DNA of 64,000 nucleotides from an uncultured Candidatus Poseidoniales archaeon (GTDB taxonomy: Archaea; Thermoplasmatota; Poseidoniia; Poseidoniales; Thalassarchaeaceae): the NCBI GenBank assembly GCA_964003245.1, contig CAXFIU010000002.1, positions 7,177 through 71,176 on the forward strand. Direction: 5' to 3'. The notes under the pieces were generated by a model. The model saw only the letters and a list, made by a program, of their open reading frames with translations. It did not search any database and had not been told where the DNA came from. The position numbers and the translations under genes are program-made. Positions 1 through 64,000 of this stretch are shown here, in pieces; position 1 is the first letter of the stretch, and each line of letters starts with the position of its first letter.

Positions 1-438
1 CGCCCAATATTGGCAGCTACAGGATTGTCGGGCCATAACCCAGTTGATTTCCTATCAATTAGATTATCCCTTACTGCTAAAGCCCCAGGATTATTGAAAC
101 CCATCCTGTTAATCAAAGCATTTTCTTTATTTGCTCTGAACATTCTTGGTTTGGGATTACCATCTTGAGGGAACCTAGTAATTCCACCATATTCCATCCA
201 AGAAAACCCTATTGAAGGCCATGCAGATAATGCTTGAGCCTTTTTATCAAATCCTGCTGCGATACCTAATGGATGATTAAATGACATTCCGAAGACGTTT
301 GTAGGTAATTCTGGTGATTGGTATAAACTTTTTAGGAGATTCCTACCCAACGAACTTCTCTCTAACCTCTCTAATGATGAAAGACCTAGCCCATGAGCTT
401 TTTCGGAGTCTATTAGGCCCAATAAAGGCCTACCAAAC
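1..438 (-). CDS. pyrD: Dihydroorotate dehydrogenase, class 2 (quinone-dependent), N-terminal part; gene continues beyond window start
   Basis: Manual minus-strand translation gives MPYRMFGRPLLGL...NVFGMSFNHPLGIAAGFDKKAQAL...GFSWMEYGGITRFPQDGNPKPRMFRANKENALINRMGFNNPGAL. This matches the class-2 DHODH signatures (NP-GLAAGFDK, G-TvTp-PQ-GNP-PR-FR, NR-GFNN-G). Not in the ORF track because it is truncated by the window edge. Confidence 0.8.
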
Positions 439-468
439 ATTCGATACGGCATTCCCACGATAAAGCCG

Positions 469-918
469 GTGAACCGACACTCTTCAAGCGTTACGCACCT
501 TCCGAGAGGCATGGAGGGTTCTGACGGGGGTGCGGCCATCTCTGAATTAGCAAGAAGAATACTAAGATCGAGTGGTGTGAAAATCATACATGATGGTGGA
601 TTAGAACAAGAAATTGATTCTCTAGCCAAAGAATTATCCGATAATGCTCCGAAAATTATTTTTGGAATAGAGTCAGAAGTTACTGATTCGGCAGATATTT
701 ACTTCCTAAATATGAACTCTCAAAATGGAATTATTTCTCAGAAGCCTCCCCAGTCTTTAGAAACTGTCTGGATAAAAGGGGGTTCTGAAAAATGGAAACT
801 GCTCCAAAAGCAGATTGTAGAACTGGGTAGAGCAGGATATCCTGGTTGTATCGGTTGTGCAGGTCCAGCAGCCTCTGAACCATGGGATGAAGCTGTTTCG
901 AGGATGCGAGAAAAGTAA
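469..918 (+). CDS. Hypothetical protein with C-terminal CIGCAG cysteine pair
   Basis: 149-aa ORF divergent from pyrD with no recognisable family motif. A GC-rich hairpin follows the stop. Confidence 0.3.
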   Translation: MNRHSSSVTHLPRGMEGSDGGAAISELARRILRSSGVKIIHDGGLEQEIDSLAKELSDNAPKIIFGIESEVTDSADIYFLNMNSQNGIISQKPPQSLETVWIKGGSEKWKLLQKQIVELGRAGYPGCIGCAGPAASEPWDEAVSRMREK

Positions 919-920
919 TC

Positions 921-950
921 GGTCTCGCGCGCCTCACGTGCGCGCGCGCC
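921..950. terminator. GC-rich (CG)n hairpin immediately after stop codon of ORF 469..918
   Basis: ggtctCGCGCGCctcacgtGCGCGCGCgcc: self-complementary alternating CG arms flank a CACGTG core. It is by far the most GC-rich 30 nt in an AT-rich region. Confidence 0.3.
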
Positions 951-1041
951 TTGTAATCAAACTGTTCAGACTCAACTTTATACAGGTTGTATTGTGCGGC
1001 AGAGAATAACGGTCGATGCTAGGTAATTGACTAAGTGATGG

Positions 1042-3309
1042 TTGAGGAATATGAAACTAATGATTCTTGAGTCGGGTGCTAAGGCAAAGACTGTCAAGAA
1101 ATATTTAGGGAAGGGTTGGATTGTTCAAGCCTGCGGCGGGCATGTGCAAGATTTACCTTCAAAAGGGAGTAAAGGTTCTTCTAAATCTATGTGGAAATCG
1201 GAAAAAGATAAACTCCCAGATCCTCCTTGGGGATGGACTTCTGGTGCTGAAAAGAAAATTAAAGAAATGATTAAAAAAGCTAAAAAATCAAACGTTAATG
1301 AAATTTATATTGCGACTGACCCCGATAGAGAAGGTGAATTTATTGCATGGAGGCTGAGCATCATTTTTTCAGATTTTGATTCACAAAAAAGAGTTACATT
1401 TAATGAGATAACAGAAAAATCTGTTAATGATGCAATTAATCAAGCAAGAGATATAGATACTGCTTTAGTTAATTCAGCTAAAGTAAGAAGATTCATGGAT
1501 AGACTAGTGGGTTTTGAATGTTCTAGATTCTCTAGATCGTGGAAGTTAGCCTCTATGGGGAGGGTTCAAACACCAACCCTAGGATTCATTGTAGATAGAG
1601 AATTGTTGCGTGAAAAACATGTCCCAATCAATTATCATAGTGTTAATTTCAACTCAGATAATGTCAATTTCAAGATAAGATTTCATGAAAAGAATGACCC
1701 TAATGCATGGGTTGATGATGATGGGAAACACTTTCCAGACAGGACCTTTGACGAAAAATTAGCTAACGATTCGATCAAAATATTAAATGAAAATATGAAA
1801 ATTGAAATTGTATCTGTTAAAGAAGGAAAGAACAATAGAAGCCCTAAACCTCCTTTCACAACTGACACGATGTTACAAGCTGCGAGTTCGACTTTAGGTT
1901 GGTCAGTATCTAAAACAAGCTCAATTGCAGGAGAATTATACAACTCAGGTCATGTAACATATATTAGGACAGATTCTACTAGAACAAATAAAGATGCAAG
2001 AGATAGTATAAAGAAATTAATCAAAGATAAATATGGAGATAAATTTCTCGGAGAAGGAGTACTTGGACCTGATGCAAAAAAAGGTAGCAGCAATGTCCAA
2101 GATGCGCACGAGGCCATTAGACCAACTAGACCTGAGATTAGACAACTTTCAGAAGATGTTAATGATGACTTGAGAACATTATACAAATTAATATGGGCTC
2201 GATTTGCAGGTAGTCAAATGTCCAATTCAATTAGAGAAACTAGAAAAATTGAGGCTAAGACCAATGACCTCGAAAAGAAAATCACTGGCACTGCGACTTG
2301 GAGAACGCATCCAGGTTGGGAGATTGTTTACAACGATTACCAAAAAAATGTTATCGAAGAGCCACCTTCTTCTGAATTAAAGAATGGAGCAATATGGGAG
2401 ATAACTAATAATTCTGAAAGTCCGCAACTCGTTAGTGATGAAACTAAACCTCCTAGAAGATATTCTGAAAGTTCCATTGTTCAACAAATGAAAAAAGTGG
2501 GAATAGGCAGGCCATCTACTTATGTATCTACTATTCAAACATTGAATAAAAGAAAATATGTAGAAAATAGTAGTGGTTCACTAATTCCTACAGATGCTGG
2601 TAAAACTATGTGGTTAGAAGTTGTACCTTTCTACAGTGAAGAAGGAAATCAAGGATTATTTAATAGTGAATTTACAGCGAAAATGGAATCGAATCTAGAT
2701 ACAATAGAAGATAATACTCAATCAGCTCCTAAGATTTGGCATGACTTTGTAGAAGATTTTGGAAAGATGAATGAATCCGCAAAAACGAAGAAAAGAAGTA
2801 TACCATCAAAAAGACAAATTGAATTATTAAATAATCTAATCAAGAATATGAGTGATAATGAAATTACAGATTATCTTAATGGGAAAAAACCTCACGAGTT
2901 GACTGGAGATGAAATGAGAGAAACATTGGATTTAATCATCAAAGAGGGAGGGGATTTCCCTGCCAGTGATAAACAAATCAATCTAATCATTAAATTATCT
3001 GATCAATTAGGTTACAAATTGGAAGATATCTGTAAGATAGTTGATATTGATGATATAAATAATCTCACAGGCGGAAAGGATGGTACAGCAAGTAGAGTCA
3101 TTGATCAATTAATAACTGAAAGTCAATCATTACCCGCAACAGAATCTCAAGTTAAATTAATCAATAAGATTGCAACAAGGGAAGAAGTTCCGTTAAGTGA
3201 TATCCTTTCAATTGCAAATATAGTATCTATAGAAGAATTAACTAAAAAAGATGCTAGTAAAATAATAGATACCGTAATGAAGAAAAATAAAAAATCTCGC
3301 AAGAAATGA
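1042..3309 (+). CDS. topA: DNA topoisomerase IA (small Topo I/III-like) with C-terminal triple helical repeat instead of zinc ribbons
   Basis: N-terminal TOPRIM domain (MILESGAKAKTVKKYLG; IYIATDPDREGEFIAWRL). Contains the GRVQTPTLGFIVDRE motif and the active-site Tyr motif SGHVTYIRTDSTR. Three ~50-aa repeats lie in the last ~170 aa. Confidence 0.8.
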   Translation: MRNMKLMILESGAKAKTVKKYLGKGWIVQACGGHVQDLPSKGSKGSSKSMWKSEKDKLPDPPWGWTSGAEKKIKEMIKKAKKSNVNEIYIATDPDREGEFIAWRLSIIFSDFDSQKRVTFNEITEKSVNDAINQARDIDTALVNSAKVRRFMDRLVGFECSRFSRSWKLASMGRVQTPTLGFIVDRELLREKHVPINYHSVNFNSDNVNFKIRFHEKNDPNAWVDDDGKHFPDRTFDEKLANDSIKILNENMKIEIVSVKEGKNNRSPKPPFTTDTMLQAASSTLGWSVSKTSSIAGELYNSGHVTYIRTDSTRTNKDARDSIKKLIKDKYGDKFLGEGVLGPDAKKGSSNVQDAHEAIRPTRPEIRQLSEDVNDDLRTLYKLIWARFAGSQMSNSIRETRKIEAKTNDLEKKITGTATWRTHPGWEIVYNDYQKNVIEEPPSSELKNGAIWEITNNSESPQLVSDETKPPRRYSESSIVQQMKKVGIGRPSTYVSTIQTLNKRKYVENSSGSLIPTDAGKTMWLEVVPFYSEEGNQGLFNSEFTAKMESNLDTIEDNTQSAPKIWHDFVEDFGKMNESAKTKKRSIPSKRQIELLNNLIKNMSDNEITDYLNGKKPHELTGDEMRETLDLIIKEGGDFPASDKQINLIIKLSDQLGYKLEDICKIVDIDDINNLTGGKDGTASRVIDQLITESQSLPATESQVKLINKIATREEVPLSDILSIANIVSIEELTKKDASKIIDTVMKKNKKSRKK

Positions 3310-3355
3310 GATTAATTTTAGAAGATATCAATAAGGTATACCTGTTGAATAAACT

Positions 3356-4564
3356 ATGGATGAGTTCGACTATGATGCAATCATAGTTGGTGCGGGGCCG
3401 ATTGGAGGATATCTCGCACGAAAATTAGCTGAAGAGGAACTCAGTGTTCTTATTCTGGAAGAACATTCTGAGATTGGAAGACCATTTCAATGTGCAGGAC
3501 TAGTGAACCCCAAGGCCATGGCATCTGTTGGCTTACTAGATACTGTTTTAACGCCTATTTGGGGAGCCAGAATATACAGTCCAGAAGGAACATTAGTAGA
3601 AATTGGTCAAAAGGATAAAGTTAGGACTTGGTCAGTATGCAGGAAGTTATTCGATGAATCAGTAGTAATCCAGTCAATAAAATCTGGTGCAGATATTTGG
3701 TTATCTAGTAAACCAATTAATCTAAAGATTGAAGAAGATAGGGTGGAAATAGAAATTTCAACACCTGATGGAATTAAGAAACTAACTACAAAGGTCATTT
3801 GTGGCGCCGACGGAGCACATTCTTGGGTTAGAAGAACCTTGAAAATGGGAAGGCCAAAAGAAACAATGATTGGAATGCAAATAGAAGTGACAGGATATAA
3901 TGGGAAGAGTGGGAAACTTGATATGTATACTGGATCAGATATTTCACCTGGCTTTTTCGCTTGGGTGATTCCTTCGGGAGAGACAGCTAGGGTAGGTGTT
4001 TGGAGTCAAACAAAATATATTGGCGAAAAATCTTGTGAAGATTTGCTTAATGAATTGATGCGAAATAGTAGATGGGCACATAAATTCAAAGATTGTAAAG
4101 AAGTTGGAAGATTCGTTGGTTCTGTACCGAGTGGAATTTTGAAAAATACTACATCAACAAGAGTAGCACTTTTTGGAGATGCTGCAGGAATCTGTAAACC
4201 AACCACAGGTGGCGGAATAGGTCCGGGATTCGCTCACATCGATCTAATAGTCGATGATTTTGCTAATTTAATCAGAGATAACAAATTAGATGCTATAAAT
4301 TTATCAAAAATGGAAAAAAGTATTGATAAAATGAGGAAATCACAGTCTAGAGCAAGGGCATTAAGAGATGCTTTTCTTACCCATTCTAATGACAATGATC
4401 TTGAAGAAATATTCAAAGTTTGGGCCAAACCAGATGTTATTGAGATGATTAATGAAGTTGGGGAAATTGAAAATCCAATCCCATTAGGGACTAAAATGTT
4501 GAAAGAAATACCAGAATTCAGGAAACTTGCAGGAAGAGCTATTAAAGCCGTTTTATGGAGTTAA
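3356..4564 (+). CDS. Geranylgeranyl reductase family FAD-dependent oxidoreductase (archaeal lipid saturation)
   Basis: N-terminal FAD-binding Rossmann fold DAIIVGAGPIGGYLARKLA. The ~400-aa size and architecture are typical of GGR. Also has GADGAHSWVRR and GDAAG motifs. Confidence 0.65.
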   Translation: MDEFDYDAIIVGAGPIGGYLARKLAEEELSVLILEEHSEIGRPFQCAGLVNPKAMASVGLLDTVLTPIWGARIYSPEGTLVEIGQKDKVRTWSVCRKLFDESVVIQSIKSGADIWLSSKPINLKIEEDRVEIEISTPDGIKKLTTKVICGADGAHSWVRRTLKMGRPKETMIGMQIEVTGYNGKSGKLDMYTGSDISPGFFAWVIPSGETARVGVWSQTKYIGEKSCEDLLNELMRNSRWAHKFKDCKEVGRFVGSVPSGILKNTTSTRVALFGDAAGICKPTTGGGIGPGFAHIDLIVDDFANLIRDNKLDAINLSKMEKSIDKMRKSQSRARALRDAFLTHSNDNDLEEIFKVWAKPDVIEMINEVGEIENPIPLGTKMLKEIPEFRKLAGRAIKAVLWS

Positions 4565-4568
4565 TCAG

Positions 4569-5669
4569 ATGGAAAAATCAGTACAAAGGATACGTTATCC
4601 TCCTTTCGAACATTCTGATATGATCCCCAATGAGATACCCGTGATTGAAGTTATTCTAGAATCAGAGAATAAACCACCTCCAGCGTTTAAAATTGGAGAT
4701 GAAGAAGAATGGTTTGTTGAATGGAGAAAAGTAAATGAGGGGGATAAAAAACTCAAACTTATACAAGGACAAGTCTCTCAAGAAACTTTTCCCTTCTTAA
4801 TGCGAACAAGGAATGGTTGGTATATAGATCCAGATCCAATGCACTATAAAGCGAGGAAAATGATTGTTCCTGCTGTAATCATATTAATTTCAACATTATT
4901 TATGAGAGCCGTGACACCAGCATTAAGCGGTATCAATATTATTAGTCCATTATTGGATACATTAAATTATTCAATTAGAATAGGAGAATTAGATTATCCA
5001 TTATTTTTATTCGTAGCCTTCCCGATATTTATCTCTCCAATGATTTTTAGAATGATTGCAAATATGAGGGATATAAAGAGGCAAAATAATCTAATCAAAA
5101 ATCCAATAGATTCTCCAGATATTGAAATTGATAGAGGAGAAAATCAGATTGAGATTTCTATTAATAAAACTCCAAAGAACCTCGAAATTATTAGAGGAAG
5201 GTTACAAGTTGGAATTGCTGTCCCTGAGAGGAAAATGATTCTTGAATCCCAGGGTAAGAAAGAAGGAGACCAAACCATACCTGGGATGTCAACAGCACTG
5301 CCTGCAAGAAGGATTGCTTCGGGCGAAGAATTAGGCACAGGAGTAGGAGAATCAATACCTATGAATGTAGCAGATAGGAGAGTGATGATGTTAGAACCAA
5401 TGAGAGTATTAGAACCTGGAAAATGGGTTGAATTATCAGATAGAGAAGATGAGGAGAAAATTAACTTGCAAGGACCTGATGAATTATGGCCTGGTTCCAT
5501 ATATTCGGGATTAATAGCTGTACACTGGGAGTTAATTATTGATTTCTTAAAGAATGATGGGACAAGAATGAAATGGGTGAGACCAATAATAATGGATGAT
5601 TACCATCATAAGATAGAAATTAAACATCTACCAGTTAGGAGTGGGAGATTGGAACTTTCAAATTATTAA
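4569..5669 (+). CDS. Hypothetical membrane protein
   Basis: ORF 4527..5669; the likely start is the Met at 4569, just after the GGR stop. Several hydrophobic helices; no recognisable motif. Confidence 0.3.
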   Translation: MEKSVQRIRYPPFEHSDMIPNEIPVIEVILESENKPPPAFKIGDEEEWFVEWRKVNEGDKKLKLIQGQVSQETFPFLMRTRNGWYIDPDPMHYKARKMIVPAVIILISTLFMRAVTPALSGINIISPLLDTLNYSIRIGELDYPLFLFVAFPIFISPMIFRMIANMRDIKRQNNLIKNPIDSPDIEIDRGENQIEISINKTPKNLEIIRGRLQVGIAVPERKMILESQGKKEGDQTIPGMSTALPARRIASGEELGTGVGESIPMNVADRRVMMLEPMRVLEPGKWVELSDREDEEKINLQGPDELWPGSIYSGLIAVHWELIIDFLKNDGTRMKWVRPIIMDDYHHKIEIKHLPVRSGRLELSNY

Positions 5670-6841
5670 TCTTGAAGAGGAATTATTGCAATTAATTTAT
5701 TATCACTAAAAACTTCTGTTTCAAGATGATTATAGTCTGAATCTCTTTTCACAGGAGAAAAACCTGCTCTGATTATGGATGTTTGTAGTTCTTCCTCTTT
5801 GGCCAATGTTTTCTTTGTCCCAGAGGCAGAAACAACATTTTCCTCCATCATAGTAGATCCTGCATCATCAGCACCTGCTAAGATTGCCATTTGAGCAACT
5901 CCAAGGCCCATAGTTGGCCAAGATGCTTGGATGTGGTCAATATTATCGAAAAATAATCTAGATACAGAAATATGCCTTAGATATTCTACAGGACCTGCCC
6001 CTAATTCAATCCTATTCCTTCCACGATTCCTCTTTCCAAATACATTGTTTTCTAATTGAACCGGCCACGCTACAAATGATGTAAAGCCTACTCGTCCTTT
6101 GGAAATAGCTTCATCTTGTAAATCTCTAATTCGATCCATATGAAGTACACGATGATGTTCTGTTTCTCCAAAACCAAATACATTTGTCGCTGATGTTGTA
6201 AGTCCTAGTTCTTGGGCTTCTGACATAACTCTAAGCCAGTTTTCAGCAGACCCTTTCTTTGGAGAAATATCCAGCCTTACATCGTCAACTAACATCTCGG
6301 CGCCACCTCCTGGGAGGCCATGCATTCCTGATTCCTTTAATTTGGTTAAAACTTCAAATGTAGATAGATTACAAACGTCTGCAATACCTTCAATTTCGAT
6401 AGGAGAGAAACAATCCATTGAAATTTTTGGATGTTTTTCACGAATCTGAGATATGAGTTCAAGATACCAATCGAGATTTAAATCGGGATTTACACCTCCT
6501 TGCATTAAAATTCGAGACCCCCCAATATCTTCTAATTCAGAAATTCTTTGACTAATTTCTTCAAATGATTGAGTATATACTTCTGAATGCCCTGGAGGTC
6601 TGTAGAATGAACAGAATTGACAATTTATAGTACAAATATTAGTATAATTGATATTTCTATCAACTAAATATGTAACGATATTGCCAGGTACTTGTTTCTT
6701 TCTTCTTTCAAGTGATGCGTACATTAAATCATTAATATCTGCCTCTTCATAGAGTATTGTTGCATCTTCTACAGAAAGTCTATGTGGATTGTCAGATAAT
6801 TGTTCAGAAAGAATTGTTTTCCAACTACGCATATTTATCAC
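5666..6841 (-). CDS. Radical SAM enzyme of the MqnC/MqnE/CofG-CofH family (futalosine-pathway-like)
   Basis: CTINCQFCSF is a CxxxCxxC radical SAM cluster motif. GGVNPDLNLDWYLELISQIREKHP and the C-terminal region are typical of this subfamily. Confidence 0.55.
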   Translation of the reverse strand: MINMRSWKTILSEQLSDNPHRLSVEDATILYEEADINDLMYASLERRKKQVPGNIVTYLVDRNINYTNICTINCQFCSFYRPPGHSEVYTQSFEEISQRISELEDIGGSRILMQGGVNPDLNLDWYLELISQIREKHPKISMDCFSPIEIEGIADVCNLSTFEVLTKLKESGMHGLPGGGAEMLVDDVRLDISPKKGSAENWLRVMSEAQELGLTTSATNVFGFGETEHHRVLHMDRIRDLQDEAISKGRVGFTSFVAWPVQLENNVFGKRNRGRNRIELGAGPVEYLRHISVSRLFFDNIDHIQASWPTMGLGVAQMAILAGADDAGSTMMEENVVSASGTKKTLAKEEELQTSIIRAGFSPVKRDSDYNHLETEVFSDNKLIAIIPLQD

Positions 6842-8154
6842 TCAATCTTTTCACCGACTAAAGATTCAATTTCAGAAATCTCTTTCGGACAAGAAGAAGT
6901 AAGAATAACTGGCCCTTCATCAGTTACTAGAACATCATCTTCAATTCTAATGCCAATACCTGAATATTTCTCTGGAATATCAATATCTGTCCTCCAACTT
7001 CCAAAATAGAGTCCTGGTTCGACAGTTAAAATCATCCCTGGCAGAAGTAATCTCTCAGGGCCCTTGTCTCCCTGTCTGCCGCCTCCGACATCATGCACAT
7101 CTAAACCCAGCATATGACCAGTTCCATGCATGAAGAAGTTCCTATACGGGCCGTCATAATTCTCTCCCAAAGCTTCTGCAAGATTGCATTCGAGAATACC
7201 TAGATCAATCAATCCTTGTGCTAAAACCTTTGAACTGGCCTGATGCATTGAACTCCAAGAAGAACCAACAACACATGCCTCAATAGCTGCTTTCTCTGCA
7301 TCGAGAACTAGATTATAAATTTCTTTTTGTGCGTCGGAGAACTTACCATTAACTGGCCATGTTCTAGTAATATCGGAAGCATAACCTGAGATTTCACAAC
7401 CAGCATCTACTAGAACTAAATCTCCATCACTAATTTTCATATTATTCGAGTTATAATGCAAAATCGTAGCATTATCGCCACCTCCTACAATTGAACTATA
7501 ACTCGGACAACTTTGGTTCGCAGAGAAATGGGATTCGATAACAGACTGTATTGTCCACTCACCGATTCCAGGATATGTTTTCTTTATCGCTTCGATATGA
7601 GCATTAGAAGCAAGTATTGCTGCATCCTGCATAATTTTAATCTCTTCTTCAGATTTTATTACTCGTAAATCATCTAGGATTTTTTGAGCATCTAATATCT
7701 CTAAGTTAGATTTTTTAACTAGAATATCTAATTCTTTATTAAAACCTTCAATAGTAGAAATAGAATTAGAATTACTAATTTTATTCTGAATTATTTTATC
7801 CATATCATCAATTGAGTAAGCTTCATCGATTGGCCAAAATTCTAAGGCTCCTTCTATTCCAACTCTACGACCTTCCCATATCTCTGCACGTGTATCTCGG
7901 GGTCGAACAAAAAGACAACTTTTCCAAGACCCTGAATCTTGGAATCCCATGAAAATAGCTTCTGGCTCACTCCAACCACACAAATACAACATGTAAGAAT
8001 TAGCACGATAAGGGTAAGAGGTATCATTAGATCTAATTTGTACTGAGTTAGTAGGAATTAAAACTAATGTGTCTTCCTTGTTTTGAGATAGGAATCTGTC
8101 TTGCCGTAACCTATACTCTCCCATCGAGAACGGAAGGTCACCTATGACGCCCAT
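6838..8154 (-). CDS. pepP: Xaa-Pro aminopeptidase / M24B metallopeptidase
   Basis: Creatinase-like N-domain followed by an M24 catalytic domain with metal ligands DAGCEISGYASDITRT...HGTGHMLGLDVHD...TVEPGLY...RIEDDVLVT. Confidence 0.75.
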   Translation of the reverse strand: MGVIGDLPFSMGEYRLRQDRFLSQNKEDTLVLIPTNSVQIRSNDTSYPYRANSYMLYLCGWSEPEAIFMGFQDSGSWKSCLFVRPRDTRAEIWEGRRVGIEGALEFWPIDEAYSIDDMDKIIQNKISNSNSISTIEGFNKELDILVKKSNLEILDAQKILDDLRVIKSEEEIKIMQDAAILASNAHIEAIKKTYPGIGEWTIQSVIESHFSANQSCPSYSSIVGGGDNATILHYNSNNMKISDGDLVLVDAGCEISGYASDITRTWPVNGKFSDAQKEIYNLVLDAEKAAIEACVVGSSWSSMHQASSKVLAQGLIDLGILECNLAEALGENYDGPYRNFFMHGTGHMLGLDVHDVGGGRQGDKGPERLLLPGMILTVEPGLYFGSWRTDIDIPEKYSGIGIRIEDDVLVTDEGPVILTSSCPKEISEIESLVGEKIE

Positions 8155-8196
8155 ATGTTTTCGAGATGGCTTCCTCTTATTTATCTGTGTAATACA

Positions 8197-9744
8197 TTAT
8201 TTTCCTTTAGACCATTTTGGAATTGACGTATTTTCAGAATCTTTTCTAAATCTATAGAATATTGAAGAAATTAAGAATAGAAATGATATGAATAGTACAA
8301 TCAAAGGATATGGTAGTGGATCATTAACATTAGGATTAATTAATTTTACAGACTGGGATGAAAAATCACCATCGTCATCCATTACATCAAGCCTCAGAAC
8401 AAGTTCTTTCTCAGTTGTTTGATTCTCAGGCCAAATTAATTCTCGGTTTTCACAGCCTTCAAACATCACATTTCCATTAATTGACCAAATACATCTTAAT
8501 CCTTGTAAGTCATTTTCTGTATCTAAAGAATCTGATCCATCTAACAAAATTGGACCAAGGTCCTCAAGCTTTACTTCATCACCATCATTTACAGAAACAC
8601 CATTAATGATTAGTTTAGAAGAAGGTTCGAGATTGGATATAGAAAAATTATATTCAATAATTGAAGATAAACCACCTTGATCGACTACCTCTAACTTTAG
8701 ATTATAATACGCAGATATGCTACTATCTAACTCGAAAAGTTGTGCATCATATCCTTCATGAACTATGATGTTGTTATCTCGAGAATTGGTACAAGTCCAT
8801 ATAAAGTATAGATTTTCTTCGGACCAAATTGGATCCTCAGAAGAAGAAGCATCAATTACCATTGGGAATGATTCTTCTATAATATCAGATGGCGGATTGG
8901 GAATAGAAATTGTGGGGCTTAAATTATTTAATTTAAATGATAAGCAAGAATGAAAATCAATTATATTAGGTTCATTAGATTGAGGGATAATAATTACTAA
9001 CTCATACCATCCATCAGGTTTAGTATCCATTTCTAACTCATATGAAAAGAAATTGTCATCATTAAAGGTCAGAGAAACATCATTCTCAATATTAATTATC
9101 GGCTCTTCATTACATGTTTCAGTAAAAGTAACATAACGTTTGACATAAATCTGAGCCGATGAAGGATTTTCCCCTGTAATATCGCTAATCCTAGCCTCAA
9201 TCAGTAGGTTGCCATTAATCCAATCATTTTCTAACGGATTTTCTATAAGCATTGTATAGTTAGAATCGGAGGCATAATTTTCATTGGAAATAAAGAAAGG
9301 CATTGTTTCTTCCAAAATTATGTTAGAATCAAAACTAACACTTACCTTAAATTCACAAGAACAAGAATAATAGTCATTTGATTTAATTAACATTTCCCAG
9401 TCCATTGAGAAATAATCTCCACTTAAGGGAGTCATTTGCTCGGATTCACCATCGAATAAACCCCAATTATATTTGAATCCGGTAGAATTATAAATTTCCC
9501 AAGAAATCTCAATTTCTTCTTCAGAGCTAACAACAGTACCTGAAATGATTTTCTCATCATCAATTATTTCTCCGAATGAAAAATCAAATCCAATAGAAAC
9601 ATCTACTTCTTCCGATTCGGCCACTACAGAATCAATAGAGAAAAACACAAGAAATAGAGATAATACCCCAATTAGTAAGGCTCTCATATCAGCTCCGAGA
9701 ACTATTATAGTATTGAATCCAATCCTTGAATGGTTCAAAATCAT
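8197..9744 (-). CDS. Cell-surface protein (signal peptide, beta-rich ectodomain, C-terminal TM anchor)
   Basis: The likely start is the internal Met giving MRALLIGVLSLFLVFFSIDSVVA (near 9687). C-terminal hydrophobic anchor PLIVLFISFLFLISSIFYRFRKD. No enzymatic motif. Confidence 0.4.
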   Translation of the reverse strand: MILNHSRIGFNTIIVLGADMRALLIGVLSLFLVFFSIDSVVAESEEVDVSIGFDFSFGEIIDDEKIISGTVVSSEEEIEISWEIYNSTGFKYNWGLFDGESEQMTPLSGDYFSMDWEMLIKSNDYYSCSCEFKVSVSFDSNIILEETMPFFISNENYASDSNYTMLIENPLENDWINGNLLIEARISDITGENPSSAQIYVKRYVTFTETCNEEPIINIENDVSLTFNDDNFFSYELEMDTKPDGWYELVIIIPQSNEPNIIDFHSCLSFKLNNLSPTISIPNPPSDIIEESFPMVIDASSSEDPIWSEENLYFIWTCTNSRDNNIIVHEGYDAQLFELDSSISAYYNLKLEVVDQGGLSSIIEYNFSISNLEPSSKLIINGVSVNDGDEVKLEDLGPILLDGSDSLDTENDLQGLRCIWSINGNVMFEGCENRELIWPENQTTEKELVLRLDVMDDDGDFSSQSVKLINPNVNDPLPYPLIVLFISFLFLISSIFYRFRKDSENTSIPKWSKGK

Positions 9745-10847
9745 CTATCAGATATCTGCAATTGCCATAAAAGTTCATCTAACCATAATCCAAGTGTTTT
9801 TCGATTGACAAACTCATGGCTAGCTTGAGCAGAAAGAACGCATTCACATGCTGCTGCTGCAAGAACTACCGCAGAACTCATTGGAAAATTATTTCCAAGA
9901 GCAGCGGCGAGAGCTGTTGCCGCAGCATCATGTAATCCTATTTGTTGAGAAGGAGAGGGAGCAGAACATGGAATAAATTCTATACTTCCATCTGATTCAT
10001 AAAGTGTAACTCCATCAATTCCTCCGAGAACTATCATCGAATCCCAATTATATGTTTTAATCAAACTGAATGCTGCATCCTCGGCACTTTCGAGCATTAA
10101 TCTCCTTCTAAGTAAGTCAAGACCTCTGATCTCAAAAAGAGCAACCGTCGCTCCTCGACTCCTTTCAAGGCCTGTCAATTTAGGATCAACAATCGAAGGA
10201 ATTGAATGCTTTCTAGCACACTCAATAAGCTTTTGAGCGCCTACATCCGTAAGCACTCCTTTATCATAATCTGAAATTACCAATGCACAACTGTCAGGTA
10301 TTGATTCTAATGTCTTCTCAACTAACATATTACTGACTTCTATATCTAATTCATCTAAAGGTTCCCTATCTGCTTGTAATAGTATTTGAGATTTCTGAAG
10401 GAGGCTCTGGCGGCTTCCAAAAAATCTAATTTTAGTTAAAGTTTGACGATTTTTAACTGTCTCTATTCCATCGATTGAGATGCCATCTGAAAGAAATTGA
10501 TTTTTTATGAAATCACCTTCTCTGTCATCCCCCACAGATGAGAATACTGAAACATCAAGACCAAGCGAACTTAGACCTCTAGCAATATGTGCTGCAGCAC
10601 CTGGTGATTCCTCAGATCTTAGGATTTTAAGAACAGGTACTGGAGCTGTGGAAATTAGTCTGTTGGAGTATCCATGATGATATCGATCTAACATTATATC
10701 TCCTATTAGAGTGACTTTGGAAGATTCGATTTTATCCAATAGTTTTCTCAAATCTTTCAATATTTTCTTTCTTTCACTCTGCCCCTCGCTCATGTTATCA
10801 TATCTCCGAAGATGAACACATGAATGATATTTTGCAACCGTCGACAT
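9741..10847 (-). CDS. PfkB-family sugar kinase, RfaE/HldE domain-I-like
   Basis: VTLIGDIMLDRYHHGYSNRLISTAPVPVLKI closely matches the HldE kinase N-terminal motif. The C-terminal region has PfkB signature residues. Confidence 0.55.
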   Translation of the reverse strand: MSTVAKYHSCVHLRRYDNMSEGQSERKKILKDLRKLLDKIESSKVTLIGDIMLDRYHHGYSNRLISTAPVPVLKILRSEESPGAAAHIARGLSSLGLDVSVFSSVGDDREGDFIKNQFLSDGISIDGIETVKNRQTLTKIRFFGSRQSLLQKSQILLQADREPLDELDIEVSNMLVEKTLESIPDSCALVISDYDKGVLTDVGAQKLIECARKHSIPSIVDPKLTGLERSRGATVALFEIRGLDLLRRRLMLESAEDAAFSLIKTYNWDSMIVLGGIDGVTLYESDGSIEFIPCSAPSPSQQIGLHDAAATALAAALGNNFPMSSAVVLAAAACECVLSAQASHEFVNRKTLGLWLDELLWQLQISDR

Positions 10848-10873
10848 GAAAACAAGAAGCCCCTCGTAGACTC

Positions 10874-11884
10874 ATGGAACCATACAATGACTCATGGATT
10901 TATTCGGGTTCCGCTAAAGAAAGATTATGGAATAAATCAGCAATAGGGCAGAAAATAAATGAAAATGACCTATTATTAAGCTCCTCAGAAGTAATTTTTT
11001 GTCATGACCACAGACATTTAGATTGGCCAAGTGACGATTGGTTAAAGGAAGAAACAGGAAAAAATCCAAATTTGATAAACGAATCAATAATTTTGGAAGC
11101 TTTGAGAGTCCCCGGAAATAAAATTATATTGACAAAAAATTACAAAGGGAAAAATGATTTCATTTTCAATAAAGAAACATGGGGTCTAAGATGGAATTCA
11201 AATGATCACCCAAGAGATGGAGAACCAGAATCGGAGGTTAGATGGTTTCATTCATCAGAATATATTGAAATGAATGAATTATTAGCATGGGCAATTGACG
11301 CAAGGTCTAGGAATCGTATAGCAGAAGTATTGATTGTTGATAATGAACAAGCAGTTGTTACTTACAACATTACTTCAGAAAATCCAATAGGAGAAATATT
11401 ACCACCCAATGATAAAGACAGAACAGTCGTTTCAAAACTTAAAAAAATAAAAATTGAAAAAGGAAATTTATATTTAGGGTACAAAAAATGGCCTTTGGAA
11501 CAACTTGGTATTGACTATCAAGAAGGGAGAATAATTGACGAGATTACAGAAGAATACATTTCAAAAGATGAAAAAGACTTTTCTGAATCTACGGAAGTGT
11601 TTTCAGATTTATTGAAGAGGGGTCTACACCCAAGACCTGGCTTTAAATATGGAACAGAATGGAGATGTTATGATAAAAAAATAGGTATCGATCACGCTCC
11701 GTGGTTGGTCGTAAATCCTTCGAATAAAATAATGACATGGGAGAGCGCTTGTTTAGCATCAAGATTAGCAGCCGGAGTAAATAAAACATGGCTTCAACCT
11801 TTGAAAATAAACGGCATGTGGAAATATCTTGGGATAATTAGGCCACCTGCAAATTCAAGATGGACTAATCCAATTAAAAAATAA
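10874..11884 (+). CDS. endA: tRNA-splicing endonuclease (long, duplicated-domain form)
   Basis: C-terminal catalytic motif LLKRGLHPRPGFKYGTEWRCYDKKIGIDHAPWLVV matches EndA (RGY-VK-GFKFGADFRVY...H--YLV). The 336-aa size fits the fused alpha2-type enzyme. Confidence 0.55.
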   Translation: MEPYNDSWIYSGSAKERLWNKSAIGQKINENDLLLSSSEVIFCHDHRHLDWPSDDWLKEETGKNPNLINESIILEALRVPGNKIILTKNYKGKNDFIFNKETWGLRWNSNDHPRDGEPESEVRWFHSSEYIEMNELLAWAIDARSRNRIAEVLIVDNEQAVVTYNITSENPIGEILPPNDKDRTVVSKLKKIKIEKGNLYLGYKKWPLEQLGIDYQEGRIIDEITEEYISKDEKDFSESTEVFSDLLKRGLHPRPGFKYGTEWRCYDKKIGIDHAPWLVVNPSNKIMTWESACLASRLAAGVNKTWLQPLKINGMWKYLGIIRPPANSRWTNPIKK

Positions 11885-11888
11885 ATTT

Positions 11889-13886
11889 TCATTCGGATTC
11901 TTCATCAGAAGCTAGATTTTTATTATGATTAGATCCACCTGTTAATATTGATAAGGCGAGAAGAATGCTAACCATAAACAAGCCATTTCCGGGTTCTGCA
12001 AACCATGAAAAGATTGCATTACTATTGAACGTTGACTTCGCCTCAAGAATTATTGGAATTCTTAGTTCTATCCCAAAATTATCTACGAAAACTAATTCAC
12101 CTCTAGCTATCATCCCTGGAACTAATAACCCTTCGGGATTGACATGAACATCTATAGTGTCTCCAGGACTAATAGTTACACTGGACTCCAAACTTGCTAT
12201 TCTAGAAGCAGCCCCTTGTATCTCTAAATTATAGAATCTTGATTCTTCGCCTTCGAAATCCAGTTCGATGGGAAATGTGTTTTCCTTATCTGAATCTACT
12301 AATAAGAAAAAATCCTCTGAGATAATTCGATTACCAGCCTTATGCCATTTTAATTCTACTTCTCTCAGATTAGAATCACAGCCCAATATACCAATGATGT
12401 TGCCAGAGGAAGGGAAATTATCATCTATAGTCATTATCGGAACTATTGAAACACCCACAGGTAATTTTTCTATTGTTTGGTTAATATAATTCCCACTGTG
12501 CGTCATAATATCAATTGAAAAATTACAAGTTATTGCTGTATCAACTTCGACGAAAATAGATTCCCCATTCAGTAATTCTACAGGGCTTCGAGGCGTCAAA
12601 ACATCGAATACATTTGTTTCTACGACTGGCGAAATAGATATTAGATAATCTCCACCTTCGATAGATTCAACGGATGCAAACCAACTTACTAAACGGCCTC
12701 GATTATCAAAAATCAACATACCATCAGAAGGATTAGTATTTCCAAATATTGTGCCATGAGTGAAAACATCACCAGCACTTCCTGAATCTTTATTTCTAAC
12801 TAGAGCATCATCTCCATCTGCTTCAATTATTTTCAACCAAGCATTTTTTGAATCCGTGTTTACAAGATTACTGCTAGTATCTCCATTATTGATATCTTGG
12901 TACTCAACTAATATTCCATGACCAGGGAGTGAAGCATCAAATCCAAAATTACCTCGATTTGTGATTTTAATAAATTCCCCTGGCCCCGTCTCAATAGAAA
13001 GATAATTGCCACCATTAGAAATTGGGCTCAAAGTGAAATTACCACCAACGTTAGGATCTACAACTATACCTCTTTCTATACCAATTAACTCTAATGTTGA
13101 AGATGAAGGTAACGCAGGAAAATTGCCATTACCATTCCAATTTCCACTAGCCATAATTCCCCATTCACCAATTCCATTCCAATTACTTGTTGGAAGATTA
13201 CTGTGAACATCATACAAATCATATGCGCCCATTTGATGAAGCATCTCATGAACGACAGTCCCAACCCCTGACTTAGTTGAGGCGATAGTATAATGATTAA
13301 TTGACCATTCATTGAGAATAATTGGGTTGTCCAAGCCTGACATATGACTCCAAATCGAACTAGTGCCACCTCCGAGTTCTTGTGGATTTGCAGAATGAAG
13401 TATTAGTAACCGATCTATGATTCCATTTTTATCGAAATCCCAAGGAGATAGGTCCAAATCAGATAGAGTCTCTTTAACTGCATTTTCTACGAGATTATCT
13501 ACTCCGACACCATCAGTTCCTGAGTCTCTTTCTTCACTATCTTGACCCCAGAAATCGATATTATGACTAGAAACCCAAATCTCATCTAGAATTGTCGTAT
13601 TGAGAGTGGACTGCCCCGAACTAATCTGATTGATATAATCTCTAGCCGAGTTCTCGGAGTTAAGAATAATCTCAGCCCTATCAGAATTGAAAACATCTCC
13701 TTGGAAAGATACAGGAATAACTAGCCAGTTTTCATTTTCTTGGAGACCTACTAAGATTTCTTCATCATCTTCGCTGATATTATTGACCTTATCATCCAAC
13801 CAATCATCAATAACTTCGGAATAAATATTTGCCAATAAGCCAAAAGAAACTATCGCGAGAGAAAGGATTCCTCGCGTCTTGTTCAT
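11889..13886 (-). CDS. Secreted zinc metalloprotease (HExxH) with C-terminal membrane anchor
   Basis: N-terminal signal peptide. Zinc motif VHEMLHQMGAYDLYD (HExxH plus downstream D/E, M6/InhA-like). C-terminal TM followed by an acidic tail. Confidence 0.5.
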   Translation of the reverse strand: MNKTRGILSLAIVSFGLLANIYSEVIDDWLDDKVNNISEDDEEILVGLQENENWLVIPVSFQGDVFNSDRAEIILNSENSARDYINQISSGQSTLNTTILDEIWVSSHNIDFWGQDSEERDSGTDGVGVDNLVENAVKETLSDLDLSPWDFDKNGIIDRLLILHSANPQELGGGTSSIWSHMSGLDNPIILNEWSINHYTIASTKSGVGTVVHEMLHQMGAYDLYDVHSNLPTSNWNGIGEWGIMASGNWNGNGNFPALPSSSTLELIGIERGIVVDPNVGGNFTLSPISNGGNYLSIETGPGEFIKITNRGNFGFDASLPGHGILVEYQDINNGDTSSNLVNTDSKNAWLKIIEADGDDALVRNKDSGSAGDVFTHGTIFGNTNPSDGMLIFDNRGRLVSWFASVESIEGGDYLISISPVVETNVFDVLTPRSPVELLNGESIFVEVDTAITCNFSIDIMTHSGNYINQTIEKLPVGVSIVPIMTIDDNFPSSGNIIGILGCDSNLREVELKWHKAGNRIISEDFFLLVDSDKENTFPIELDFEGEESRFYNLEIQGAASRIASLESSVTISPGDTIDVHVNPEGLLVPGMIARGELVFVDNFGIELRIPIILEAKSTFNSNAIFSWFAEPGNGLFMVSILLALSILTGGSNHNKNLASDEESE

Positions 13887-13935
13887 ACATGTCGCTAAAC
13901 TAACTATGATTTGAATACGATGTTGAATTGTTCAA

Positions 13936-14670
13936 TTATTTTTCAAAAATAGGAGTGAGACGAGAAATCGAATCGGCAAAGAAAACTGTCAAAAGAGAAA
14001 TAATTATTCTTAATCCATCGTATGTCTTTGGAAGCGATAATAAGACTAAAGAAAAAGATATCAATAGTATACGAATCCTGATTCTAGATTCGTTATCTAC
14101 AACCATACCAAAAAATCTAGACATTGAAAGTACTAATGTAGTTAGAACCCCAATGACGAGAACCCATGAAAAGCCAATTCCTAAGCTAATTATTGAAACC
14201 GCATCATACCTAGCAGAAACTATATTCTCTCCGCCTTCAACCATACTATTTTCATCAAAATAATTTATTAGGAAAGGAATTACGAAAAACCATATTAGGT
14301 ATAATATTACAGGGATAATGACGCCACTAAAAAATAGAGAAAATGTGAACCATTTCTTCTCCCTGGGATATAATCCGGGTAATGCAAAACTTCTAATTTT
14401 CAATGTAGTATAAGGTAATATCATTGCAATTGAGAAGATTAGTAATAATGCCCACTTAGTATCAATCCAGTCATATGGACTATACACAGAGAATGAATAT
14501 TCCTCAGCCTCTAAAGAAAGGCCTTCTAACCAATTAGTCAAAATATCATCGATTAAAAATGAAAGAAAGAAAGAAATTATTACTACTCCAAAAGCACTGA
14601 CTCGAATTATTTTATATAACTCAGAAAAATGTTCTGAGAAAGCCATTTTTTCATTAGAATAAGGTTGCAT
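13936..14670 (-). CDS. tatC: Twin-arginine translocase subunit TatC
   Basis: Six TM segments. N-terminal HFSELYKIIRV matches the TatC HL-ELR-RL motif, and PGLYPREKK matches TatC PALYKHERR. The start is probably Met at index 9 (~14646). Confidence 0.65.
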   Translation of the reverse strand: MQPYSNEKMAFSEHFSELYKIIRVSAFGVVIISFFLSFLIDDILTNWLEGLSLEAEEYSFSVYSPYDWIDTKWALLLIFSIAMILPYTTLKIRSFALPGLYPREKKWFTFSLFFSGVIIPVILYLIWFFVIPFLINYFDENSMVEGGENIVSARYDAVSIISLGIGFSWVLVIGVLTTLVLSMSRFFGMVVDNESRIRIRILLISFSLVLLSLPKTYDGLRIIISLLTVFFADSISRLTPIFEK

Positions 14671-14671
14671 T

Positions 14672-15736
14672 TCAAAGTATATCCTTGACTTTAGGTTTGG
14701 CTCTTGCAGCTAATATTGTTCGGTAAAAGCAGTAAGCAAACCATCCACTAAGTAAGAATGTAAATCCAATTACAAAACTAGTAAGATCGGTTACATTTTG
14801 TGCCTCAGGATCTAGAACTGCTCTAGGAGGGAATTCTAGTACTGCATCTTCGGCTAGCCACCTAACTGCAATGACAAATGATACTAGGCTGAAGAATAAC
14901 TGTCTCAATGCTTGCGGATAAGCTAATTCTGCGGCTAAGTGATCAGGGCCATCATCATATTTTCTTTCTAATATCTCCCTTTGGACAAGCGCACCGATAA
15001 TTAATGCTGTTAGACTGAACCAATAGAACATACTACCTTGTTCATAAATCTTCATAGAAAGCGCTTCTTGTCTCTTAGCTTCTTTTTCAGCATCTGTTTC
15101 TTCAATAAGGAATAATGAATCATAATCTCCAACTGAAATTGTTCTTGTAGACAATGTTGCGTCATCTTCACCTTCTTCTATAGTTCCAGGTGGACTGATT
15201 GAGAATGCTAATAAATTCCAGTAATCTTCAGTATCCGGTATACCTCCACCATCTACTGAGTTTCCTGCTAGCCAGAAATTTACAGTTCCACTATCATTGG
15301 AAGGTGCAGTCCAAGTTACTATCCAGACACCGTCTGAATCTGTCTCGCTGTGAGAAATATCTGCCTCAGTATCAGCTGCAATGCGGATATCTTGATCATC
15401 GTTCCATGAAAAAATGCCAATGGAATCTGATGATAATAAAAATCCAGCCTTGGAATTACCATCACCTCCTGAAAGTGTCAAAGAATCTGCAACTTTGATG
15501 GTAAACTCATAGCTTTCACCTAATTCATACATAATTGGGACACTAGTAATCATCACAACGGCTCTCTCAGAGACCGCTCCATTATTGTGACAAGAGCAAC
15601 CATATTTCACAGTTGGATCGCCGTCTTGATTTAGGTATGGAGGCCCTCCACTGTTCCCTAAAGCAGGAATTGCAGCCATACCTATAATCAAAAGAACGAC
15701 TAAGGCTTTCGAGTTGATGCTCGTCATGCAGTACAC
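14672..15736 (-). CDS. Secreted CxCH-motif protein with C-terminal TM segments (paralog of 60458..61270)
   Basis: Signal peptide. Motifs GCSCHNNG and VNFWLAGNSVDGGG are shared with ORF 60458 (GCTCHAEE, VNFWIAGNTVNGD). An acidic linker and two C-terminal TM helices follow. Confidence 0.45.
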   Translation of the reverse strand: MYCMTSINSKALVVLLIIGMAAIPALGNSGGPPYLNQDGDPTVKYGCSCHNNGAVSERAVVMITSVPIMYELGESYEFTIKVADSLTLSGGDGNSKAGFLLSSDSIGIFSWNDDQDIRIAADTEADISHSETDSDGVWIVTWTAPSNDSGTVNFWLAGNSVDGGGIPDTEDYWNLLAFSISPPGTIEEGEDDATLSTRTISVGDYDSLFLIEETDAEKEAKRQEALSMKIYEQGSMFYWFSLTALIIGALVQREILERKYDDGPDHLAAELAYPQALRQLFFSLVSFVIAVRWLAEDAVLEFPPRAVLDPEAQNVTDLTSFVIGFTFLLSGWFAYCFYRTILAARAKPKVKDIL

Positions 15737-15801
15737 CTATGTTATTTCGAGTGTTGACTACCACATAACCGTTGCTTCACAATGACTGTTGAATTAATTG
15801 A

Positions 15802-17226
15802 TTATAACTCCTTAATTGCGCTGTTCAACTCATTCATCATCTTCTTCCCATCGCCAAATAACATCATAGTTTTATCTTCATAGAAAAGATCATTGTCTAC
15901 TCCAGCGTAACCGACTGAAAGACTCCTCTTGATAATGACAACTGTCCTTGCTTTATCGGCGTCAATAATTGGCATTCCCGCCAAAGGACCTTCTCCACTC
16001 CTAGCAGCAGGATTACAAGTATCATTTGCACCAATGACAACTGCCATATCACATTCAGGAAATTCAGGATTTATTTCTTCCATCTCAATAAGTTGGTCAT
16101 ATGGCACATTTGCCTCTGCAAGAAGGACATTCATGTGACCAGGCATACGGCCTGCAACAGGATGAATTGCATACTTAACCTCAGTTTGGAATCTGTCTTG
16201 GAGAATATCTGCAAATTCTTTGACTTGGTGTTGACACTGGCTAACAGCCATCCCATAACCTGGGACGATTATCACTTTCTGAGCACCGTCAACCATCATT
16301 GCAACTTCTTCTGCATCGGATCCTACCTTTGTTCTAGTAAGTGTTTCTTTTTCAGAACCACCAAATGATTTGAAAAGAACGTCAGGTAATGTTCTATTCA
16401 TGGCTTTACACATGATAAAAGTCAGTATCAATCCTGATGCACCGACTAATGAACCTGCTACAATAAGTACACTGTTTCCAATAATAAAGCCAGTAAATGC
16501 AGCTGCTATTCCAGAAAAGGAGTTCAGTAAAGAGACAACTACGGGCATATCTGCTCCACCAATTGGCAAAACAATAATTACACCTAAAATACTAGATATT
16601 ATTATAATTGCAAATAATATTTGTTGATCACGAGGATCGGAAATACTGAGATAAATTAATGCTATAACAGAAAATACCAACAAGACCTTGACATAATTTA
16701 GCCATGATGGCCCCCAAGTTGGTGTCCTAAACCATTTACCAAATATTTCTATTCCTCCCTTAAGTTTGAACATTGCTAGAATCGAACCCGTAAGAGTCAT
16801 CCAACCTACTAAAGCAGAGAGACCTGCTGCGACCATCAAAACTTCTAATTCTAATCCAGAAGGCAATAATAAGTCATCATTTTCTATGTATTTCCATGAT
16901 TCAGAGAGTGCGACCAATGCAGATGCTGCACCTCCAAATCCATTGAATAATGCTACTAACTCTGGCATACCTGTCATTTCAACTTTAACTGCCATAATGT
17001 AACCTATTACAGAACCCACTATTATACCAGAAATGATAAGAGTCCATTGTGCACCACCTTCAAGATGCATATCGGCTACAGTGGTTAAAACTGCGACAAG
17101 CATTCCCATTGCACCTAATTGGTTACCTGCTGGCGCAGTTCTCGGATGACCTAATTTTTTGAGACCAAGAATAAATAACGACGCAGATATCAAATAACCA
17201 ATTGAGATCCATTCACTAAAAATCAT
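15802..17226 (-). CDS. pntB: NAD(P) transhydrogenase subunit beta
   Basis: Polytopic N-terminal half. C-terminal NADP(H)-binding domain with GYGMAVSQCQH...MPGHMNVLLAEANVPYD. Confidence 0.85.
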   Translation of the reverse strand: MIFSEWISIGYLISASLFILGLKKLGHPRTAPAGNQLGAMGMLVAVLTTVADMHLEGGAQWTLIISGIIVGSVIGYIMAVKVEMTGMPELVALFNGFGGAASALVALSESWKYIENDDLLLPSGLELEVLMVAAGLSALVGWMTLTGSILAMFKLKGGIEIFGKWFRTPTWGPSWLNYVKVLLVFSVIALIYLSISDPRDQQILFAIIIISSILGVIIVLPIGGADMPVVVSLLNSFSGIAAAFTGFIIGNSVLIVAGSLVGASGLILTFIMCKAMNRTLPDVLFKSFGGSEKETLTRTKVGSDAEEVAMMVDGAQKVIIVPGYGMAVSQCQHQVKEFADILQDRFQTEVKYAIHPVAGRMPGHMNVLLAEANVPYDQLIEMEEINPEFPECDMAVVIGANDTCNPAARSGEGPLAGMPIIDADKARTVVIIKRSLSVGYAGVDNDLFYEDKTMMLFGDGKKMMNELNSAIKEL

Positions 17227-17228
17227 AA

Positions 17229-17543
17229 TTAGTCCTCCTTTCTCTTATTTTTACCGGCAATCATATTCAACATTCGGTTAGTTACAGCAAAACCACCTAT
17301 TACGTTGATCATTGCTAAAACTATAGCTATAAACGCCAAAAGTCCAGAAACCAAAGTTTCTCCGCCATCATAGGCAACATTTGCACCTATTAGGGCACCT
17401 ACAACACTGATTCCAGAGATTGCATTGGCTCCACTCATTAAAGGAGTATGAAGCATTGCTGGAACCTTGGTTATTAATTCGAAACCAAGGAATATTGAAA
17501 GAACGAATAGTGTAATTGACCCAATAAGTAATTCAGGAGTCAT
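17229..17543 (-). CDS. pntAB: NAD(P) transhydrogenase subunit alpha part 2 (membrane)
   Basis: 104-aa hydrophobic protein translationally coupled between pntAA and pntB. Confidence 0.75.
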   Translation of the reverse strand: MTPELLIGSITLFVLSIFLGFELITKVPAMLHTPLMSGANAISGISVVGALIGANVAYDGGETLVSGLLAFIAIVLAMINVIGGFAVTNRMLNMIAGKNKRKED

Positions 17544-18703
17544 CAGAGTACACCTCCTAATCGAGTTTGATTTTCATGTATTTTTCCATCCTTACAAATC
17601 AAAACTCCACCCATGCCTGGGACATGGAAATCAGAACCCTCGGGTGAACCAAATAATATATCATCATCATCTGAAATTATTAATTCTCCTTCACTAATTA
17701 TGGAACTAATAAAAGTTGTAAGATTGTTGGAAAAAAGCATGCTTGCAGTATTTGCAAGAGTACCAGGGAGGTTAGATGTTCCAACAATTATTACTCCGTT
17801 CTCAGTAGTATAAACTTCTCCAGGTTTTGTCAATTCACAATTGCCGCCAACATCAGCATTCATATCCACAATCACTGCCCCAGATTTGAAGGAAGAAACA
17901 GCTGTAGCAGGAATTGTAATTGGAGCAGGGCGTCCAAAAATTCTGGCAGTGGTCACGATAATATCCGATTCAGAAGCAACCTCACAAACTGTATCATTCA
18001 CTTTCTTTATAAATTCTGGAGTCAAAGGTTTAGCATAACCGGATTCATCCTCAAAATCATCCATACCTTCAACCTCAATAAAACGTCCTCCAACTGATTC
18101 TATTTGCTCTGCTGCAGATTTTCTAACATCGGAAGCATAAACAATTGCTCCTAGCCTCTTAGCAGTAGCGATGGCCTGAAGTCCTGCTACTCCACTCCCC
18201 ATTATTACAACTTTAGCAGGTTTTACAGTTCCAGCAGAGGTTGTCATCATTGGAATACCACGAGAAACATAAGATGCACCTAATAGTACAGCCTTGTAAC
18301 CCGCTAAGTTATCTTGACTTGAATTTACGTCCATCGATTGAGCCCGAGATAATCTTCTAGGAATCATATCCATTGAGAAAAGAGTCACGTTGGAATCAAT
18401 ACAAGATTTAATTTTCTCAGGATGACGGAACGGATCAGCGACGCAAACAAGATTCATTCCATCTCTTAATTCAGAAGATTCTAACATTCTAATTGACATA
18501 ATGATTTCACAAGAAAGTGCTTCATCTCTCGAACAGATATTCGCACCGGCATCAGAGTAATCAGAATCAGAATAATTTGATTTTTTACCTGCATTTTTCT
18601 CAACAAAAACTTCCAAACCTTTTTTCATTAATTTTTTCACAGAATTGGGTACAATAGCAACTCTATTTTCACCATCTGGCTCTGTCAAAACTCCTAACCT
18701 CAT
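17543..18703 (-). CDS. pntAA: NAD(P) transhydrogenase subunit alpha part 1 (NAD(H)-binding, AlaDH-like)
   Basis: AlaDH/PNT fold with Rossmann motif VVIMGSGVAGLQA. Its stop overlaps the pntAB start. Confidence 0.8.
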   Translation of the reverse strand: MRLGVLTEPDGENRVAIVPNSVKKLMKKGLEVFVEKNAGKKSNYSDSDYSDAGANICSRDEALSCEIIMSIRMLESSELRDGMNLVCVADPFRHPEKIKSCIDSNVTLFSMDMIPRRLSRAQSMDVNSSQDNLAGYKAVLLGASYVSRGIPMMTTSAGTVKPAKVVIMGSGVAGLQAIATAKRLGAIVYASDVRKSAAEQIESVGGRFIEVEGMDDFEDESGYAKPLTPEFIKKVNDTVCEVASESDIIVTTARIFGRPAPITIPATAVSSFKSGAVIVDMNADVGGNCELTKPGEVYTTENGVIIVGTSNLPGTLANTASMLFSNNLTTFISSIISEGELIISDDDDILFGSPEGSDFHVPGMGGVLICKDGKIHENQTRLGGVL

Positions 18704-18820
18704 AATACCACATCTACAAAATCAAGCCTAGGCTCATTGTTGCTGAACACAGCGAACGTAATCAGATTATTGAATGAAACGGGTTGCTGTCTTCAAAAAA
18801 TGTTTCATTGGAAAGATTCT

Positions 18821-19564
18821 TTAGAATAATATTGTATATCCAATACCGAATACTGCTATGTCGCAAATTGCATGTGAAAGCCAACATACCCAAATAGAAC
18901 GATATTTAAGATAAAGCCAAGACCAAATTGCTGCGGCGGATAAAAGACCGAAACAGGCGATTATTGTTTGCCACCAGATAAAACCGAACAAATGCAATGC
19001 TATTGCATGATGAAGAGTGAACATTGCTGCAGAAAAAATTATTCCGATTGAATTACTACCAAATAATTCAGCAGACTTTGTTGTGATGAACCATCTGAAA
19101 ACATATTCTTCAAGTAAGCTGTTAATAAATATCCAATAAATCATTCCAACAATGTATAAATTTAAGTTATCTAGGCCCTTAGATTGTAAAATTTCTACCA
19201 TCTCTAATATGTCCAATGTTTCATCGAATAAAAACCAAGTAATCATTATTATTAATGACATCGAAAGTCCCGTTATTAGGCCGAAAGTAATCCCCTCTTT
19301 AGTAGGGAAATTTTTTGAAATAGAACCCTCTTCTATCCTAAGATACCAAAATGTAGGGACTAAGAAAATCCATATTTTACACAAGGCGAAGAATATTTGT
19401 GAATAAAATTCATTTTCAATAATTTCAATGCCGAATATTACCGAAGCAGAAGGAATAAGTCCTACTAATAATATTGGAATAAGAGGTTTATTTTTCAACT
19501 CTACTTTCGAGATGGTGTTTTGAGTTGACATTGTTCCCTCTACCTTAATTGATGTAATGAACAT
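18821..19564 (-). CDS. CPBP (CAAX protease/Abi) family intramembrane metalloprotease
   Basis: EEYVFRWF and FTLHHAIALH motifs, typical of CPBP catalytic EExxxR and HxxxH, in a polytopic protein. Confidence 0.5.
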   Translation of the reverse strand: MFITSIKVEGTMSTQNTISKVELKNKPLIPILLVGLIPSASVIFGIEIIENEFYSQIFFALCKIWIFLVPTFWYLRIEEGSISKNFPTKEGITFGLITGLSMSLIIMITWFLFDETLDILEMVEILQSKGLDNLNLYIVGMIYWIFINSLLEEYVFRWFITTKSAELFGSNSIGIIFSAAMFTLHHAIALHLFGFIWWQTIIACFGLLSAAAIWSWLYLKYRSIWVCWLSHAICDIAVFGIGYTILF

Positions 19565-19604
19565 TCGCCCTGCAATTGAGTCTAACGTTCACTAAAGGCT
19601 AAGG

Positions 19605-20579
19605 ATGAGACACCCGCGGAAGGCGATTGAGGATGACTTCATGGCAAGAGAATCGAGAAAGATTGCAGTAATTGGCGCAGGGAATGTGGGTGCAACTTGC
19701 GCCTTTGTAATGGCTGAAAGAAAATTAGGAGAAATAGTACTGCTGGATATTTACGAAGGTTTTGCGAAAGGTAAAGCTCTTGATATGAGTCAAGGAGGAC
19801 AGGTTCTAAACTATGATGGGAAAATTACTGGCACCTCTAAATATGAAGATATTTCTGGAGCTGACGTCGTAGTAGTGACATCTGGTTTCCCAAGACAGCC
19901 GGGGATGAGTAGAGAAGATCTGATAGGGAAAAATGCCGAAATAATTTCACAAGTAGGCGCTGGAATCAGAGATTACGCTCCAGATTCAGTAGTAATAATG
20001 GTTACAAATCCATTAGATCTAATGACATACCATATGCAAAAAGTAACTGGTTTTGATCCAAAGAGAGTTATCGGGCAAGCAGGTATTCTCGATTCAGCAA
20101 GAATGACTCATTTTGTAGCGCAAGCAGTTGGATGCTCTAACGAAGACGTTCAAGCCATGGTCCTTGGAGGGCACGGAGACACAATGGTTCCATTACCAAG
20201 ATACACAACTGTTGGAGGGATACCTATTACTCAATTATTAGATAATGAAGAAATTGATGCTATATCCAAAAGAACTGCAAGTGGCGGAGGAGAAATAGTA
20301 AAATTATTAGAAAGAGGAAGTGCTTTCTATGCACCAGGGAGTGCCGCCGCCATAATGGCAGAATCTGTTCTAAATGATAGGAAAAGAATGTTACCTTGTA
20401 GCGCACTTTTGACTGGACAATACGGTTTAGAAGATGTTTACATAGGTGTACCTGTATTGTTAGGTAAAAATGGTGTAGAGAATATTGTTGAGTTAGAACT
20501 AGAAGATGATGAGTTGAATAGTCTGCAAAGTTCAGCTAATTTCTATAAATCACAATTAAGTGATATTCTTGGATATTAG
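19605..20579 (+). CDS. mdh: Malate/L-lactate dehydrogenase (LDH/MDH family)
   Basis: KIAVIGAGNVGATCAFVMA NAD-binding motif, GFPRQPGMSR substrate loop and LGGHGD catalytic region. Confidence 0.85.
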   Translation: MRHPRKAIEDDFMARESRKIAVIGAGNVGATCAFVMAERKLGEIVLLDIYEGFAKGKALDMSQGGQVLNYDGKITGTSKYEDISGADVVVVTSGFPRQPGMSREDLIGKNAEIISQVGAGIRDYAPDSVVIMVTNPLDLMTYHMQKVTGFDPKRVIGQAGILDSARMTHFVAQAVGCSNEDVQAMVLGGHGDTMVPLPRYTTVGGIPITQLLDNEEIDAISKRTASGGGEIVKLLERGSAFYAPGSAAAIMAESVLNDRKRMLPCSALLTGQYGLEDVYIGVPVLLGKNGVENIVELELEDDELNSLQSSANFYKSQLSDILGY

Positions 20580-20599
20580 AGATTAAAGAAGGCTCGAAA

Positions 20600-21355
20600 A
20601 TGAAAGAATATCTTTACCTCGAACATGATGGAAAGTTACTCTTAGTAAATAATGACGGCAAAGGCCCTGAAAAACCTGTAATGGGCAGGACTCATTTTGG
20701 AGATTCATTGATACGATTACCAACCATAGATGAAGTAAAAGATATGGGAATAAAATGGGAAAAAAAGAGAGAGAATTCTATCCATTTCGAAGATGATGGG
20801 GCTAAAGTAATAATTGCATCGCCAAGAATAGAATGGCCAGAAAATTGGGCATGGAAAGATTTTGTAATAAGTGATAATGCAGTTGATCCGATTGCAAGAG
20901 AATCAGTTTATCGAACAATTCATCGTGTTGTCTCAAAAGTCATAATAGAAAACGATCAAGGAATGATATTGATGGCCAAATCGAGTAGAGGATTTTTCAA
21001 TGGTTGTTGGACTCTACCTGGAGGATTTGTAGACTATGGTGAACATCCAAGACAGGCAGCTATCAGAGAGGCAAAAGAAGAATTAGGGATTGAAATTGAA
21101 ATTGCTGACCATTTAGGAGAATCAGGGAATCGGAAAAAAGGAAATGATGGCGCATTTATCCAAGAAAATATTTTCACATCAGAAGGGATTAATTGGCTGT
21201 CATTTACATACAGGGCAATATCCAATACTAATATTGAAAACATCATCCCTAAAAAAGGAGAAATTGAAGAAGCAAAATGGTTTACAAAAGAAAACGCACT
21301 TCGTAATTCAGTCAGTCTTTTCGATAAGGAAGCACTTTTAGCCCTTAACAAATAA
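20600..21355 (+). CDS. NUDIX hydrolase
   Basis: Nudix box GGFVDYGEHPRQAAIREAKEELGIEIE. Confidence 0.7.
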   Translation: MKEYLYLEHDGKLLLVNNDGKGPEKPVMGRTHFGDSLIRLPTIDEVKDMGIKWEKKRENSIHFEDDGAKVIIASPRIEWPENWAWKDFVISDNAVDPIARESVYRTIHRVVSKVIIENDQGMILMAKSSRGFFNGCWTLPGGFVDYGEHPRQAAIREAKEELGIEIEIADHLGESGNRKKGNDGAFIQENIFTSEGINWLSFTYRAISNTNIENIIPKKGEIEEAKWFTKENALRNSVSLFDKEALLALNK

Positions 21356-21378
21356 CCGAATCTAAAAGATTTGTTTAA

Positions 21379-21456
21379 TGGTGGGCCTGCCTGGATTTGA
21401 ACCAGAGTCTGTTCGTCCCAAACGAACAAGCATAGACCAGACTAACCCACAGGCCC
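21379..21456 (-). tRNA. tRNA-Pro (anticodon UGG), intron-less, CCA encoded
   Basis: Reverse complement reads GGGCCTGTGGGTTAGTCTGGTCTATGCTTGTTCGTTTGGGACGAACAGACTCTGGTTCAAATCCAGGCAGGCCCACCA. It has a 7-bp acceptor stem, a T-arm with TTCAAAT loop, and an anticodon stem GTTCG/CGAAC with loop TTTGGGA giving anticodon TGG. Confidence 0.75.
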
Positions 21457-21493
21457 TGTGAGTAATACGCCGAGAGAACTACCTGTCAAGAAC

Positions 21494-22015
21494 TTAACTC
21501 AGCCAATTCCATGTATTTTCATTGATTCGAATTAAGAAACCTTGAACTTCGGCTTGACCTATCAGATACTCACTTGATGAATCTTCCAAACCTTCTTCGG
21601 AAAGAAATTTATCTAAGGAAGACTTGGTCAAATTACCTTCTTTATCAGTGGCTTTCTTCAAAATTGATAAGCCTCCTAAGATAGTATCATTATTTGCCCT
21701 ACGTGTTTGAATTTTAGATTCTTTTTCTTTTATTTTGGATATTAATTCATGACTAATCTCATCGGGTATATTTGCAAAAGATATTGCCCTGGCCAATAGA
21801 TCAGCATTATCAAAACTTTCAATATATTTGAGATTGCTAGTAGAACCACATTTAGTGCAATAGTTATTTTGAGATTTGGTGGAGCCAAAGGAAAAGCCAC
21901 AGGAACATTTGATGAGATTGTAACGCATACTGATGATAATCTCAGAATGTGAAAGTACAAGAGTTTTCTGATGAGGGCTTTCACAATAATTCATGAATGA
22001 ATATGCTTGTCGCAA
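21494..22015 (-). CDS. Hypothetical zinc-ribbon protein with helical C-terminal domain
   Basis: CSCGFSF...CTKCGS four-Cys ribbon near the N-terminus. The likely start is the internal Met MRYNLIKCSCG. No family assignment. Confidence 0.35.
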   Translation of the reverse strand: MRQAYSFMNYCESPHQKTLVLSHSEIIISMRYNLIKCSCGFSFGSTKSQNNYCTKCGSTSNLKYIESFDNADLLARAISFANIPDEISHELISKIKEKESKIQTRRANNDTILGGLSILKKATDKEGNLTKSSLDKFLSEEGLEDSSSEYLIGQAEVQGFLIRINENTWNWLS

Positions 22016-22300
22016 TGCATGAACTGGGCGAGGGAAGCTGTTTCTTGGCTTTTAATCTCAATTCTAATCCTTCTGTCTGCAAAATTATTCATAGATTCTG
22101 AGGGAGAATCAGTATATTCTTGGGCTATCTTATTAATGATACCGATTCCATTATTTTTGATAATTACTTTTCAAACAAAGCAGCAAACATCTGGAAATGA
22201 TAATGCAGGAAGTATAGTTGAAGAAAATGATGAAATTAGTGAGATACAAAAAAAGGCCGAAGATCCTTTAGAAATAGGATTTGATATTCCTATTTTATAA

Positions 22301-24217
22301 TTACAATAATCTTAGTGTTTCTAAATTAGCTGGAGCGTAAGTTTGGACTCTAAATTTCTCACGAAGACCTTGGCGGAAGGCATTACAAGTTTGAGCGTCT
22401 CCATGATGACAAATAATTTTTCTAGGAGTAGGGTTCAATGCAGATACATAATCCATTAATTGATTCCTATCAGAATGACCACTGAAACCATCTATTTTCC
22501 TCATAGAACATCTCACATCTATCATCAAAGTTTGACCTTTGTCGATTAAAGGCACTGAAGAATGACCATCTCTGAGACGACTACCCAAAGTCCCTGAGGC
22601 TTGATATCCTACAAAACAGAGAGTATTATTTGGTTCAGGTGCCCAATGCTTGAAATATTCCACTATCGGCCCTCCTGTCATCATTCCACTTGTAGCTAAA
22701 ACAATACAGGGAGTAGGGTCTAAAAGTATAGATTCTCTTTGTTGATAAGATTCTACAGTTTTGAACCATTTAGAATGGAATGGATTATGCTCCCCTCCCT
22801 TGAGAAGTTTCTTCCTTAAGTCTCTATTCAAAAAATTAGGATGACTTGCATGAATAGCTGTGGCTTCTGAAATCATTCCATCTAGCCAAACTGTTACGGG
22901 AGAAACTTTTCCTGACTTGAATAATTCATCAATAGCTATCATTACTTCTTGGGAACGACCTACAGCGAATACTGGACAAAATATCTTTCCACCTCGACCA
23001 ATGACATCAATTATCATTTCCTGAAGTTCGTGACTAGCCGCATCTCTAGTTGGTTGGATATCTTGAGGGCCACCATAAGTAGATTCAACTACTAGAGTGT
23101 CTACTTTCGGGAATCTTACGGTTGCTGCGTCAAAAAGCCATGATTTCTCATACTTAATGTCTCCAGAAAACAATATCTTATGTTCATCATTTCCTTCGCC
23201 AATGTTCATGTAAACACTGGATGAACCAAGTATATGCCCTGCATTTTCCATTGTCATTTTGATGTCTGGGGCTATGTCAGTCTTTTCTCCCCAATTCACA
23301 TCAACAACATGCTTGATACATTCTTGAATATCTGCTTTGGAATAAGGAGGTTCATTTCCTTCGGCTTGACTAACTTTGACGTAATCAATTTGTAAAAGTG
23401 TCATTAAATCTCTGGTAGGAGGAGTGCAATATACTGGCCCCCTATAGCCATATCTGAATAAAACTGGAAGCATCGCTATGTGATCAACGTGAGCGTGGGT
23501 TATGACTATAGCATCGAGATTATCCAGTGGCATAAGCTCCGGAGCAGAAAAGAATGGTTGAACCTCATTCTTATTTGAGGTCGGTTTGGCACCACAATCA
23601 ACTAAAACCTTGGATTCGTTAGTTGTGATTAGGTGCATTGCTCTGCCTACTTCTCTATAAGAGCCGAGTGCTGTAATCCTAACCCATGGTTCTCCCGGTC
23701 GTTTTGTTCTATAAATTCGGGTACCAAACTTCCTTAGAAGAGATTTTCTTTCATCAGACATTTCTTTACGATACCGACGAATGTCGTGTTGTGTTCTACT
23801 CTCTATAGAGGGGGCCCTAACTACCTTAACTAACCAGCCTATTTTATCTCTAAGAGCTTGGATATTAGCTCCCTTCGGCCCAACTGCATCGGATGGATTG
23901 TCGCATTCTAAAATAACCTCACTCAGTGCTGGATCGAGCCAAATCTTTCTTATTTCGGCTTCAGGAGGAATAATTTCATTTACTGCATCGTGTACTTCTT
24001 TTTCATTGGAAAGGATATCGGGATGAGGTCTGATAACAATACGTCTTTTCACTTGTTTAGCGATTTTTACTGTAAGATTATCTGTAGAGCTGACAAATCT
24101 CTCAGGATGTTTAGTAATTACTGATATAGAACCGGCCTCAAGATCTATATCATAATCTATATCTTTAGGTATAATACCTGCTATTTTCTTCTTTAATTCG
24201 GCATAAGACAGTCTCAA
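22301..24217 (-). CDS. Archaeal CPSF1-type beta-CASP ribonuclease (KH-KH-MBL-beta-CASP; FttA-like termination factor)
   Basis: Two N-terminal KH domains, metallo-beta-lactamase motif ITHAHVDHIAMLP and beta-CASP region. The 638-aa size is typical of aCPSF1. Confidence 0.85.
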   Translation of the reverse strand: MRLSYAELKKKIAGIIPKDIDYDIDLEAGSISVITKHPERFVSSTDNLTVKIAKQVKRRIVIRPHPDILSNEKEVHDAVNEIIPPEAEIRKIWLDPALSEVILECDNPSDAVGPKGANIQALRDKIGWLVKVVRAPSIESRTQHDIRRYRKEMSDERKSLLRKFGTRIYRTKRPGEPWVRITALGSYREVGRAMHLITTNESKVLVDCGAKPTSNKNEVQPFFSAPELMPLDNLDAIVITHAHVDHIAMLPVLFRYGYRGPVYCTPPTRDLMTLLQIDYVKVSQAEGNEPPYSKADIQECIKHVVDVNWGEKTDIAPDIKMTMENAGHILGSSSVYMNIGEGNDEHKILFSGDIKYEKSWLFDAATVRFPKVDTLVVESTYGGPQDIQPTRDAASHELQEMIIDVIGRGGKIFCPVFAVGRSQEVMIAIDELFKSGKVSPVTVWLDGMISEATAIHASHPNFLNRDLRKKLLKGGEHNPFHSKWFKTVESYQQRESILLDPTPCIVLATSGMMTGGPIVEYFKHWAPEPNNTLCFVGYQASGTLGSRLRDGHSSVPLIDKGQTLMIDVRCSMRKIDGFSGHSDRNQLMDYVSALNPTPRKIICHHGDAQTCNAFRQGLREKFRVQTYAPANLETLRLL

Positions 24218-24292
24218 AATAACACCTCTTGGTTACCCACGCCATCGTCATTACTCCGAAAAATCGGAGAAGCGCGCTATGCGACGTGAGTA

Positions 24293-24919
24293 TTAAAGTG
24301 AAGAAAGAAGATTATCTACTTGTTCAACGGAAAGTTGTTCAAAGCCTTTCTCCGCAGTGATTACAGCCAAATCCATTCCATTACCACTTGCTGCATCTCT
24401 CTGAGCAGATGCAAGTAAGGCTTTTGCTGCAACTTTTAATGCAGATTTTTCATCCATTCCTTCTTGGAATTGATCTTCAAGAACCCCATACATGTAAGGT
24501 GAACCTGAACCTGTTGCACAATATACATCAGGTATTGAACCACCTGCTGAATCAATGCTGTAAACACTAGAACCTGAAGAATCGACCCCTACTATTAGTA
24601 GTTGGACATAATGAGGCCTTCCAACTAATATATTAGCAGTTAATGTAGCAGCTCCTTTAACAGTCATTGCATTACCTTCTTTTAATTCATAAAGCTTTAA
24701 TTCTGCCGCTAACGTCCTAGAAAGAGATTGAGCATGTCCTACCAAACCTGCAGTAGTAAGAGCAATACTATTAGAAATCTGGAATAACTTCTGGACACTC
24801 TTGTTAGCAATGAAATGGCCCATTGTAGCCCTGTGGTCTGCCCCAACAACAACTCCACCATCAAAGGTTATTCCAATAGTGCTTGTGCCTGTTTTTACTG
24901 CATCAGTTGTCGCGTGCAT
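24293..24919 (-). CDS. psmB: Proteasome subunit beta
   Basis: Short propeptide then the catalytic Thr in GTSTIGITFDGGVVVGADHRAT. Ntn-hydrolase proteasome beta fold motifs. Confidence 0.85.
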   Translation of the reverse strand: MHATTDAVKTGTSTIGITFDGGVVVGADHRATMGHFIANKSVQKLFQISNSIALTTAGLVGHAQSLSRTLAAELKLYELKEGNAMTVKGAATLTANILVGRPHYVQLLIVGVDSSGSSVYSIDSAGGSIPDVYCATGSGSPYMYGVLEDQFQEGMDEKSALKVAAKALLASAQRDAASGNGMDLAVITAEKGFEQLSVEQVDNLLSSL

Positions 24920-25087
24920 TTAATTCACCGCCGTAAGAGGAAGTCCCCTCAGCGTTATGGACTAAAATGAACCCCCTTATCAATGCGACGGAAAAGAGCC
25001 ATGAAATATATTCGAAAGGAGTGAAATTGGAATCTCCGATAATATTTCTATGGTATAAGTCAAGTATTACTACTACGGCGGGTTAAT

Positions 25088-25492
25088 GTGGCAAAACAGG
25101 ATTTGGATGAACCTAAATGGATTGAAATGCCAAGTTTACCAAATAATAGCATTAATTCAATTGATGTAGAGCAAGATTATCATGATCTTGGAGAGAGGTA
25201 TCCTCAAGCACCGGTACCAATACGCTCACAAGACACATTAATTCATAGAGCGAGTCTGGAAGATATCACAGGAATTCCTATGATAATGGATTGGGTAGCA
25301 GATGGAGACATTGTGATTTTGGAGATGAGTTCAATAATTGATCGAGAAATTGAGTTACAAACGGCAGTATCAAAATTACAAAAATTTATCGAAAATGAGA
25401 TTAAAGGGACTGTTTTTGGTTTAGGGCATAATCGTTTGTTACTCCTACCACCCGATTATGGTTCTAAAAATATAGAATCAAACTCGAACTGA
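25088..25492 (+). CDS. sepF: SepF-like cell division protein
   Basis: The C-terminal half (DGDIVILEMSSIIDREIELQTAVSKLQKFIENEIKGTVFGLGHNRLLLLPPDY) aligns with the SepF core of archaeal/bacterial SepF. Confidence 0.55.
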   Translation: MAKQDLDEPKWIEMPSLPNNSINSIDVEQDYHDLGERYPQAPVPIRSQDTLIHRASLEDITGIPMIMDWVADGDIVILEMSSIIDREIELQTAVSKLQKFIENEIKGTVFGLGHNRLLLLPPDYGSKNIESNSN

Positions 25493-25501
25493 GGTAAGAC
25501 T

Positions 25502-26095
25502 ATGGAAAGTACCGTAGAACAGCCTTGTCCAATATGCTTCTCTGAAGAAGGATTAACGATGATTGCTCATACTTCTGAAATTCCATACTTTGGAGAGCAT
25601 ACTCAATTGACTATATTGTGTCCTTCATGCGGATGGAAACATACTGACTTTATTCCTGCAGAAGGAAAAAAACCTGGCGCATGGAGTTTAGAAATCGACA
25701 GTTCGGAGATGTTATCTGTAAGAATAGTAAGATCTTCATCTTGTACAATAAGAATTGAAAAATTGGGATTAGAAGTTGACCCAGGAGGTGCTACAACAGG
25801 ATATGTATCAAATATTGAAGGAGTATTAAATAGATTTGAAGGAGCGATACAACTAATGTATAGGCAGTCTATAGCCTCTAAAGAACAAGAGATTGTCAAA
25901 AAATGTGAATTATTACTTAAAAAAATTGATTTAGTTAAGAGTGGTGATTTGGTCGTAGAAATGACACTTCTTGATCCTATGGGGCATAGTCAGATTTTAC
26001 ATAGTAATGCTATATCTAGGGATTTAACCAATGAAGAGTTAGAGAATCTAGAGGTGGGTCCCAGCATCCCAATTTTTAGTCCTGATGATGTTTGA
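25502..26095 (+). CDS. ZPR1-type zinc-finger protein
   Basis: CPICFSEEG...LTILCPSCGW is the C-x2-C...C-x2-C ZPR1 zinc finger. It is followed by a beta-rich ZPR1 A/B-like domain. Confidence 0.55.
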   Translation: MESTVEQPCPICFSEEGLTMIAHTSEIPYFGEHTQLTILCPSCGWKHTDFIPAEGKKPGAWSLEIDSSEMLSVRIVRSSSCTIRIEKLGLEVDPGGATTGYVSNIEGVLNRFEGAIQLMYRQSIASKEQEIVKKCELLLKKIDLVKSGDLVVEMTLLDPMGHSQILHSNAISRDLTNEELENLEVGPSIPIFSPDDV

Positions 26096-26098
26096 TAT

Positions 26099-27481
26099 TT
26101 ATCGAGAGTCATGGGATAAAAAATCATCAATTCTGTCAGACCATTGATTCCTTTTTTCGGATAAATCAGTTAACCACTCTGCGGCCCTATCAATACATAT
26201 TTGTTTAATTTCTCCTGCTAAGATTCTACCAGATTCATAATCTCGACCAATAGATTCTAATTCATTATCACTTTCTTCGAAAAAGTATTGTAAATATTGA
26301 TATGCAACATCTTTCGATAAATCGCCACCTAACCTTCTATGTTCTTCAACAGTTGCTTGCCCACCACTAAATGCCCTTTTGACCTTCTTAGACATTTCAT
26401 CTATAGAGTCGTGCATAAATATGGTAGTTTCAGGTTTAGAGGATGACATCTTGTCACCAGTCATACCTACTACAAAACGATGATATGTCGAGCAGGGAGG
26501 CATTAATCCCATTCCACCTATTTTCCGTTCAAGAGATAAAAGAGACAATTGTATCTTAGATTTGTCAAGAATTGTTGCACCGGGAATCTCTATAGTACCA
26601 TGTTTAGGATTCGATAAGATATCGGCAAATCCAAGTTTAGATAGAGAAGATTTTAGCTTATCAAATAACTGATTTCTTACATCACGGTTGACTCCTCCAT
26701 TATTGGAAACTCCCATCAAAGTTTTATTTTCTTCTTGAATTGATAAAGCGATTGTTAAACCTCCACTCTTACGAGACTTTACATTAAACCAATTAGTTTT
26801 ACTGACTAATCCTCTAGTAAGACGTATATGAGGGTCCTGATCAACTCCTACAGGGACTACAATAGGCCTTAACCCTCCATATTCATCTAACTGAGGGTGG
26901 ACGATATCTCCAGCTTGGACCAATGGGGCCTGAACATGAGCTAAGTTGGTTTCACCTGAAAAACCATAAATTGCCTCAAATTCTGAAATATTAGTTTTTT
27001 GCCCTAGTGTAAAACCTAGCCTTTGGACTACTGGCCTCATACTTTGAAAATAGACGTTGGTTTTTTCTGGATCAAGCCCCATTGCTGCATAGTTATTTAT
27101 GTATTCAGAAAGAGCAATTCTTCGCCCTTCTTCCAATGAAACATTTCTAGTTGCAAGGGCCTCTAAATCGGCAACTGTGACTGTTACATCGCCGCCCTGA
27201 TCTTGAAACCATTTAACCTGATTAATCACCATACTATGGCCAAGGTGCATTTTTCCACTTGGCATTAGTCCAGTTAAAACGCCAAAATTCTCACCAACAC
27301 TAATTCTGTTAAGGATTGTATCTAAATCTCTATGAGCAAAGATAATTCCTCTTCTATGTAAAAGATTAGGATTAGGAATCTTAGATATTTCAATATCGCT
27401 AAGACCGAAATTATCTCTAATTCTTTCATAGTCAGTAGACTGTTGAGATGACCAAGGGTCAATCCGAGAGTCACCTACCAT
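26099..27481 (-). CDS. trpS: Class I aminoacyl-tRNA synthetase of the Trp/Tyr subfamily, probably tryptophanyl-tRNA synthetase (archaeal/eukaryotic type with N-terminal extension)
   Basis: HIGH-type motif SGKMHLGH and KMSKS-type motif DKMSSSKPETTIFMHD. The 460-aa size and AAMGLDPEKT region favour TrpRS over TyrRS. Confidence 0.5.
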   Translation of the reverse strand: MVGDSRIDPWSSQQSTDYERIRDNFGLSDIEISKIPNPNLLHRRGIIFAHRDLDTILNRISVGENFGVLTGLMPSGKMHLGHSMVINQVKWFQDQGGDVTVTVADLEALATRNVSLEEGRRIALSEYINNYAAMGLDPEKTNVYFQSMRPVVQRLGFTLGQKTNISEFEAIYGFSGETNLAHVQAPLVQAGDIVHPQLDEYGGLRPIVVPVGVDQDPHIRLTRGLVSKTNWFNVKSRKSGGLTIALSIQEENKTLMGVSNNGGVNRDVRNQLFDKLKSSLSKLGFADILSNPKHGTIEIPGATILDKSKIQLSLLSLERKIGGMGLMPPCSTYHRFVVGMTGDKMSSSKPETTIFMHDSIDEMSKKVKRAFSGGQATVEEHRRLGGDLSKDVAYQYLQYFFEESDNELESIGRDYESGRILAGEIKQICIDRAAEWLTDLSEKRNQWSDRIDDFLSHDSR

Positions 27482-27579
27482 GCACGGTCGTGTGTAAACT
27501 CCTCAATCAAGGCTACGCATAAAACATTAGAAATAAGCCCATCTAGCATGCTAATCAATATTGGCAGGGATTTGGTAAA

Positions 27580-28635
27580 ATGACAGTCATACATTGTTTA
27601 GGATCAGGTCTTGTAGGTTCTTTTGTAATTAAAAAGTTATTAGATGAAAAAATGAAGATTAATCTTGTAGATATAGAAGAAAAAGAAATATTTAGTAGCA
27701 ATGATTTGTTAAAAATACATGTAACTGATGCAATAGAATATTGTAAAAATACTTCAAATGAAGATGAAATATTTGTTAATATGCTGCCCGGAAGCCTTGG
27801 TTTCAATGCTACAGAAATTCTAGTATCTAGAGGTAAGAAAGTTGTAGACCTAAGTTTTAGTGAGACCACACCCGATTCTCTCAATAAAAAGGCTATTGAT
27901 TCGGGAGCAAAAATCCTATGGGATGTTGGAATCGCACCCGGTTTCTCCAACATGCTAGTTTCATATGCCTCTAGATTAGGAGGAGGAGTATGTAATGTAG
28001 AAATTAGAGTGGGAGGAAATCCAATAGAAAGGGATGAAAAATGGAGTTATATGGCACCCTTCTCTCCTAAAGATGTAATTGCAGAATATACTCGCCCTGC
28101 AAGAATCATTAAATCAGGAAAATTAACGACTTTGCCAGCATTATCCGATATTCACAAAATAAATGTGCAACAAGTTGGAATCATGGAATCTTTCCTAACT
28201 GATGGACTTAGAAGTTTACTTAGTACAATATCATCAGAAGAAATGACGGAATATACAGTTAGATGGCCCGGACATATTCAGAGATATATTGATGAGAGAG
28301 ATGCTGGTATTCTAGATTATGAAAAATTAATTGAAGATTGGAAATTTGATAAAACACGTGATGAATTTACATGGATGGAAGTAAAAGTAGACTGTATGGA
28401 TGGTGAAAAAATGATCTGGACTGTGTTTGATCAAGGAAGAAATGGAGATTCATCTATGGCTAGAACTACTGGGTTAGTAACTGCATCATGTGTTAAACAA
28501 TGGATTTCTAATCCCGAATTAATTCAAGTTGGCGTCCATCCTCCAGAAAGTCTACCAAATGAAGTGATTGCTAATGTTTCACAATCACTTAAAGATGAAG
28601 GTGTTGAAATAAATGGCCCTGGAATTATACTATGA
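27580..28635 (+). CDS. Saccharopine dehydrogenase-like NAD(P)-binding oxidoreductase
   Basis: N-terminal Rossmann VIHCLGSGLVGSFVIKKL. The length and central region resemble saccharopine/homospermidine/carboxynorspermidine dehydrogenase-family proteins. Confidence 0.45.
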   Translation: MTVIHCLGSGLVGSFVIKKLLDEKMKINLVDIEEKEIFSSNDLLKIHVTDAIEYCKNTSNEDEIFVNMLPGSLGFNATEILVSRGKKVVDLSFSETTPDSLNKKAIDSGAKILWDVGIAPGFSNMLVSYASRLGGGVCNVEIRVGGNPIERDEKWSYMAPFSPKDVIAEYTRPARIIKSGKLTTLPALSDIHKINVQQVGIMESFLTDGLRSLLSTISSEEMTEYTVRWPGHIQRYIDERDAGILDYEKLIEDWKFDKTRDEFTWMEVKVDCMDGEKMIWTVFDQGRNGDSSMARTTGLVTASCVKQWISNPELIQVGVHPPESLPNEVIANVSQSLKDEGVEINGPGIIL

Positions 28636-29886
28636 TTCTCTTAATTTTTCATCTCTAGCAACAAGCCACTTTATGGTTAAAGGAGTTGCAATTAATACAC
28701 CAATTGCTATGATTGGAAGACGCCAGTCCATCTCTAATGCAGCCGGTCTCTCAATTAGCCATGTAAAAATTAGTGGGGAATCGTAGAAGTCGGATGCCCA
28801 TTCGTGAAGATTTTTTACATGATGCCCTACTACAGTAACGCTATGGTGTAAATCATTGAAAGTTTTCAAAGGATTATATGTGTATGACATATTTTCTTCG
28901 AAATTAATCACTACCTCATTCCCAGGATGAATTGAAAGAATTATCCCCTCATCAACTAATCTCCAACCTTCTTGTAAAGATTTTGAGTCTTCTGTAAGCA
29001 AAGGGAAATCATCCCCATTCCCATAATGAATAGTGGAAATAGGTGCATCTGTATTTATCATTAAGCTACCAGGTACTATCCAACTCGATTTGGAATCCTC
29101 AGGCAATTGCAAATTTATTGAAGAGTTAGATGACTCGACTAAGATTCTTGAACTAGATATGTTATGATTATACCATTCACCCCAAGTAGTATACCATACA
29201 TCTTGATCTTCTAAGAATTCAATCGCAGGTTTATCTTCTCTAACTTTAAGATCAAAAATTCTAGCTTCCCAATATATTGACACCAAAGAATCTTTCTCTG
29301 CCGACTCAAGCAAACTAATATCTGCTACATTTTTCTCTAGACTACCCCCATTTCTTTGAATTACAAAGAAATCGTCTGTTTCAGTATTCAAATTATCTCC
29401 AATAATTAAAAATCCTGATTCTTTTAATGAAGAAATTGTATCATTCGTAATGGTTTCTGGAACTCCGAATGAGATAGGTTCTTTACCCCATCGAGATGAA
29501 TTAGTATGATCTGATAAATAGTCTTTACAAGATTGAATGACAGAATTGTCATTATTGATATTTACTCCTTCATATCCATGGCAAGCAAATTCATCACCAT
29601 GTTCCAACCTTTCAGGCCCGATTAAGTTCCAGAGCCAATTATCGTCGTCCCAGTCCGCGATAACTGTCGGAGTTAATAACGGAGTAACAAAAATGACGAG
29701 AAGAAATACACCCACTCGCCTTACTTCCATGATATACCGAGTTAGAAATATGAGATTAACCCTTGTAATGCGTATAGAAAGCAATAAGTCTAATCGACTC
29801 CTCCGTTTGAAACAGATGTTATCTGATAAAAGCCTAGAATTAATTTCTAATGAAGTTGGTTTAGAGGGTGGGGGAACAGATTTCAA
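28630..29886 (-). CDS. Secreted hypothetical protein (signal peptide, C-terminal TM)
   Basis: The likely true start is the internal Met (about 29730) giving the signal peptide MEVRRVGVFLLVIFVTPLLTPTVIADW, which removes the apparent overlap with plsC. C-terminal anchor LPIIAIGVLIATPLTI. Confidence 0.4.
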   Translation of the reverse strand: MKSVPPPSKPTSLEINSRLLSDNICFKRRSRLDLLLSIRITRVNLIFLTRYIMEVRRVGVFLLVIFVTPLLTPTVIADWDDDNWLWNLIGPERLEHGDEFACHGYEGVNINNDNSVIQSCKDYLSDHTNSSRWGKEPISFGVPETITNDTISSLKESGFLIIGDNLNTETDDFFVIQRNGGSLEKNVADISLLESAEKDSLVSIYWEARIFDLKVREDKPAIEFLEDQDVWYTTWGEWYNHNISSSRILVESSNSSINLQLPEDSKSSWIVPGSLMINTDAPISTIHYGNGDDFPLLTEDSKSLQEGWRLVDEGIILSIHPGNEVVINFEENMSYTYNPLKTFNDLHHSVTVVGHHVKNLHEWASDFYDSPLIFTWLIERPAALEMDWRLPIIAIGVLIATPLTIKWLVARDEKLRES

Positions 29887-30586
29887 AACACCTTGGATGT
29901 ATAAATTTCTTCTATTCGTCCTACCAGTGCCATTCAGAGCAATAACTAATATTCACTACTATGGATTAGAGAAAATACCTAAAGATAGTCCTGCAATCTT
30001 TGTTGCTAACCACACATCCCACGTAGATCCTTTTCTGAAAATTGTTGCTGCAAAGAGGCCAGTTCATTATCTCGCAAAAAAAGAACATTTTGAATCTCAT
30101 GCGACTAAAGTGTTGATGGAAAGTACCGGACAGATAAGTACTGCAAGAGAAAATGGTTCTAGAGATGCATTGGAAAAGGCAGTTGATGTACTTGAATCAG
30201 GTTGTTCAATGGGAATATTTCCAGAAGGGACAAGGTCGAGGAAAACTCATGCCCCATTTTTGCAAACAGGAAAAACTGGAGCCGCAAGATTAGCAGCAAA
30301 GTTTCCCAAAATACCAATAGTCCCTATTTCAATAAATGGTGCAAGAGATTTTATGAAACCAGGTAGTTTAATTATTAAACCTTGGAAAAGGATTGATGTT
30401 TATATCGGCGATTCAATTACTTTTTCGGAATGGTTATCTGATACTGAGGGAGGAAATTATAATGACCAAGGGATCGAAGTAATTATTTCAAAAAATGAAA
30501 ATGAAAAGAGAGAAGATATGAAACAAATATATCGAAAATTTACTGATCAAATTATTGAAACTCTAAGACTTAATGGCGCACCTTAA
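29750..30586 (+). CDS. plsC: 1-acyl-sn-glycerol-3-phosphate acyltransferase (PlsC/LPLAT family)
   Basis: Acyltransferase motif I FVANHTSHVDPF (HxxxxD) and motif III FPEGTRS. The ORF-track start 29537 overlaps the upstream gene, so the Met at 29750 (or 29816) is proposed. Confidence 0.7.
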   Translation: MRLTLVMRIESNKSNRLLRLKQMLSDKSLELISNEVGLEGGGTDFKTPWMYKFLLFVLPVPFRAITNIHYYGLEKIPKDSPAIFVANHTSHVDPFLKIVAAKRPVHYLAKKEHFESHATKVLMESTGQISTARENGSRDALEKAVDVLESGCSMGIFPEGTRSRKTHAPFLQTGKTGAARLAAKFPKIPIVPISINGARDFMKPGSLIIKPWKRIDVYIGDSITFSEWLSDTEGGNYNDQGIEVIISKNENEKREDMKQIYRKFTDQIIETLRLNGAP

Positions 30587-30640
30587 GTGAATAATAGAGA
30601 GTATCATTCAAAGACTGTCACTCTAACCGCTAATATCAGA

Positions 30641-31435
30641 ATGAAGCAGTATCTAGATTTCCTTAGTCGAATTCTCGAGGAAGGAGGAAGTAAGGAGGAT
30701 CGAACTGGAACAGGAACTAAGTCTATTTTTGGACATCAAATGAGATTTGATTTGTCAGAAAGTTTTCCTGCAGTTACAACAAAAAAAATTCATTGGCCAA
30801 GTGTAATTCATGAGCTTTTATGGATGATTTCAGGAGAAACTAATGTTCGTTATCTTCAAGAAAATAAAGTAAGAATATGGAATGAATGGGCCGATGAAAA
30901 TGGAGATTTAGGACCCGTATATGGAAAACAATGGAGAAAGTGGGTTTCAAATGATGGAGAAATAATCGACCAAATTAAGAATGCTGTTGAGTTAATCAAA
31001 AAAAGTCCTGATTCGAGAAGGATTATTGTCTCAGCATGGAATGTGGGAGAGTTAGATAAAATGGCTTTAATGCCATGTCATGCATTTTTCCAGTTCTATG
31101 TGAGAAATGGGAAATTGTCATGTCAATTATATCAAAGAAGTGCAGACGCATTTTTAGGTGTCCCATTTAATATTTCATCATATAGCCTACTGACATGTAT
31201 GATGGCTCAGATTTGTAAACTTGAACCAGGAGAATTTATCTGGACAGGAGGGGATTGTCACCTCTATACAAATCATCTCGAGCAAGCGAAATTACAAATC
31301 TCAAGAAGTCCACTAAAGCTACCAAAATTGATTTTGAATCCAGAAATTGAAGATATTGATGATTTTAAGGCTGAAGACATTAAAATTGTAGATTATGAAC
31401 ATCACCCTCATATTTCTGCTCCAATTTCAATTTGA
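30641..31435 (+). CDS. thyA: Thymidylate synthase (ThyA type)
   Basis: [38 protein letters not shown] is near-identical to the bacterial ThyA N-terminus. The catalytic Cys is in [13 protein letters not shown]. The start Met is 18 codons inside ORF 30587..31435. Confidence 0.9.
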
Positions 31436-31444
31436 GGTAGTTAG

Positions 31445-31960
31445 ATGAAAATCATGATGATTGTAGCTATGGATGAACAAGGAATCATTGGTAAAGATGA
31501 AACGCTTCCTTGGAAATTATCTAATGATCTCCAGAGATTTAAAAAATTGACCGTTTCTGATGGATTTAATGCTGTTGTAATGGGAAGGAAAACGTGGGAA
31601 TCTCTACCTAATGGATTTAGACCTTTACCTGAAAGATTGAACATAGTAATGTCTAGAGATACAAAATGGTCTGATGACGGAGCAGAAATAGCGCTTTATC
31701 CTGGTAGAGCAATAGAAATTGCTTATGCTAACGGATGTGATGAATTATGGATTATAGGTGGATCACAAATATATGAATTGTACCTAACTCATGTCGAAGA
31801 AATTCATGTCACTAGAGTTCATACTAGAAATAGTGGAAATATTAGTTTTCCAGATTTAGATTGGTTGAATTGGACAGAAGAAATCATAGAAAAAATACCT
31901 AGAGATGGAAAAAATGAATATGATACAACATATTCTATATGGAGAAAGTCTGTAAAATAA
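31445..31960 (+). CDS. folA: Dihydrofolate reductase
   Basis: IVAMDEQGIIGKDETLPWKLSNDLQRFKKLT and GRKTWESLP are classic DHFR motifs. It lies 9 nt downstream of thyA. Confidence 0.85.
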   Translation: MKIMMIVAMDEQGIIGKDETLPWKLSNDLQRFKKLTVSDGFNAVVMGRKTWESLPNGFRPLPERLNIVMSRDTKWSDDGAEIALYPGRAIEIAYANGCDELWIIGGSQIYELYLTHVEEIHVTRVHTRNSGNISFPDLDWLNWTEEIIEKIPRDGKNEYDTTYSIWRKSVK

Positions 31961-31981
31961 GAAAACGTTTCAGTTAGAACT

Positions 31982-32755
31982 TTGCATAAATTTGAAGTAG
32001 ACTATTGTCAACCATTTACCATGAGAACTGACCATTTGCCTTTCCCTATGCCGGAAAGGAAACATTCTCTTAATCAGAATTGGAAAGGTCTTACTTTTAT
32101 GCATTGGGAAGTTGACCCTAATGTTCTTCGAAAACATATACCTGAAGATTTAGAAATTGAGCTCTTTGATGGCAAAGCATACATTGGCACTATCCCATTC
32201 AGGATGGAAAAAGTAAGACCCCGATTTCTCCCCTCAATATCTCTTATTTCGAATTTTCCAGAATTTAATATTAGGACTTATGTCAAGAAAAATGGAAAAA
32301 GTGGAGTATATTTCTTGACTCTTGATGCTCAAAGCCATATTACTTGCTTTTATGCTCCATTAGCATATGGCCTACCATATAGATATGCGAAATGTAAGTT
32401 TGAGAAAAATGAGGAAGGCGGTTATAATTGGCACTCAAAAAGAAAAGAAGACGGAGTATCTCTGAAAGGCGAATCAAGTTCCAGAGGACCTATTCTTCAA
32501 GCAGAAAAAAATAGTCTTGAGGAATTTCTTTTCGAGCGTTATTGTTTGTATGTTTATCACAAAGGCGAAACTTGTAGGGCATATACCTATCATGAGCCTT
32601 GGAAGTACAGAGTCGGAGAAGTTGAAATAATTGAAAACTCTCTGACAGACTCATATAATTTAGGAATAAAAGATATTTTTAATCCAGATCTTGTTCATGT
32701 TAGTGAAGGTGTTGAAGTATTAACTTGGAACATTAAACCAGTAGGTGAGGAATGA
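31982..32755 (+). CDS. DUF2071 (YqjF-like) family protein
   Basis: WKGLTFMHWEVDPNVLRKHIPEDLEIELFDGKAYIGTIPFRM resembles the DUF2071 consensus. Assigned from memory of the family pattern. Confidence 0.4.
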   Translation: MHKFEVDYCQPFTMRTDHLPFPMPERKHSLNQNWKGLTFMHWEVDPNVLRKHIPEDLEIELFDGKAYIGTIPFRMEKVRPRFLPSISLISNFPEFNIRTYVKKNGKSGVYFLTLDAQSHITCFYAPLAYGLPYRYAKCKFEKNEEGGYNWHSKRKEDGVSLKGESSSRGPILQAEKNSLEEFLFERYCLYVYHKGETCRAYTYHEPWKYRVGEVEIIENSLTDSYNLGIKDIFNPDLVHVSEGVEVLTWNIKPVGEE

Positions 32756-33151
32756 ATGGATAATGCAACATTGATTCTTGATGGAGATTGCGGTCTCTGT
32801 AATAGACTTGCCATATTCTTGAGCCCTAGATTACACAAAGGAAAAAAAATGTTATTCCTGACTAATGAAAGTGACAAAGGTAAAGAAATAATAAATAAAT
32901 TGCCTGCTGAGAAACAAAATGCAGATACTGTTTATTTGATTAAAAATGAAAAAACATACATAAGATCTGCAGCGACAATAAGATGTCTTCTATTTATGAA
33001 ATGGCATTACAAGATTCTTTATCCTTTTTGCTGGATTGTACCTCTTCCGATTAGAGATTTAGTATACGTCATTATCTCTAAAAATAGACACAAAATTTTT
33101 GCAACACCGGAAGTCTGTATGATTCCATCATTAAATGATCATGATGACTAA
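32756..33151 (+). CDS. Thiol-disulfide oxidoreductase DCC family (DUF393)
   Basis: N-terminal ILDGDCGLCNRLAIFL is the characteristic DCC (DxxCxxC) motif. ~130-aa size. Confidence 0.55.
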   Translation: MDNATLILDGDCGLCNRLAIFLSPRLHKGKKMLFLTNESDKGKEIINKLPAEKQNADTVYLIKNEKTYIRSAATIRCLLFMKWHYKILYPFCWIVPLPIRDLVYVIISKNRHKIFATPEVCMIPSLNDHDD

Positions 33152-34605
33152 TCATATTTCCAAGTAATATGCTCCGAATCAGGAAACTGATAATCATCGG
33201 ATTCCGGCCAATTAAGTTGTTTCGCAAGATAAATAATTGCTATTGTACTAGATAAATTTTCTGATATATTGATGTCTAGCAAACCATCACAACCATAAGC
33301 AAGACAGCCTATTGGAGCAAATGCATAATGTCCAGAATTATTGAATACAGCATAATTAATTATACTATCTCCCAATTGTAAAACAGTATTGTTTACTTGA
33401 GATATAGTTGTTGTTTCATCGGAATCACCAGTGAGAACTAACGTAGGTACAGAAACATTAGATATCCCATTATTGAGGACACTTGCATTCCAAGGAGAAA
33501 GCAATATAGTGGATTGAACTCTAGAATCAGGATTCGAAAATTCCAAGATTTCGGTATTGTTAAATATATTCAAAATTTCACAATTTAGCCCTGTGAAATC
33601 TGAATTATTGTCACTACAACCTGATTCTAAGTCGGGAGACAAAATTCTCGCACCTGAAATCATCATTGAGGTATATCCACCTGTAGATTGACCAATCATT
33701 GAGTATCCATCTTCAGGAACTATACAATTAAATAAATCACCATCGATATTGTTTTGACTTACTAACCAATCAAAACTTTCCATTATATCATCTGGACGTG
33801 AAAGAATATGAGTAGGAAGTTTATCTACATCAACATCAAATACCGTACCATACCTATGATTTGGAGCTATAGAGATGAAGCCGTGAGTTGCTAAACTTTC
33901 CATCATGAAGGCTGAACCCCATCGGATACTTGGAAATCCATGGCTGTAGATAGTTACAGGTCGAGGTTCAGAGCAGTCAGGCGTAGTATCATCTAATGCC
34001 ATACCAGGAAGTACATTATCATAAATTACCCTATCACCATTATTTTCTTTAGAAGGAAACCAAATTTGTAGAGTGACTTCATGCCCCCGAGGAGATGTAA
34101 AAACTACATCCATTGTTCCTGAAGTGAAAGGTCCATCTTCAAGTAAAGAAGTAACTGGTGATAAATCGAATTGATCTACTGAATCATTCCAACCATCACC
34201 ATCATCATCATTATCTACACCATTGGGTATTCCGTCAGAATCAGTATCCCATTTTTCATTGGAATCATAAGGATATTGATCTTCAAAATTTTCCACCCCA
34301 TCACCATCAATATCATCGTCTGAATTATCACCTATTCCATCACCATCTAAATCTGTGCTTTCATCTGAATCTAAAGGATGTGAATCATTTTCATCTAAAA
34401 AACCGTCATTATCATCATCTGAATCACATAAATCACCCATTTTATCTCCATCATAATCTAATTGAATAGGGTTAAAAATATCGGGGCAATTATCATCCTT
34501 ATCTGCAACATCATCTGAATCAACATCGGATTCACTTATACAACCGATTAATGAACTTGATAATAATAAAATAGATGCAAAAAAAGTGAAATCTCTTCTC
34601 AGCAC
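33148..34605 (-). CDS. Secreted alpha/beta-hydrolase (esterase/lipase-like) preceded by thrombospondin-type-3-like Ca-binding Asp repeats
   Basis: Signal peptide. ~130 aa of DxDxDG/DGD repeats (DLDGDGIGDNSDDDIDGDGVENFED...). Then a hydrolase domain with nucleophile elbow IGQSTGGY (GxSxG). Confidence 0.5.
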   Translation of the reverse strand: MLRRDFTFFASILLLSSSLIGCISESDVDSDDVADKDDNCPDIFNPIQLDYDGDKMGDLCDSDDDNDGFLDENDSHPLDSDESTDLDGDGIGDNSDDDIDGDGVENFEDQYPYDSNEKWDTDSDGIPNGVDNDDDGDGWNDSVDQFDLSPVTSLLEDGPFTSGTMDVVFTSPRGHEVTLQIWFPSKENNGDRVIYDNVLPGMALDDTTPDCSEPRPVTIYSHGFPSIRWGSAFMMESLATHGFISIAPNHRYGTVFDVDVDKLPTHILSRPDDIMESFDWLVSQNNIDGDLFNCIVPEDGYSMIGQSTGGYTSMMISGARILSPDLESGCSDNNSDFTGLNCEILNIFNNTEILEFSNPDSRVQSTILLSPWNASVLNNGISNVSVPTLVLTGDSDETTTISQVNNTVLQLGDSIINYAVFNNSGHYAFAPIGCLAYGCDGLLDINISENLSSTIAIIYLAKQLNWPESDDYQFPDSEHITWKYD

Positions 34606-34641
34606 AGTACTCTTTGAATATAACAGTAAATAAGTATATGT

Positions 34642-35040
34642 TTATTCTTTCTTATATTCAGTTACACGGATACCCAACTTAGTTTTGATAGCAGGCCTAT
34701 TCATTATTTTCTCCATTTTCATACAAAATTCATCATATAAATCAACCTTAAGTGCAAGTGAATGTCCTAAAATCAAAATAAGAATATCTGCTAATTCCTC
34801 TGCTGCTTCTTCTAGGGGTTTTTCTTTTGTTATAGCGGCTGCAAATTCCCCTAACTCTTCAACAGTTAGAGCTATTCTGTAACCCATATCATGCCCTTTA
34901 TTCTCTGGGTTATCGAAGTCAAATTTAGAATGAAATGAGGCTACCTTATGCATCATCATATTCCAAGATCTTTCGTCATTATTAAGATTCTCAATATTCA
35001 TCCAGTCCTCGACGCTAAGTGGTTTCATAAACAGACTCAA
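34642..35040 (-). CDS. MazG-like nucleotide pyrophosphohydrolase
   Basis: EELGEFAAAITKEK...EELADILILILGHS is the EExxE...ExxD MazG-type all-alpha NTP-PPase motif. Confidence 0.5.
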   Translation of the reverse strand: MSLFMKPLSVEDWMNIENLNNDERSWNMMMHKVASFHSKFDFDNPENKGHDMGYRIALTVEELGEFAAAITKEKPLEEAAEELADILILILGHSLALKVDLYDEFCMKMEKIMNRPAIKTKLGIRVTEYKKE

Positions 35041-35076
35041 AGGAGATTAGACATCAATATATTCCAAAAAGAATCT

Positions 35077-35835
35077 CTAAAATTTCTCTATTAAACCTTC
35101 AATACAGCTCATTACTTTCTCCCTCATAGACGAGGCCATAGAATCAACTTCGTTGTGGTCAATCTCGGCTTGAGGGTCGCCTGGAGTCCTTCCCGCAGCC
35201 CAGTTAGATGAACAGGCTAAAGCAACATGAGGAATATTTCTCTCAGAAACTAAACGTTGTTCTGGGCCTAAGGTCATTCCAACAACATCTGCTCCTAGCT
35301 TAACTAAAACATCAATTTCAGAAGGAGTCTCGAACTGAGGACCTATGCATTGAGCCACGATTAAATCTTTAATTACATGGCTTTGTATTTCATTAAGGAT
35401 ATTGTAGCAACAATCTATAGCCTTACTATCAAAAATACTAGTTCTATCAGAATGATGTACATTGTCATCATAGAATGTCCATGGGATTTGAGTTAGATCA
35501 ATTATGTCTTTTGAAATACCTATATCCCCCGGTGGGAAATCTTCTCTCATTGTGCCTACTGAATTAACACTCAATATAATGTCTGGATTACAACTTGAAA
35601 TTGCGAAAACATTTGCTCTATGTTCAATCATGTGAGGAGGTGTACGATTTCCAGATTTGGGATAGTGCCTATCTAAAATAAATAATCTATGTTCATTTTT
35701 CTCAACGACAAAAATCGGCACATCTCCCCATTTAGATTGAATTCTTAAATCAGATACATTATAACCAGATTTATTTCTAAAATCATTAGTTAATTCACTC
35801 ATACCAGTGCCACAAATCACAGCAACTCGAGTCAT
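35077..35835 (-). CDS. Purine nucleoside / 5'-methylthioadenosine phosphorylase (PNP/MTAP family)
   Basis: MTRVAVICGTGMSEL N-terminal phosphate-binding motif, ~250 aa, central VGMT region. Confidence 0.65.
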   Translation of the reverse strand: MTRVAVICGTGMSELTNDFRNKSGYNVSDLRIQSKWGDVPIFVVEKNEHRLFILDRHYPKSGNRTPPHMIEHRANVFAISSCNPDIILSVNSVGTMREDFPPGDIGISKDIIDLTQIPWTFYDDNVHHSDRTSIFDSKAIDCCYNILNEIQSHVIKDLIVAQCIGPQFETPSEIDVLVKLGADVVGMTLGPEQRLVSERNIPHVALACSSNWAAGRTPGDPQAEIDHNEVDSMASSMREKVMSCIEGLIEKF

Positions 35836-35879
35836 ATCTCCCCTCTCAATGAGAGGTTAATGTTTCTTGTTATTAACAA

Positions 35880-36758
35880 TCACTCATTCAGTCTGTCAAT
35901 TAATTCAGCCTTTTTACCTGAAACAGGTTTACCTGCAGCCTTCAGAAGTTCCTTTAATTCGCTGACTGTTAACGAAGAATAATCTACTTCCGCACTTTCA
36001 GAAGATTCTGCCTCTGCTACCTCTTCAGAAACTATTTCTTCATCAGTAATTTCCTCGCTTACCTCTTCAGTAACCTCGGAAGATTTTGCTTCTAATTCTT
36101 CTTTTTCTTGAGCATGAATCTCATCAAGAGTTGGCCCATCTTCTACCAAGACTCCTGATTGAATTAGTTGGGTGCGGCGAATTACAACAGTTCTAACAGG
36201 TTGGATTTTAGATACAGCCTCTTTGATTTTATTCTCAAGAGTTCCATCAAGTGTTGCTGTTTGTAAACTGAACCATGTTGATGTTGCTCCAGTAGTTAGG
36301 ATAATGTCTCTGGCAATTGTACGCATTTTCTGTTTCTGGCTGGACTTTATCCTAGCTCTTGAAATCATCAGCGGTTTGAAGCGAATATAATAACCATCTT
36401 CAGTTACAACATCGATTGTGTCATCAATTTTCCCACGATCTCTTCTTACCTGCCTGCGAACATGATCTTTCAAAAGTTCATGACCTACAAATTCTGTAAT
36501 TGCGTCGTTTCCAAGAACATCTGTAACTTTGAAAACAACTTTAACATGCATCTTAGAAAAATCACCATCTAATTCATTTTGAATAATTTCATAATTTCTT
36601 CCGATTAATTGAGAAGGTTCCTCTGCTAGAGTCTCTCCTATTACTCTAAATGACCAAGGAGTTCTAGGAGCCCTGATAGTATACCAACGCTTTGCCTTCC
36701 ACTTATCTCTCTGTTTACGTGCCGCTGCTCTTGCTGATGCTCCTTTTGCCATTTTCAA
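35880..36758 (-). CDS. rps3ae: 30S ribosomal protein S3Ae (eS1) with C-terminal acidic linker and SAP-like domain
   Basis: KQRDKWKAKRWYTIRAPRTPWSFRVIGETLAEEPSQLIGRNYEI is the S3Ae signature. The extra ~90 C-terminal aa end in LTVSELKELLKAAGKPVSGKKAELIDRLNE (SAP/HeH-like). Confidence 0.8.
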   Translation of the reverse strand: MKMAKGASARAAARKQRDKWKAKRWYTIRAPRTPWSFRVIGETLAEEPSQLIGRNYEIIQNELDGDFSKMHVKVVFKVTDVLGNDAITEFVGHELLKDHVRRQVRRDRGKIDDTIDVVTEDGYYIRFKPLMISRARIKSSQKQKMRTIARDIILTTGATSTWFSLQTATLDGTLENKIKEAVSKIQPVRTVVIRRTQLIQSGVLVEDGPTLDEIHAQEKEELEAKSSEVTEEVSEEITDEEIVSEEVAEAESSESAEVDYSSLTVSELKELLKAAGKPVSGKKAELIDRLNE

Positions 36759-36856
36759 CGACTCCGTATATACCGGGGGCTGCCCCGTTTGCGAGCCGTG
36801 CGACTTTCATGCAGTATATGAACGAGACGCTATAACCGTCCTTAGAAAAATAAGGA

Positions 36857-37327
36857 ATGCGTGGCATTCAATACTGTTATCCTTTAGGGAAGGGTATGGG
36901 CCTGCATAGCGTATCATGGAGAGTTAATGTTAGTGCACTAGATCAGATTAAATTGATTGAAGATTCATTAAAATGGATTGCTGGAGAAAAATCTTCTATT
37001 GAAATAACAAAAGACAAATCATTCCATGGTGCTGAACAATTCACCATTGTAGCAAAAAATATGAAGAAGAAAGATTCTCGGAAATCTCTAGAAAGACTAG
37101 GGAAGGATGTTCTGAAAGAACTATTAGAAAATAATATTCGACTAAGAATAGATGAAGATAAGAATTTTTACGTCAGATTAAAGTTGAGTGAACTTGTTAA
37201 AGGAGAAATAAGTTTAGCAGATAGAAATACAATTTCTTCTACGGTTAAGGGTAAATTCAAGATTGAATCATACCCTGGAGACTCAACTATCGATGTTATT
37301 TCAAACTTAATTAAGGAATTAATTTAG
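36857..37327 (+). CDS. Hypothetical protein
   Basis: ORF only; no recognisable family. The N-terminus overlaps a GC-rich upstream region, so the true start may be later. Confidence 0.3.
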   Translation: MRGIQYCYPLGKGMGLHSVSWRVNVSALDQIKLIEDSLKWIAGEKSSIEITKDKSFHGAEQFTIVAKNMKKKDSRKSLERLGKDVLKELLENNIRLRIDEDKNFYVRLKLSELVKGEISLADRNTISSTVKGKFKIESYPGDSTIDVISNLIKELI

Positions 37328-37406
37328 TCCGAAAAAGTTTAGGGGAACCTAAACAAATTTGTACGCAATACAAGGTTTCTTATGTGTAATTGATACATGA
37401 AGTAAC

Positions 37407-37679
37407 ATGACTCACGTGGTTACTGAAGCTTGTGTAATGCACAAATATCAAGATTGTGTTGCAGTTTGTCCAGTGGAAGCTTTTAGAGAACATGAAAATT
37501 ATCTTGTAATTGATCCCGATGAATGCATAGATTGTGCTGCATGTGTTCCTGAATGCCCCGTAGAAGCAATTTTCGCTGATACTGATTTACCTGACGATCA
37601 AGAACATTGGTTGGACAAGAATGAGAACGAAGCACCCGATCTCCCAATCGCTGAAGGGGATTCTCCAGTTTTAGCTTAA
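37407..37679 (+). CDS. fdxA: 7Fe ferredoxin (FdxA-type, [3Fe-4S][4Fe-4S])
   Basis: [18 protein letters not shown]...[24 protein letters not shown] closely matches the Azotobacter-type 7Fe ferredoxin cysteine spacing. Confidence 0.85.
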
Positions 37680-37738
37680 TCTTGATATGATTGATTAGTA
37701 TTTTATGAACATAAGTTCATCAAGGGTAACCATGACGA

Positions 37739-38734
37739 ATGCCCATGAGTACGAGGTTCAACTTCACTGACATGAGGCATGGCACTTCTTTGTTAAAGAG
37801 AGGATTTGCTAAAATGCAAGAAGGTGGCGTAATTATGGATGTAGTTACTCCAGAAGAGGCTCATATAGCTGAAGATGCAGGAGCAGTTTCTGTAATGGCT
37901 TTAGAAAGAGTTCCTGCAGATATTAGAGCTCAGGGCGGGGTTGCAAGAATGAGCCATCCAGATATGATTAAAGAAATTATTGAAACCACAAGTATTCCTG
38001 TAATGGCCAAAGCCAGAATAGGTCATGATGATGAGGCAAAAGTTTTGCAATCACTCGGAGTAGATATGGTTGATGAATCAGAAGTATTGACTCCAGCAGA
38101 TCCATTCTACCATATAGCAAAGAATGATTTTACAATACCATTTGTTTGTGGATGTACAAATCTTGGAGAAGCAATAAGAAGAGTTGCAGAAGGTGCTGCT
38201 ATGATTAGAACGAAGGGTGAAGCAGGAACTGGTAATGTAGTAAGTGCTGTTCAACATGCAAGATTGGTAAAGGAAGAAATACTCCATGCGAAGAATACTG
38301 ATTCAAGCGGAATAGAAGACATGGTCAATGTAATTATGAAAGGTTTTAACAGAATGCCTGATGTATCTGAATTTGATATTTCAATAAAAAATACACCTTT
38401 TGGAAGTTTTTCAGGACTAAAAAAAGAAGTAGAATCAATATTGCTTGAGGTAGTAGAAATGGAGAGGTTACCTGTAGTGACATTCTCGGCAGGAGGGATT
38501 GCGACACCAGCAGATGCTGCTTTGATGATGAATCATGGAATGGATGGCATATTTGTTGGTTCGGGAATTTTCAAAAGTTCAGATCCTAAAACAACAGCGG
38601 AGGCGATTGTCCTAGCAACGCATAGATTTCAAGATCCTGACTCTGTTGCGGAAGCAAGTAGAATGATTGGAGAGCCCATGCCAGGTTTAGAAATAGAAAC
38701 CCTAGATGTTAGAATGGAAAAAAGAGGATGGTAA
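37739..38734 (+). CDS. pdxS: Pyridoxal 5'-phosphate synthase subunit PdxS (Pdx1)
   Basis: [43 protein letters not shown] matches strongly across the full length. The start may be a later Met. Confidence 0.9.
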
Positions 38735-39772
38735 TTATTTCCTACCACGAGTTGTTCCGAGTTTTCTTGACTGCTTCTTACCCTTAATATTCTTAGTAAC
38801 AGGGGATTTTGAATCACCTGTTAAAACTCCACCGAGAGTTAATGATCCACTGTTGATTAATTGAGATGCCAAAGAATCAGCCATCCCCTCATCTTCACTT
38901 GGTAACTTTAGAGCATCTTTGACAGATTGATTATGATCTTTAATTACTTTCAAACGTTCTTCTTCAGCAGCTTTCATTTCGTCTCTAATCTCATTTACTT
39001 GACCAATTAACTCTTTCATATTCTCATGAACTTCATTAGCAGATTCTCTATGTGCGACATATGCTAAATGGAATCTATCAGCCTCCGCTCGCAGAAAGTC
39101 TCTTTCCGCTAGCATAGGTTTCACATCTTCCCAAATTAAATCTGCTTGCTTATGAAAATCAATCATTTCTTGGTGCGCTTTATCTGCTTCGGATTTTAGT
39201 AATTTGATAGAACCATCCATGTCTCCTATATCAATATTAATTGCCTCAAAGTCTTTTACTGCAGGCATTAATTTATCTCTCTTAGAGATTAAAACTTTTA
39301 ATTTCTTAAGTAATTTATTCTCGGTTTCTAAAATTAATCGGCCATCAGTCATCATAGTATTCTCGATTTTTTCTATTTCATTAATAGTCTCAGATAATTC
39401 TATGACAACAGACTTAGTACCTTTAGCCTCATCTTTACGACCCCTATTTTGATTAATCAGTTCTCTAATTTGATTTTGAATTTCATCTCTTCTTGCTTTA
39501 CATATTTGAGCCTGGTCTCTTACTTTTTTCTGTTCGTCTAATTTCTCTTTAATGGATTCTCTGATTTCCTTACTTTGTTCTTGTAAAGCATTTCTTGAAT
39601 CCGCAGCTCGACGAGCATCTTCATTAAATGAATTCCTTTGATCTTTCATTCTACGGATCTTTGTTTCCATAGCATGTAATCTTGTTCTAAGATCATCATC
39701 AGGTCCCTTCTGCTCATCTTTCACAAGGCTCGCGAGAGAGGGCCCCTTCTTCAATGAAACTACTTGATTCAT
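38735..39772 (-). CDS. Coiled-coil protein, family member 1 (basic KR-rich C-terminal tail)
   Basis: Heptad-rich, highly charged. C-terminal motif LINSGSLTLGGVLTGDS then KGKKQSRKLGTTRGRK, shared with the ORFs at 44810 and 45861. Confidence 0.45.
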   Translation of the reverse strand: MNQVVSLKKGPSLASLVKDEQKGPDDDLRTRLHAMETKIRRMKDQRNSFNEDARRAADSRNALQEQSKEIRESIKEKLDEQKKVRDQAQICKARRDEIQNQIRELINQNRGRKDEAKGTKSVVIELSETINEIEKIENTMMTDGRLILETENKLLKKLKVLISKRDKLMPAVKDFEAINIDIGDMDGSIKLLKSEADKAHQEMIDFHKQADLIWEDVKPMLAERDFLRAEADRFHLAYVAHRESANEVHENMKELIGQVNEIRDEMKAAEEERLKVIKDHNQSVKDALKLPSEDEGMADSLASQLINSGSLTLGGVLTGDSKSPVTKNIKGKKQSRKLGTTRGRK

Positions 39773-41334
39773 AGACCTAGAAGTGATGTAAAGAAAGGTA
39801 AAATTGGAGAAATAATGGCTAATCCAGCACCAATTAAGAATATTGCTCCGATTGAGACCCTTAATCTTGTGAATAAATCTGCCCTATTTTGTACGGTCAA
39901 TACTCTACCACTTAGTAAGTTGCCTTCTTCATCTTCTAATCTAACAGTTACAGTAGCCTCCCCTGGTTCTTCCGGTAATAGACTCTGCCAAACAATTTCT
40001 GTCGATTTTATAATCGAAGGTAATTTTTGTACAAAAGATTCGTTATCAATTTTACTTAATAGAGCATTACTAGAATTAACGCGAAGTTTGTAAACACATT
40101 CAGAAGGACGGAAATCAGGTGTTTGAATCTTTAAGATAAGGTTCACAGGTTCAGGGCCATTATTCAAAACATAAGCAAATAAATTTGCCTGGCCTACAAC
40201 AAGATTTTCCATATCTACATCAAACCAAATTTCATGATTGATTCCATTATCTATTTTCATTCTTAAACGATCATGGAGTCTAAAAAATGATGCACATCTA
40301 TCTTTAGCTCGAATTATTAGACGGTCCCAAGTCTCTTCACCAAGTTCTGGGTGTCGAAATAATTCGTCAATAATTTCTAAAGGCATCATTATTTCAAGTT
40401 CTGATCGGAAATCTTCTTCGTCTAAATATCCAGCTCTTCTTAGATGTAATAGATGAAGAAGCTTTTCTTGTAACTCAGATATATTATTGCCTTCATTAAC
40501 AGAATGTTGTATTGATCGAAGATATTCAGAAATACGAACTGAAAGTAAAGGATCTACATGTGCACTAATTACGTCGCTAAAGGGCCTTTTCAATAAAGCG
40601 GGATGGATAGGGGGGGAAAAGGAATCTAGCATACCCCAAGTTTCACAAGTGTTGAATCTCGATCTATCAGAGACCATGTGTACTCCATGTCCACATAAAA
40701 GAAAACCAGTTGAAAAGGATAGTAAAACAGAGTTGCCACTAACGATATCGGAAAATTGAAGGCTAGAAATTAAGAAGATCCCAGAAAGAAACATTAGAAA
40801 TGTCGTAGCAATCAGTTGTCTAAAAGAACCTTCTATAGTTTCTTTCATTTCAGCATATCCGTGAGCACTCCTGAAAGTTAAACCTGTCTTTGTGAGATAA
40901 TTAGATTGAATATTAAAAATTCTTCTTGTAACCGACAGTAATAGTAAAAGTAAACAAAGAAGCCCTAGATCTGCCACAATAAAGAAGAATGCCAGATAAT
41001 ATAACCCTACTTCGATAGTAATATCAAAAGGAATTACAGGTAAGACATGGTCAACCCACCAATCTGGCTCAGAACCAGTGAAGGATTCTGCGAATCCATA
41101 TAATATGATTACGAAAATTGGAATAACTAATACGAATCTAGCACCCCTGCTGATAAATAATCGATCTAACTTAACAAGATTCCTTTCATATTCCTGCAAC
41201 CTATCTATAGTTTTTTGATCATAATTTTTGTCATTACTAAACTTCTGATTCACATCATTAAACTCTGGTGCAGATGGAATTTCAATATCCTCTTCGGAAG
41301 AAAGAATATCGAAATCATCATTATTAATTGACAT
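39769..41334 (-). CDS. Polytopic membrane protein, hypothetical
   Basis: Multiple TM helices in the first ~230 aa and at the C-terminus, with a soluble ~250-aa domain between. No motif recognised. Confidence 0.35.
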   Translation of the reverse strand: MSINNDDFDILSSEEDIEIPSAPEFNDVNQKFSNDKNYDQKTIDRLQEYERNLVKLDRLFISRGARFVLVIPIFVIILYGFAESFTGSEPDWWVDHVLPVIPFDITIEVGLYYLAFFFIVADLGLLCLLLLLLSVTRRIFNIQSNYLTKTGLTFRSAHGYAEMKETIEGSFRQLIATTFLMFLSGIFLISSLQFSDIVSGNSVLLSFSTGFLLCGHGVHMVSDRSRFNTCETWGMLDSFSPPIHPALLKRPFSDVISAHVDPLLSVRISEYLRSIQHSVNEGNNISELQEKLLHLLHLRRAGYLDEEDFRSELEIMMPLEIIDELFRHPELGEETWDRLIIRAKDRCASFFRLHDRLRMKIDNGINHEIWFDVDMENLVVGQANLFAYVLNNGPEPVNLILKIQTPDFRPSECVYKLRVNSSNALLSKIDNESFVQKLPSIIKSTEIVWQSLLPEEPGEATVTVRLEDEEGNLLSGRVLTVQNRADLFTRLRVSIGAIFLIGAGLAIISPILPFFTSLLGL

Positions 41335-41343
41335 GAAAATACC

Positions 41344-41991
41344 TTATTCTACTCTGACTATGACTTTGAAACTCAATTCTCTTGAGAAGATGATTTCAGA
41401 ATCATCGCAATAAAATTTATCTGATTTTTTAATAATCTTGGAACCAATTTTCACACCCGCGTTTTCTAATGTTTTAATTGCAACACTGCTAGAATAAATT
41501 AGTTCAATTATTGAAGGTGTATCATCGGGTAGTGCAGATAAAGGTAAAAGTATATTTGACGTAGAAGTGATCATACTTCTATCGACAATTGGAATCATCC
41601 GCCCCTCTCTATTTCTCTCAGGATAACCCAACATTCTATCGATACATGCTTCTAATTCAACATCTATACCATGCTCAATCTTACAGGCAGCTGCATCAAC
41701 ATCTCCATCGAATCGAATCACATCAGATAATAAAATTTTCAACAACTCTTCTCTTCTCTTGATTCTAGATGCATGTGTAAATCCTTCAGAAGTTAGCCTG
41801 CACCCTTTGTAAGGAATATATGTCACATAATCTCTTCCTGCTAGTCTTTGAATCATTTCAGTTGTAGATGCTGGACTTACATCCATTAGTTCAGCTAATT
41901 TGGTAGTTCGAACGATTTCTCCAGGTTCTTCCGAATGTGCCTCGAAAATTCTTTTGAGATACATTTCTTCAAACTCACTCAATTTAGACAT
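41344..41991 (-). CDS. DtxR/MntR-family metal-dependent transcriptional regulator (wHTH + dimerisation + FeoA/SH3-like C-domain)
   Basis: TTKLAELMDVSPASTTEMIQRLAGRDYVTYIPYKGCRLTSEGFTHASRIKRREELLKILL matches the DtxR N-terminal HTH/dimerisation region. A FeoA-like C-terminal domain is present. Confidence 0.6.
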   Translation of the reverse strand: MSKLSEFEEMYLKRIFEAHSEEPGEIVRTTKLAELMDVSPASTTEMIQRLAGRDYVTYIPYKGCRLTSEGFTHASRIKRREELLKILLSDVIRFDGDVDAAACKIEHGIDVELEACIDRMLGYPERNREGRMIPIVDRSMITSTSNILLPLSALPDDTPSIIELIYSSSVAIKTLENAGVKIGSKIIKKSDKFYCDDSEIIFSRELSFKVIVRVE

Positions 41992-42000
41992 ACAAACACC

Positions 42001-43935
42001 TTAACCTATTTTTGCTATAAATTCAACTCTACAAGCAGGACAACGCGACCTGACAGGCCTCTTATCGAGTGCTACTCTAAGAGTTTGTTCACATTTTGGA
42101 CAAGCTAATAAATCAGTTAACGATGATGCCTCGGGTTCAGAAACAATAACTTCATTCTCTGATCCATCTATTTCTTCGTTATCTGATGTCTCACTCTCAA
42201 TTAAATTATTTTGAGAGAATTGCAAAGAGCAGGCAGGGCATTTAACAGAACCAAAGTGATCGATTGGAATATTCAATCTCTGACTACAAGAAGGACAAGA
42301 AACTTCCTTCTTTGATTCAGAATTATTATTACTTGAAGTTCTATTTGACAAATTACGCCTAAATAGAGTTGATTCTGTCGAAGGTGTACGTTGAGAAATT
42401 ACTCTATAAATTACCAAGCAAGTCATAACAATAGCTAGGCCGGATAGGGCTCCATAAATTGCAGCATAGATGCTAAAAGGTAGTGAGAAACTAGTGCCAC
42501 TCTCAGATTCAACGAGAACTGATGTTTGATTACTCACACTGATATCTCCCATGGACCAAATAAATTCAATATTAGTAGTTTGAGAATATTTCCATGAAGA
42601 AAATTCTACTGAACCTGAATATTTACCTCCACTACTTATCGAAGGTATTGATATTTCTGTAAATACTAGAGGCGGTTGGGCCACATCAACTATTCTCAAT
42701 AATCCAGGAGATGTTTCTGAAGCTCCAGTATTCTCTAAAGTGTATTCAATAGAGAAAGATTCGCCAGCAGATATAGGAGAAGGAGATGCGTCTGAAATAA
42801 TTATTGAGGGAATTACTAATGGAGGAGTTAATTCAACAACTACTTCTCCGTCTCCATTCAAAGGAAGCCAATAATTAGGGCTAACAATCACCTTTAGTCG
42901 ACTCGCATCAGGATGACCGAGTTTTAGGTTGATATTTCTAATTCCAGGATTCATTTGTAAGGTAAATGTTTGATATTCAGTGTATTCGTTACCTGATTTC
43001 ATTAATACTTCGAGATCTACGCTGCGATTCAGTCCTGAACTTAGATAAATTGAAACATCTAAATTGATACCGTCTTGAAAAGTCCAAGTAATTTCTTCTA
43101 ATTCGACATTAATATCCTGAGATTCTCTAACCTCTATATTCGAGCTACCGTTCAGAGAGATATCGACACCGCCATTCAAAGAAGATACCTTCCAATCAAT
43201 TACTAGAGAACCAGACAAAAGAGGGATGAAGTTAGCAGAAACTTCTCTACTAGAACCGGGAGAGATTACAATGAAATCTCCATTGACTAAAGTTGACCCA
43301 TCATCTTTAGTTAACTCTAGTCTAACAGAATCACTATTAGATCCTTTATTATGGACTAAAATTGAGGCAGTAAGTTGGTCTCCAACATGAACTGGTTGGC
43401 CAATAATAACAATCTCTTCAGAACCTGCAGATGAAAAATTAACAGGATTAGGACCTACTCGCATTTCAAGAATTTCAATTTCTTCAGTATTATCAACTTG
43501 CAACTTGCAAAGGATATAACCTTCACTAACTGGTCCGAAAGAAATGACGACATCGGTAGCAGATGCTGTGCCGTCTAATATCCCTGAATGCCCACCATAC
43601 CATTGTCCACCATAACCAAAACTAAAACTCCAAGATGAATTATCAGATGAAAGATTCGAATTGAATACTTGAATCTTCAGATCCACAAAATCCCCGTCAG
43701 AAGCAGAATCATTACCTGTTTTTTCCAGAGTACCACCGTCTAAATATTCAATAGACCATGTATTACTATCTGAAATGGTAAAATCGTCATCAGAGGCGGT
43801 AACATTATACGAAAAAATTATCATTAATATTGATAAATATAAAAAAACCTTCAAAGAAGAAACTGTAACTCTTCCGGTCATTAGATAATACTCGACAAGA
43901 ACAACCGTATGAATGAAACCCCTCTTCGGGGTCAC
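42001..43935 (-). CDS. Cell-surface protein with beta-rich ectodomain, single TM and cytoplasmic tail bearing two zinc ribbons
   Basis: Signal peptide (LKVFLYLSILMIIFSYNVTA). TM AIYGALSGLAIVMTCLVIY. Tail has CPSCSQ...CPACS and CPKCEQ...CPACR. Confidence 0.45.
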   Translation of the reverse strand: MTPKRGFIHTVVLVEYYLMTGRVTVSSLKVFLYLSILMIIFSYNVTASDDDFTISDSNTWSIEYLDGGTLEKTGNDSASDGDFVDLKIQVFNSNLSSDNSSWSFSFGYGGQWYGGHSGILDGTASATDVVISFGPVSEGYILCKLQVDNTEEIEILEMRVGPNPVNFSSAGSEEIVIIGQPVHVGDQLTASILVHNKGSNSDSVRLELTKDDGSTLVNGDFIVISPGSSREVSANFIPLLSGSLVIDWKVSSLNGGVDISLNGSSNIEVRESQDINVELEEITWTFQDGINLDVSIYLSSGLNRSVDLEVLMKSGNEYTEYQTFTLQMNPGIRNINLKLGHPDASRLKVIVSPNYWLPLNGDGEVVVELTPPLVIPSIIISDASPSPISAGESFSIEYTLENTGASETSPGLLRIVDVAQPPLVFTEISIPSISSGGKYSGSVEFSSWKYSQTTNIEFIWSMGDISVSNQTSVLVESESGTSFSLPFSIYAAIYGALSGLAIVMTCLVIYRVISQRTPSTESTLFRRNLSNRTSSNNNSESKKEVSCPSCSQRLNIPIDHFGSVKCPACSLQFSQNNLIESETSDNEEIDGSENEVIVSEPEASSLTDLLACPKCEQTLRVALDKRPVRSRCPACRVEFIAKIG

Positions 43936-43976
43936 ATAGTGACCTTTATTGATACCTTTCGTTAGCCCCGTGTAAT

Positions 43977-44813
43977 ATGAACACAGATGAGCTTCTCGCA
44001 GTCACGCCGGAAGAGATGGCTAAATCTCTACTAGCTCGTAGGGAATTGCTAAGGCAACAATTGCCTACTGTAATTAGAACATTAGAAGCTGATGAACAAA
44101 ATCTCGCACCTAAAGCGAAAAAAGCTGTTGAAATTAGTAAAAATATAAATTCTAAAGTTAGTGAATTAAAAGAAGAGAGAAACAAAGCTCAGAAAGAAGC
44201 AAATGAGTTACTGAAGATTGTTAAAGAAAGTAGAGAGAAACTAATTCAAAGTGATGGAATGATTAATCTTGATCCTTCTTGGAAGAAGGAAAAAATGTTT
44301 GAAGAAATAGAAGATATTGAGAAAAAAATAGAAACATCAGCTTTAGACCACAAAGCCGAAAGAAAGTTGTTAGATAAAAGAAAAAAACTGATTGAAGAAA
44401 ATGATAAATGGCTTAAACAAAGAAGAGACTTAAATCCCGAGATGGTTACATACATAGATGCAAGAAGAGAAATGAATAAACTTTACAGACTAGCAGATAA
44501 ATCACATAGAAAAATGCTTGATGGAGTAGAAAAAGCTCAACCACAACATGAAAAACAACAGAAAATTAGAGATGATTTGCGTGAAATCCGAAGACAACTA
44601 GACAGAGCTAGAGAATTACTATCACAGTCTGATCGAGCAATTGAGTATTGGGAAAGAAGACTAGACAAAGGATTTGGAGAATTAGGAGATGGTTTCAAAG
44701 ATCTATTATCGGCACAAAGAAAAGTCGCCGAGGGAGGAGATTCATCTTTTGCTAGAAAGAAGAAAATCAAAAAGGTAGAAAATATTTCTAAAAAGAAGGA
44801 GGAAGAGGAATGA
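43977..44813 (+). CDS. Coiled-coil protein, family member 2
   Basis: Charged heptad-rich sequence, KR/E-rich tail. Weaker C-terminal motif (AEGGDSSF). Confidence 0.4.
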   Translation: MNTDELLAVTPEEMAKSLLARRELLRQQLPTVIRTLEADEQNLAPKAKKAVEISKNINSKVSELKEERNKAQKEANELLKIVKESREKLIQSDGMINLDPSWKKEKMFEEIEDIEKKIETSALDHKAERKLLDKRKKLIEENDKWLKQRRDLNPEMVTYIDARREMNKLYRLADKSHRKMLDGVEKAQPQHEKQQKIRDDLREIRRQLDRARELLSQSDRAIEYWERRLDKGFGELGDGFKDLLSAQRKVAEGGDSSFARKKKIKKVENISKKKEEEE

Positions 44814-45790
44814 GTGATTCAGAACCTCAGAGTGGAATCTTTGCAGATTTAGAAGATATGTCTCACAAAGATGTTGAGTTATTATCCAAAAAAATAGAAC
44901 GGGAAATTAGAACTATTGAAGAGGAACATAGATCATTGAGGAATGAAAGGAAAAATCAAGTAGAAATTGTGAAATCATTACGTCAAGCAGTCGGTGAGAA
45001 CGAAGCTATCAGTGAAGAAAGAAGAGGACTATTAAGGAAATTTCATCAATCTAGGAAACAGGCAGAAGATGCAAGAAAGAAGAGAGATTCCGTCAATTCA
45101 TCAATCCCTCCTCCATCAGCCATTCTCGCAGAATGGATGGTTGAAACACACCAGAGATTAGTTACAATAGATAATGATTTGACGGCAGTGCCAACACTTC
45201 ACAGAGAAATTGACATGTTCAAGAGATTTTTTGAACTTCAGGCAGCATTTACAAGAAAGCAAGAATCGGAAAAATACCATGAAGAATATGTAAATTATAT
45301 CAAAGAAATCAGAGTCATTACCAAAGAATTAGATGCTACAAGGAAGGAATCTTCTCAAGAAAAGACCGGAGATTCTTCTTCAACAGAAGAAGAAATTAAT
45401 CCCAGTAATGTGAATCGCTCAGATGTTAGAAAAATTAGCAAAAGAATTAAGAAAATCGATTCTCAATTGGATAGGATATCTGAAGAAAGAAAGTCATTAA
45501 GAAAAGAAGCAAATCGTCTAAGGACATATCTTAGAGTTACTAGTAGCAGAGGAAAGCCGATAAAAATCTCCGAAGTTAAAGATAGGGCAACAAGTGGAGA
45601 TTCTCTAAATACACAGGAATTAGGCGCATTACTTCGAACTGGTGGCCTCGCAGAATTAACAAAAAGTAATTCAAAACAACCTAAGAAAAAGCAACCGAGG
45701 AAAAATAAAGGGAAAAAACAACATCGTAAGCTTGGGGTTGCCAGAGGAGGGGCACGATTGGGTTCACGAGTTTCTAAAAGAGATGATTGA
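44810..45790 (+). CDS. Coiled-coil protein, family member 3 (basic tail)
   Basis: C-terminal TSGDSLNTQELGALLRTGGL then a basic tail ending QHRKLGVARGGARLGSR. Start overlaps the previous stop by 4 nt. Confidence 0.45.
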   Translation: MSDSEPQSGIFADLEDMSHKDVELLSKKIEREIRTIEEEHRSLRNERKNQVEIVKSLRQAVGENEAISEERRGLLRKFHQSRKQAEDARKKRDSVNSSIPPPSAILAEWMVETHQRLVTIDNDLTAVPTLHREIDMFKRFFELQAAFTRKQESEKYHEEYVNYIKEIRVITKELDATRKESSQEKTGDSSSTEEEINPSNVNRSDVRKISKRIKKIDSQLDRISEERKSLRKEANRLRTYLRVTSSRGKPIKISEVKDRATSGDSLNTQELGALLRTGGLAELTKSNSKQPKKKQPRKNKGKKQHRKLGVARGGARLGSRVSKRDD

Positions 45791-45860
45791 GCAGTTGGCC
45801 ATTTTACATCCTTCCTATGCCCTTATATGATGACATTAACTCGGACATTATGACAGGTGC

Positions 45861-46736
45861 TTGCTAATGATGGATTTTGATGAGGTTAGAGGTGTTCTAA
45901 CACCTAAAAGTACTTCATTAGATGAGAAACTTTCTGAATTCAGAGAAGATAGAGATAACTGGAATGCTAAAGTCAAAAAATACTTGACGGAAAGAAACGA
46001 AATCAATAGACAAGTTAAGGAATTAATTACTGAAGTTCAAAATCAAAAAGTAATAAGAGATGAAGCTAATTCTAAAGTCAAAGATCTAAAAATTATTCGA
46101 GCAGAAAGGTCCTCTGTTCTAAAACAACTTCGAGCAGAATTACAGGAAAAAAGACCTGTTGAACAGAAAAAAGAAGAAAAGAGAGAGAAGAAGCGTAATG
46201 AAAGAACTATCCGAAATGATATTGAAAAAATGGATATGAAATTTAATTATGGACATTTTCAAGGTAAGGAAAGAAATTTTGAAAGACAAATGAAGAAGTT
46301 ATATCAAGAGTTGAAAGAAATTAAAAAGCAAAAGAAAGAAAATATTTTTTCCGAACTAGAATCACAAATAAGAAAAGCAGCAAAATCTCAAGAAGAAGCT
46401 CACAGACTTGTAGAAGATGCTGTTAATACCGCTCAAGAATCTCATGATTTAATGATAGAATTATCAGAGGAAGTAGATAGATTGAGGGCAAAGGCAAATA
46501 CATCTCAAGAAGGAGTAATACGTTCAAAAAGGGAAGCAGACTTGTTACATAACAAATATGTGGTTTCACTGAGAAGTATTCATTCTATTCAAGATTTATT
46601 CAAGGCGATGATTGCACAAGAGAAGGATGTTGAGGACGATGATGGTAGCAAGTTAGAGGTCACCGACTTGATGTCCAGATTGATGTCAGGAGACACTCTA
46701 TCGACAGAAGAACTGATGGCTTTACAAAGAAACTAA
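45861..46736 (+). CDS. Coiled-coil protein, family member 4
   Basis: Ends with MSGDTLSTEELMALQRN, the same SGD-x-L-[ST]-T-[EQ]-EL motif as members 1 and 3. Confidence 0.45.
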   Translation: MLMMDFDEVRGVLTPKSTSLDEKLSEFREDRDNWNAKVKKYLTERNEINRQVKELITEVQNQKVIRDEANSKVKDLKIIRAERSSVLKQLRAELQEKRPVEQKKEEKREKKRNERTIRNDIEKMDMKFNYGHFQGKERNFERQMKKLYQELKEIKKQKKENIFSELESQIRKAAKSQEEAHRLVEDAVNTAQESHDLMIELSEEVDRLRAKANTSQEGVIRSKREADLLHNKYVVSLRSIHSIQDLFKAMIAQEKDVEDDDGSKLEVTDLMSRLMSGDTLSTEELMALQRN

Positions 46737-46737
46737 G

Positions 46738-47679
46738 CTACAAATCGTAAGTCTTTCCATTCTGACTATGAAGTATTTTTTCTTCTCCATCCTCAAATAT
46801 TAATTTCCAGGCTGGGATTTGTGCAAACTGGAAATCAAAATTTAGTGAGGACAAGTCAACCCTCCACCATTCAAGCATCGTTGACTTAACTAATTCTGTA
46901 GCATCATTTGATTCTTCTTTCTTTCTGTAATCAAGCATTGGTTTAAGATTAGTTTTTAATTGATCTAATGAAAGCCAATTATTCTCTGAAGTTTTAATTT
47001 GCCGGAGATTAGGAGAGTTAAAGAAAATATGTTCTTCACTGAAAGGGAAAATCTTTTTCATCCAGGGATCCTCAATAAAAGCCCATTTTTTCCCATCCTT
47101 GATAGAATCAGGCCCTATCATTAAGCCCGAAATTTTCCATAGTTTAACTACTAAAAACACTGGCATGGAATTTAAAGAACCGGAAGGTTCCGTTTGAAGC
47201 CAATCTTCTAATTTAATTATTGGATTAAGAGTTATAGTCTCAGTTTCTCGATCATTGTTAATATCTTCAAAATTATTCCCCCCTACTGAAATCTCTTCAT
47301 TTGAAGGATTCTTAACAATTAAATCACCCCTTAAAACAGATTCGCCAATCCACCTAGATAATTTATCAGGCCCCCAAGTAATAACTCTGAAATCATCAGG
47401 TAGATCAACAAGAATATCTTCAGTAATTTTTCTTTCACTAAGTATCCAGTGTCGATCCCCTGGTGCATCAATTGACCATCTTTCAATTTCATTTTTAGAA
47501 ATAGGCAATATATCTGATTGGACATGCCAAATATATACTGATGAATCACTCATTTCATCAAAATCAAGTAATTTTTCTGCAACACCTAGACATTTGAATC
47601 CGTAAATATTGAAGCTTTTTCCTGTAGGCTCTAAACTAACTGTTCGAGAATTAAGAATGGCTCGAACAATTTCTTCCAT
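46738..47679 (-). CDS. Hypothetical protein
   Basis: 313-aa ORF just downstream of L30e in the RNAP operon direction. No recognisable motif. Confidence 0.3.
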   Translation of the reverse strand: MEEIVRAILNSRTVSLEPTGKSFNIYGFKCLGVAEKLLDFDEMSDSSVYIWHVQSDILPISKNEIERWSIDAPGDRHWILSERKITEDILVDLPDDFRVITWGPDKLSRWIGESVLRGDLIVKNPSNEEISVGGNNFEDINNDRETETITLNPIIKLEDWLQTEPSGSLNSMPVFLVVKLWKISGLMIGPDSIKDGKKWAFIEDPWMKKIFPFSEEHIFFNSPNLRQIKTSENNWLSLDQLKTNLKPMLDYRKKEESNDATELVKSTMLEWWRVDLSSLNFDFQFAQIPAWKLIFEDGEEKILHSQNGKTYDL

Positions 47680-47761
47680 GCCATCGGGTATGGCTACATC
47701 ACTTCAAAACAACTATCGAAATCTAACTAAGGTAGTTGAATTGTTGACTATCAGAGAACAT

Positions 47762-48058
47762 TCAAACATTCATTGAAAGAGAGAGTAATTCGCTCTGCCC
47801 TGGATCCAAAACACATACTGCGCTAACAGGGAATGGTTTGGCACATGCAGCACCAAGTTGCCTGTTGACTAAAGTAACCTGATGTAGTGTCACATCGGGA
47901 TGATTTTGTTTTATGTCAGAAATATATTCTTTAGGGCAATTTGCGGCCACTAAGACCATTCTAGCGTCACCTTTTGAACAGGCACTTTTTGTTTGACGTT
48001 GCCCGAAAAGTAAATTTCCTGTACTAATTCCTTGTTTTAATTGTCTTGCTAAATCCAT
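47762..48058 (-). CDS. rpl30e: 50S ribosomal protein L30e
   Basis: LKQGISTGNLLFGQRQT...LVAANCP...LGAACAKPFPVSAVCVLDPGQS matches the L30e/L7Ae-fold consensus. It sits in the canonical position after rpoA''. Confidence 0.7.
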   Translation of the reverse strand: MDLARQLKQGISTGNLLFGQRQTKSACSKGDARMVLVAANCPKEYISDIKQNHPDVTLHQVTLVNRQLGAACAKPFPVSAVCVLDPGQSELLSLSMNV

Positions 48059-48069
48059 AAAAAATCCCC

Positions 48070-49650
48070 CTATAAGTCCTCTGGTATGTAAAATAAGTCA
48101 ACGCTTCCTGTACCTAAGGCAACAGGTTGTCCGACAATAATATTTTCAGTGACACCTCTTAATTCATCTCTCTCACCGATTATTCCAGCTCTAAGAAGAT
48201 GAGTTACTGTTACTTCGAAAGCAGACCTTGCAAGTATACTGTGTTTAGTACCGCTAACTCCATGACGTCCAATAGCACGTACTTCACCCTCACTAGTCAT
48301 TACGTCTGAAACCATCAATAAATGTCTAACATCAACATCGAGACCTGCGCCTTCTAGTGTCAGAAGCATTTCATTAATTATTGCTTGACGTGCTGCTTCA
48401 ATTCCAAGATAGTCATGAATTTCAGTGATATTGTTTGTATAAGTTCTAGATCTGTCTACGCCAGCATATTCACTGACCTTAGATAGATTAGAACCGATTG
48501 TTGAGATATAATATTCTCCAGTTTCAGCATTCGGACCTTGTACGTTAGCCCTCATTATATCTGGAAGACCTTTGAGTCGCAATTTCTTAATTTTCTCCTC
48601 TAATTGGAGTAAAGCAGTATATGTTGGTGGATCAGTAGCAAGAGTTGCTAATTCTTCTTCCTTTGCAACACCTGGTATAATCTTCAAAGTTTTTGGCTTA
48701 TCATCGTTATCTGCTTGAACAAACAACCTTAGAGCACGAGATAATTTATCACGAACTTCTGCACCTGTCATTTTCTTAACGCGAAGATTAGCATTATTAA
48801 GTGAAAGAATAATGTGTCTTTGTGTAATATCTACGTCAATATTGGCTATATCACGTGTTGTTGTGGTTTCTAACCCTGCTGCAATCTCCTGCACCAACTT
48901 TTGGTTAGTTCGAAGAGGTTTGCCTTTTGCATTGTTTTCATCAAGATATATTCTCATTGTAGGAGTCTTAGGCACTTTTCTAGCATCTACAATCTCAATA
49001 ATACGTGGAAGCCCCTGTGTAACGTTTACTGTAGCCACACCAGCATAGTGGAATGTTCTCATAGTCATCTGTGTACCAGGTTCACCAATTGACTGAGCTG
49101 TAGTAATTCCAACAGCTTCGTGTGGATCGACTCTAGAACCTTTAAGATGATCATTAGCAGAACTTACTACTTTCTTTGCTTTCGCAGGAGTCAATTTAGT
49201 CTCACCTCTTGCAATTAGAGCATTTACCAAGTCGTTGGTGATTCTTGGAGACATTGATACATTCAATTTGACAGCTGCATCGGTCAATTGTGAATATAAT
49301 TCAGATTCGGAATCAACATCTCTAAGAATCTGAACCATTTTCGATTCTGTATCGTAAGACTGAATAGGTAGAGATGCTCTTTTAGAGCTTCTACTTCTTC
49401 TTGCAGCCTTTCTTCTCAACAATGTTTTGTCGATCCTAGCCGCTGCTCTCTGAGCAGCTTTTGATGAACCAGCCATTACTTCAAATATTTTTGTAGCCGT
49501 ACCTGAATCAGTACCACATATCTGGGCAATTTGAGAGGATGTTAATACCTTAACGTCATCCCATTTCTTATCATCTGCTAACTTATGAGCATATTCCTCT
49601 TCAATTCCTAAGTCCATCAACTTCTTCTTTGTTGCACTCTTTACTACCAT
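48070..49650 (-). CDS. rpoA2: DNA-directed RNA polymerase subunit A'' with ~100-aa N-terminal HhH-like extension
   Basis: Conserved [25 protein letters not shown] and downstream A'' core. N-terminal [27 protein letters not shown]... is homologous to the RpoH N-terminus. Confidence 0.85.
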
Positions 49651-52600
49651 CAGTTAGCACCTCCTAGCGCGTCATCAAGAACTTGATTAACATCGAATGG
49701 TTCACCTTTTCTACTCCTAGCAGGATCGACCTTGTCTTCACCGTATTCGAATTGAATAATTCTATCAGCAGTGTTCCTTACTGAACGCATATAATCGTCT
49801 GCTACCTTCAAATCATCCATTGCGTTAATCAATCTACGTTGCATGTATCCTGACTTAGAAGTACGAACTGCAGTATCAACTAAAGATTCTCTACCAGAAA
49901 CTGAAAGCATGAAGAACTCTGTAGGCTCGAGACCTCTCTTGAATGAAGATGATACGAAACCTTTCTCTTGAGCTCCTTTCACTCCTCTCATGAAGTGAGG
50001 TAATACTCTTTCTTGGTATCCTCTTTCTAGTCTTTTACCTCTAACCTTAGGTTGACCTATTGAGCCGGCCATCATAGCTAGGTTATCCATTGAACCTCTA
50101 GCTCCTGATGTAGCCATTAACACCGCAGAGTTATCGTCACCGAGGAATTCCTTTGCTACTTTTCCAGATTCCGCCTTACCAGAGTCTAATATATTCAGAA
50201 TATTCTCTTCCAATGTTTCTTCTGCAGTTCTACCAGGTCTTGTTTCATACCTGCGACCATCTTTACCAAACTTTTCTAGTTCGATATTTACATTATCACT
50301 TGCAGTTTTATTAATCTCTGCAATTGCTTCTTTTGCTTCAGGAGGTAAATCTTCATCATCTATACCTGTGGTAAAGCCCATGGCAGTACAAATTGCGATA
50401 GTCATCTTAGTCATTCTATTGATGAACTCAGCCCCCACATCTGGCCCATGGGTTTGAACAACGGCATCTAATAATCTACCATCTTCTGCCCCTATTCCTC
50501 TCTTATCTATTGTTCCAGTAACATTACCATCGCTCACTTGAACATGGTCGCCAGATCTACTCGTGTATTCTAGATTAAATCCTTCTGGAACGATTAGGCT
50601 GAGGACATCAGAACCAAGATATCCAGTAACACCGTCAATCTCTTTGATTTCTGGGAGTTCTCCATCCCAGCCAACAGCTCCTAAAATTTCAATTACCAAT
50701 TTTTCAGGGAGTAATTTTGTACCATGAGTAAGAAGATATGAACCTGATATGTGATCGTGGATTCCACCAATTACGGAACCACCATATCTTGGAGTAATGA
50801 TGTGTTCTTGGACCCGCATCAAAACTTTGGCCTCAGCTCTAGCTTCTTCAGACTGAATGACGTGAAGATTCATTTCATCTCCATCGAAATCTGCGTTGTA
50901 TGGTGTACAATCAGCCAAGTTAAATCTGAAGGTCTTACCTTCCATAACTCTAATTTCGTGGACCATCATCGACATTCTGTGCAAAGATGGTTGTCTATTG
51001 AATATAGTAACATCTCCATCAATCAAATGTCTTTCAATAACAACACCTGGCTTTGGATTACCGTCTCTGTCAAGAGTACTCAATCTATCTTCAACATCAG
51101 TACGATAGGATTCACCATATTCGTCCTCAACAGAAGGACTTCCGCAATGAGGACAGTTAACTTCTAAATGCTCAGGATAATCCTCATCAGGATTTGAATG
51201 CTCCCAAGCCCATCTACTGTGTATCAAAGCACGTGGATCATCAGAAGGAAGACTCTGACCTCTCATAGATCCTTCACTCTCTTCACCTCTTAGATTTGAT
51301 AATGTCTTTTCTAAATCAACACCCCACTCTTCTTCAAGTTCCCCAATGGAATTTCTCCTCATTTGTCTCTTTAGTTCTAAACCAGGAAGGAAATTAGGTG
51401 CTGGTAATACCTGATTCAAATCGGGCCTGTAGCCAGAATAAGGTTCATCATCGCTTCCGGAGTGACAATCAGGATTCATACATCTAAAACCAGCCCAAAT
51501 ATACTTCGTTCTATCAGTTATTCTTACCCTTAGAGTATCTCCACGAATAATATAGTTCACTCCAGGATGCACATCAGGCCCTCTGAGAATCATTTGTCTA
51601 AGCTGTTCCCTATTCCTATTTGTCACCCTCACAGGAACTGTCAATTCCTTAGCGGTTTTAACCGGAATTCCAACCTCATTAATACCCAAATTAGGATCTG
51701 GCGATATTACTGTTCTTGCACAGAAATTAACTCTCTTTCCAGATAAGTTAGAACGGAATCTACCTTCTTTACCCTTCAAACGCTGAGTTAAGGTCTTCAA
51801 TGGCCTTCCTGAACGATGCCTTGCAGGAGGTATACCACTGGTTTGATTATCGAAATAAGTAGTACAGTGATACTGTAATAATTCCCATAAGTCTTCAACA
51901 ATTAATTGAGGAGCTCCCGCGTCACGGTTTTCCCTTAATCTCTGATTAATTCTTAGTACATCAACCAATTTGTGTGTCAAATCATCCTCAGAACGGTCTC
52001 CACTATCTAGAGTAATAGATGGCCTAACTGTGATTGGAGGTACTGGAAGAACTTTCATGATTGTCCATTCAGGTCGACTTGAGTCTTTATCCATACCAAT
52101 AAACAATAAGTGTTCATCAGGGATTCTCTCTAACCATTCCCTAATGTCTCTGGCATTCAACTTATGTTCGCCTTTATTCTCTTTCTTTTCTTTGAAAGTT
52201 GAAGGCTTATCGAGAATAATTTTCCCTTGCTCAGAACCACAATGCATGCATATAGTTCTCTTTTTACTAGAACATTCTTTTTCTATATCTTTAATTATTT
52301 TCTTAAACTCCCTAGAGCCCACTCCGTGTTTAATCATAACATCCTTAACTCTGTCTTGATAATAATCTTGTTCGGATTTCTCGGGGTCAAGAGGGTGAGT
52401 ATTTGGTTGGTCGTGCAGCAGTATTTTGCTACATGAGTTACAGGTAGATTTCAGAGCCATCTTAATCAAATCGGTGAAACCGATATGCATAATTGGCAAT
52501 TCCAGTGCAATATGACCAAAATGACTAGGGCATTCTTCATGTTTATTACCACAAGTTTCACACCTAACACCAGGGTCAATAACACCCATCTTTGGATCCA

Positions 52601-52754
52601 TTAAACCTTGTTTGAAAGCATGTCCGTCATCGCGGTATGTATCAGCAGTCTTTACTTCAACAGCCGACATTTTACGGATTTCATTAGGTTCTAACAATCC
52701 AAATTTAATTGATTGAATCCTCTTAGGGATTTTAGCTGCGTCTCTAGCACTCAT
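49650..52754 (-). CDS. rpoA1: DNA-directed RNA polymerase subunit A' (with lineage-specific Cys-containing insertion)
   Basis: N-terminal zinc motifs ([17 protein letters not shown]). Catalytic [12 protein letters not shown]. 1034 aa including a ~130-aa insert with CMNPDC...CPHCG. Confidence 0.9.
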
Positions 52755-55700
52755 TTTCTATCCTCCAGTTCAAGCCTCATGGCCACCCCGAGACTTTTCA
52801 TTTCGTCCAGAAGTAACTTGAATGCATATGATGTTTGTACAGTATGAACATCCGATCTATCACCACAAACAGGGCAAGACGTAGTCCTGCGTTTCCAATC
52901 GAAATACGCTATGTGACCGCATCCTTTGGTGTTACAAACCATCAAATTCCAGCCATCAGATTCGTCAAGTAGACGATCTTTGATTACCATTGATGCTCCA
53001 TGAGAAATCAAACAATCACGCTCCATCTCTCCGAATCTCAATCCACCTTGACGTGCGCGTCCTTCAGTAGGTTGTCTTGTGAGAATTTGAACTCTACCAC
53101 GACTTCTAGCATGTAACTTACTGCTAACTAGATGATGTAATCTCTGGTAATATATTACTCCAACGAAAACATCGGCAGGGTATTCTTCACCGGTCTCACC
53201 ACTAATCATAGTCTCTCGGCCAGTGTGATTATACCCATTTCTTAGCAATCCTGCACGTAATGATTCTTCTTTTTCACCGGTAAATGCAGTACCATCTATT
53301 TGACGGCCTTCCATAGAACCTACTTTGCCACCAATCATCTCTAGAACATGAGCTACAGTCATTCTGGACGGAATAGCGTGAGGATTAATTAGAACATCAG
53401 GAACTACTCCATTAACTGTAAATGGCATATCTTCTTCATCAACTAATCTTCCAATAATTCCTTTCTGTCCGTGTCTAGAAGCAAACTTATCCCCTAACTC
53501 TGGAATTTTATTTGTCCTTAGTGTGATTCTTACTAGTCTTCCGGAATCCAAAGATTCAGTGACGAATACATTGTCTACCCAGCCATATTCGCCGTTTCTG
53601 ACCATCATTGAAGACTCGCGACGTTCCTGAGCCTGAAGGAAAGCACCCGCTGATTCCTCAAGGAATCTAGGTGGACTTGTTTTTCCAACTAAAACTTTAG
53701 AATCAGGCGATCCACTTGTCAAAAATTCCTCTGGAACAGGTAAACCGTCTCTTTCAAGATGGGAATAACTGTTGAATGATTTTAATCCTTTAATTTCATC
53801 CAGACCTGTCCCCGGAACTTCGATTCTTTCTTCTTGACCGCCAGGGAATCTTTTATTTTCTGCATTGTATGTTCTTATGAATGATGAACGTCCAAGAGAA
53901 CGTTCTACAGATGCACGATTCATGATTACTGCATCTTGCATATTATAACCATGGTGGCTCATAATAGCAACCACAAAATTTTGTCCGCCCGGTCTTTGTC
54001 TAAATCCGGTTGATTTCATTGCCCTAGTGCCAACAATTGACTGCTGAGGATAATGCATAATGTGAGCTCTTGTATCGGGACGAAGTCTGTAATTAGAACT
54101 AGGCAGACCAAGGCTCTGCTTAACCATAGCAGTCCCTCCAGTAACTCTAGGAGTAGAGTTATGCTCAGGATATGGGACTAAAGACGCACATACTCCTAGA
54201 ATCAGTTGAGGATCTATTTCGACGTGAGTATAAACTAGAACTTTGTTCTGCTTTGTTTGTTGTAGAGTTAATTTTTCAATGTCTTCTTGATAGTAATTCA
54301 AAGGAACTGAAAACTCTTCCGTAACTGTATCGCCGTTTGGTAACTGAATCTGGGCGCTTAATTTAGCTTCTTTCTTTTCACTCATATCGCCAAGATTCAA
54401 CCATTCTACTTTAGCAGGATTAATTGGACGAGAATGTTTCGGAGAAAATTCTGGCAAGTCAAATGGCCTAGGTGCTACAAGTAAATCTTCTTCTTCTTCA
54501 GCATCAATCCATTCAACAACTCCAGTATTCACTAAATCGTTAAACGAAAGATCTCCTGCTCTCAAACCATCTAGAGTTCTCTTAGTTAAAACTAAATTAC
54601 CATCTTCAAGTACTAATAGAGGTCTCAAAATTCTTCCCCTATCTGTGTTAATGAATACGTCTTTATTTTCTGAATCGTGACGAATACTAACTTCAGGACG
54701 AATTCTTCCCGAACGGCGGCGGCGTTTGAATTGAGAAACTAATTTATTCGGCCTCTTATGCAAACCAAAAATATCACCATTAACGTGAATTCTAGAACCA
54801 TCTGCCCAACCTGCAGGAGAATCGTCTACTCCCGCTTCTTTCAATAATTCTTTAACTTCGGATTCAGCAACTTCTTCGGAAACATCAATCATTTGTGCAG
54901 CATTTTTCACCAACCCACAGTTCTGACCCTCTGGAGTTTCATTTGGACATAATCTGCCCCAATGAGTAGGGTGAAGATCCCTTGCTTCGAAATGAGGTTG
55001 GCTCCTGACTAATGGGCTCGTAACACGCCTCATGTGAGATAGCGCTGCAAGATATGTAGTTCTATCCAATAATTGACTGACTCCTGAACGGCCACCTACC
55101 CAGTTACCAGTGGCTAATGCGTGCATTATTTTTGATGTTAGAACATCCGGCCTTAGGCACGCATTAATTTTTAAATCTCTTTTTCTGTTGTGGTGACGTT
55201 CGAGCTGATACTTTAAGTCACGTGCCAATTGTTGTAAACTAACACGGAATAAATCTTCAATTAGGTCTCCAGCGAGTCGAACTCTCTTGTTAGCATAATG
55301 ATCTTTGTCGTTAGGGTCTCTGTTTGTAATAGCCATTTCCAATACTTGACGTACAATTCTTCCAAGGAAAATTGCTTTCTTTTCCCTAGCATCTGATGTA
55401 GCACCGAGATGAGGCAATAATTCTTTATCAAGCATATTTTGAATTCTGGACTCACGATATTCTTTTTGTTGGCCGTGTGCAAACTTTTTCTCAAGCCAAG
55501 CAATTGCCTCTTCGGTGTTCTCAACACCATACTCTTCATTGTCTTTAACGTCATTAAGATTTGCAACAGTATATTTCATTGCTTCAACAGGCCCTGCAAT
55601 CGCAGCGAATATTTCTCTATCATTTTCCATCCCTAGAGCTCTCATCAAAAGTACCACTGGAATTGCGGCAGTACCTGCACTTGGAATTTTAACCATTAGC

Positions 55701-56473
55701 ATTCCATCTCTTCTCTTTTCAACATTCAGAGGTTTTCTAACACCATCTTTCTGAGAGAAGATTTTGGCAACTTCAGTTTCATGAGCATACTTCTTATTCT
55801 TTTCAACAGTAACTCTGTTAGGAGCTAGGTCTTCCATAGAAATCAGAACACGTTCGGTACCGTTGATAATAAAATATCCACCAGGATCCATTGGATCTTC
55901 GCCGAACTTTCTTAGAAGCGTCTCATGATATTCAGCATCATCTGCTGAAGTATGAGGAGATAATTTCCTAGGAGATTCTTGACTGCCTGCAATATGATCA
56001 GGGTGTAAATTACAACGAGCAGAGCGAACCATTATTGGAAGATTACCGATATGCACACTTGATTCTTCTATAGAACCATGAGTTTGCCCCGGTTCGGGAG
56101 GTATATCGTCACGATAAATCACGAAATCCATATAAATTGGAGAAAAGTATGTCAATTTACGGATTCTACATTCTAAAGGAGTGGCAGGATGCTCAGCACC
56201 ATTAGCCTCTCTGATAGTTGGATTACCTAATCGTAAGCCTTTCAACCGAACATAAATCTCTTTCTCAAGAACGTCAAGCTTGATAGCTCCTCCTCCATCT
56301 TTTCCACCAGGTATCTCCTCAACAGGTTCATCAGTACCTACGCGGATATTTCGAACAATTTTTTCCATACGGCTTTTACGGCCTTCGCCACCTAAAATTG
56401 TATCATTATACGACATTAATTGATGGTTAACTAGACTTCTTCTTTGAAAATAACTTTCTACAATTTCCTTCAT
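52751..56473 (-). CDS. rpoB: DNA-directed RNA polymerase subunit B (fused B''-B')
   Basis: 1240 aa with GEMERDCLISHGA and C-terminal zinc site CNTKGCGHIAYFDWKRRTTSCPVCGD. Overlaps the rpoA1 start by 4 nt. Confidence 0.9.
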   Translation of the reverse strand: MKEIVESYFQRRSLVNHQLMSYNDTILGGEGRKSRMEKIVRNIRVGTDEPVEEIPGGKDGGGAIKLDVLEKEIYVRLKGLRLGNPTIREANGAEHPATPLECRIRKLTYFSPIYMDFVIYRDDIPPEPGQTHGSIEESSVHIGNLPIMVRSARCNLHPDHIAGSQESPRKLSPHTSADDAEYHETLLRKFGEDPMDPGGYFIINGTERVLISMEDLAPNRVTVEKNKKYAHETEVAKIFSQKDGVRKPLNVEKRRDGMLMVKIPSAGTAAIPVVLLMRALGMENDREIFAAIAGPVEAMKYTVANLNDVKDNEEYGVENTEEAIAWLEKKFAHGQQKEYRESRIQNMLDKELLPHLGATSDAREKKAIFLGRIVRQVLEMAITNRDPNDKDHYANKRVRLAGDLIEDLFRVSLQQLARDLKYQLERHHNRKRDLKINACLRPDVLTSKIMHALATGNWVGGRSGVSQLLDRTTYLAALSHMRRVTSPLVRSQPHFEARDLHPTHWGRLCPNETPEGQNCGLVKNAAQMIDVSEEVAESEVKELLKEAGVDDSPAGWADGSRIHVNGDIFGLHKRPNKLVSQFKRRRRSGRIRPEVSIRHDSENKDVFINTDRGRILRPLLVLEDGNLVLTKRTLDGLRAGDLSFNDLVNTGVVEWIDAEEEEDLLVAPRPFDLPEFSPKHSRPINPAKVEWLNLGDMSEKKEAKLSAQIQLPNGDTVTEEFSVPLNYYQEDIEKLTLQQTKQNKVLVYTHVEIDPQLILGVCASLVPYPEHNSTPRVTGGTAMVKQSLGLPSSNYRLRPDTRAHIMHYPQQSIVGTRAMKSTGFRQRPGGQNFVVAIMSHHGYNMQDAVIMNRASVERSLGRSSFIRTYNAENKRFPGGQEERIEVPGTGLDEIKGLKSFNSYSHLERDGLPVPEEFLTSGSPDSKVLVGKTSPPRFLEESAGAFLQAQERRESSMMVRNGEYGWVDNVFVTESLDSGRLVRITLRTNKIPELGDKFASRHGQKGIIGRLVDEEDMPFTVNGVVPDVLINPHAIPSRMTVAHVLEMIGGKVGSMEGRQIDGTAFTGEKEESLRAGLLRNGYNHTGRETMISGETGEEYPADVFVGVIYYQRLHHLVSSKLHARSRGRVQILTRQPTEGRARQGGLRFGEMERDCLISHGASMVIKDRLLDESDGWNLMVCNTKGCGHIAYFDWKRRTTSCPVCGDRSDVHTVQTSYAFKLLLDEMKSLGVAMRLELEDRK

Positions 56474-56485
56474 AATATCAACTCC

Positions 56486-57088
56486 TCAAGTACTCTCCAC
56501 AATTAATCGGAATGCAGTACTAGATCCAGCAGACCTACTATATCTGACTATTTTCACAATCCTGTTAGTTAGCCAACCAGCAGGAAGTTCCGAATTATTT
56601 GATTCTTCAACCTCTTTAATAGCTTGAATCGCAGGATCTGTAATTAGAACTTTGGGGAGTAATTCCTTTGCCAATCTAGTGCTTCCATCAAAATCAGTTT
56701 GGAGCATATCCCATGGAGCAAGTTGTGCTTCCTCTTGATCAACAGGAACTAATTCATGATGAGGTACTAAGAAATGATTCAGAACATTGAATCTATCTTC
56801 GCCTTGAGGTATGTCATCATCAAGAATTGATTTTCGAGAAATTGTAATTCTTCCACTTCGGCTCCTCTTCCTTGAGGCCATTTGTTCACGAATTATTCCC
56901 ATGATATTTTCGAGTTCATCATCACCAGTTTCCAAACCTACTTTCTTAGCTACTTGATCGACGGTCATTCTCTTGATTGCATCCATGTTTGCATCGTCTG
57001 CAAGTCTGTGGGCATGTTCTTCCGAGACACCCAGTTCCATTAATCTCTTTTTCGTCGAACTTTTTACTGCCAAATTAAACACCACCAT
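56486..57088 (-). CDS. rpoH: DNA-directed RNA polymerase subunit H (Rpb5 homolog) with ~110-aa N-terminal HhH-like extension
   Basis: C-terminal HFLVPHHELVPVDQEEA...LPKVLITDPAIQ...IVKIVRYSRSAGSSTAFRLIV is the RpoH signature. The N-terminus KSSTKKRLMELGVSEEHAHRLADD...VAKKVGLETGDDELENIM contains two helix-hairpin-helix-like motifs. Confidence 0.8.
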   Translation of the reverse strand: MVVFNLAVKSSTKKRLMELGVSEEHAHRLADDANMDAIKRMTVDQVAKKVGLETGDDELENIMGIIREQMASRKRSRSGRITISRKSILDDDIPQGEDRFNVLNHFLVPHHELVPVDQEEAQLAPWDMLQTDFDGSTRLAKELLPKVLITDPAIQAIKEVEESNNSELPAGWLTNRIVKIVRYSRSAGSSTAFRLIVEST

Positions 57089-57169
57089 CCAACAAAAAAC
57101 ATGGGCTTGCGAGCCAGAAATGGACTTTTAGACTGGAAATATTTGTATTATTTCGAGATGATCCTTAAC

Positions 57170-57320
57170 TATGCCGCAGGCCCATAGCATATGCTGGGCT
57201 GTCCTCGGACTGAGGGGGTATTTATCAATCTGATGGTAGAGGCATGGCTACCACTGGACAGGGGGTGCAGGTTAGGAGTTCCCAATCGGCATGCCTAAAG
57301 CAGGGTGGTCAGACATAAAC
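57170..57320. ncRNA. Candidate structured small RNA in GC-rich intergenic island between divergent rpoH and the methyltransferase-BirA gene
   Basis: ~150 nt of markedly elevated GC within a 245-nt AT-rich intergenic gap. It contains the perfect palindrome AGCATATGCT flanked by GCCC/GGGC, and long-range complementarity GGCATGG...CCAATCGGCATGCC. Strand and class are unknown. Confidence 0.25.
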
Positions 57321-57333
57321 GTTTTGAAAAAAT

Positions 57334-58731
57334 ATGCAAAAAAAGGAGGTCATTTGTATGGATTTAGGTGAAAAAGAAAATCCAATTACAGATGTTCAAG
57401 TAATGGATTTCGAATTGGGAAATGGAGAGATCATATCTCTAGAAATTCCTAAAACTGTTTATCCACCTAGGGAAGATTCAGCGTTGCTAATTGATGTCCT
57501 TAGAGATCTAAAAGGCGATGGTTTGGCAATGGAAATTGGTTGTGGATCGGGAATCATTAGTATCATTATGGCTCTGAATAATTGGGTTGTTGAAGCATGT
57601 GACATTAATCCTTATGCAATCGCTGCGGCAAAGGAAAATTCTGTAAAAGCGTGTGTGAATGGAAAAATTAATTTCAAAGAAGGAGGATTTGGAGATGAAA
57701 ACTTCTCGATACCCAATAATACCAAACTAATATTCTGGAATTTACCATATCTAAATCCACCATCGCCAGGCGAACCGAGACTAGGGTGGATAGAAGAAGC
57801 ATCGATGTCAGATTTGGGAGAGAAAGGCTGGGGTCATCATTTAGTAGATTATTTAGAAGAAAATAAAGAGAATTTAGAACCTGATTTGTTAGTAATTCTA
57901 TTACAAAGAAAATATCCAGAGAGCCCTAGCAGTACCAATTATTGGATAAAGCTTGGATGGTCTCATAGAGTGATAAAATCATTATGGATTCATAATGAAA
58001 AAATAGAAGTCGTAGCATACTGGATGCCAGGGCAAGGAGTTCCTGCAACTATTCTAGAAGAGTGTAACTCAACTATGGATGAGGCAAAAAAATTATCTAA
58101 AAATGGATGGCAGAGAATACGTACTGAAAAACAGATTGAGGGAAGAGGTCGAAGAGATTCAAACTGGTCCTCAGACAATAAAGATCTACTCGCCACATGG
58201 AACATTAGTAAAACAATTTTAGAAACAATTAGACCGGGGATTATACAAACCATAGTTGGTACGAGAATTGCAAAATTATTGCAACAATATAACAAATGGC
58301 CTAACGACATTTATGATAAAAAAGGAAAAAAAATAGGAGGGGTTTTGATAGAGATGGATAATCAAGATGAATGCCTAAGAATCGGAGTTGGAATCAATTA
58401 TTCGAATAAAAAAATCGAGGGAGGAGATGCGGTGGGATGGAGCGAAAAAATGCCTGAAACTTCTAAAATAAGTCTTTTCAACATGATTGATGCGACTTTA
58501 TCTACGTTATTTGAGGAGCACAAATTGTTAGATAATAATTTGGCATCGAATAGTATAAAAACGGAATCTTGGAGAGGAATCTCGAAATTATTATCGAGAG
58601 GATACTCGTTACGAATAAAGGATGAAAAGACGAGAGTTGTTGGCATGAATGATGACGGGGAATTAATCACATTATCTGGAAAACGAGAGAACAATACTGG
58701 GAATCTCGATAAAATATATTGGCTATTTTAG
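57334..58731 (+). CDS. Fusion protein: N-terminal HemK/Mtq2-like SAM-dependent methyltransferase + C-terminal BirA-like biotin-protein ligase catalytic domain
   Basis: MTase motif I EIGCGSGIISIIM and motif IV IFWNLPYL (NPPY-type). The BPL region has IEGRGRRDSNWSS (GRGRxGRxW), KWPNDIY and GGVLIEMD...IGVGIN, matching BirA. Confidence 0.65.
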   Translation: MQKKEVICMDLGEKENPITDVQVMDFELGNGEIISLEIPKTVYPPREDSALLIDVLRDLKGDGLAMEIGCGSGIISIIMALNNWVVEACDINPYAIAAAKENSVKACVNGKINFKEGGFGDENFSIPNNTKLIFWNLPYLNPPSPGEPRLGWIEEASMSDLGEKGWGHHLVDYLEENKENLEPDLLVILLQRKYPESPSSTNYWIKLGWSHRVIKSLWIHNEKIEVVAYWMPGQGVPATILEECNSTMDEAKKLSKNGWQRIRTEKQIEGRGRRDSNWSSDNKDLLATWNISKTILETIRPGIIQTIVGTRIAKLLQQYNKWPNDIYDKKGKKIGGVLIEMDNQDECLRIGVGINYSNKKIEGGDAVGWSEKMPETSKISLFNMIDATLSTLFEEHKLLDNNLASNSIKTESWRGISKLLSRGYSLRIKDEKTRVVGMNDDGELITLSGKRENNTGNLDKIYWLF

Positions 58732-59016
58732 ACCCATCCTTTCACGAACTAATTTTATTTTTCCAGATGAAGTAATTGTCTTAGATTTATTTTGCTGGTT
58801 AATTATATTTTTAGCATCCGTGTAGGATTCTAAAGGAATCTTAAGAATGCCATTAGATACATCGTCTATAATCTTGAAATCAAATAACTTCCAAGAAATA
58901 TTATCTAAAATTTTAGAAAAGAAATCTTCACATTTTTCCCTAGAGTTATATCGAATATCTAAATGGAAACCTATCCATCGATGCTTGCCTCTGGCGGACT
59001 TATTGACTTTAGGCAC
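58723..59016 (-). CDS. RNase P protein subunit Pop5-like
   Basis: ARGKHRWIGFHLDI...GILKIP...SSGKIKLVRERM follows the Pop5 pattern (KxRYIAFxV...GIIRC...GTIKRLKRK). Weak. Confidence 0.4.
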   Translation of the reverse strand: MPKVNKSARGKHRWIGFHLDIRYNSREKCEDFFSKILDNISWKLFDFKIIDDVSNGILKIPLESYTDAKNIINQQNKSKTITSSGKIKLVRERMGLK

Positions 59017-59054
59017 GACACATGGGATAAGTCATAGTTAACCAATGAAACGGT

Positions 59055-59969
59055 TCAAGGATTTCCTAAACCACTAACTACAGCTACTAATCTAATACGT
59101 CCAATCATTTCATCACTAGATCGAGCACCAAGAAGAACTTGGCAATCAGAATCTAGCAATGAAACAAATTCTTCTGTGACTTTATTCAGATGATAAATAG
59201 TCATATCAGGCCCACCTTCAACTTGAATCCAGCAACCTTTGGCGCCATCTACTTCAAGATTAGAAAGAGGAGACTGGAGAGCATTTTTCACTATTTCTGA
59301 TAATGAATTTGTAGAACCAGAACCGACAAGAATAGTGGCTTCGCCCGAATGTTCTACAATGGTTTTGAAATCCATCAAATCGAGATTTATTTTGCCTACC
59401 TTGGCAAGTGTTGAGAGTAGCCCCTCAACCAATTCTTCTATCCAACCTGCACCTTTTTTCCAGTCAAGTTTTCTTTCCTTAGATTGCCAAGACAATCTCT
59501 CAAGACTAACTTTTATACACACATTAGAATTATTATATAATTCGGGAAAATATTCTTCGGCTAATTGGTACCTAATTGGCTGTTCCGCGAAAGGGAAACC
59601 CACTATTGAAACGACCATACACCCTGACTCTCTAGCCAGTCTGGCAAATTCTGATGCTGCACCAGAGCCAACCCCTCCACCTAAACAAGTCAAAACCACT
59701 ACGAGTTCGGCTTTATCTAGCAAAGGCTGTATTTCTTTGACTCCTTCATTTAACCTATGTTTGGCTAACATTGGTAACGCTGCTGCACCTCTTGCTTCCC
59801 CTGAGGCATCGAGATGTAAGCAATGTGCTTCTGGACTTCCATTGAATGTATTTTCGTCAGCATCAATTAGTAAAAGATCGGAAAATCTAGAACATCGTAA
59901 ATGTGATCTTTCGGCCCAAAGAGAACCCAAACCCCCTACGCCAACAATTAACAGAGCGCCTTGATCCAT
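59055..59969 (-). CDS. Divergent, short FtsZ/tubulin-superfamily GTPase
   Basis: LLIVGVGGLGS (FtsZ VIGVGGGG-like) and LTCLGGGVGSGAASEFARLARESGCMVVSIVGFPFAEQ (the GGGTG[ST]G tubulin/FtsZ signature region). Only 304 aa. Confidence 0.5.
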   Translation of the reverse strand: MDQGALLIVGVGGLGSLWAERSHLRCSRFSDLLLIDADENTFNGSPEAHCLHLDASGEARGAAALPMLAKHRLNEGVKEIQPLLDKAELVVVLTCLGGGVGSGAASEFARLARESGCMVVSIVGFPFAEQPIRYQLAEEYFPELYNNSNVCIKVSLERLSWQSKERKLDWKKGAGWIEELVEGLLSTLAKVGKINLDLMDFKTIVEHSGEATILVGSGSTNSLSEIVKNALQSPLSNLEVDGAKGCWIQVEGGPDMTIYHLNKVTEEFVSLLDSDCQVLLGARSSDEMIGRIRLVAVVSGLGNP

Positions 59970-60004
59970 AGTATTCAGAACGATAACTAGTGTTTAGACA
60001 TACT

Positions 60005-60310
60005 TCAATCATAAGACAAATATCGACTATATTTACGCCTTTCATCTCTTGCCCATGCATTATCTGGCTCAATATCTAAAACTAAATTATAGAATTTTAT
60101 TGCATTCTCAAAATCGGATAAATGTCTGCCATACATATGCGCTAGTACGTTCAATACTGGTACACAATTAGGATCTTCTCTATTCATTTCCAAAAGAAGA
60201 TTTTCAGCTTTAGTCAAATCCATCATTTCTATCAAATCTTCAGCTTTGTCAAGATTAGTCAATTGTTCATCTGAAAGATCATAAATATTCTCCCAAGAGT
60301 GTTTAGTCAT
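60005..60310 (-). CDS. Small TPR-repeat protein
   Basis: LNVLAHMYGRHLSDFENAIKFYNLVLDIEPDNAWA is a TPR-like helical repeat. Confidence 0.35.
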   Translation of the reverse strand: MTKHSWENIYDLSDEQLTNLDKAEDLIEMMDLTKAENLLLEMNREDPNCVPVLNVLAHMYGRHLSDFENAIKFYNLVLDIEPDNAWARDERRKYSRYLSYD

Positions 60311-60457
60311 ATGTATCTCGGAGCACTACTTTTGGTTTGAGTGTTGTTAATGTTTGATAGTCAAAAATCAATATTAAATCGTGCTACTAAGAAGGCATCA
60401 AACTGGAAGGTTAATATCCCTCATTCAGGTGGCGAGGCATGTCCATAGGTGTGAGAT

Positions 60458-61270
60458 ATGAACAACATCAATCGCGTTAGCCGTCGGACCTTGGTTTTAG
60501 TAGTATTAGCGCTATTTTTAGCAACTACAACTCAAGCGTACCATACAGGTATAGGAGGAGATTCTGATGGTGAAGGTGATGTTGCACTTGCGGGTTGTAC
60601 ATGCCATGCAGAAGAGCCAGATAATTCTGTCACTGTAGTACTAAATGATGTCCCATTCCATTATGAAGCTGGGAAGTCTTACGCTATGACTCTTCAACTA
60701 ATTGGAGGAGCAGAAATAGGCGGAGCACAAACAGGAGGTTTTTCAATGAGAGTAACTCAAGGAATTCTTTCAGCAGGGATTGGTTCTGAAACACACGTAG
60801 AAAATTGGGAAGATGAAGAAAACACTTTGACCCATACAGATTCTGGATCTAAGACAGAAGATAGGACTTGGCATTTGATTTGGACCGCCCCCGAATCAGG
60901 AAGTGGCCCCGTAAATTTCTGGATTGCTGGAAATACTGTTAATGGCGATGCAATTCCTTCAGCTTTAGACAGATGGAATAGACTTACCGTAACATTGGAT
61001 GAAGGAGCAGATAATGGCAAGACTCGAATGTTATTCTCAGGGAACGGAGAGATTGAACCTCCTGCACCTAAGGAAACTCATGTGGATTTGCACCACATGG
61101 GTGCAGCACTTAGAGCGCATTGGCTTGGACTTCTAGGATTCTTTGCCGTAATTATAGTAATCATCTTCTGCGGATTCTTCTTGAGATATGGGTTCTCACG
61201 AAACTACAAAGGTAGATCGAATCTGCTAAGGCTAAGAATCAAGCATGAAAGGAGGGGTGATCAAATATGA
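60458..61270 (+). CDS. Secreted CxCH-motif protein with C-terminal TM anchor (paralog of 14672..15736), first gene of the Rieske/cytochrome b cluster
   Basis: Signal peptide. AGCTCHAEE and VNFWIAGNTVNGDAIP are shared with ORF 14672. C-terminal TM LGLLGFFAVIIVIIFCGFFL. Confidence 0.45.
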   Translation: MNNINRVSRRTLVLVVLALFLATTTQAYHTGIGGDSDGEGDVALAGCTCHAEEPDNSVTVVLNDVPFHYEAGKSYAMTLQLIGGAEIGGAQTGGFSMRVTQGILSAGIGSETHVENWEDEENTLTHTDSGSKTEDRTWHLIWTAPESGSGPVNFWIAGNTVNGDAIPSALDRWNRLTVTLDEGADNGKTRMLFSGNGEIEPPAPKETHVDLHHMGAALRAHWLGLLGFFAVIIVIIFCGFFLRYGFSRNYKGRSNLLRLRIKHERRGDQI

Positions 61271-61716
61271 GAGAAGATGTAGTGCTAGAATTGCTTAAGC
61301 AAGTCAAGTCAGGAAAAGTCTCTATAGAAGATGCACGTACAGCATTAGATGGCATTGAACTTTCAGAAGAGACTTATATTTCAGCAGTAGACCATGGTGT
61401 TTTCAATGAACCAACCCCTGGAACTATAGTAAGGTCTAGTATTTCACCAGCTGGCGATTCGATTATCATCTTACTTCTAGGAATATGGGGTCTAGTGTGG
61501 ACGCTTTTTTGGGCCGGTTCCCTAAGTTACGGATTATACAACCACTGGGATCAACAATTGTTATCCTTGTTTTTAGCAATGACATTGACCACACTAATAA
61601 TCATGGGAATAGTCTACCTAAGATTTGTAATGCCGGATTTAGTAATTATAAAACATAGAAGAAATAAATATATTACTCCAAATGATTCAGAAGGATGGAA
61701 AAAATACGAGGTGTGA
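61267..61716 (+). CDS. Small membrane protein (soluble N-terminal helix-hairpin domain + 3 TM), hypothetical
   Basis: Translationally coupled between the CxCH protein and the Rieske gene. No recognisable motif. Confidence 0.35.
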   Translation: MREDVVLELLKQVKSGKVSIEDARTALDGIELSEETYISAVDHGVFNEPTPGTIVRSSISPAGDSIIILLLGIWGLVWTLFWAGSLSYGLYNHWDQQLLSLFLAMTLTTLIIMGIVYLRFVMPDLVIIKHRRNKYITPNDSEGWKKYEV

Positions 61717-62564
61717 TTATGAGTAGAAAATTTAGATTACGCCCCTTATCAGGATATGATGTTCCCACTAAAGAAGAATCTAAATTAATTGACAGGAGAG
61801 AATTTCTTAGGTATTCATTTAATACAGCAGCAGGAGGGATCACCTTGGCAAGTCTTGGAAGCATAGGTTTTGCATCATTATTAATGGGGCAAGCAGATGC
61901 AGGAGGAGGAGATACTGCTGTCAGATTTTGGGTCCCTACAGGTGCGGAAGATACTGTATGGTATGGAGACAGTCACCTTGAAGCCATGAGTTACGATGCT
62001 TTCGTACAAGCAGCAGCGAGCAGCAACACAGGAATGGCTGGGGCGCAAGGAGTTTGGTCAGGCATGCCTGTGAACGTAGTATATGTCCCACACGAAGAGA
62101 ATAAAAATTCGGCAGCGGCATCAAACAAACCGAGATTCCAATATCTAGACGGCTATAGTTCTGGAGGGAAATATATCGGTTCGGGATATGAAGTGGATGA
62201 AAAAGCAGAATATTCTTCGCTGTCAATTCATGATAATCTGATTATTGTATTCTCTAGATGTCCGCACCTATGTTGCATCCCTGGGTGGCAACTAGTAGCA
62301 AACGATTACACTAACGATAGTTGGGAGGCAGGTGGCACTGAATCAGGAGGGAATAAACTATTCTGCATTTGTCATTCTAGCAGATTTGACCCTACTGCCA
62401 TAGAGAAAAATAGTATGGGTAGAGGGACACCTTTCAATTACATAGGGATAAGAAAAGTAGGAGGCCCGTCCCCAAACGGAATGCCATTAATACCATTCGT
62501 TCTAAATGGAGATATGATTGAAGCATTACCAGACTTTGTAGACTGGTATGCATATTGCGCGTGA
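61695..62564 (+). CDS. Rieske [2Fe-2S] iron-sulfur protein with Tat signal
   Basis: Twin-arginine motif DRREFLRYS followed by a TM. Rieske boxes CPHLCC and CICHSSRFD. Confidence 0.8.
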   Translation: MEKIRGVIMSRKFRLRPLSGYDVPTKEESKLIDRREFLRYSFNTAAGGITLASLGSIGFASLLMGQADAGGGDTAVRFWVPTGAEDTVWYGDSHLEAMSYDAFVQAAASSNTGMAGAQGVWSGMPVNVVYVPHEENKNSAAASNKPRFQYLDGYSSGGKYIGSGYEVDEKAEYSSLSIHDNLIIVFSRCPHLCCIPGWQLVANDYTNDSWEAGGTESGGNKLFCICHSSRFDPTAIEKNSMGRGTPFNYIGIRKVGGPSPNGMPLIPFVLNGDMIEALPDFVDWYAYCA

Positions 62565-63441
62565 GGTAAAAAATATGATACAATTCTGGTTTTTGTGGTT
62601 TTTTATAGCAATAGTAGTCGTCCTAGTGGCCTTTACTCTCCGTAAAGAAAGAGACGATATGCCTAGGAAAGATATTCTTAGAGCAGTGGAAACTAATGCC
62701 TCAGGTATGGGTCTAGCTGAAAAAGCGTTTTTATGGGCCTTTTCTTGGTTAGACACGAGATTCAGAATCCAAGATTACTGGGGAATGAGTAAAAATGCTT
62801 ACCACAGCATGCACAGACAAATGCCATTAACTCATGCTGAAAAATATAAATTGAGGATTATCTGGTATTGGTATCCTCTTTACTGCCTAGGAGGGATTTC
62901 ATTCCTTGCATTTGTAATATTAGTAATTACAGGGACCGTTCTTGGCCTATACTATGTCCCAGGAGGTGAAGGAGATCCTACGCCAGCATACTCATCAATG
63001 GAATTCATCATGACTCAGTTACCATTTGGTTATATCATCAGATCAATTCATCATTGGACAACTCATTTTATGGTTGCTGCAGTTTTCTTACACATGTGTA
63101 GAGTATACTTTACTGGAGCTTATAGGAATCCTAGAGAACTAAATTGGCTAATTGGTGTGGCACTAATGTTCTTCACGATTTTCTTTGGATATTCAGGCTA
63201 CCTATTACCATGGGATAGTTTAGCATTTGGAGCTGCTACAATCGGGATAAATATGGCTACATCGACTCCACTCATCGGAGGATGGGTTGCTAAGGCATTA
63301 TTTGCAGGGACATCATTATCAGGCCAAACCGTAACAAGAATGTATTTCCTCCATGTATTTATCTTACCAGTAATCGTAACTACTCTAATTATTGCCCATC
63401 TGTTTATTGTCTGGGTTCAAGGAATTGCAGAGCCACATTAG
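62548..63441 (+). CDS. Cytochrome b, N-terminal (b6-like, heme-binding) subunit
   Basis: RSIHHWTTHFMVAAVFLHMCRVYFTGAY...ELNWLIGVALMFFTIFFGYSGYLLPWDSLAFGA holds the conserved heme His pairs and the PW region of cytochrome b/b6. Confidence 0.85.
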   Translation: MHIAREVKNMIQFWFLWFFIAIVVVLVAFTLRKERDDMPRKDILRAVETNASGMGLAEKAFLWAFSWLDTRFRIQDYWGMSKNAYHSMHRQMPLTHAEKYKLRIIWYWYPLYCLGGISFLAFVILVITGTVLGLYYVPGGEGDPTPAYSSMEFIMTQLPFGYIIRSIHHWTTHFMVAAVFLHMCRVYFTGAYRNPRELNWLIGVALMFFTIFFGYSGYLLPWDSLAFGAATIGINMATSTPLIGGWVAKALFAGTSLSGQTVTRMYFLHVFILPVIVTTLIIAHLFIVWVQGIAEPH

Positions 63442-63453
63442 GAGATTTTTTGA

Positions 63454-64000
63454 ATGGGAATAATAGAAAGATTTGGTAGAATCGCAGACGTTTATGTCAG
63501 CGAAAGAGACAATCTAGTCGAAGGTGATCAAGAAAGAAGGAGGCCACACATGGGTCACCCTTTTTGGCCATCCGAAGTACTTAGAGATACCATTATTTTC
63601 GCTTCAATGATTGCAACGCTAGCCTACTATTGTTGGTTAATCCCACCACCACTTCACAGCGCGGCAGACCCTTTTGCTCAAGCCGGCTTCGTTTTCCCAG
63701 ACTGGTATGTATTATTTTCTTATGGATATTTGAGATGGGGAGAGTATCTTCCATCTTACACTATACCTGCTGGTCCAATTGGAGCATTTTTTGGTGCAGA
63801 ATACATATTTTGGAACGCTGCATGGTGGGGCGCTGCAATTACAGGAATACCTGTAGGGATCCTTGCATTACCTCCATTCTTACCTGGAAGAGAGAAAAGA
63901 GGCGTAGAAGACCCTTGGTTTGCAACGGCAGGTGCAGTATATCTTGCTCACGTATGGTTTATTTCCGTATTTTCGATTAATATATTCTTAGAACTATATG
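63454..64000 (+). CDS. Cytochrome b C-terminal domain / subunit IV-like (split cytochrome b), continues past window end
   Basis: Manual translation from the ATG at 63454 gives MGIIERFGRIADVYVSERD...HMGHPFWPSEVLRDTIIF...FPDWYVLFSYGYLRWGEY... The PEWY-like PDWY motif of the cytochrome b C-terminal half is present. Absent from the ORF track because no stop falls inside the window. Confidence 0.75.
   Translation, partial: MGIIERFGRIADVYVSERDNLVEGDQERRRPHMGHPFWPSEVLRDTIIFASMIATLAYYCWLIPPPLHSAADPFAQAGFVFPDWYVLFSYGYLRWGEYLPSYTIPAGPIGAFFGAEYIFWNAAWWGAAITGIPVGILALPPFLPGREKRGVEDPWFATAGAVYLAHVWFISVFSINIFLELY

What the first reader, a model, noticed from the sequence alone, without database searches (positions are those of the whole stretch)
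14672..15736. Paralogous pair of secreted CxCH-motif proteins, one heading the Rieske / split cytochrome b operon
ORFs 14672..15736(-) and 60458..61270(+) share a signal peptide, a G-C-[ST]-C-H motif ~20-30 aa after the signal cleavage region, a conserved VNFW[IL]AGN[ST]V[DN]G block, and C-terminal TM anchors. The 60458 copy is immediately upstream of a Tat-Rieske protein, a cytochrome b6-like N-subunit and a cytochrome b C-subunit, all co-oriented and tightly packed. TatC lies next to the second copy at 13936..14670. The C-x-C-H spacing is not the canonical CxxCH heme c site. A novel metal/heme-binding periplasmic electron carrier acting as partner of the bc-type complex is therefore plausible.
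Basis: partly seen in the sequence, partly recalled or inferred. Interest (0 to 1): 0.6.

Follow-up and report, generated by a model that had tools for sequence, protein, structure and literature searches.

The report
Reeler-like CxCH subunit of archaeal complex III
In Marine Group II archaea, the gene heading the Rieske/cytochrome b (complex III-like) operon encodes a membrane-anchored, outward-facing Reeler-like protein with an invariant Cys-x-Cys-His site, sitting where related archaea carry a blue-copper protein on the same anchor, so it is a good candidate for the missing electron-accepting subunit of these organisms' respiratory chain.

Summary
ORFs A (14672..15736, -) and B (60458..61270, +) are true paralogues (BLASTP E 1e-21). 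They share a signal peptide, GC[ST]CH, the VNFW[IL]AGN[ST]V[DN]G block and C-terminal membrane anchors.

The domain is not unnamed. Both pass NCBIfam NF041895 ("choice-of-anchor V", function unknown). The AlphaFold models and a family profile match only the F-spondin Reeler domain among solved structures.

B is a conserved part of the Rieske/cytochrome b cluster. The order B, DUF7318-like 2-TM protein, Tat-Rieske, cyt b N, cyt b C holds in all 80 MGII species loci kept by the scan. It also holds in Poseidoniaceae and in three distant Thermoplasmatota loci (~30% identity) with unrelated flanks.

The decisive result is a domain swap. In other Thermoplasmatota the same operon position and a homologous anchor (51% identity, E 6e-23) carry a plastocyanin-type cupredoxin instead. 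B therefore most likely replaces the anchored blue-copper acceptor of the complex (the c1/f role).

Its invariant C47/C49/H50/H126 probably bind a redox metal, but the cofactor is untested. Copy A is not linked to the complex; it is conserved next to tatC and an M6 peptidase.

Verdict: a new variant of a known system, moderately high interest.

The parts
60458..61270 (+). Copy B (270 aa): signal peptide, Reeler-like 'choice-of-anchor V' ectodomain, one TM anchor and a conserved basic cytoplasmic tail. It is the head gene of the Rieske/cyt b cluster.
   Evidence: ORF; NF041895 93.5 bits against a cutoff of 42; AF2 models with pLDDT 78-81; synteny.
60593..60607 (+). G46-C47-T-C49-H50 motif of B, the proposed metal site.
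   Evidence: Invariant in A1 and in 105 family domains selected for carrying the motif; coordinates.
60827..60838 (+). L-T-H126-T of B, the second conserved His (90% His, otherwise mostly Gln, across the family).
   Evidence: In the profile alignment it lies 4 residues from the F-spondin Cys in 'SNCPV'.
60911..60946 (+). VNFWIAGNTVNG block of B, a strand end and loop at the same pole as the Cys/His residues.
61097..61204 (+). TM anchor of B (MGAALRAHWLGLLGF...FFLRYGFS), homologous to the anchor of operon-head cupredoxins in other Thermoplasmatota.
61267..61716 (+). 149-aa 2-TM protein, DUF7318-like. It is a small subunit that is fused to the Rieske N-terminus in locus L095.
   Evidence: Pfam DUF7318 at E 6e-5, sub-threshold; clear DUF7318 hits in L094-L096, L098 and L100; fusion seen.
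61695..62564 (+). Divergent Tat-exported Rieske protein (DRREFL; CPHLCC...CICHSS).
62548..63441 (+). Cytochrome b, N-terminal (b6-like) subunit.
   Evidence: PF00033, E 8e-42; 81-100% identical in 72 of the 73 MGII loci where it was detected, 76% in one contig-end fragment.
63455..64000 (+). N-terminal part of the cytochrome b C-terminal subunit (PDWY Qo motif), cut by the window end. It is 928 aa in the nearest relative, with a 4Fe-4S dicluster and two CCG domains.
14672..15736 (-). Copy A (351-354 aa; likely start at ATG 15727): signal peptide, the same ectodomain, and a different 2-3-TM C-terminal region.
15587..15601 (-). G-C-S-C-H motif of A.
13936..14670 (-). tatC, starting 2 bp downstream of A's stop. 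The A-tatC pair is conserved in relatives.
11889..13886 (-). Membrane-anchored M6 (InhA-like) metallopeptidase, the third member of the conserved A-tatC-M6 block.

Best explanation
Copy B is the outward-facing, membrane-anchored third subunit or obligate partner of the Rieske/cytochrome b complex of Marine Group II and some other Thermoplasmatota. The complex also contains the DUF7318-like 2-TM protein, a Tat-exported Rieske protein and a split cytochrome b.

B occupies the position that a plastocyanin-type cupredoxin holds, on a homologous TM anchor, in sister lineages, and that halocyanin holds in the haloarchaeal cluster. Functionally this is the cytochrome c1 / cytochrome f slot.

Proposed mechanism. 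Menaquinol is oxidised at the Qo site (PDWY). One electron goes to the Rieske cluster, whose mobile head then reduces a metal centre in B's Reeler-type beta-sandwich. That centre would be most plausibly copper, ligated by C47/C49/H50 and H126 at one pole. From there the electron passes to halocyanin or the terminal oxidase.

Shown: paralogy, family membership, the Reeler-like fold, deep synteny and the cupredoxin/choice-V swap on a shared anchor. Inferred: physical membership of the complex, redox activity and the identity of the cofactor.

Copy A is a paralogue of the same module on a different anchor. It serves a different, unidentified partner encoded with tatC and the M6 peptidase.
For: (1) The order B, 149-aa protein, Rieske, cyt b N is kept, as far as each contig extends, in all 80 MGII species loci kept by the scan, often with abutting or overlapping ORFs. 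It also holds in Poseidoniaceae.

(2) The same order holds in three Thermoplasmatota loci whose head protein is about 30% identical and whose flanking genes are entirely different. One of these has a Cx6CH variant and a DUF7318-Rieske fusion.

(3) A scan for the anchor motif found 8 more loci, all followed by DUF7318, Rieske and cyt b as far as each contig extends. One head protein carries the choice-V domain. Six carry a type-1-copper cupredoxin (H..H...C-D-V-H-P-x-x-M); the one scoring head (L098) reaches Pfam Copper-bind 26.1 bits against a cutoff of 21.2, and NCBI names it 'plastocyanin/azurin family'.

(4) The anchors are homologous. L097 and L098 align only over the C-terminal 90 aa, at 51% identity and E 6e-23. 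In a 5.8-billion-sequence search with the cupredoxin protein, choice-V proteins are hit through the anchor alone (E 6.5e-15 and 2e-12). The MGII anchor profile ranks all the cupredoxin anchors above decoys.

(5) C47, C49 and H50 are invariant and H126 about 90% conserved across the family. They are the only Cys in the ectodomain. By strand parity in the models, these residues, N159-G163 and D171-N174 all lie at the same pole of the sandwich (inference).

(6) Domain fusions point to redox contexts. One member has choice-V plus a cupredoxin. Another has choice-V plus a 4-TM, 4-His DUF4079 / cytochrome b561-like domain.

(7) The literature says MGII have cyt b and Rieske but no cytochrome c1 (PMC6336850). 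It also describes a haloarchaeal halocyanin-Rieske/cytb cluster with split cyt b (PMC3509893).
Against: The fold matches only Reeler domains, which have no known cofactor. No cupredoxin, cytochrome or DOMON similarity was found. No cofactor could be tested, and model coordinates could not be inspected, so clustering of the Cys/His residues is inferred, not measured. MGII encode separate, highly transcribed halocyanins (PMC9723583) that could take electrons from the Rieske protein directly, leaving B a structural role. The first Cys varies in spacing (CxCH, Cx4CH, Cx6CH; one member has GATCH), which fits a disulfide loop as well as a metal site. Paralogue A and most family members are not next to respiratory genes, so the domain's generic function need not be electron transfer. 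Within MGII the whole neighbourhood is syntenic, so those 80 loci alone are weak evidence. The argument rests on the 11 distant loci.
Confidence: 0.5

Rival explanations
1. B is a genuine subunit of the complex but is not redox-active. The conserved anchor is what the complex needs. The Reeler-like ectodomain would be a structural cap, an S-layer or pseudo-periplasm spacer, or a docking platform for soluble or lipid-anchored halocyanin, which would take electrons directly from the Rieske head.
For: The Reeler fold has no known cofactor. MGII have separate, highly expressed halocyanins. The anchor and cytoplasmic tail are strongly conserved. The ectodomain diverges faster than cyt b: 55-96% against mostly 81-100% identity.
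Against: C47, C49 and H50 are strictly invariant and H126 nearly so, over a family with about 16% mean column identity. That argues for a chemical site rather than a scaffold. The domain it replaces is itself a redox centre. Fusions to a cupredoxin and to a b561-like domain point the same way.
Confidence: 0.22
2. The CxC pair is a redox-active disulfide. The domain would be an Ig-fold thiol:disulfide oxidoreductase (as in the N-terminal domain of DsbD) or a Sco-like Cys2His copper chaperone. It would act on exported redox proteins, for example forming the Rieske disulfide (CPHLCC/CICH) or metallating cupredoxins or CuA. That would explain A next to tatC and B next to a Tat-exported Rieske.
For: Variable Cys spacing (x1, x4, x6) is easily tolerated by a disulfide loop. 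There are only two Cys per ectodomain. A is conserved beside tatC. In F-spondin the aligned regions each carry a Cys, and from memory these two form a disulfide. The choice-V plus cupredoxin fusion could be a chaperone with its client.
Against: A maturation factor would not be expected to share its membrane anchor with, and be replaced one-for-one by, a cupredoxin at the operon head. The loci with cupredoxin heads have no choice-V gene nearby. The adjacent invariant His and the second conserved His are not explained by a simple disulfide catalyst.
Confidence: 0.12
3. B is a cytochrome f-like protein with covalently bound heme. C-x-C-H would be an aberrant heme c attachment site about 20 residues from the mature N-terminus of a beta-sandwich, as in cytochrome f (C21-x-x-C24-H25), with H126 or the N-terminal amine as the sixth ligand.
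For: The 'CH' dyad is invariant while the first Cys moves or is lost (GATCH), as in known CXnCH and AXXCH heme sites. The topology is the same as cyt f and c1: signal peptide, beta-rich P-side domain, C-terminal TM helix, at the head of a Rieske/cyt b operon.
Against: No CxCH heme c site is known (own knowledge). Cytochromes c and the CCM system were found in only five archaeal orders, apart from two proteins in a single Thermoplasmatales single-cell genome (PMC4429474). No cytochrome f or c fold appears among the structural matches. The window contains no maturation genes.
Confidence: 0.06
4. The pair are ordinary surface or adhesin proteins of the choice-of-anchor V family, and their placement next to respiratory and Tat genes is incidental.
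For: Family members with PGF-CTERM-type anchors sit in unrelated contexts. Eukaryotic Reeler domains bind heparin or microbial surfaces (own knowledge). The long family members carry CARDB, PKD, fn3 and Big domains.
Against: The head-of-operon position is kept across about 30%-identity divergence, different flanks and a domain swap on the same anchor. ORFs overlap or abut the downstream genes.
Confidence: 0.03

Closest known systems
Haloarchaeal halocyanin-Rieske/cytb gene cluster (Baymann et al. 2012, PMC3509893), and the anchored plastocyanin-family proteins heading DUF7318-Rieske-cyt b operons in other Thermoplasmatota (e.g. P0420)
   Same: Split cytochrome b, a Tat-type Rieske protein, no cytochrome c1, and a P-side membrane-associated protein encoded in the cluster as the presumed electron acceptor. 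In Thermoplasmatota the TM anchor is homologous and the operon position identical.
   Different: The ectodomain is not a cupredoxin. It has no H...C-x2-4-H-x2-5-M motif, no Pfam cupredoxin hit and no cupredoxin structural match. It is a Reeler-like sandwich with C-x-C-H plus a distal His. In MGII the cyt b C subunit additionally carries FeS/CCG domains.
Cytochrome c1 (bc1) and cytochrome f (b6f), the lineage-specific third subunits of Rieske/cyt b complexes
   Same: Signal peptide, P-side globular domain, a single C-terminal TM helix, and a gene within the Rieske/cyt b operon. Cytochrome f is also a beta-sandwich with its ligand motif about 20 residues from the mature N-terminus (own knowledge).
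   Different: There is no CxxCH, no detectable homology or fold match, and probably no heme c maturation system in this phylum.
Reeler domain (Pfam PF02014): F-spondin and reelin N-terminal domains; the Reeler-DOMON-cytochrome b561 protein FRRS1/SDR2
   Same: Best and only structural and profile match: Foldseek E about 1e-6, target-normalised TM about 0.6; profile against PDB gives E 0.003-0.006. Shared P-x-x-Y-x-x-G-x-x-Y, GF and W-x-AP elements. One archaeal member is fused to a 4-His b561-like TM domain, echoing FRRS1.
   Different: The Pfam gathering score is not reached: 17.6 and 14.8 bits against 21. The C-x-C-H and T-H-T residues are not in the part of F-spondin that aligns; from memory, F-spondin has a disulfide there. 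Eukaryotic Reeler domains are not known to bind metals.
NCBIfam NF041895 'choice-of-anchor V domain' and NF041894 MXAN_6652 family (MYXO-CTERM proteins)
   Same: Both window proteins score above the NF041895 cutoff, and NCBI already names MGII orthologues this way. Architecture is a signal peptide, a ~150-aa domain and a variable C-terminal anchor.
   Different: The family has no assigned function. The subfamily with the A[HY]W[LV]G...FFL[RK][YF]G anchor at the head of Rieske/cyt b operons, and the A-type subfamily next to tatC, are not distinguished in the model. No paper in the searched library describes them.
CbsA (cytochrome b558/566) of the Sulfolobus SoxLN-CbsAB Rieske/cyt b analogue (own knowledge, not tested here)
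   Same: An archaeal, lineage-specific, extracellular beta-rich protein with a C-terminal anchor, encoded with Rieske/cyt b and proposed to stand in for cytochrome c1/f.
   Different: CbsA binds heme b and is unrelated in sequence. No similarity was detected or tested.

Membership tests
NCBIfam NF041895 choice-of-anchor V domain | HMM score above the curated cutoff (42 bits) | tested here: met
   B scores 93.5 bits (E 1.2e-26) and A 67.2 bits (E 1.6e-18), covering profile positions 2-147 of 150.
NCBIfam NF041895 choice-of-anchor V domain | N-terminal signal peptide, a single ~150-aa domain, then one of several alternative C-terminal anchors | tested here: met
   Signal peptide and TM anchors in A and B. 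Relatives end in PGF-CTERM-like tails, polytopic TM regions or long Ig-repeat stalks.
Reeler domain (Pfam PF02014) | Pfam gathering score (21 bits) | tested here: not met
   A scores 17.6 bits and B 14.8 bits. A relative, P0315, scores 20.8 bits.
Reeler domain (Pfam PF02014) | Reeler-type beta-sandwich fold | tested here: met
   Two independent AF2 models (ectodomain pLDDT about 90). The top Foldseek PDB hits are all F-spondin reeler domains (2zou, 2zot, 3coo) at E 8.5e-7 to 3e-5, with target-normalised TM 0.53-0.61. The family profile hits only these chains in the PDB.
c-type cytochrome (c1 / f-like) | CxxCH (or a known CXnCH/K variant) heme-attachment motif | tested here: not met
   The motif is C-x-C-H; no CxxCH is present in A or B. 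Relatives have Cx4CH or Cx6CH, so the result is suggestive but not canonical.
c-type cytochrome (c1 / f-like) | A heme c maturation system (CCM/CCS) in the genome | not testable with these tools
   Whole genomes were not available. The literature reports cytochromes c and CCM as essentially absent from Thermoplasmatales (PMC4429474). None is present among the window's genes.
Cupredoxin / halocyanin | Type-1 copper ligand pattern H...C-x(2-4)-H-x(2-5)-M in a cupredoxin fold | tested here: not met
   There is no such motif in A or B and none in a real gene elsewhere in the window. There is no Pfam Copper-bind or Cupredoxin hit and no cupredoxin among the structural matches.
Cupredoxin / halocyanin | Position and anchoring as the P-side partner in the Rieske/cyt b cluster (a functional analogy, not family membership) | tested here: met
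   Same operon slot and a homologous anchor as the Thermoplasmatota plastocyanin-family head proteins.
Third (acceptor) subunit of a Rieske/cyt b complex (functional class) | Encoded in a conserved operon with Rieske and cytochrome b across divergent lineages | tested here: met
   80/80 MGII loci, Poseidoniaceae, L094-L096 and L097.
Third (acceptor) subunit of a Rieske/cyt b complex (functional class) | Carries a redox cofactor with a potential between those of the Rieske cluster and the terminal acceptor | not testable with these tools
   Only conserved Cys2His2 candidate ligands can be shown. Biochemistry is needed.
Third (acceptor) subunit of a Rieske/cyt b complex (functional class) | Physically associated with the complex | not testable with these tools
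   No multimer prediction or proteomic data were available. Association is inferred from operon structure and the shared anchor.
DOMON / heme b-binding sandwich | Sequence or fold match to DOMON, EB_dh or the CDH cytochrome domain | tested here: not met
   No Pfam hit at E <= 1 and none among the top 50 structural matches.
Tat substrate carrying a pre-assembled cofactor (e.g. an Fe-S protein) | Conserved twin-arginine signal peptide | tested here: not met
   The n-regions of orthologues vary (RR, KR, QK, PR) in both the A and B families. The adjacent Rieske protein has a canonical DRREFL.

The most novel reading that the evidence does not exclude
The prokaryotic Reeler-like 'choice-of-anchor V' domain is a previously unrecognised class of electron-transfer module. 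Its metal centre would be built from an N-terminal C-x-C-H and a distal His at one pole of a beta-sandwich. In Marine Group II archaea it would be the long-missing cytochrome c1 equivalent of complex III. By extension, the Reeler domain of eukaryotic Reeler-DOMON-b561 ferric reductases would descend from a redox or metal-handling module rather than an adhesion domain.
Probability: 0.3. Interest if true: 0.85.

Novelty: new variant of a known kind. Interest (0 to 1): 0.68.

Why it matters
Marine Group II archaea are among the most abundant archaea in the surface ocean and remain uncultured. [quoted passage not shown] This analysis names a concrete candidate for the missing subunit. It shows that the candidate is interchangeable with a blue-copper protein on a shared membrane anchor across Thermoplasmatota. 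It also gives a large family of unknown function (about 3,800 representative proteins at 50% identity) its first functional context. If the Cys2His2 site binds a redox metal, this would be a new electron-transfer fold, and a new example of how Rieske/cyt b complexes recruit lineage-specific acceptors. The hypothesis can be tested directly by expressing a ~170-residue soluble domain.

Tried and rejected

(2) The search for related loci with the diverse family alignments A2 and A3 failed because no stretch was conserved enough. The single genome scan therefore used the MGII alignment A1 and returned only MGII loci. Family-wide context rests on 12 individual look-ups and one metagenome scan, which returned only 8 loci.

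(3) A single-sequence PDB search gave only an antibody chain at E 0.37, which is noise.

(4) Literature searches for 'choice-of-anchor', 'CXCH motif' and 'reeler domain' + archaea found nothing on this protein. The one 'CXCH motif' hit was a paper on Qo-motif evolution, which I did not open.

(5) An Fe-S (Rieske- or mitoNEET-like) centre at Cys2His2 was considered and rejected. The signal peptides lack a conserved twin-arginine, so export is probably via Sec in the unfolded state.

(6) Heme b ligation by the His residues near B's TM helix was considered. The AHW His is Tyr in many relatives, so this was rejected.

(7) Homology between A's C-terminal TM region and B's anchor was tested with an HMM and not found.

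(8) The window was scanned for further copies and for cupredoxin motifs. There are only the two copies and no credible type-1 copper protein.

(9) Model coordinates are not exposed by the tools, so residue-residue distances could not be measured.
Full report
**Observation.** Both ORFs are present as described.
- A (14672..15736, minus strand, 354 aa from a GTG) and B (60458..61270, plus strand, 270 aa) align at 26% identity over 254 residues, E 1e-21.
- Orthologues of A are 351 aa and start MASINSK/MVSINSK, so its real start is probably the ATG at 15727.
- In both proteins G-C-[ST]-C-H is at residues 46-50 and VNFW[IL]AGN[ST]V[DN]G at 152-163. The two motif cysteines are the only Cys in either ectodomain.
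- B has a signal peptide, a beta-rich ectodomain, one TM helix (about 214-249) and a basic tail. A has the same ectodomain followed by two or three TM segments.
- TatC (13936..14670) starts two bases after A's stop.
Next is a Tat-signal Rieske protein (DRREFL; CPHLCC...CICHSS) so divergent that Pfam does not detect it. Then come cytochrome b N (PF00033, E 8e-42) and, from 63455, the start of a cytochrome b C subunit with a PDWY Qo motif, cut by the window end.
- Homologue names place the window in Marine Group II archaea (Thalassarchaeaceae, Poseidoniales). The nearest genome locus, UBA439, is 96-100% identical for four of the five cluster proteins and 81% for the cyt b C fragment.

**What the domain is.** It is not an unnamed family.
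- Both proteins score above the curated cutoff of NCBIfam NF041895, 'choice-of-anchor V domain' (93.5 and 67.2 bits; cutoff 42). They give sub-threshold Pfam Reeler hits.
- Two AlphaFold2 models of B, built from 26- and 56-sequence alignments, have ectodomain pLDDT of about 90. They show a beta-sandwish-free, plain beta-sandwich whose best PDB matches are, in both cases, the F-spondin Reeler domain (E about 1e-6, target-normalised TM about 0.6). Generic cohesin and Ig folds follow. No cupredoxin, cytochrome or DOMON fold appears.
- A profile of 56 family members searched against all PDB sequences hits only three chains, all F-spondin Reeler domains (E 0.003-0.006).
- A profile search of 1.84 billion representative proteins finds 3,829 members at E <= 1e-3. 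They are typically 200-230 aa, and many end in PGF-CTERM-like tails typical of archaeal surface proteins.
- Of the 148 newly returned proteins among the top 150 hits, 127 have C-x-C-H. Most of the others are fragments. A few carry GCGGxGCH (Cx4CH), GCTDFATGCH (Cx6CH) or GATCH.
- Across 105 domains chosen for carrying the motif, the most conserved positions (B numbering) are G46-C47-x-C49-H50, P66, Y75, G94-F95, H126 (90%; otherwise mostly Gln), W138, W142, P145, N159, V161, G163, D171 and W173.
- By strand parity in the models, the Cys/His residues, N159-G163 and D171-N174 all lie at one pole of the sandwich. This is an inference, because coordinates are not exposed.

**Context of B.**
- A genome scan found 245 relatives. 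In all 80 loci kept (MGII species representatives) the order is B, 149-aa protein, Rieske, cyt b N, as far as each contig extends, usually with abutting or overlapping ORFs.
- The same holds in Poseidoniaceae (MGIIa).
- The whole neighbourhood is syntenic within MGII, so this alone is weak evidence.
- The informative cases are three Thermoplasmatota loci whose head proteins are only about 30% identical to B and whose flanking genes are unrelated. Each is a choice-V protein with a TM anchor, then DUF7318, then Rieske (CxHxxCC...CxCH). L094 and L095 continue with cyt b N and cyt b C. L096 ends at the contig edge, and the ORF after its Rieske gene does not look like cytochrome b.
- L095 has the Cx6CH variant and a DUF7318-Rieske fusion. 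L096 has two tandem choice-V genes.
- Family members without this anchor lie in unrelated contexts.

**The domain swap.**
- The anchor of these proteins has a recognisable motif: G[VI]xxLA[YH]W[VL]G[VI][IV][SA]F...FF[LV][LF][RK][YF]GES..TDH.DR. The MGII version is MGAxLRAHWLGLLGF...FFLRYGFS.
- Scanning metagenome contigs for it returned eight loci (GC 67-70%). Every one is followed by DUF7318, Rieske, cyt b N and cyt b C where the contig allows.
- In L097 the ectodomain is choice-V (GCVCH).
- In L098-L102 and L104 it is instead a type-1-copper cupredoxin (APHNIH...FVCDVHPETMKG and similar). The L098 head reaches Pfam Copper-bind at 26.1 bits against a cutoff of 21.2. The identical database protein is named 'plastocyanin/azurin family copper-binding protein [Candidatus Thermoplasmatota archaeon]'.
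- L097 and L098 head proteins align only over their C-terminal 90 residues (51% identity, E 6e-23). Their downstream genes are orthologous: DUF7318 49%, Rieske 32%, cyt b N 62%.
- In a 5.8-billion-sequence search with the cupredoxin protein, choice-V proteins P0323 and P0285 are recovered through the anchor alone (E 6.5e-15 and 2e-12).
- A profile of the MGII B C-terminus ranks all seven cupredoxin-type anchors above every decoy ORF.
- So one conserved anchor at one operon position carries either a blue-copper domain or the Reeler-like C-x-C-H domain.

**Other hints.**
- One family member fuses the domain, via CARDB repeats, to a plastocyanin-type cupredoxin.
- Another, from an archaeal contig, fuses it via Ig repeats to a DUF4079 four-helix domain with one His per helix and a weak prokaryotic cytochrome b561 hit. 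That architecture recalls the eukaryotic Reeler-DOMON-b561 protein FRRS1 (own knowledge).

**Mechanism.** The best reading is that B is the P-side, membrane-anchored third subunit or obligate partner of the Thermoplasmatota Rieske/cyt b complex. It would take the place of the anchored cupredoxin, and so functionally of cytochrome c1 or f.
- Electrons from menaquinol would pass via the Rieske head to a centre formed by C47/C49/H50 and H126, then on to halocyanin or the oxidase.
- A MqnC-like radical SAM gene is in the window. The Qo motif is PDWY, and Rieske box II is C-I-C-H-S-S-R-F. From published rules, one of the two potential-raising residues is therefore present.
- Copper is the most economical guess for the cofactor. 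Three reasons: the domain substitutes for a copper protein; export looks Sec-type, with no conserved twin-arginine, which excludes a pre-assembled Fe-S cluster; and c-type heme maturation is reported as essentially absent from this lineage (PMC4429474).
- None of this is shown. What is shown is paralogy, family, fold, deep synteny and the swap. Complex membership, redox activity and the metal are inferred.

**Rivals.**
- A non-redox structural or docking subunit. MGII have separate, highly expressed halocyanins.
- A redox-active CxC disulfide or Sco-like copper-handling function tied to Tat-exported clients. This would also explain A beside tatC.
- A cytochrome f-like covalent heme.

**Copy A.** A-type proteins are conserved in MGII, always followed by tatC and a membrane-anchored M6 metallopeptidase. 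The upstream neighbour differs: pntAA-pntAB-pntB in Thalassarchaeaceae, and ETF beta/alpha in another lineage. A's TM region is not detectably related to B's anchor. A is therefore not part of the Rieske/cyt b cluster. Its partner is unknown, and the conserved adjacency to tatC is unexplained.

**Comparison with what is known.**
- Baymann et al. (2012) describe a haloarchaeal halocyanin-Rieske/cytb cluster with split cytochrome b and propose halocyanin as the acceptor. That is the closest known system.
- No paper in the searched library mentions this protein, a C-x-C-H Reeler-like domain, or its link to Rieske/cyt b.
- I therefore class it as a new variant of a known kind: a Rieske/cyt b complex with a novel candidate third subunit. 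There is roughly a 30% chance that the domain is a genuinely new electron-transfer module.

**Limits.**
- Only 11 loci outside MGII support the association.
- Two fold libraries were unavailable.
- Model coordinates could not be inspected.
- Presence or absence of heme c maturation genes in MGII genomes could not be checked directly.

Noticed in passing
window 63455..64000 (+); full length in L011 8997..11783 and L001 9003..11798: The cytochrome b C-terminal subunit of MGII is a 928-942-aa fusion. It has a PDWY/subunit IV-like N-terminus, extra TM helices, a ~300-aa intervening region, a 2x[4Fe-4S] ferredoxin-like domain (aa 566-622) and two CCG domains (HdrD/GlpC/SdhE-like, to aa 897). That would put a cytoplasmic Fe-S/CCG module directly on a Rieske/cyt b complex. 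Other Thermoplasmatota have a plain 212-aa subunit (L095) or a Laminin_G_3 fusion (L094).
   Followed up: partly
window 61267..61716 (+); L095 7741..8760: The 149-aa 2-TM protein between B and the Rieske gene is DUF7318-like and is conserved in every cluster examined. In L095 it is fused to the N-terminus of the Rieske protein, upstream of the internal twin-arginine motif. That gives a 3-TM Rieske like actinobacterial QcrA, to which the window protein has a weak NCBIfam hit (E 0.22). DUF7318 thus appears to be a split-off Rieske membrane anchor.
   Followed up: partly
window 11889..15736 (-); L005-L008, L091: The block A-type choice-V protein, tatC, M6 (InhA-like) peptidase is conserved across MGII lineages even where the upstream genes differ (pntAA/AB/B against ETF beta/alpha). 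TatC length varies widely: 244 aa here, 257-447 aa in relatives. The reason for the A-tatC linkage is unexplained.
   Followed up: partly
window 61695..62564 (+): The Rieske protein is so divergent that Pfam gives no hit at E <= 1 and TIGR01416 scores only 37.6 bits (cutoff 97.4). It still keeps CPHLCC...CICHSS, including the disulfide cysteines. Box II reads C-I-C-H-S-S-R-F (Ser present, Tyr replaced by Phe), which suggests an intermediate-potential cluster.
   Followed up: no
L096 7001..9855: One Thermoplasmatota locus has two tandem choice-V paralogues (346 aa and 499 aa, both with polytopic C-terminal regions) ahead of DUF7318-Rieske. The ORF following that Rieske gene (11051..11992) does not look like cytochrome b, and the contig ends there.
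   Followed up: no
family-wide (P0303, P0310, P0363, P0364, P0379, P0261): Motif variants keep the C-H dyad but move or lose the first Cys: GCGGxGCH (Cx4CH), GCTDFATGCH (Cx6CH) and GATCH. The Cx6CH protein P0303 still heads a DUF7318-Rieske-cyt b operon.
   Followed up: partly
L009 1864..4260 (P0327); L093 6001..7944 (P0273): There are fusions of the choice-V domain to a four-helix, four-His DUF4079 / b561-like membrane domain, and to a plastocyanin-type cupredoxin via CARDB repeats. Neither lies near respiratory genes.
   Followed up: partly
window 5666..6841 (-): A radical-SAM protein with a CofH/MqnC C-terminal region, possibly a futalosine-pathway enzyme. That would be consistent with menaquinone as the pool quinone and with the PDWY Qo motif.
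   Followed up: no
L011-L090 vs window 60458..63441: The genes of the cluster evolve at very different rates across MGII. In 72 of the 73 loci where it was detected, cyt b N is 81-100% identical (76% in one contig-end fragment), against 55-98% for the Rieske protein over its best-aligned segment. The 149-aa protein is 55-98% identical and B 55-96%, while the cyt b C N-terminal part is only 32-81%.
   Followed up: no
window 38735..39772 (-), 43977..44813 (+), 45861..46736 (+): Three paralogous DUF7121-like ORFs are scattered around a DtxR-type iron-dependent repressor (41344..41991, -) and a 644-aa CARDB-containing secreted protein (42001..43935, -).
   Followed up: no
L092 8132..9010 (-): One PGF-CTERM-type family member (P0393) lies two genes from an FTR1-type iron permease. 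This is a single case and possibly coincidental, but it is noted because eukaryotic Reeler-DOMON-b561 proteins are ferric reductases.
   Followed up: no

Follow-up and report, generated by a model that had tools for sequence, protein, structure and literature searches.

Organisation of the locus

The source of the 64-kb window, by which we mean the whole stretch of DNA analysed, is an archaeon of the Thalassarchaeaceae (Marine Group IIb, MGIIb). The region considered here is made up of two divergent and tightly packed gene sets, which we regard as predicted operons (Table 1). On the minus strand the gene of a surface protein with zinc ribbons is followed by those of a DtxR-type regulator, of a polytopic membrane protein (mem521) and of the coiled-coil protein cc1, with spacings of 9 nt, 9 nt and then a 4-nt overlap between the stop of mem521 and the start of cc1. 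On the plus strand the stop of cc2 and the start of cc3 likewise overlap by 4 nt, and cc4 comes next. These overlaps, the 9-nt gaps and a GGAGG in the terminal Glu codons of cc2 (44798-44802), which precedes the ATG of cc3 by 7 nt, support a co-expression within each predicted set; genes packed so tightly may plausibly encode a physical module. Besides, 76 nt separate cc3 from cc4, two to three genes are found between them in other lineages, and cc4 probably has its own promoter.

The ORF coordinates given in an earlier note on this DNA hold, apart from two start sites. As its homologs measure 289 aa, cc4 most likely begins at the ATG at 45867. The listed 644-aa ORF of the surface protein begins at a GTG (43935) that lies inside a conserved palindrome, and the ATG at 43881 (residue 19, conserved) appears the likelier start. 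No DUF7121 ORF other than cc1-cc4 occurs in the 64-kb window. A search of the eight proteins against the PADLOC anti-phage defence systems gave no significant match: those to JetC and LmuB are coiled-coil noise, with E values of 1e-3 or worse.

Table 1. Genes and control elements of the locus (positions in the 64-kb window)
Feature	Position	Strand	Basis
cc1, diverged DUF7121 paralog, 345 aa	38735..39772	-	ORF, family HMM, hhalign
mem521, membrane protein, 521 aa	39769..41334	-	ORF, hydropathy
DtxR/IdeR-family metal-dependent regulator, 215 aa	41344..41991	-	Pfam PF01325 and PF02742
Surface protein with signal peptide, ectodomain, TM and Zn-ribbon tail	42001..43881	-	ORF, Pfam, hydropathy
Conserved element CGTATGAATGAAACCC, putative TATA/BRE	43906..43921		Intergenic alignment, position
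Palindrome GGTCAC-ATA-GTGACC, candidate operator of the DtxR homolog	43930..43944		Intergenic alignment
TTTATT, TATA-like box of the cc2 operon	43945..43950	+	Conservation, position
cc2, DUF7121 paralog, 278 aa	43977..44813	+	Pfam, hhalign
cc3, most diverged DUF7121 paralog, 326 aa	44810..45790	+	hhalign, tblastn
cc4, canonical DUF7121 member, 289 aa	45867..46736	+	Pfam, family HMM, AF2

The coiled-coil proteins and the DUF7121 family

The four coiled-coil ORFs are highly charged (38-45% of D/E/K/R) and resemble each other weakly in pairwise BLASTP (E 1e-5 to 0.1). Their proposed paralogy is nevertheless upheld by profile comparisons. With hhalign and a family profile of 56 diverse DUF7121 members, the probability is 100% for cc4, 99.4% over 277 columns for cc1, 98.1% over 165 columns for cc2 and 95.4% over 77 columns for cc3 (234 columns, end to end, at mact 0.1); the ortholog profiles of cc1 and cc4 match at 97% (E 2.6e-11). 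Reversed-sequence controls stay at or below 1%, against the 95-100% of the family matches. The HMM of the same family scores 273 bits for cc4 and 81 bits for cc1. With the Pfam model of DUF7121 (PF23435, gathering cut-off 29 bits) only cc4 passes (42.2 bits), cc2 falls just below (28.8), cc1 scores 19 and cc3 has no match; in the precomputed Pfam table the cc1 and cc2 orthologs of L001 are labelled DUF7121. Judged by these profiles and by the conserved hairpin-tip and C-terminal motifs, which support the assignment, all four ORFs are homologous to Pfam DUF7121 (COG1340), a family found across the archaea, and cc1, cc2 and cc3 are its diverged duplicates, met with these partners in Poseidoniales only.

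The earlier note could name no described system for this cluster; the coiled-coil proteins do belong to a named family, described as a highly conserved group in archaea without an assigned function (PMC1322226) and often mislabelled in annotation as "phosphoserine phosphatase" or "coiled-coil DUF342 family protein". cc4 is like its other members in length, hairpin fold, RDxxN repeats, tip motif and C-terminal G-x-x-L-S-T-E-E-L-M-x-L-Q. Outside Poseidoniales, however, DUF7121 is a single gene found in other contexts and without these partners; in methanogens it is fused to a HAD/SerB phosphatase or lies next to one. The present locus has four copies, two of them with added RKLG..RG tails and one without half of the motif, all in predicted operons that also contain membrane proteins and a regulator.

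The C-terminal motif SGD[ST]L[ST]T[EQ]EL.AL.R had been taken as common to three of the copies. It is intact in cc3, as SGDSLNTQELGALLR (about 45593-45637) followed by a tail of ~50 aa, and in cc4, which ends on DLMSRLMSGDTLSTEELMALQRN (46686-46733); it is degenerate in cc1 (SGSLTLGGVL, about 38822-38851, then a basic tail) and reduced to its first half in cc2 (GG.SSFA). By alignment with the family it is the signature C-terminus of DUF7121/COG1340 as a whole, universal and not specific to the cluster. Among the four paralogs cc4 alone carries the family form GEKLSTEDLM.LQ at its extreme C-terminus. The basic tails noticed on two copies are present, on cc1 (KGKKQSRKLGTTRGRK, 38738-38785, conserved in 21 non-redundant orthologs) and on cc3 (KGKKQHRKLGVARGGARLGSR, RG-rich, about 45677-45787, kept among orthologs), and these RKLG..RG tails are lineage-specific.

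Of the four coiled-coil proteins, cc4 was modelled. Its AF2 model (pLDDT 92.9) is an antiparallel helical hairpin with helices 4-106 and 160-252, tip helices, and helices 259-273 and 280-288, which fits a DUF7121 hairpin of ~290 aa with a small C-terminal helix-turn-helix. The best Foldseek matches are the arms of SMC, MukB, Rad50 and EnvC/PcsB, and SMC and Rad50 arms also give weak HMM matches; none reaches E 1e-3, the ATPase head, the hinge and the zinc hook are absent here, and the likeness is generic to the fold. An SMC/Rad50-like identity was rejected: the proteins are ~300 aa long and entirely helical, without ABC ATPase heads, and matches to the arm region are far below the cut-off (29.5 bits versus 567). 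The archaeal ribosome dimerisation factor aRDF (PF0560) was rejected too, since neither cc4 nor the DUF7121 profile has a significant PDB chain match, and cryo-EM structures containing aRDF, a factor restricted to Pyrococcus, have been reported (PMC11724365).

The two membrane proteins

Hydropathy agrees with the polytopic nature proposed for mem521: about five hydrophobic segments are found, that is ~four TM segments at the N-terminus and one at the C-terminus, together with a conserved soluble domain of ~265 aa, which the positive-inside rule would place in the cytoplasm. There are 380 homologs; the best 120 of the 380 are full-length proteins with 48-100% identity. The few listed matches that carry a source name are from Thalassarchaeaceae or a Euryarchaeota archaeon; among the matches listed mem521 is restricted to Poseidoniales. 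The protein of the window has no Pfam match, and 5 of 24 orthologs weakly match two DUF families. Many His, Asp, Cys and Glu residues are invariant. The AF2 model is unusable (pLDDT 54).

The surface protein also has the architecture first attributed to it: a signal-like segment, an acidic, Ig/CARDB-like ectodomain with a CARDB match, one TM at residues 491-509 (about 42409-42465), and a cytoplasmic tail with two CxxC...CxxC zinc ribbons (about 42217-42303 and 42028-42111). It is this tail that is conserved: the 69 orthologs examined keep both ribbons and a juxtamembrane RTPST motif, whereas identity in the ectodomain drops to 24-45%. Neither membrane protein resembles a transporter or receptor family.

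The DtxR homolog and the divergent control region

Assignment of the regulator to the DtxR family stands, both Pfam domains being above their cut-offs (PF01325, 57.9 bits, 1.2e-15; PF02742, 51.2 bits, 1.2e-13), and 31 relatives are found in the PDB. Residues M10, C103, E106 and H107 align with M10, C102, E105 and H106 of DtxR (3glx), and 33-38 of 39 orthologs have this primary metal site; the ancillary one is not preserved, with R, L and D at the positions of H79, E83 and H98 of 3glx. From these alignments we infer that the Met/Cys/Glu/His site resembles that of the Fe(II)-type DtxR/IdeR.

Repressors of the DtxR/IdeR/MntR type bind a 19-bp palindromic operator and have autoregulated or divergent targets. 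The present locus shares with them both domains, the primary metal site and a palindrome of 15-19 bp at the promoter. The palindrome whose presence in the divergent region had been suggested is indeed there as a candidate operator; it sits between two TATA-like elements, abuts that of cc2, and occurs once in the window. In 17 non-redundant loci it extends to AAGGTCACATAGTGACCTT, with arms of 8 bp, a length reached by at most 2 of 200 shuffled sequences. At the same position other lineages have different palindromes, and the main MGIIa clade has no clear one, so that GGTCAC-ATA-GTGACC is not in all lineages. On the other hand, the candidate operator departs from the DtxR consensus, and the putative targets are coiled-coil and membrane proteins, with no recognisable metal-uptake genes.

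Across MGIIb lineages the best-conserved block of the intergenic alignment is CGTATGAATGAAACCC. On the minus strand it precedes the ATG of the surface protein by 23-38 nt, a position that makes it a putative TATA/BRE of the minus-strand operon. TTTATT, a putative TATA-like box, lies 27-32 nt upstream of the cc2 ATG, and TTTAAT or TTTATT is found in nearly all orthologous loci.

Conservation of the neighbourhood

Conservation of the neighbourhood extends far beyond close relatives. The six core genes keep their order and strand in 74/74 MGIIb genomes (GTDB) and in 33/36 metagenome contigs; overall, the core is intact in 107 of the 110 loci that span the cluster, from both families. In MGIIa this organisation persists at 25-40% protein identity. 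The flanks vary, with PdxS/Fdx inverted or at a distance, insertions of AcT/KaiC/PurP, and L30e some 5 kb off. Within the 74 MGIIb genomes, nevertheless, the housekeeping flanks are as collinear as the cluster.

A nucleotidyltransferase fusion in Poseidoniaceae

In Poseidoniaceae (MGIIa), the ortholog of cc3 is the C-terminal half of a 710-aa fusion with a Cid1/TUT4-like terminal nucleotidyltransferase. The fusion matches PF22600 at 2.5e-31 and TUT4, URT1 and Cid1 at 1e-43 to 1e-34; its C-terminal half matches cc3 of the window at E 1.6e-23 (tblastn). It is found full-length on about 55 contigs and occupies the cc3 position in 31 loci, and an NCBI member of the cluster bears the name of a Poseidoniaceae archaeon. 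In 53 sequences the catalytic motifs FGS...GD.DLCL, VD.S.NN, SSYAW and EDPF..HDL are conserved; the enzyme is apparently active, with its active site intact, and RGG-type repeats are present in the fusion as well. We found no description of an archaeal Cid1/TUT4-type enzyme in the open-access literature.

The window itself contains no Pol-beta-type catalytic core (tblastn and HMM of the MGIIa domain), and for this lineage any RNA link rests on the sister family. Compared with the complexes of Cid1-family enzymes (TUT4/7, URT1, Cid1, Trf4-Air-Mtr4), the MGIIa ortholog has the full Cid1-type core and the PAP-associated domain, its activity being predicted; cc3 of the window is without the enzyme domain, and the cluster without a helicase or exosome gene. 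Cid1-family enzymes have zinc-knuckle partners, which the Zn-ribbon protein of the cluster may recall, by resemblance only and with its ribbons on a membrane protein. DUF7121 has been fused independently to two enzymes, this nucleotidyltransferase and the SerB phosphatase, and in both fusions, where the order is readable, the enzyme is N-terminal and the family C-terminal motif is left free.

Interpretation

We tentatively favour the view that the cluster encodes a metal-regulated and membrane-tethered platform of coiled-coil adaptors, possibly RNA-linked, that would recruit an RNA-directed activity. The DtxR homolog, with a divalent metal, would bind the palindrome between the two TATA-like boxes and control both operons, its own included. 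The coiled-coil paralogs would form a hetero-oligomeric adaptor or scaffold on the cytoplasmic face of the membrane, docking on the double Zn-ribbon tail and/or on the cytoplasmic domain of mem521. Its working ends would be the family motif at the free C-terminus and the basic, RG-rich tails, with RNA as the most likely ligand because the cc3 ortholog of MGIIa is fused to a terminal ribonucleotidyltransferase of the Cid1/TUT4 type whose active site is intact; cc3 of MGIIb lacks this enzyme domain. The scaffold, cytoskeletal or signalling role put forward in the earlier note is a putative one, and that note had not considered RNA, towards which the fusion and the RG-rich tails do point. A generic scaffold agrees better than a dedicated RNA function with the HAD/SerB association in methanogens, and anionic lipids or DNA would be equally possible ligands of polybasic tails. 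Further points run against the reading: mem521 is missing in one lineage (L161), the palindrome is not kept in every lineage, the DtxR homolog has not retained the ancillary site, and in compact archaeal genomes the order of genes may persist without function. A bolder form of this reading, which we consider improbable, would be an iron-regulated platform for RNA 3'-end tailing or surveillance at the membrane, an archaeal counterpart of the TUTase/TRAMP-type adaptor complexes, where RG-tailed hairpins hand RNA to an enzyme of the Cid1 type; this enzyme would be part of the fusion in MGIIa, and in MGIIb either separate or lost.

The paralogs might also polymerise under the membrane as a structural skeleton, with tails bound to anionic lipids and two membrane anchors, and serve the shape or the envelope of the cell without any RNA. 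The long antiparallel hairpin like the arms of SMC, MukB and EnvC, the translational coupling of cc1 to the membrane protein by the 4-nt overlap and the basic tails of cc1 and cc3 are in line with it, and the SerB fusions found elsewhere show that unrelated enzymes can be carried by the family. We hold it to be unlikely: it leaves unexplained an apparently active nucleotidyltransferase fused to the MGIIa cc3 as well as the RGG-type repeats, no sign of filament formation appears, and the canonical DUF7121 of other archaea is without a membrane partner.

Attention may instead be given to the regulator. Its family, its Fe-type primary site and the candidate operator between both promoters, together with the invariant His, Asp, Cys and Glu of mem521 and the acidic ectodomain, could describe a metal (iron) starvation unit, in which DtxR represses a surface receptor and a membrane transporter for metal uptake and the coiled-coil genes are passengers or accessories. 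This seems quite unlikely, since both membrane proteins are unlike any transporter or receptor family, mem521 is dispensable in one lineage, the best-conserved part of the surface protein is cytoplasmic, and three or four coiled-coil genes are always kept alongside. Finally, the collinear flanks of the 74 MGIIb genomes, the promoter-like region of cc4 and its separability from cc3 would suit unrelated genes held by inherited synteny in streamlined genomes, with the targets of DtxR elsewhere. We regard this as the least probable of the explanations: in MGIIa the core keeps order and strand at such low identity while its flanks are rearranged, the start/stop overlaps and 9-nt gaps argue against it, and the divergent control region is conserved.

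Marine Group II archaea, still uncultured, count among the most abundant archaea of the plankton; a cluster kept in nearly all examined loci of both families likely matters to their biology. For DUF7121/COG1340, a widely conserved archaeal family, this locus brings a first context, with a regulator, an operator and membrane partners as candidates, tails specific to the lineage and two enzyme fusions, the one of MGIIa cc3 to an RNA-tailing enzyme being the first functional hint. A eukaryote-like Cid1/TUT4-type enzyme in archaea would also bear on the origin of RNA tailing. If the bolder reading of the cluster, as an RNA-tailing platform, is true, the pan-archaeal DUF7121 would be a general RNA-associated scaffold.

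Results and Discussion

Gene map of the cluster

The window, which is archaeal, encodes a split RpoA' and RpoA'' and the ribosomal proteins S3Ae and L30e, has a G+C content of ~36%, and its cc4 and mem521 (one of the four charged coiled-coil proteins and the 521-aa polytopic membrane protein) have 99–100% identical counterparts named from Candidatus Thalassarchaeaceae (Marine Group IIb, or MGIIb, Poseidoniales). The ORFs listed in an earlier note on this DNA are all present with the spans tabulated here, two of their starts being corrected. Since cc4 homologs are 289 aa long, its start is most likely the ATG at 45867. For the surface protein the longest ORF starts at a GTG (43933–43935) lying within a conserved palindrome, and a conserved ATG at 43881, 54 nt downstream, is the likelier start. 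Spacing is tight on both strands: gaps of 9 nt and 9 nt and then a 4-nt overlap on the minus strand; on the plus strand a 4-nt overlap between cc2 and cc3, with cc4 beginning 76 nt after cc3.

Features of the cluster and of its divergent control region (window coordinates)
Feature	Position	Strand	Length	Remark
cc1	38735-39772	minus	345 aa	
Membrane protein mem521	39769-41334	minus	521 aa	
DtxR-family regulator	41344-41991	minus	215 aa	
Surface protein	42001-43935	minus	644 aa	listed ORF
CGTATGAATGAAACCC	43906-43921			putative; TATA/BRE-like position for minus-strand operon
Palindrome GGTCAC-ATA-GTGACC	43930-43944			conserved among distant orthologs
TTTATT	43945-43950			adjoins palindrome; 27-32 nt before cc2 ATG
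cc2	43977-44813	plus	278 aa	
cc3	44810-45790	plus	326 aa	
cc4	45861-46736	plus	291 aa	listed ORF

Around the cluster, a 313-aa ORF (46738–47679, minus strand) without Pfam or NCBIfam match lies between cc4 and L30e; in MGIIb it keeps this position, and 1 nt separates its stop from that of cc4. PdxS and cc1 are likewise convergent, without spacer. S3Ae (35880–36758, minus strand) has, besides an acidic linker, a SAP domain (PF02037, 1.6e-13) at its C-terminus, and its ortholog in locus L001 matches the same two Pfam families. Rfam and tRNA scans gave no match in the cluster region, and defence-system models none among the eight cluster proteins.

Four diverged copies of DUF7121

Charged residues make up 38–45% of cc1–cc4, and BLASTP between pairs of them is weak. 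With the Pfam DUF7121 model (cut-off 29 bits) cc4 scores 42.2, cc2 28.8, cc1 19, and cc3 is not matched. With cc4 as query, 1.84 billion cluster representatives yielded 250 relatives at E ≤1e-3, many of ~285–300 aa and aligned end to end at 25–49% identity; an HMM built from 56 of the cc4 relatives gives 273 bits for cc4, 81 for cc1, 46 for cc2 and 18 for cc3. The paralogy claimed from the sequence is borne out by profile–profile comparisons of the orthologs of each gene, drawn from 80 genomes: cc1–cc4 match at 97% (E 2.6e-11, 254 columns), cc1–cc2 at 88%, cc2–cc4 at 87%, and cc3–cc4 at 79%, the latter restricted to the C-terminal motif, while reversed-sequence controls stay at ≤1%. Against the broad DUF7121 family profile, cc1 reaches 99.4%, cc2 98.1% and cc3 95.4%, and cc3 aligns from end to end, its RDxVN repeat, K.E..H..Y motif and C-terminus all being matched. 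From these family-profile matches we conclude that all four are DUF7121 homologs, cc4 being the canonical copy and cc3 the most diverged. No further DUF7121 copy was found in the 64-kb window.

The C-terminal motif that the earlier note described as shared by three of the coiled-coil proteins is real, but it is the signature of the whole family (consensus f..fk.GEKLSTEDLm.LQkaGll), found in members of many archaeal lineages. The AF2 model of cc4 (pLDDT 92.9) is an antiparallel hairpin with helices 4–106 and 160–252 as arms, small helices at the tip, and the motif as a terminal helix-turn-helix. In ortholog alignments each Poseidoniales paralog has its own conserved ending. The stop follows the motif directly in cc4; in cc3 it is followed by a variable linker rich in Lys and then by a conserved RKLGV.R.G.RKG tail; in cc1 the motif is degenerate and a RKLGTTRGRK tail comes after it; cc2 retains ...GG.SSFA alone and terminates in ...GEEE. 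This acidic end of cc2 might be taken for a functional tail, but there is a simpler explanation: its last Glu codons contain GGAGG (44798–44802), 7 nt before the cc3 ATG. The conservation of ...GEEE is thus probably due to the ribosome-binding site of cc3, which makes translational coupling of cc2 and cc3 likely.

The family beyond Poseidoniales

COG1340, to which these proteins belong, has been described as a highly conserved archaeal group of unknown function (PMC1322226, 2005). Our literature searches on DUF7121, PF23435, COG1340 and archaeal TUTases retrieved no functional study. In the databases, members are named "coiled-coil protein", "DUF342 family protein" or "phosphoserine phosphatase", this last label originating from real fusions of DUF7121 to a HAD/SerB domain. 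At the loci examined in other archaea the DUF7121 gene is solitary; it follows SHMT and SerB in Methanocellales, overlaps a HAD-phosphatase gene in Methermicoccaceae, and precedes SRP54 and PhoU in Thermoplasmata. In two Methanocellales/Methermicoccaceae loci (L082:1730–3250 and L091:4102–5719) it lies directly 3' of the HAD/SerB phosphatase gene, and four listed proteins (P0293, P0299, P0329, P0335) are fusions of the two, named, where a name is given, from Methanocellales.

One candidate, the ribosome-dimerisation factor aRDF, is rejected, as neither cc4 nor the family profile had a significant match among PDB sequences and aRDF is reported to be limited to Pyrococcus (PMC11724365). Foldseek of the cc4 model against the PDB returned generic coiled-coil arms only, none at E ≤1e-3. 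No relation was found between mem521 and the DUF373 membrane protein adjoining DUF7121 in Methanocellales (hhalign probability 0.5%).

Partner proteins

The regulator contains both DtxR Pfam domains; in alignment with DtxR, its Met10, Cys103, Glu106 and His107 correspond to the primary metal-site residues, which are conserved in 33–38 of 39 orthologs, and the ancillary site is not retained. At three loci (L086:3424–3834, L092:2694–3104 and L168:4365–4790) the DtxR homolog has just 136–141 aa, without the ~80-aa C-terminal extension of the window protein; that of L086 keeps the Met/Cys/Glu/His site. The surface protein has a fast-evolving ectodomain (24–45% identity) and a cytoplasmic tail conserved in 69 orthologs, with a juxtamembrane RTPST motif and two zinc ribbons, CPxCxQrL..P..H.G.VkCPaC and CPxCxQxLxvp...RPv.sRCPaCr.EF. 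For mem521, 380 relatives are detectable, and the best 120 of these are all full-length at 48–100% identity, the few named ones among them coming from Thalassarchaeaceae or "Euryarchaeota archaeon". Pfam gave no meaningful family for 24 of its orthologs, and its AF2 model (pLDDT 54) is too poor for use. In a deep-sea lineage (L161:4564–6303) cc1 directly follows the DtxR gene, without the polytopic membrane protein.

A nucleotidyltransferase fused to cc3 in MGIIa

The genome scan, run with nine sequences, covered the 80 closest GTDB loci, all with the arrangement of the window and without nucleotidyltransferase; MGIIa, the sister family Poseidoniaceae, was therefore reached through a metagenome scan. 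On one contig the gene overlapping the 3' end of cc2 specifies a 710-aa protein, of which the first ~340 residues are a Cid1-family terminal nucleotidyltransferase (PF22600, 2.5e-31, and PAP_assoc; human TUT4 1.7e-43, plant URT1 2.6e-43, yeast Cid1 1e-34). From residue ~370 onward it is a cc3 ortholog of full length (tblastn against the window cc3, E 1.6e-23), and it has RGG-type repeats. The full-length fusion occurs in ~55 marine metagenome contigs at 35–91% identity, occupies the position of cc3 in 31 block-spanning loci, and conserves its catalytic motifs in 53 distinct sequences; it is encoded at L093 (407–2539) and also at L094–L148, L151 and L158. One member of the fusion cluster was deposited as from a Candidatus Poseidoniaceae archaeon. 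No Cid1-type domain was found in the window or the MGIIb loci. MGIIa are predicted to encode a eukaryote-like terminal nucleotidyltransferase of the Cid1/TUT4/URT1 type with conserved catalytic motifs, of which we found no description in archaea in the searchable literature.

Conservation of the block and its control region

That the cluster is held together by mere inherited synteny may be argued from the 80 GTDB loci, in which the entire stretch from S3Ae to RpoA'' is retained, so that this collinearity alone cannot separate function from inheritance. The deeper lineages do: there the upstream flank is altered, L30e has moved ~5 kb away, and genes coding for a GNAT acetyltransferase, a KaiC-like ATPase and PurP, together with a small ORF, stand between or after cc3 and cc4, and despite these changes the block of cc1, membrane protein, DtxR and surface protein on one side and cc2, cc3 on the other is unbroken, cc4 lying downstream on the strand of cc2 and cc3. 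Among loci spanning the block, the six core genes keep order and strand in 74/74 from GTDB and 33/36 from metagenomes. The synteny that the earlier note proposed to examine is thus found, the core being retained while its flanks change. The insertion between cc3 and cc4 (GNAT, a ~105-aa ORF and the KaiC-like ATPase; for example L086:8306–9800 and L168:8336–9854) is present in most other Poseidoniales lineages, with PurP after cc4; the lineage of the window has lost these genes from the locus.

With the corrected start of the surface protein, the divergent intergenic region spans ~95 bp and contains three elements conserved among distant orthologs. A palindrome was indeed present where the note suggested looking for a DtxR operator. 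In 17 non-redundant loci it reads AAGGTCACATAGTGACCTT, with 8-bp arms, an arm length reached by ≤2/200 shuffles; other lineages have other palindromes at the same position, e.g. TATAGCCC-ACATA-GGGCTATA, ACCCACCC-GTAA-GGGTGGGT and CCCCAC-TTTA-GTGGGG, and in some none was found there. The window holds no extra copy. This is the pattern that an operator co-evolving with its dimeric regulator would display, and we regard the palindrome as a candidate operator of the DtxR homolog.

What the cluster may do

The statement in the note that no described system could be named was too strong, as DUF7121, DtxR, CARDB and the zinc ribbon are known families. None of the papers retrieved by our literature searches describes the multi-paralog cluster, the control region or the fusion to the nucleotidyltransferase. 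Among the loci examined, the cluster is restricted to Poseidoniales: duplicates of a pan-archaeal scaffold-like protein are coupled, at the operon level and with a conserved control region, to two membrane proteins and a metal-type regulator. The cluster may also be a lipid-binding membrane skeleton, or a surface or uptake unit of metal starvation, or its arrangement may reflect nothing more than inherited synteny.

The nucleotidyltransferase fusion has its enzyme at the N-terminus, and the C-terminal motif of the family is free; the SerB-then-DUF7121 gene order of Methanocellales and Methermicoccaceae suggests the same order in the SerB fusions. N-terminal enzymes with a free C-terminal motif would fit a general role of DUF7121 in targeting or as a scaffold. 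In the model we tentatively propose for Poseidoniales, which we consider somewhat less probable than not, the DtxR homolog would regulate its own operon at the palindrome, the paralogs would assemble at the membrane, with the zinc-ribbon tail or the cytoplasmic domain of mem521 as their base, and, to judge from the RG tails and from the fusion to a nucleotidyltransferase, their ligand would be RNA. That the cluster forms a co-regulated functional unit is considerably more probable than this combined model.

Follow-up and report, generated by a model that had tools for sequence, protein, structure and literature searches.

We propose, giving the idea about an even chance of being right, that the RNA polymerase of the Poseidoniales carries two paralogous docking modules, tethered to the N-termini of RpoH and RpoA'', respectively, and that mobile elements either mimic these modules or dock onto them. 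The Poseidoniales (Marine Group II), a whole order of archaea that are very abundant in the surface ocean, have two extra tethered polymerase domains, which parallel the bacterial alpha-CTD within the archaea.

Two homologous domains at the N-termini of RpoH and RpoA''

Re-reading the open reading frames of the window (the whole stretch of 64,000 nucleotides analysed here) placed rpoH at 56486-57088, rpoB at 52751-56473, rpoA' at 49650-52754 and rpoA'' at 48070-49650, all on the minus strand and as an earlier note on this DNA had them; the features discussed below are collected in Table 1. That note had claimed that the N-termini of RpoH and RpoA'' are homologous to each other, and this was borne out by BLASTP, which aligned them without gaps with 25/50 identities (50%), 76% positives, and an E-value of 6e-16. 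Searching the entire 64 kb with either domain by tblastn turned up no third copy, all other matches having E ≥0.18.

Table 1. Features of rpoH and rpoA'' in the window, with the basis of each assignment
Feature	Coordinates	Strand	Basis
rpoH (Rpo5) CDS, 195 aa	56486..57073	-	TTG 57073 is the most likely start
rpoH longest ORF, 200 aa	from ATG 57088	-	5 codons too long
GGTGGTG, putative Shine-Dalgarno-like element, 6 nt 5' of rpoH TTG	57080..57086	-	direct sequence reading
Five-helix SAM-like/(HhH)2 domain at the RpoH N-terminus, residues 6-68 (numbering of the 200-aa ORF)	56885..57073	-	RpoA'' paralogy, profile match
RpoH linker, ORF residues 69-97	56798..56884	-	outside every RpoH model
RpoH Rpb5-C-like assembly domain, residues 98-200	56489..56797	-	PF01191, NF007129
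rpoA'' (Rpo1C) CDS, 526 aa	48070..49650	-	TIGR02389, 424 bits
Putative Shine-Dalgarno AGGAGGTG, 7 nt 5' of rpoA'' ATG, within the end of rpoA'	49658..49665	-	direct sequence reading
Five-helix SAM-like/(HhH)2 domain at the RpoA'' N-terminus, residues 1-62	49465..49650	-	
RpoA'' basic linker, residues 63-100, Ser/Ala/Arg/Lys-rich	49351..49464	-	charge and conservation
RpoA'' variable region, residues 101-133, linker to core	49252..49350	-	precedes TIGR02389 and PDB alignments
Canonical RpoA'' core, residues 134-526	48073..49251	-	TIGR02389 134-520; PDB Rpo1C 132-523

The extensions are indeed extra to the canonical subunits, as had been claimed, given that the PDB, TIGR02389, NF007129, and PF01191 alignments all begin past them. 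In RpoA'', TIGR02389 covers residues 134-520 with 424.1 bits, above its equivalog cut-off of 420.65, and the solved archaeal Rpo1C chains in the PDB (391-397 aa) match only from residue 132-136, with E-values of 1e-82 to 7e-82. In RpoH, the Pfam model PF01191 spans residues 100-196 (E 8.8e-11, 41.9 bits, cut-off 23.5), and the 80 positions of NF007129 are spread over residues 98-198 (E 4e-12, 45.7 bits, below its cut-off of 83); judged from its sequence, this RpoH is a divergent member of the family with an internal insertion of ~25 aa beyond the family profiles. Its residues 1-97 gave no Pfam match, including the Rpb5 jaw PF03871, and the N-terminal domain and linker are absent from the solved archaeal polymerases and from the NCBIfam and Pfam subunit models. 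Archaeal RpoH has been described as being without an N-terminal extension (PMC3906176).

The RpoH domain scored 87.8 bits against the domain profile, its fold being taken from the family model. Behind both domains come basic, Ser/Arg-rich linkers, a point on which the earlier description was right: the net charge of RpoA'' residues 61-100 is about +10 here (mean +8.2 and minimum +6 in 75 species), and that of the first 25 linker residues of RpoH is about +6 (130 relatives). The RpoH linker has a Ser/Arg/Lys-rich basic first half (ASRKRSRSGRITISRK) followed by the acidic DDDIPQGED. The composition of both linkers suggests that they are flexible.

Gene starts

The start of RpoH is most likely TTG 57073 rather than ATG 57088, because more than 100 relatives are 195 aa long with the first residues MAVKSSTKK, the region 5' of this TTG is unconserved among relatives, and GGTGGTG lies 6 nt before it; in the longest ORF, these seven bases fall within the codons ATG-GTG-GTG, translated as Met-Val-Val. 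Gene callers vary on the RpoH start, with some variants of 184-236 aa. The start of rpoA'' at ATG 49650-49648 shares bases with the rpoA' stop TGA 49652-49650, and the same ATG/stop overlap, as TGATG or TAATG, recurs in the ORFs of GTDB species genomes.

The varied RpoH starts, together with a longest rpoH ORF that is five codons too long, are what could suggest that the extensions are artefacts of annotation, either a wrong start codon that reads untranslated upstream sequence or a chance similarity of low complexity. We see almost no chance of this and reject it, given that the paralogs match at E 6e-16, that hundreds of relatives keep the domain at the protein level with variation falling mainly on third positions, that the domain includes the best-conserved segment of RpoA'', that a putative Shine-Dalgarno precedes each proposed start, and that the fold prediction is confident. 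In particular, of the 76 complete rpoA'' ORFs in GTDB species genomes, 75 have a length of 522-527 aa and start with the domain, fused to the subunit, as expected if the earlier note was correct in treating the extension as a genuine part of the protein; in the window, the ATG stands at the rpoA' stop behind AGGAGGTG.

Conservation and spread in the Poseidoniales

The diversity of the rpoA'' extension at codon positions 1, 2 and 3 was 0.14, 0.09, and 0.53; by its sequence, the extension is a translated region held under strong purifying selection. Across 75 species, residues 1-36 are the best conserved of all RpoA'', with a majority fraction of 0.95 vs. 0.80-0.89 in the catalytic core, followed by a poorly conserved linker (0.64) and by residues 101-133, which have the lowest conservation in the protein (0.55). 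In general, the tethers of the two modules are 25-70 residues long, strongly basic, and poorly conserved.

The comparison of orthologs proposed earlier found the module on both subunits in both families of the order, Thalassarchaeaceae and Poseidoniaceae, and the RpoH-type and RpoA''-type domains are still distinct from each other across the Poseidoniales. A search of 1.84 billion cluster representatives retrieved only 202 matching clusters, nearly always with the domain at the extreme N-terminus, and the named sources were all Poseidoniales or unresolved marine Euryarchaeota, Methanobacteriota or Thermoplasmatota MAGs, in agreement with the suggestion that the module is specific to this lineage.

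Fold, motifs and charge

The family structure model predicts an all-helical, SAM-like domain of five helices and ~62 residues (pLDDT 84.8), and the model of P0324, a mobile-element protein, gives the same fold independently. The prediction comprises two helix-hairpin-helix units with a connector helix between them, five helices in all, as in (HhH)2 domains, and the five-helix arrangement of the SAM fold is predicted as well; as modelled, therefore, the fold does not distinguish the protein-binding SAM from the DNA-binding (HhH)2 domains. Foldseek matched it with TM values of 0.69-0.73 to FANCM/FAAP24, Hef, and the NusA acidic repeats, and the DNA binders FANCM, XPF, Hef, TopoV, and the RadA N-domain were among the best structural matches. 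The two helix-hairpin-helix-like motifs noted earlier are present in RpoH, but they are not peculiar to it, since RpoA'' has two as well, and they do not form a tandem of HhH domains: the two elements build one five-helix domain of ~62 residues.

The helix-hairpin-helix nature of this domain holds for the predicted fold and fails at the level of sequence families. The hairpin signature h-x-x-h-x-G-h-G-x-x-x-A was not found in the 85 members of the domain family. Hairpin 1 reads L-G-[IV]-x-E-E, with a single Gly in 76/85 members and then a nearly invariant Glu (E18) directly after the hairpin, and hairpin 2 has its Gly in 33/85 members, followed by Asp/Ser (xDS[GE]T). Curated HhH models did not match the full RpoH or RpoA'' at E ≤1; among the family members, HHH_5 reached sub-threshold matches in only 3/85 (best E 0.021), and so did SAM_1, likewise in 3/85 (best E 0.11), with neither SAM_1 nor SAM_2 recognising the family. 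Nor was there a sequence match to the alpha-CTD (PF03118), which is also missing from the listed structural matches. By its sequence, the domain is a new family, unrecognised by any current database model. Its charge is divided, with a net +3.9 in residues 1-12 and -5.0 in residues 13-62, corresponding to a basic helix 1 (KSxTKKK) and acidic hairpins, and the strongest residue conservation is in the N-terminal strand and helix 1, with less in the hairpins.

These features bear on another explanation, which we rate as somewhat unlikely, namely, that the domains are DNA-binding (HhH)2 modules acting as a non-specific duplex clamp, either downstream in the jaw or upstream of the promoter, with a grip like that of the alpha-CTD, Rpo13 or the Rpb5 jaw, and that the element proteins described below are plain DNA binders with the same module. 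The structural matches to FANCM-FAAP24, XPF, Hef, TopoV, and the RadA/Rad51 N-domain would fit such a clamp, as would the HHH_5 matches in 3/85 members, the basic first helix, and the strongly basic linkers; moreover, RpoH adjoins downstream DNA (PMC2847245), where Rpo13 is already known as a small basic-tailed helical module (PMC2675907). However, the body of the domain is net -5, acidic residues follow both hairpins, there is no G-h-G and the Gly of the second hairpin is found in less than half of the members, no HhH Pfam model reaches its threshold, and conservation peaks outside the hairpins. The acidic body, the acidic hairpins, and the lack of G-h-G argue against classical HhH phosphate binding and in favour of factor binding.

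The same head on virus- or mobile-element-like proteins

The module also heads at least 16 unrelated non-polymerase ORFan families, each having at least two members and a conserved C-terminal part. The contigs of six of these families were read, and all were marine and virus- or mobile-element-like, being unidirectional and rich in ORFans. One such element has a primpol-like gene, its own TFIIB homolog (TFB), a Holliday-junction endonuclease, and a helicase, and another has Mom, ERCC4, PCNA, and ribonucleotide reductase genes. This gene content suggests that the contigs are viral or mobile; no capsid or terminase gene was found on them, and no copy of the domain was found in IMG/VR and INPHARED. 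The heads of P0291, P0508, and P0324 share 75-83% identity with the RpoA'' type over 36 aa; the head of P0281 resembles the MGIIb RpoH type (83% identity) and that of P0314 the MGIIa RpoH type (75%). The presence of the module on many non-polymerase proteins, which the earlier note did not have, is the most informative fact about it. The domain family could mark orphan marine contigs as linked to Poseidoniales hosts.

Proposed role

Published polymerase structures of other species would put RpoH at the lower jaw, adjoining downstream DNA, and the N-terminus of RpoA'' beside Rpo5, in the "foot/shelf" region where A' and A'' are split; with their N-termini so placed, both modules would hang from a single face of the enzyme. 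Given the opposition of an acidic body and acidic hairpins to a basic helix 1 and basic linkers, we propose for the folded domain the main role of a handle for protein-protein docking, comparable to the NusA acidic repeats, the alpha-CTD, and SAM domains, whose partners are like domains or factors; the basic tether may rest against downstream DNA, at the site of action of the eukaryotic Rpb5 jaw and the Rpo13 of Sulfolobales. Through their RpoA''- or RpoH-type heads, the element proteins would enter into this interaction too, whether by docking onto the polymerase or as competitors of its handles for a partner used by both.

The two domains might instead pair with each other, in the manner of the ERCC1-XPF or FANCM-FAAP24 hetero-dimers or of SAM-SAM pairs, forming a fixed surrogate jaw that bridges both subunits and recruits no factor. 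In its favour, the domains at the top of the structural matches function as obligate dimers (hetero- or homodimers), each enzyme has exactly two paralogous copies, borne by neighbouring subunits, and the two types are kept distinct across the order. We nevertheless regard this pairing as quite improbable, given that the long and poorly conserved linkers suggest mobility and not a fixed element, and that the module on many unrelated element proteins would be left unexplained.

Going further with the docking handles, it may be that viruses and mobile elements have repeatedly copied the heads onto their effectors, so as to exploit the docking socket of the polymerase and redirect or shut down host transcription; we hold this to be rather doubtful. 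Attachment would then take place by like-with-like pairing of the SAM type, or by displacement of the polymerase's own handles. If true, it would be a takeover of transcription through mimicry of a polymerase subunit domain, in which one element brings its own TFB. In any case, the shared head offers a testable lead to the interaction between elements and host transcription in archaea not yet cultivable.

Comparison with known systems

The earlier likening of the extensions to the alpha-CTD stands for the architecture, two small tethered domains per polymerase, and falls short in that there is no sequence or close structural match. Both systems have a small helical (HhH)2-type domain, in two copies per polymerase on flexible linkers (the flexibility here being deduced from composition), which in the alpha-CTD contacts DNA and regulators; the alpha-CTD, however, is C-terminal on a homodimer, whereas the Poseidoniales domain is N-terminal on Rpo5 and Rpo1C and has an acidic body with strongly basic linkers. 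NusA AR1/AR2 differ in being part of a bacterial elongation factor, not of a polymerase subunit, and no relationship to them is detectable in sequence. SAM domains belong mostly to eukaryotes, and in sequence they are set apart by the sub-threshold SAM_1 matches given above. Compared with the (HhH)2 domains of XPF/ERCC1, FANCM/FAAP24, Hef, TopoV, and RadA/Rad51, which have G-h-G hairpins and basic DNA-binding surfaces, the Poseidoniales hairpins are acidic and lack the motif.

Archaeal Rpo5 is without the ~130-residue Rpb5 jaw, so that a positively charged groove is exposed, and Rpo13 docks there (PMC2675907). The Rpo13 of Sulfolobales and Desulfurococcales is likewise lineage-specific, a small helical module whose flexible tail is highly basic and which lies next to Rpo5 at the DNA entry channel, in the position of the missing jaw (PMC2675907). 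It is, however, a separate subunit with a helix-turn-helix core, whereas the Poseidoniales module is euryarchaeal, has a different fold of five helices, and is fused to RpoH and RpoA''; we therefore rejected an identity with Rpo13, only the position and the basic tail being analogous. The eukaryotic Rpb5 jaw is also an extra domain N-terminal to the Rpb5/RpoH assembly domain, adjoins downstream DNA, and is a contact site for regulators (PMC13257274, PMC2847245); it differs in its fold, its ~130 residues, its lack of homology, and its lack of a flexible basic tether. After the eukaryotic jaw and the Rpo13 of Sulfolobales, the Poseidoniales module would be the third independent filling of the "missing Rpb5 jaw" position.

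Paralogous Domains at the N-Termini of RpoA'' and RpoH

The RNA polymerase subunits RpoA'' (Rpo1C) and RpoH (Rpo5) of this Poseidoniales (Marine Group II) archaeon, which its close protein relatives show to be of the Thalassarchaeaceae / Ca. Thalassarchaeum type, begin with copies of the same small domain, with residues 1-50 of RpoA'' aligning without gaps to residues 6-55 of RpoH (longest ORF) at 50% identity and 76% similarity (E 6e-16). A six-frame search with either domain as query found only these two copies in the window, all other matches having E 0.18 or worse. Subunit identities are backed by Pfam and NCBIfam, and the family models and known structures all begin downstream of the domain: seven distinct archaeal Rpo1C chains with solved structures (391-397 aa) start to align only at query residue 132-136, the TIGR02389 equivalog model spans RpoA'' residues 134-520, and NF007129, the RpoH model of 80 positions, spans RpoH residues 98-198. 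Archaeal RpoH has been described as having no N-terminal extension (PMC3906176) and as being without the ~130-residue Rpb5 jaw (PMC2675907). In both subunits a basic segment rich in Ser, Arg and Lys comes next, with a net charge of +10 for RpoA'' residues 61-100 in the window (mean +8.2 and minimum +6 in 75 species) and of about +6 across the first 25 residues of the RpoH linker (130 relatives). The earlier note had claimed, from the sequence, that the two N-termini are homologous, that they are additions to the canonical subunits and that each ends in a basic Ser/Arg-rich linker, and all of this was borne out.

The RpoH C-domain is divergent, being recognised only by Pfam and NCBIfam, with an NF007129 score under the cut-off of that model, and a phmmer search of RpoH against the PDB gave zero matches, with no RpoH/Rpb5 chain. 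This Rpb5-like assembly domain (residues 98-200; 56489-56797) is also ~25 residues longer than the family models of 73-80 positions.

Coordinates of the RNA polymerase operon in the window and of the domain-carrying loci on metagenome contigs
Feature	Sequence	Coordinates	Strand	Remarks
rpoH	window	56486-57088	minus	longest ORF
rpoB, fused	window	52751-56473	minus	
rpoA'	window	49650-52754	minus	
rpoA''	window	48070-49650	minus	
ORF of 98 aa	window	47762-48058	minus	taken from its position to be a putative ribosomal protein L30e
P0314, carrier protein	L085	1012-3567		851 aa; C2H2-type zinc fingers, domain at 92-150, AAA_15/AAA_21 ATPase
P0291, carrier protein	L081	1884-5762		1292 aa; RpoA''-type N-domain; 7-kb Tara contig of tightly packed ORFans
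Conserved element cluster, 300-351-aa carrier family	L082	900-8411		
Same cluster	L086	58-14694		
Same cluster	L087	1791-16348		
RNR/PCNA element, 341-aa carrier	L089 (also L090, L091)	1-21026		contig ~39 kb; genes unidirectional

Gene Starts and Selection on the Domain

The ATG of rpoA'' shares bases with the stop codon of rpoA' (TGATG or TAATG), and in the window, where GC is low (35-41%), AGGAGGTG stands 7 nt ahead of it. Among the 80 best-matching rpoA'' loci of GTDB species-representative genomes, 76 are complete, and 75 of these encode 522-527 aa with the domain at the start. In the case of RpoH, more than 100 relatives are 195 aa long and begin MAVKSSTKK, the sequence 5' of this point is variable in close relatives, and a Shine-Dalgarno-like GGTGGTG lies 6 nt ahead of TTG 57073; therefore, the true RpoH N-terminus is most likely M-A-V-K-S-S-T-K-K, started from this TTG, which mirrors the M-V-V-K-S-A-T-K-K of RpoA''.

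Nucleotide diversity over the first 60 codons of rpoA'' amounts to 0.14, 0.09 and 0.53 at codon positions 1, 2 and 3, which is the signature of purifying selection on the protein. A wrongly placed start codon, the artefact that the earlier note had named as the danger to its own reading, is contradicted by this third-position-dominated diversity and by the domain in 75 of 76 ORFs. Conservation along RpoA'' peaks at residues 1-36, with a majority fraction of 0.95 vs. 0.80-0.89 in the catalytic core, and is lowest in the linker (0.55-0.64).

An RNA-level signal was also considered as the cause of the N-terminal conservation and was rejected, given that second positions in codons 1-12 do not vary at all and third positions clearly still do, with a lowered diversity of 0.33 against 0.55-0.61. 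Protein-level selection dominates at the N-terminus of the domain.

Distribution

The extended RpoH has 195 aa in Thalassarchaeaceae and 216 aa in Poseidoniaceae (database proteins P0371 and P0379), and extended RpoA'' of 517-530 aa is named from both families. A combined pattern and tblastn scan, with each GTDB species represented by one genome, confirmed at least 565 domain loci; the loci retained from it were rpoA'' in 80 of 80 cases, and all informative record titles were Poseidoniales. Among 1.84 billion representative proteins, searched exhaustively with the domain profile, only 202 clusters matched at E<=0.001, so the family is narrow. Full-text literature searches found no description of the domain, and a 2026 survey of how the small subunits of archaeal polymerases vary names neither Thermoplasmatota nor Poseidoniales nor Marine Group II. 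We class the domain as an accessory one, tethered to a multisubunit RNA polymerase, and it defines a new sequence family.

Database matches to the RpoA'' N-terminus include many truncated or frameshifted calls (P0158, P0165, P0193, P0199 and others), some of them on very long contigs of 0.3-1.5 Mb; these probably come from long-read assemblies with indel errors, and they inflate the apparent count of short stand-alone copies of the domain.

Predicted Fold and Charge Pattern

The AlphaFold2 model of the domain, built on the 85-member family alignment, has a mean pLDDT of 84.8 and a pTM of 0.63, with five helices (5-13, 18-24, 30-34, 38-45 and 49-64) and N-terminal residues that bridge to residue 26; independent modelling of the N-terminal part of a carrier protein that is otherwise unrelated gave the same fold. 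In a Foldseek search against the PDB, a check that the earlier note had called for, (HhH)2 domains came out on top, with FANCM and FAAP24 at TM 0.72-0.73, Hef at 0.69, the NusA C-terminal repeat at 0.72, ERCC1-XPF also matched, and the RadA/Rad51 N-domains at 0.55-0.66 with 21-24% identity. None of the E-values is better than 0.15, a weakness to be expected of a domain of ~60 residues. SAM and (HhH)2 domains share one common five-helix architecture, and the predicted fold belongs to this SAM/(HhH)2 class taken as a whole, between whose two members the model cannot tell.

At the sequence level, Pfam gave nothing for the domain on full RpoH or RpoA''; the 85 members scanned singly had only scattered sub-threshold matches (Sigma70_r4_2 in 10, HHH_5 in 3, SAM_1 in 3); no family covering the domain appeared in Pfam, NCBIfam or PHROGs scans of the domain and ten carrier proteins; and the domain profile matched nothing under E 1.8 among PDB sequences. 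As for the HhH motif, hairpin 1 reads L-G-[IV]-x-E-E, and its almost invariant Glu takes the place of the second Gly and neutral or basic residues of a classical HhH; hairpin 2 has the Gly in just 33 of the 85 members, followed by Asp or Ser. The nearly invariant residues V3, K4, S5, T7, K8, K9, L11, A21, L24 and A25 all fall in the N-terminal strand and in helices 1 and 2, none in the hairpins. The HhH-like character proposed in the earlier note thus stands for the predicted (HhH)2/SAM fold and fails for the HhH motif and for every sequence model, and for this reason we do not file the domain in any named family.

These features bear on the main rival to the docking role that we prefer, namely, a (HhH)2 module that binds DNA in a plain, non-specific way. 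It would agree with the ranking of (HhH)2 domains in the structural search, and residues 1-12 are indeed basic (mean +3.9); residues 13-62 are acidic (mean -5.0), and the domain appears to resemble a classical DNA-binding HhH in part only. Judged from sequence, the pattern of charge and motif looks nearer to the protein-binding NusA acidic repeats or SAM domains than to a phosphate-clamping HhH.

Carriers Outside the Polymerase

Many representative matches were neither RpoH nor RpoA'', and the link of a polymerase domain to probable mobile elements was unexpected. Nearly always the domain is the very first part of the protein; in two cases (P0314 and P0277) it is internal or C-terminal. After removal of polymerase fragments, comparison of the regions 3' of the domain gave 17 groups, which we quote as at least 16 non-polymerase families of two or more members, plus singletons. 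The carriers are about 120 to 1292 aa long and are therefore real proteins, not frameshift debris. Apart from P0314, whose ATPase is of the kind seen in abortive-infection and OLD-type defence systems, the carriers tested had no Pfam or PHROGs match above threshold, and the remaining ~1230 residues of P0291 had none in Pfam, PHROGs or NCBIfam.

P0291, P0508 and P0324 share 75-83% identity with the RpoA'' type across their first 36 residues, whereas P0281 is of the MGIIb RpoH type (83% identity) and P0314 is closest to that of MGIIa RpoH (75%). That copies match one paralog or the other implies repeated exchange between host polymerase genes and elements, and it links the elements to hosts among the Poseidoniales.

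The contigs examined, from six carrier families, all come from marine metagenomes, measure 7-39 kb and are dense with ORFans that mostly run in one direction. The cluster of the 300-351-aa family comprises a primpol-like gene (sub-threshold), an ORFan run with the carrier, a TFIIB/TFB homolog of 315-317 aa, a Holliday-junction endonuclease (PF10107) and a DEAD/ResIII helicase. Its TFB is 27-29% identical to those of Halorubrum tailed viruses and of the Sulfolobales viruses YNP1 and YNP2, in which a viral TFB has its precedent. The RNR/PCNA element on L089 encodes Mom-like, WGR, ERCC4 nuclease, PCNA, ribonucleotide reductase large subunit and ParA/ArsA-like ATPase proteins and many ORFans, a cluster sibling of its carrier lies on a 166-kb contig, and the element is probably a large archaeal virus. 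The PHROGs and Pfam scan of carrier-gene neighbours matched primpol-like (sub-threshold), Rho_N-like, PCNA and RNR genes and found no capsid, portal or terminase; in IMG/VR, 0 of 169 pattern matches to the domain profile were confirmed, and tblastn against INPHARED matched neither the element-type domain nor the 979-aa ORFan of the RNR/PCNA element. We infer from gene content that the carrier contigs belong to archaeal viruses or other mobile elements; the label stays tentative because capsid and terminase genes were not seen there, nor a domain copy in IMG/VR or INPHARED.

A Proposed Pair of Tethered Docking Handles

The lower jaw of the enzyme, next to downstream DNA, is made up of RpoH, on which open-complex formation depends (PMC2847245). 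The absent Rpb5 jaw leaves a positively charged groove in archaea, filled in Sulfolobales by Rpo13, whose basic tail reaches the DNA entry channel (PMC2675907). As lineage-specific additions at the same site, both Rpo13 and the Rpb5 jaw are among the closest functional analogies for the domains described here. A third possibility, next to docking and DNA binding, is that the RpoH and RpoA'' domains form a fixed heterodimer that would serve as a surrogate jaw.

The RpoA'' N-terminus is the A'/A'' split point, just past the bridge helix, where Pfam Rpb1 domain 5 is divided into 1-66 and 66-265. By Pol II architecture, this is presumably the foot/shelf region adjoining Rpb5, and both domains would then extend from one face of the enzyme, their tethers being about 30 and 70 residues long.

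We prefer to regard them as a pair of tethered docking handles because of the acidic domain body, the extreme conservation of the first 36 residues and the reuse of the domain on element proteins. Like domains or a shared factor would be the partners of the handles, and downstream DNA may be where the basic tethers rest; with the same head, element proteins would either attach to the polymerase or compete with it. The docking, DNA-binding and heterodimer readings are not mutually exclusive. The alpha-CTD-like architecture proposed in the earlier note is among the closest functional analogies, with two tethered small helical domains per enzyme in bacteria as here; the NusA acidic repeats, as acidic, protein-binding (HhH)2 domains, and SAM domains, as portable docking units, are others.

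Other Features of the Polymerase Locus

The intergenic region 57089-57333, between rpoH on the minus strand and the plus-strand gene at 57334, is GC-rich relative to the 37% GC of the window and folds somewhat better than shuffled sequences (z -2.3 on the minus strand and -2.8 on the plus strand). It had zero Rfam matches at E<=1 and may be an unannotated small RNA or structured leader.

RpoA', with 1034 aa, exceeds its usual length by ~150 aa, and its Pfam Rpb1 domain 2 is split in two by an insertion at about aa 420-565. This lineage-specific insert holds CxxC...CxxC motifs (CMNPDC ... CPHCG) and is zinc-ribbon-like.
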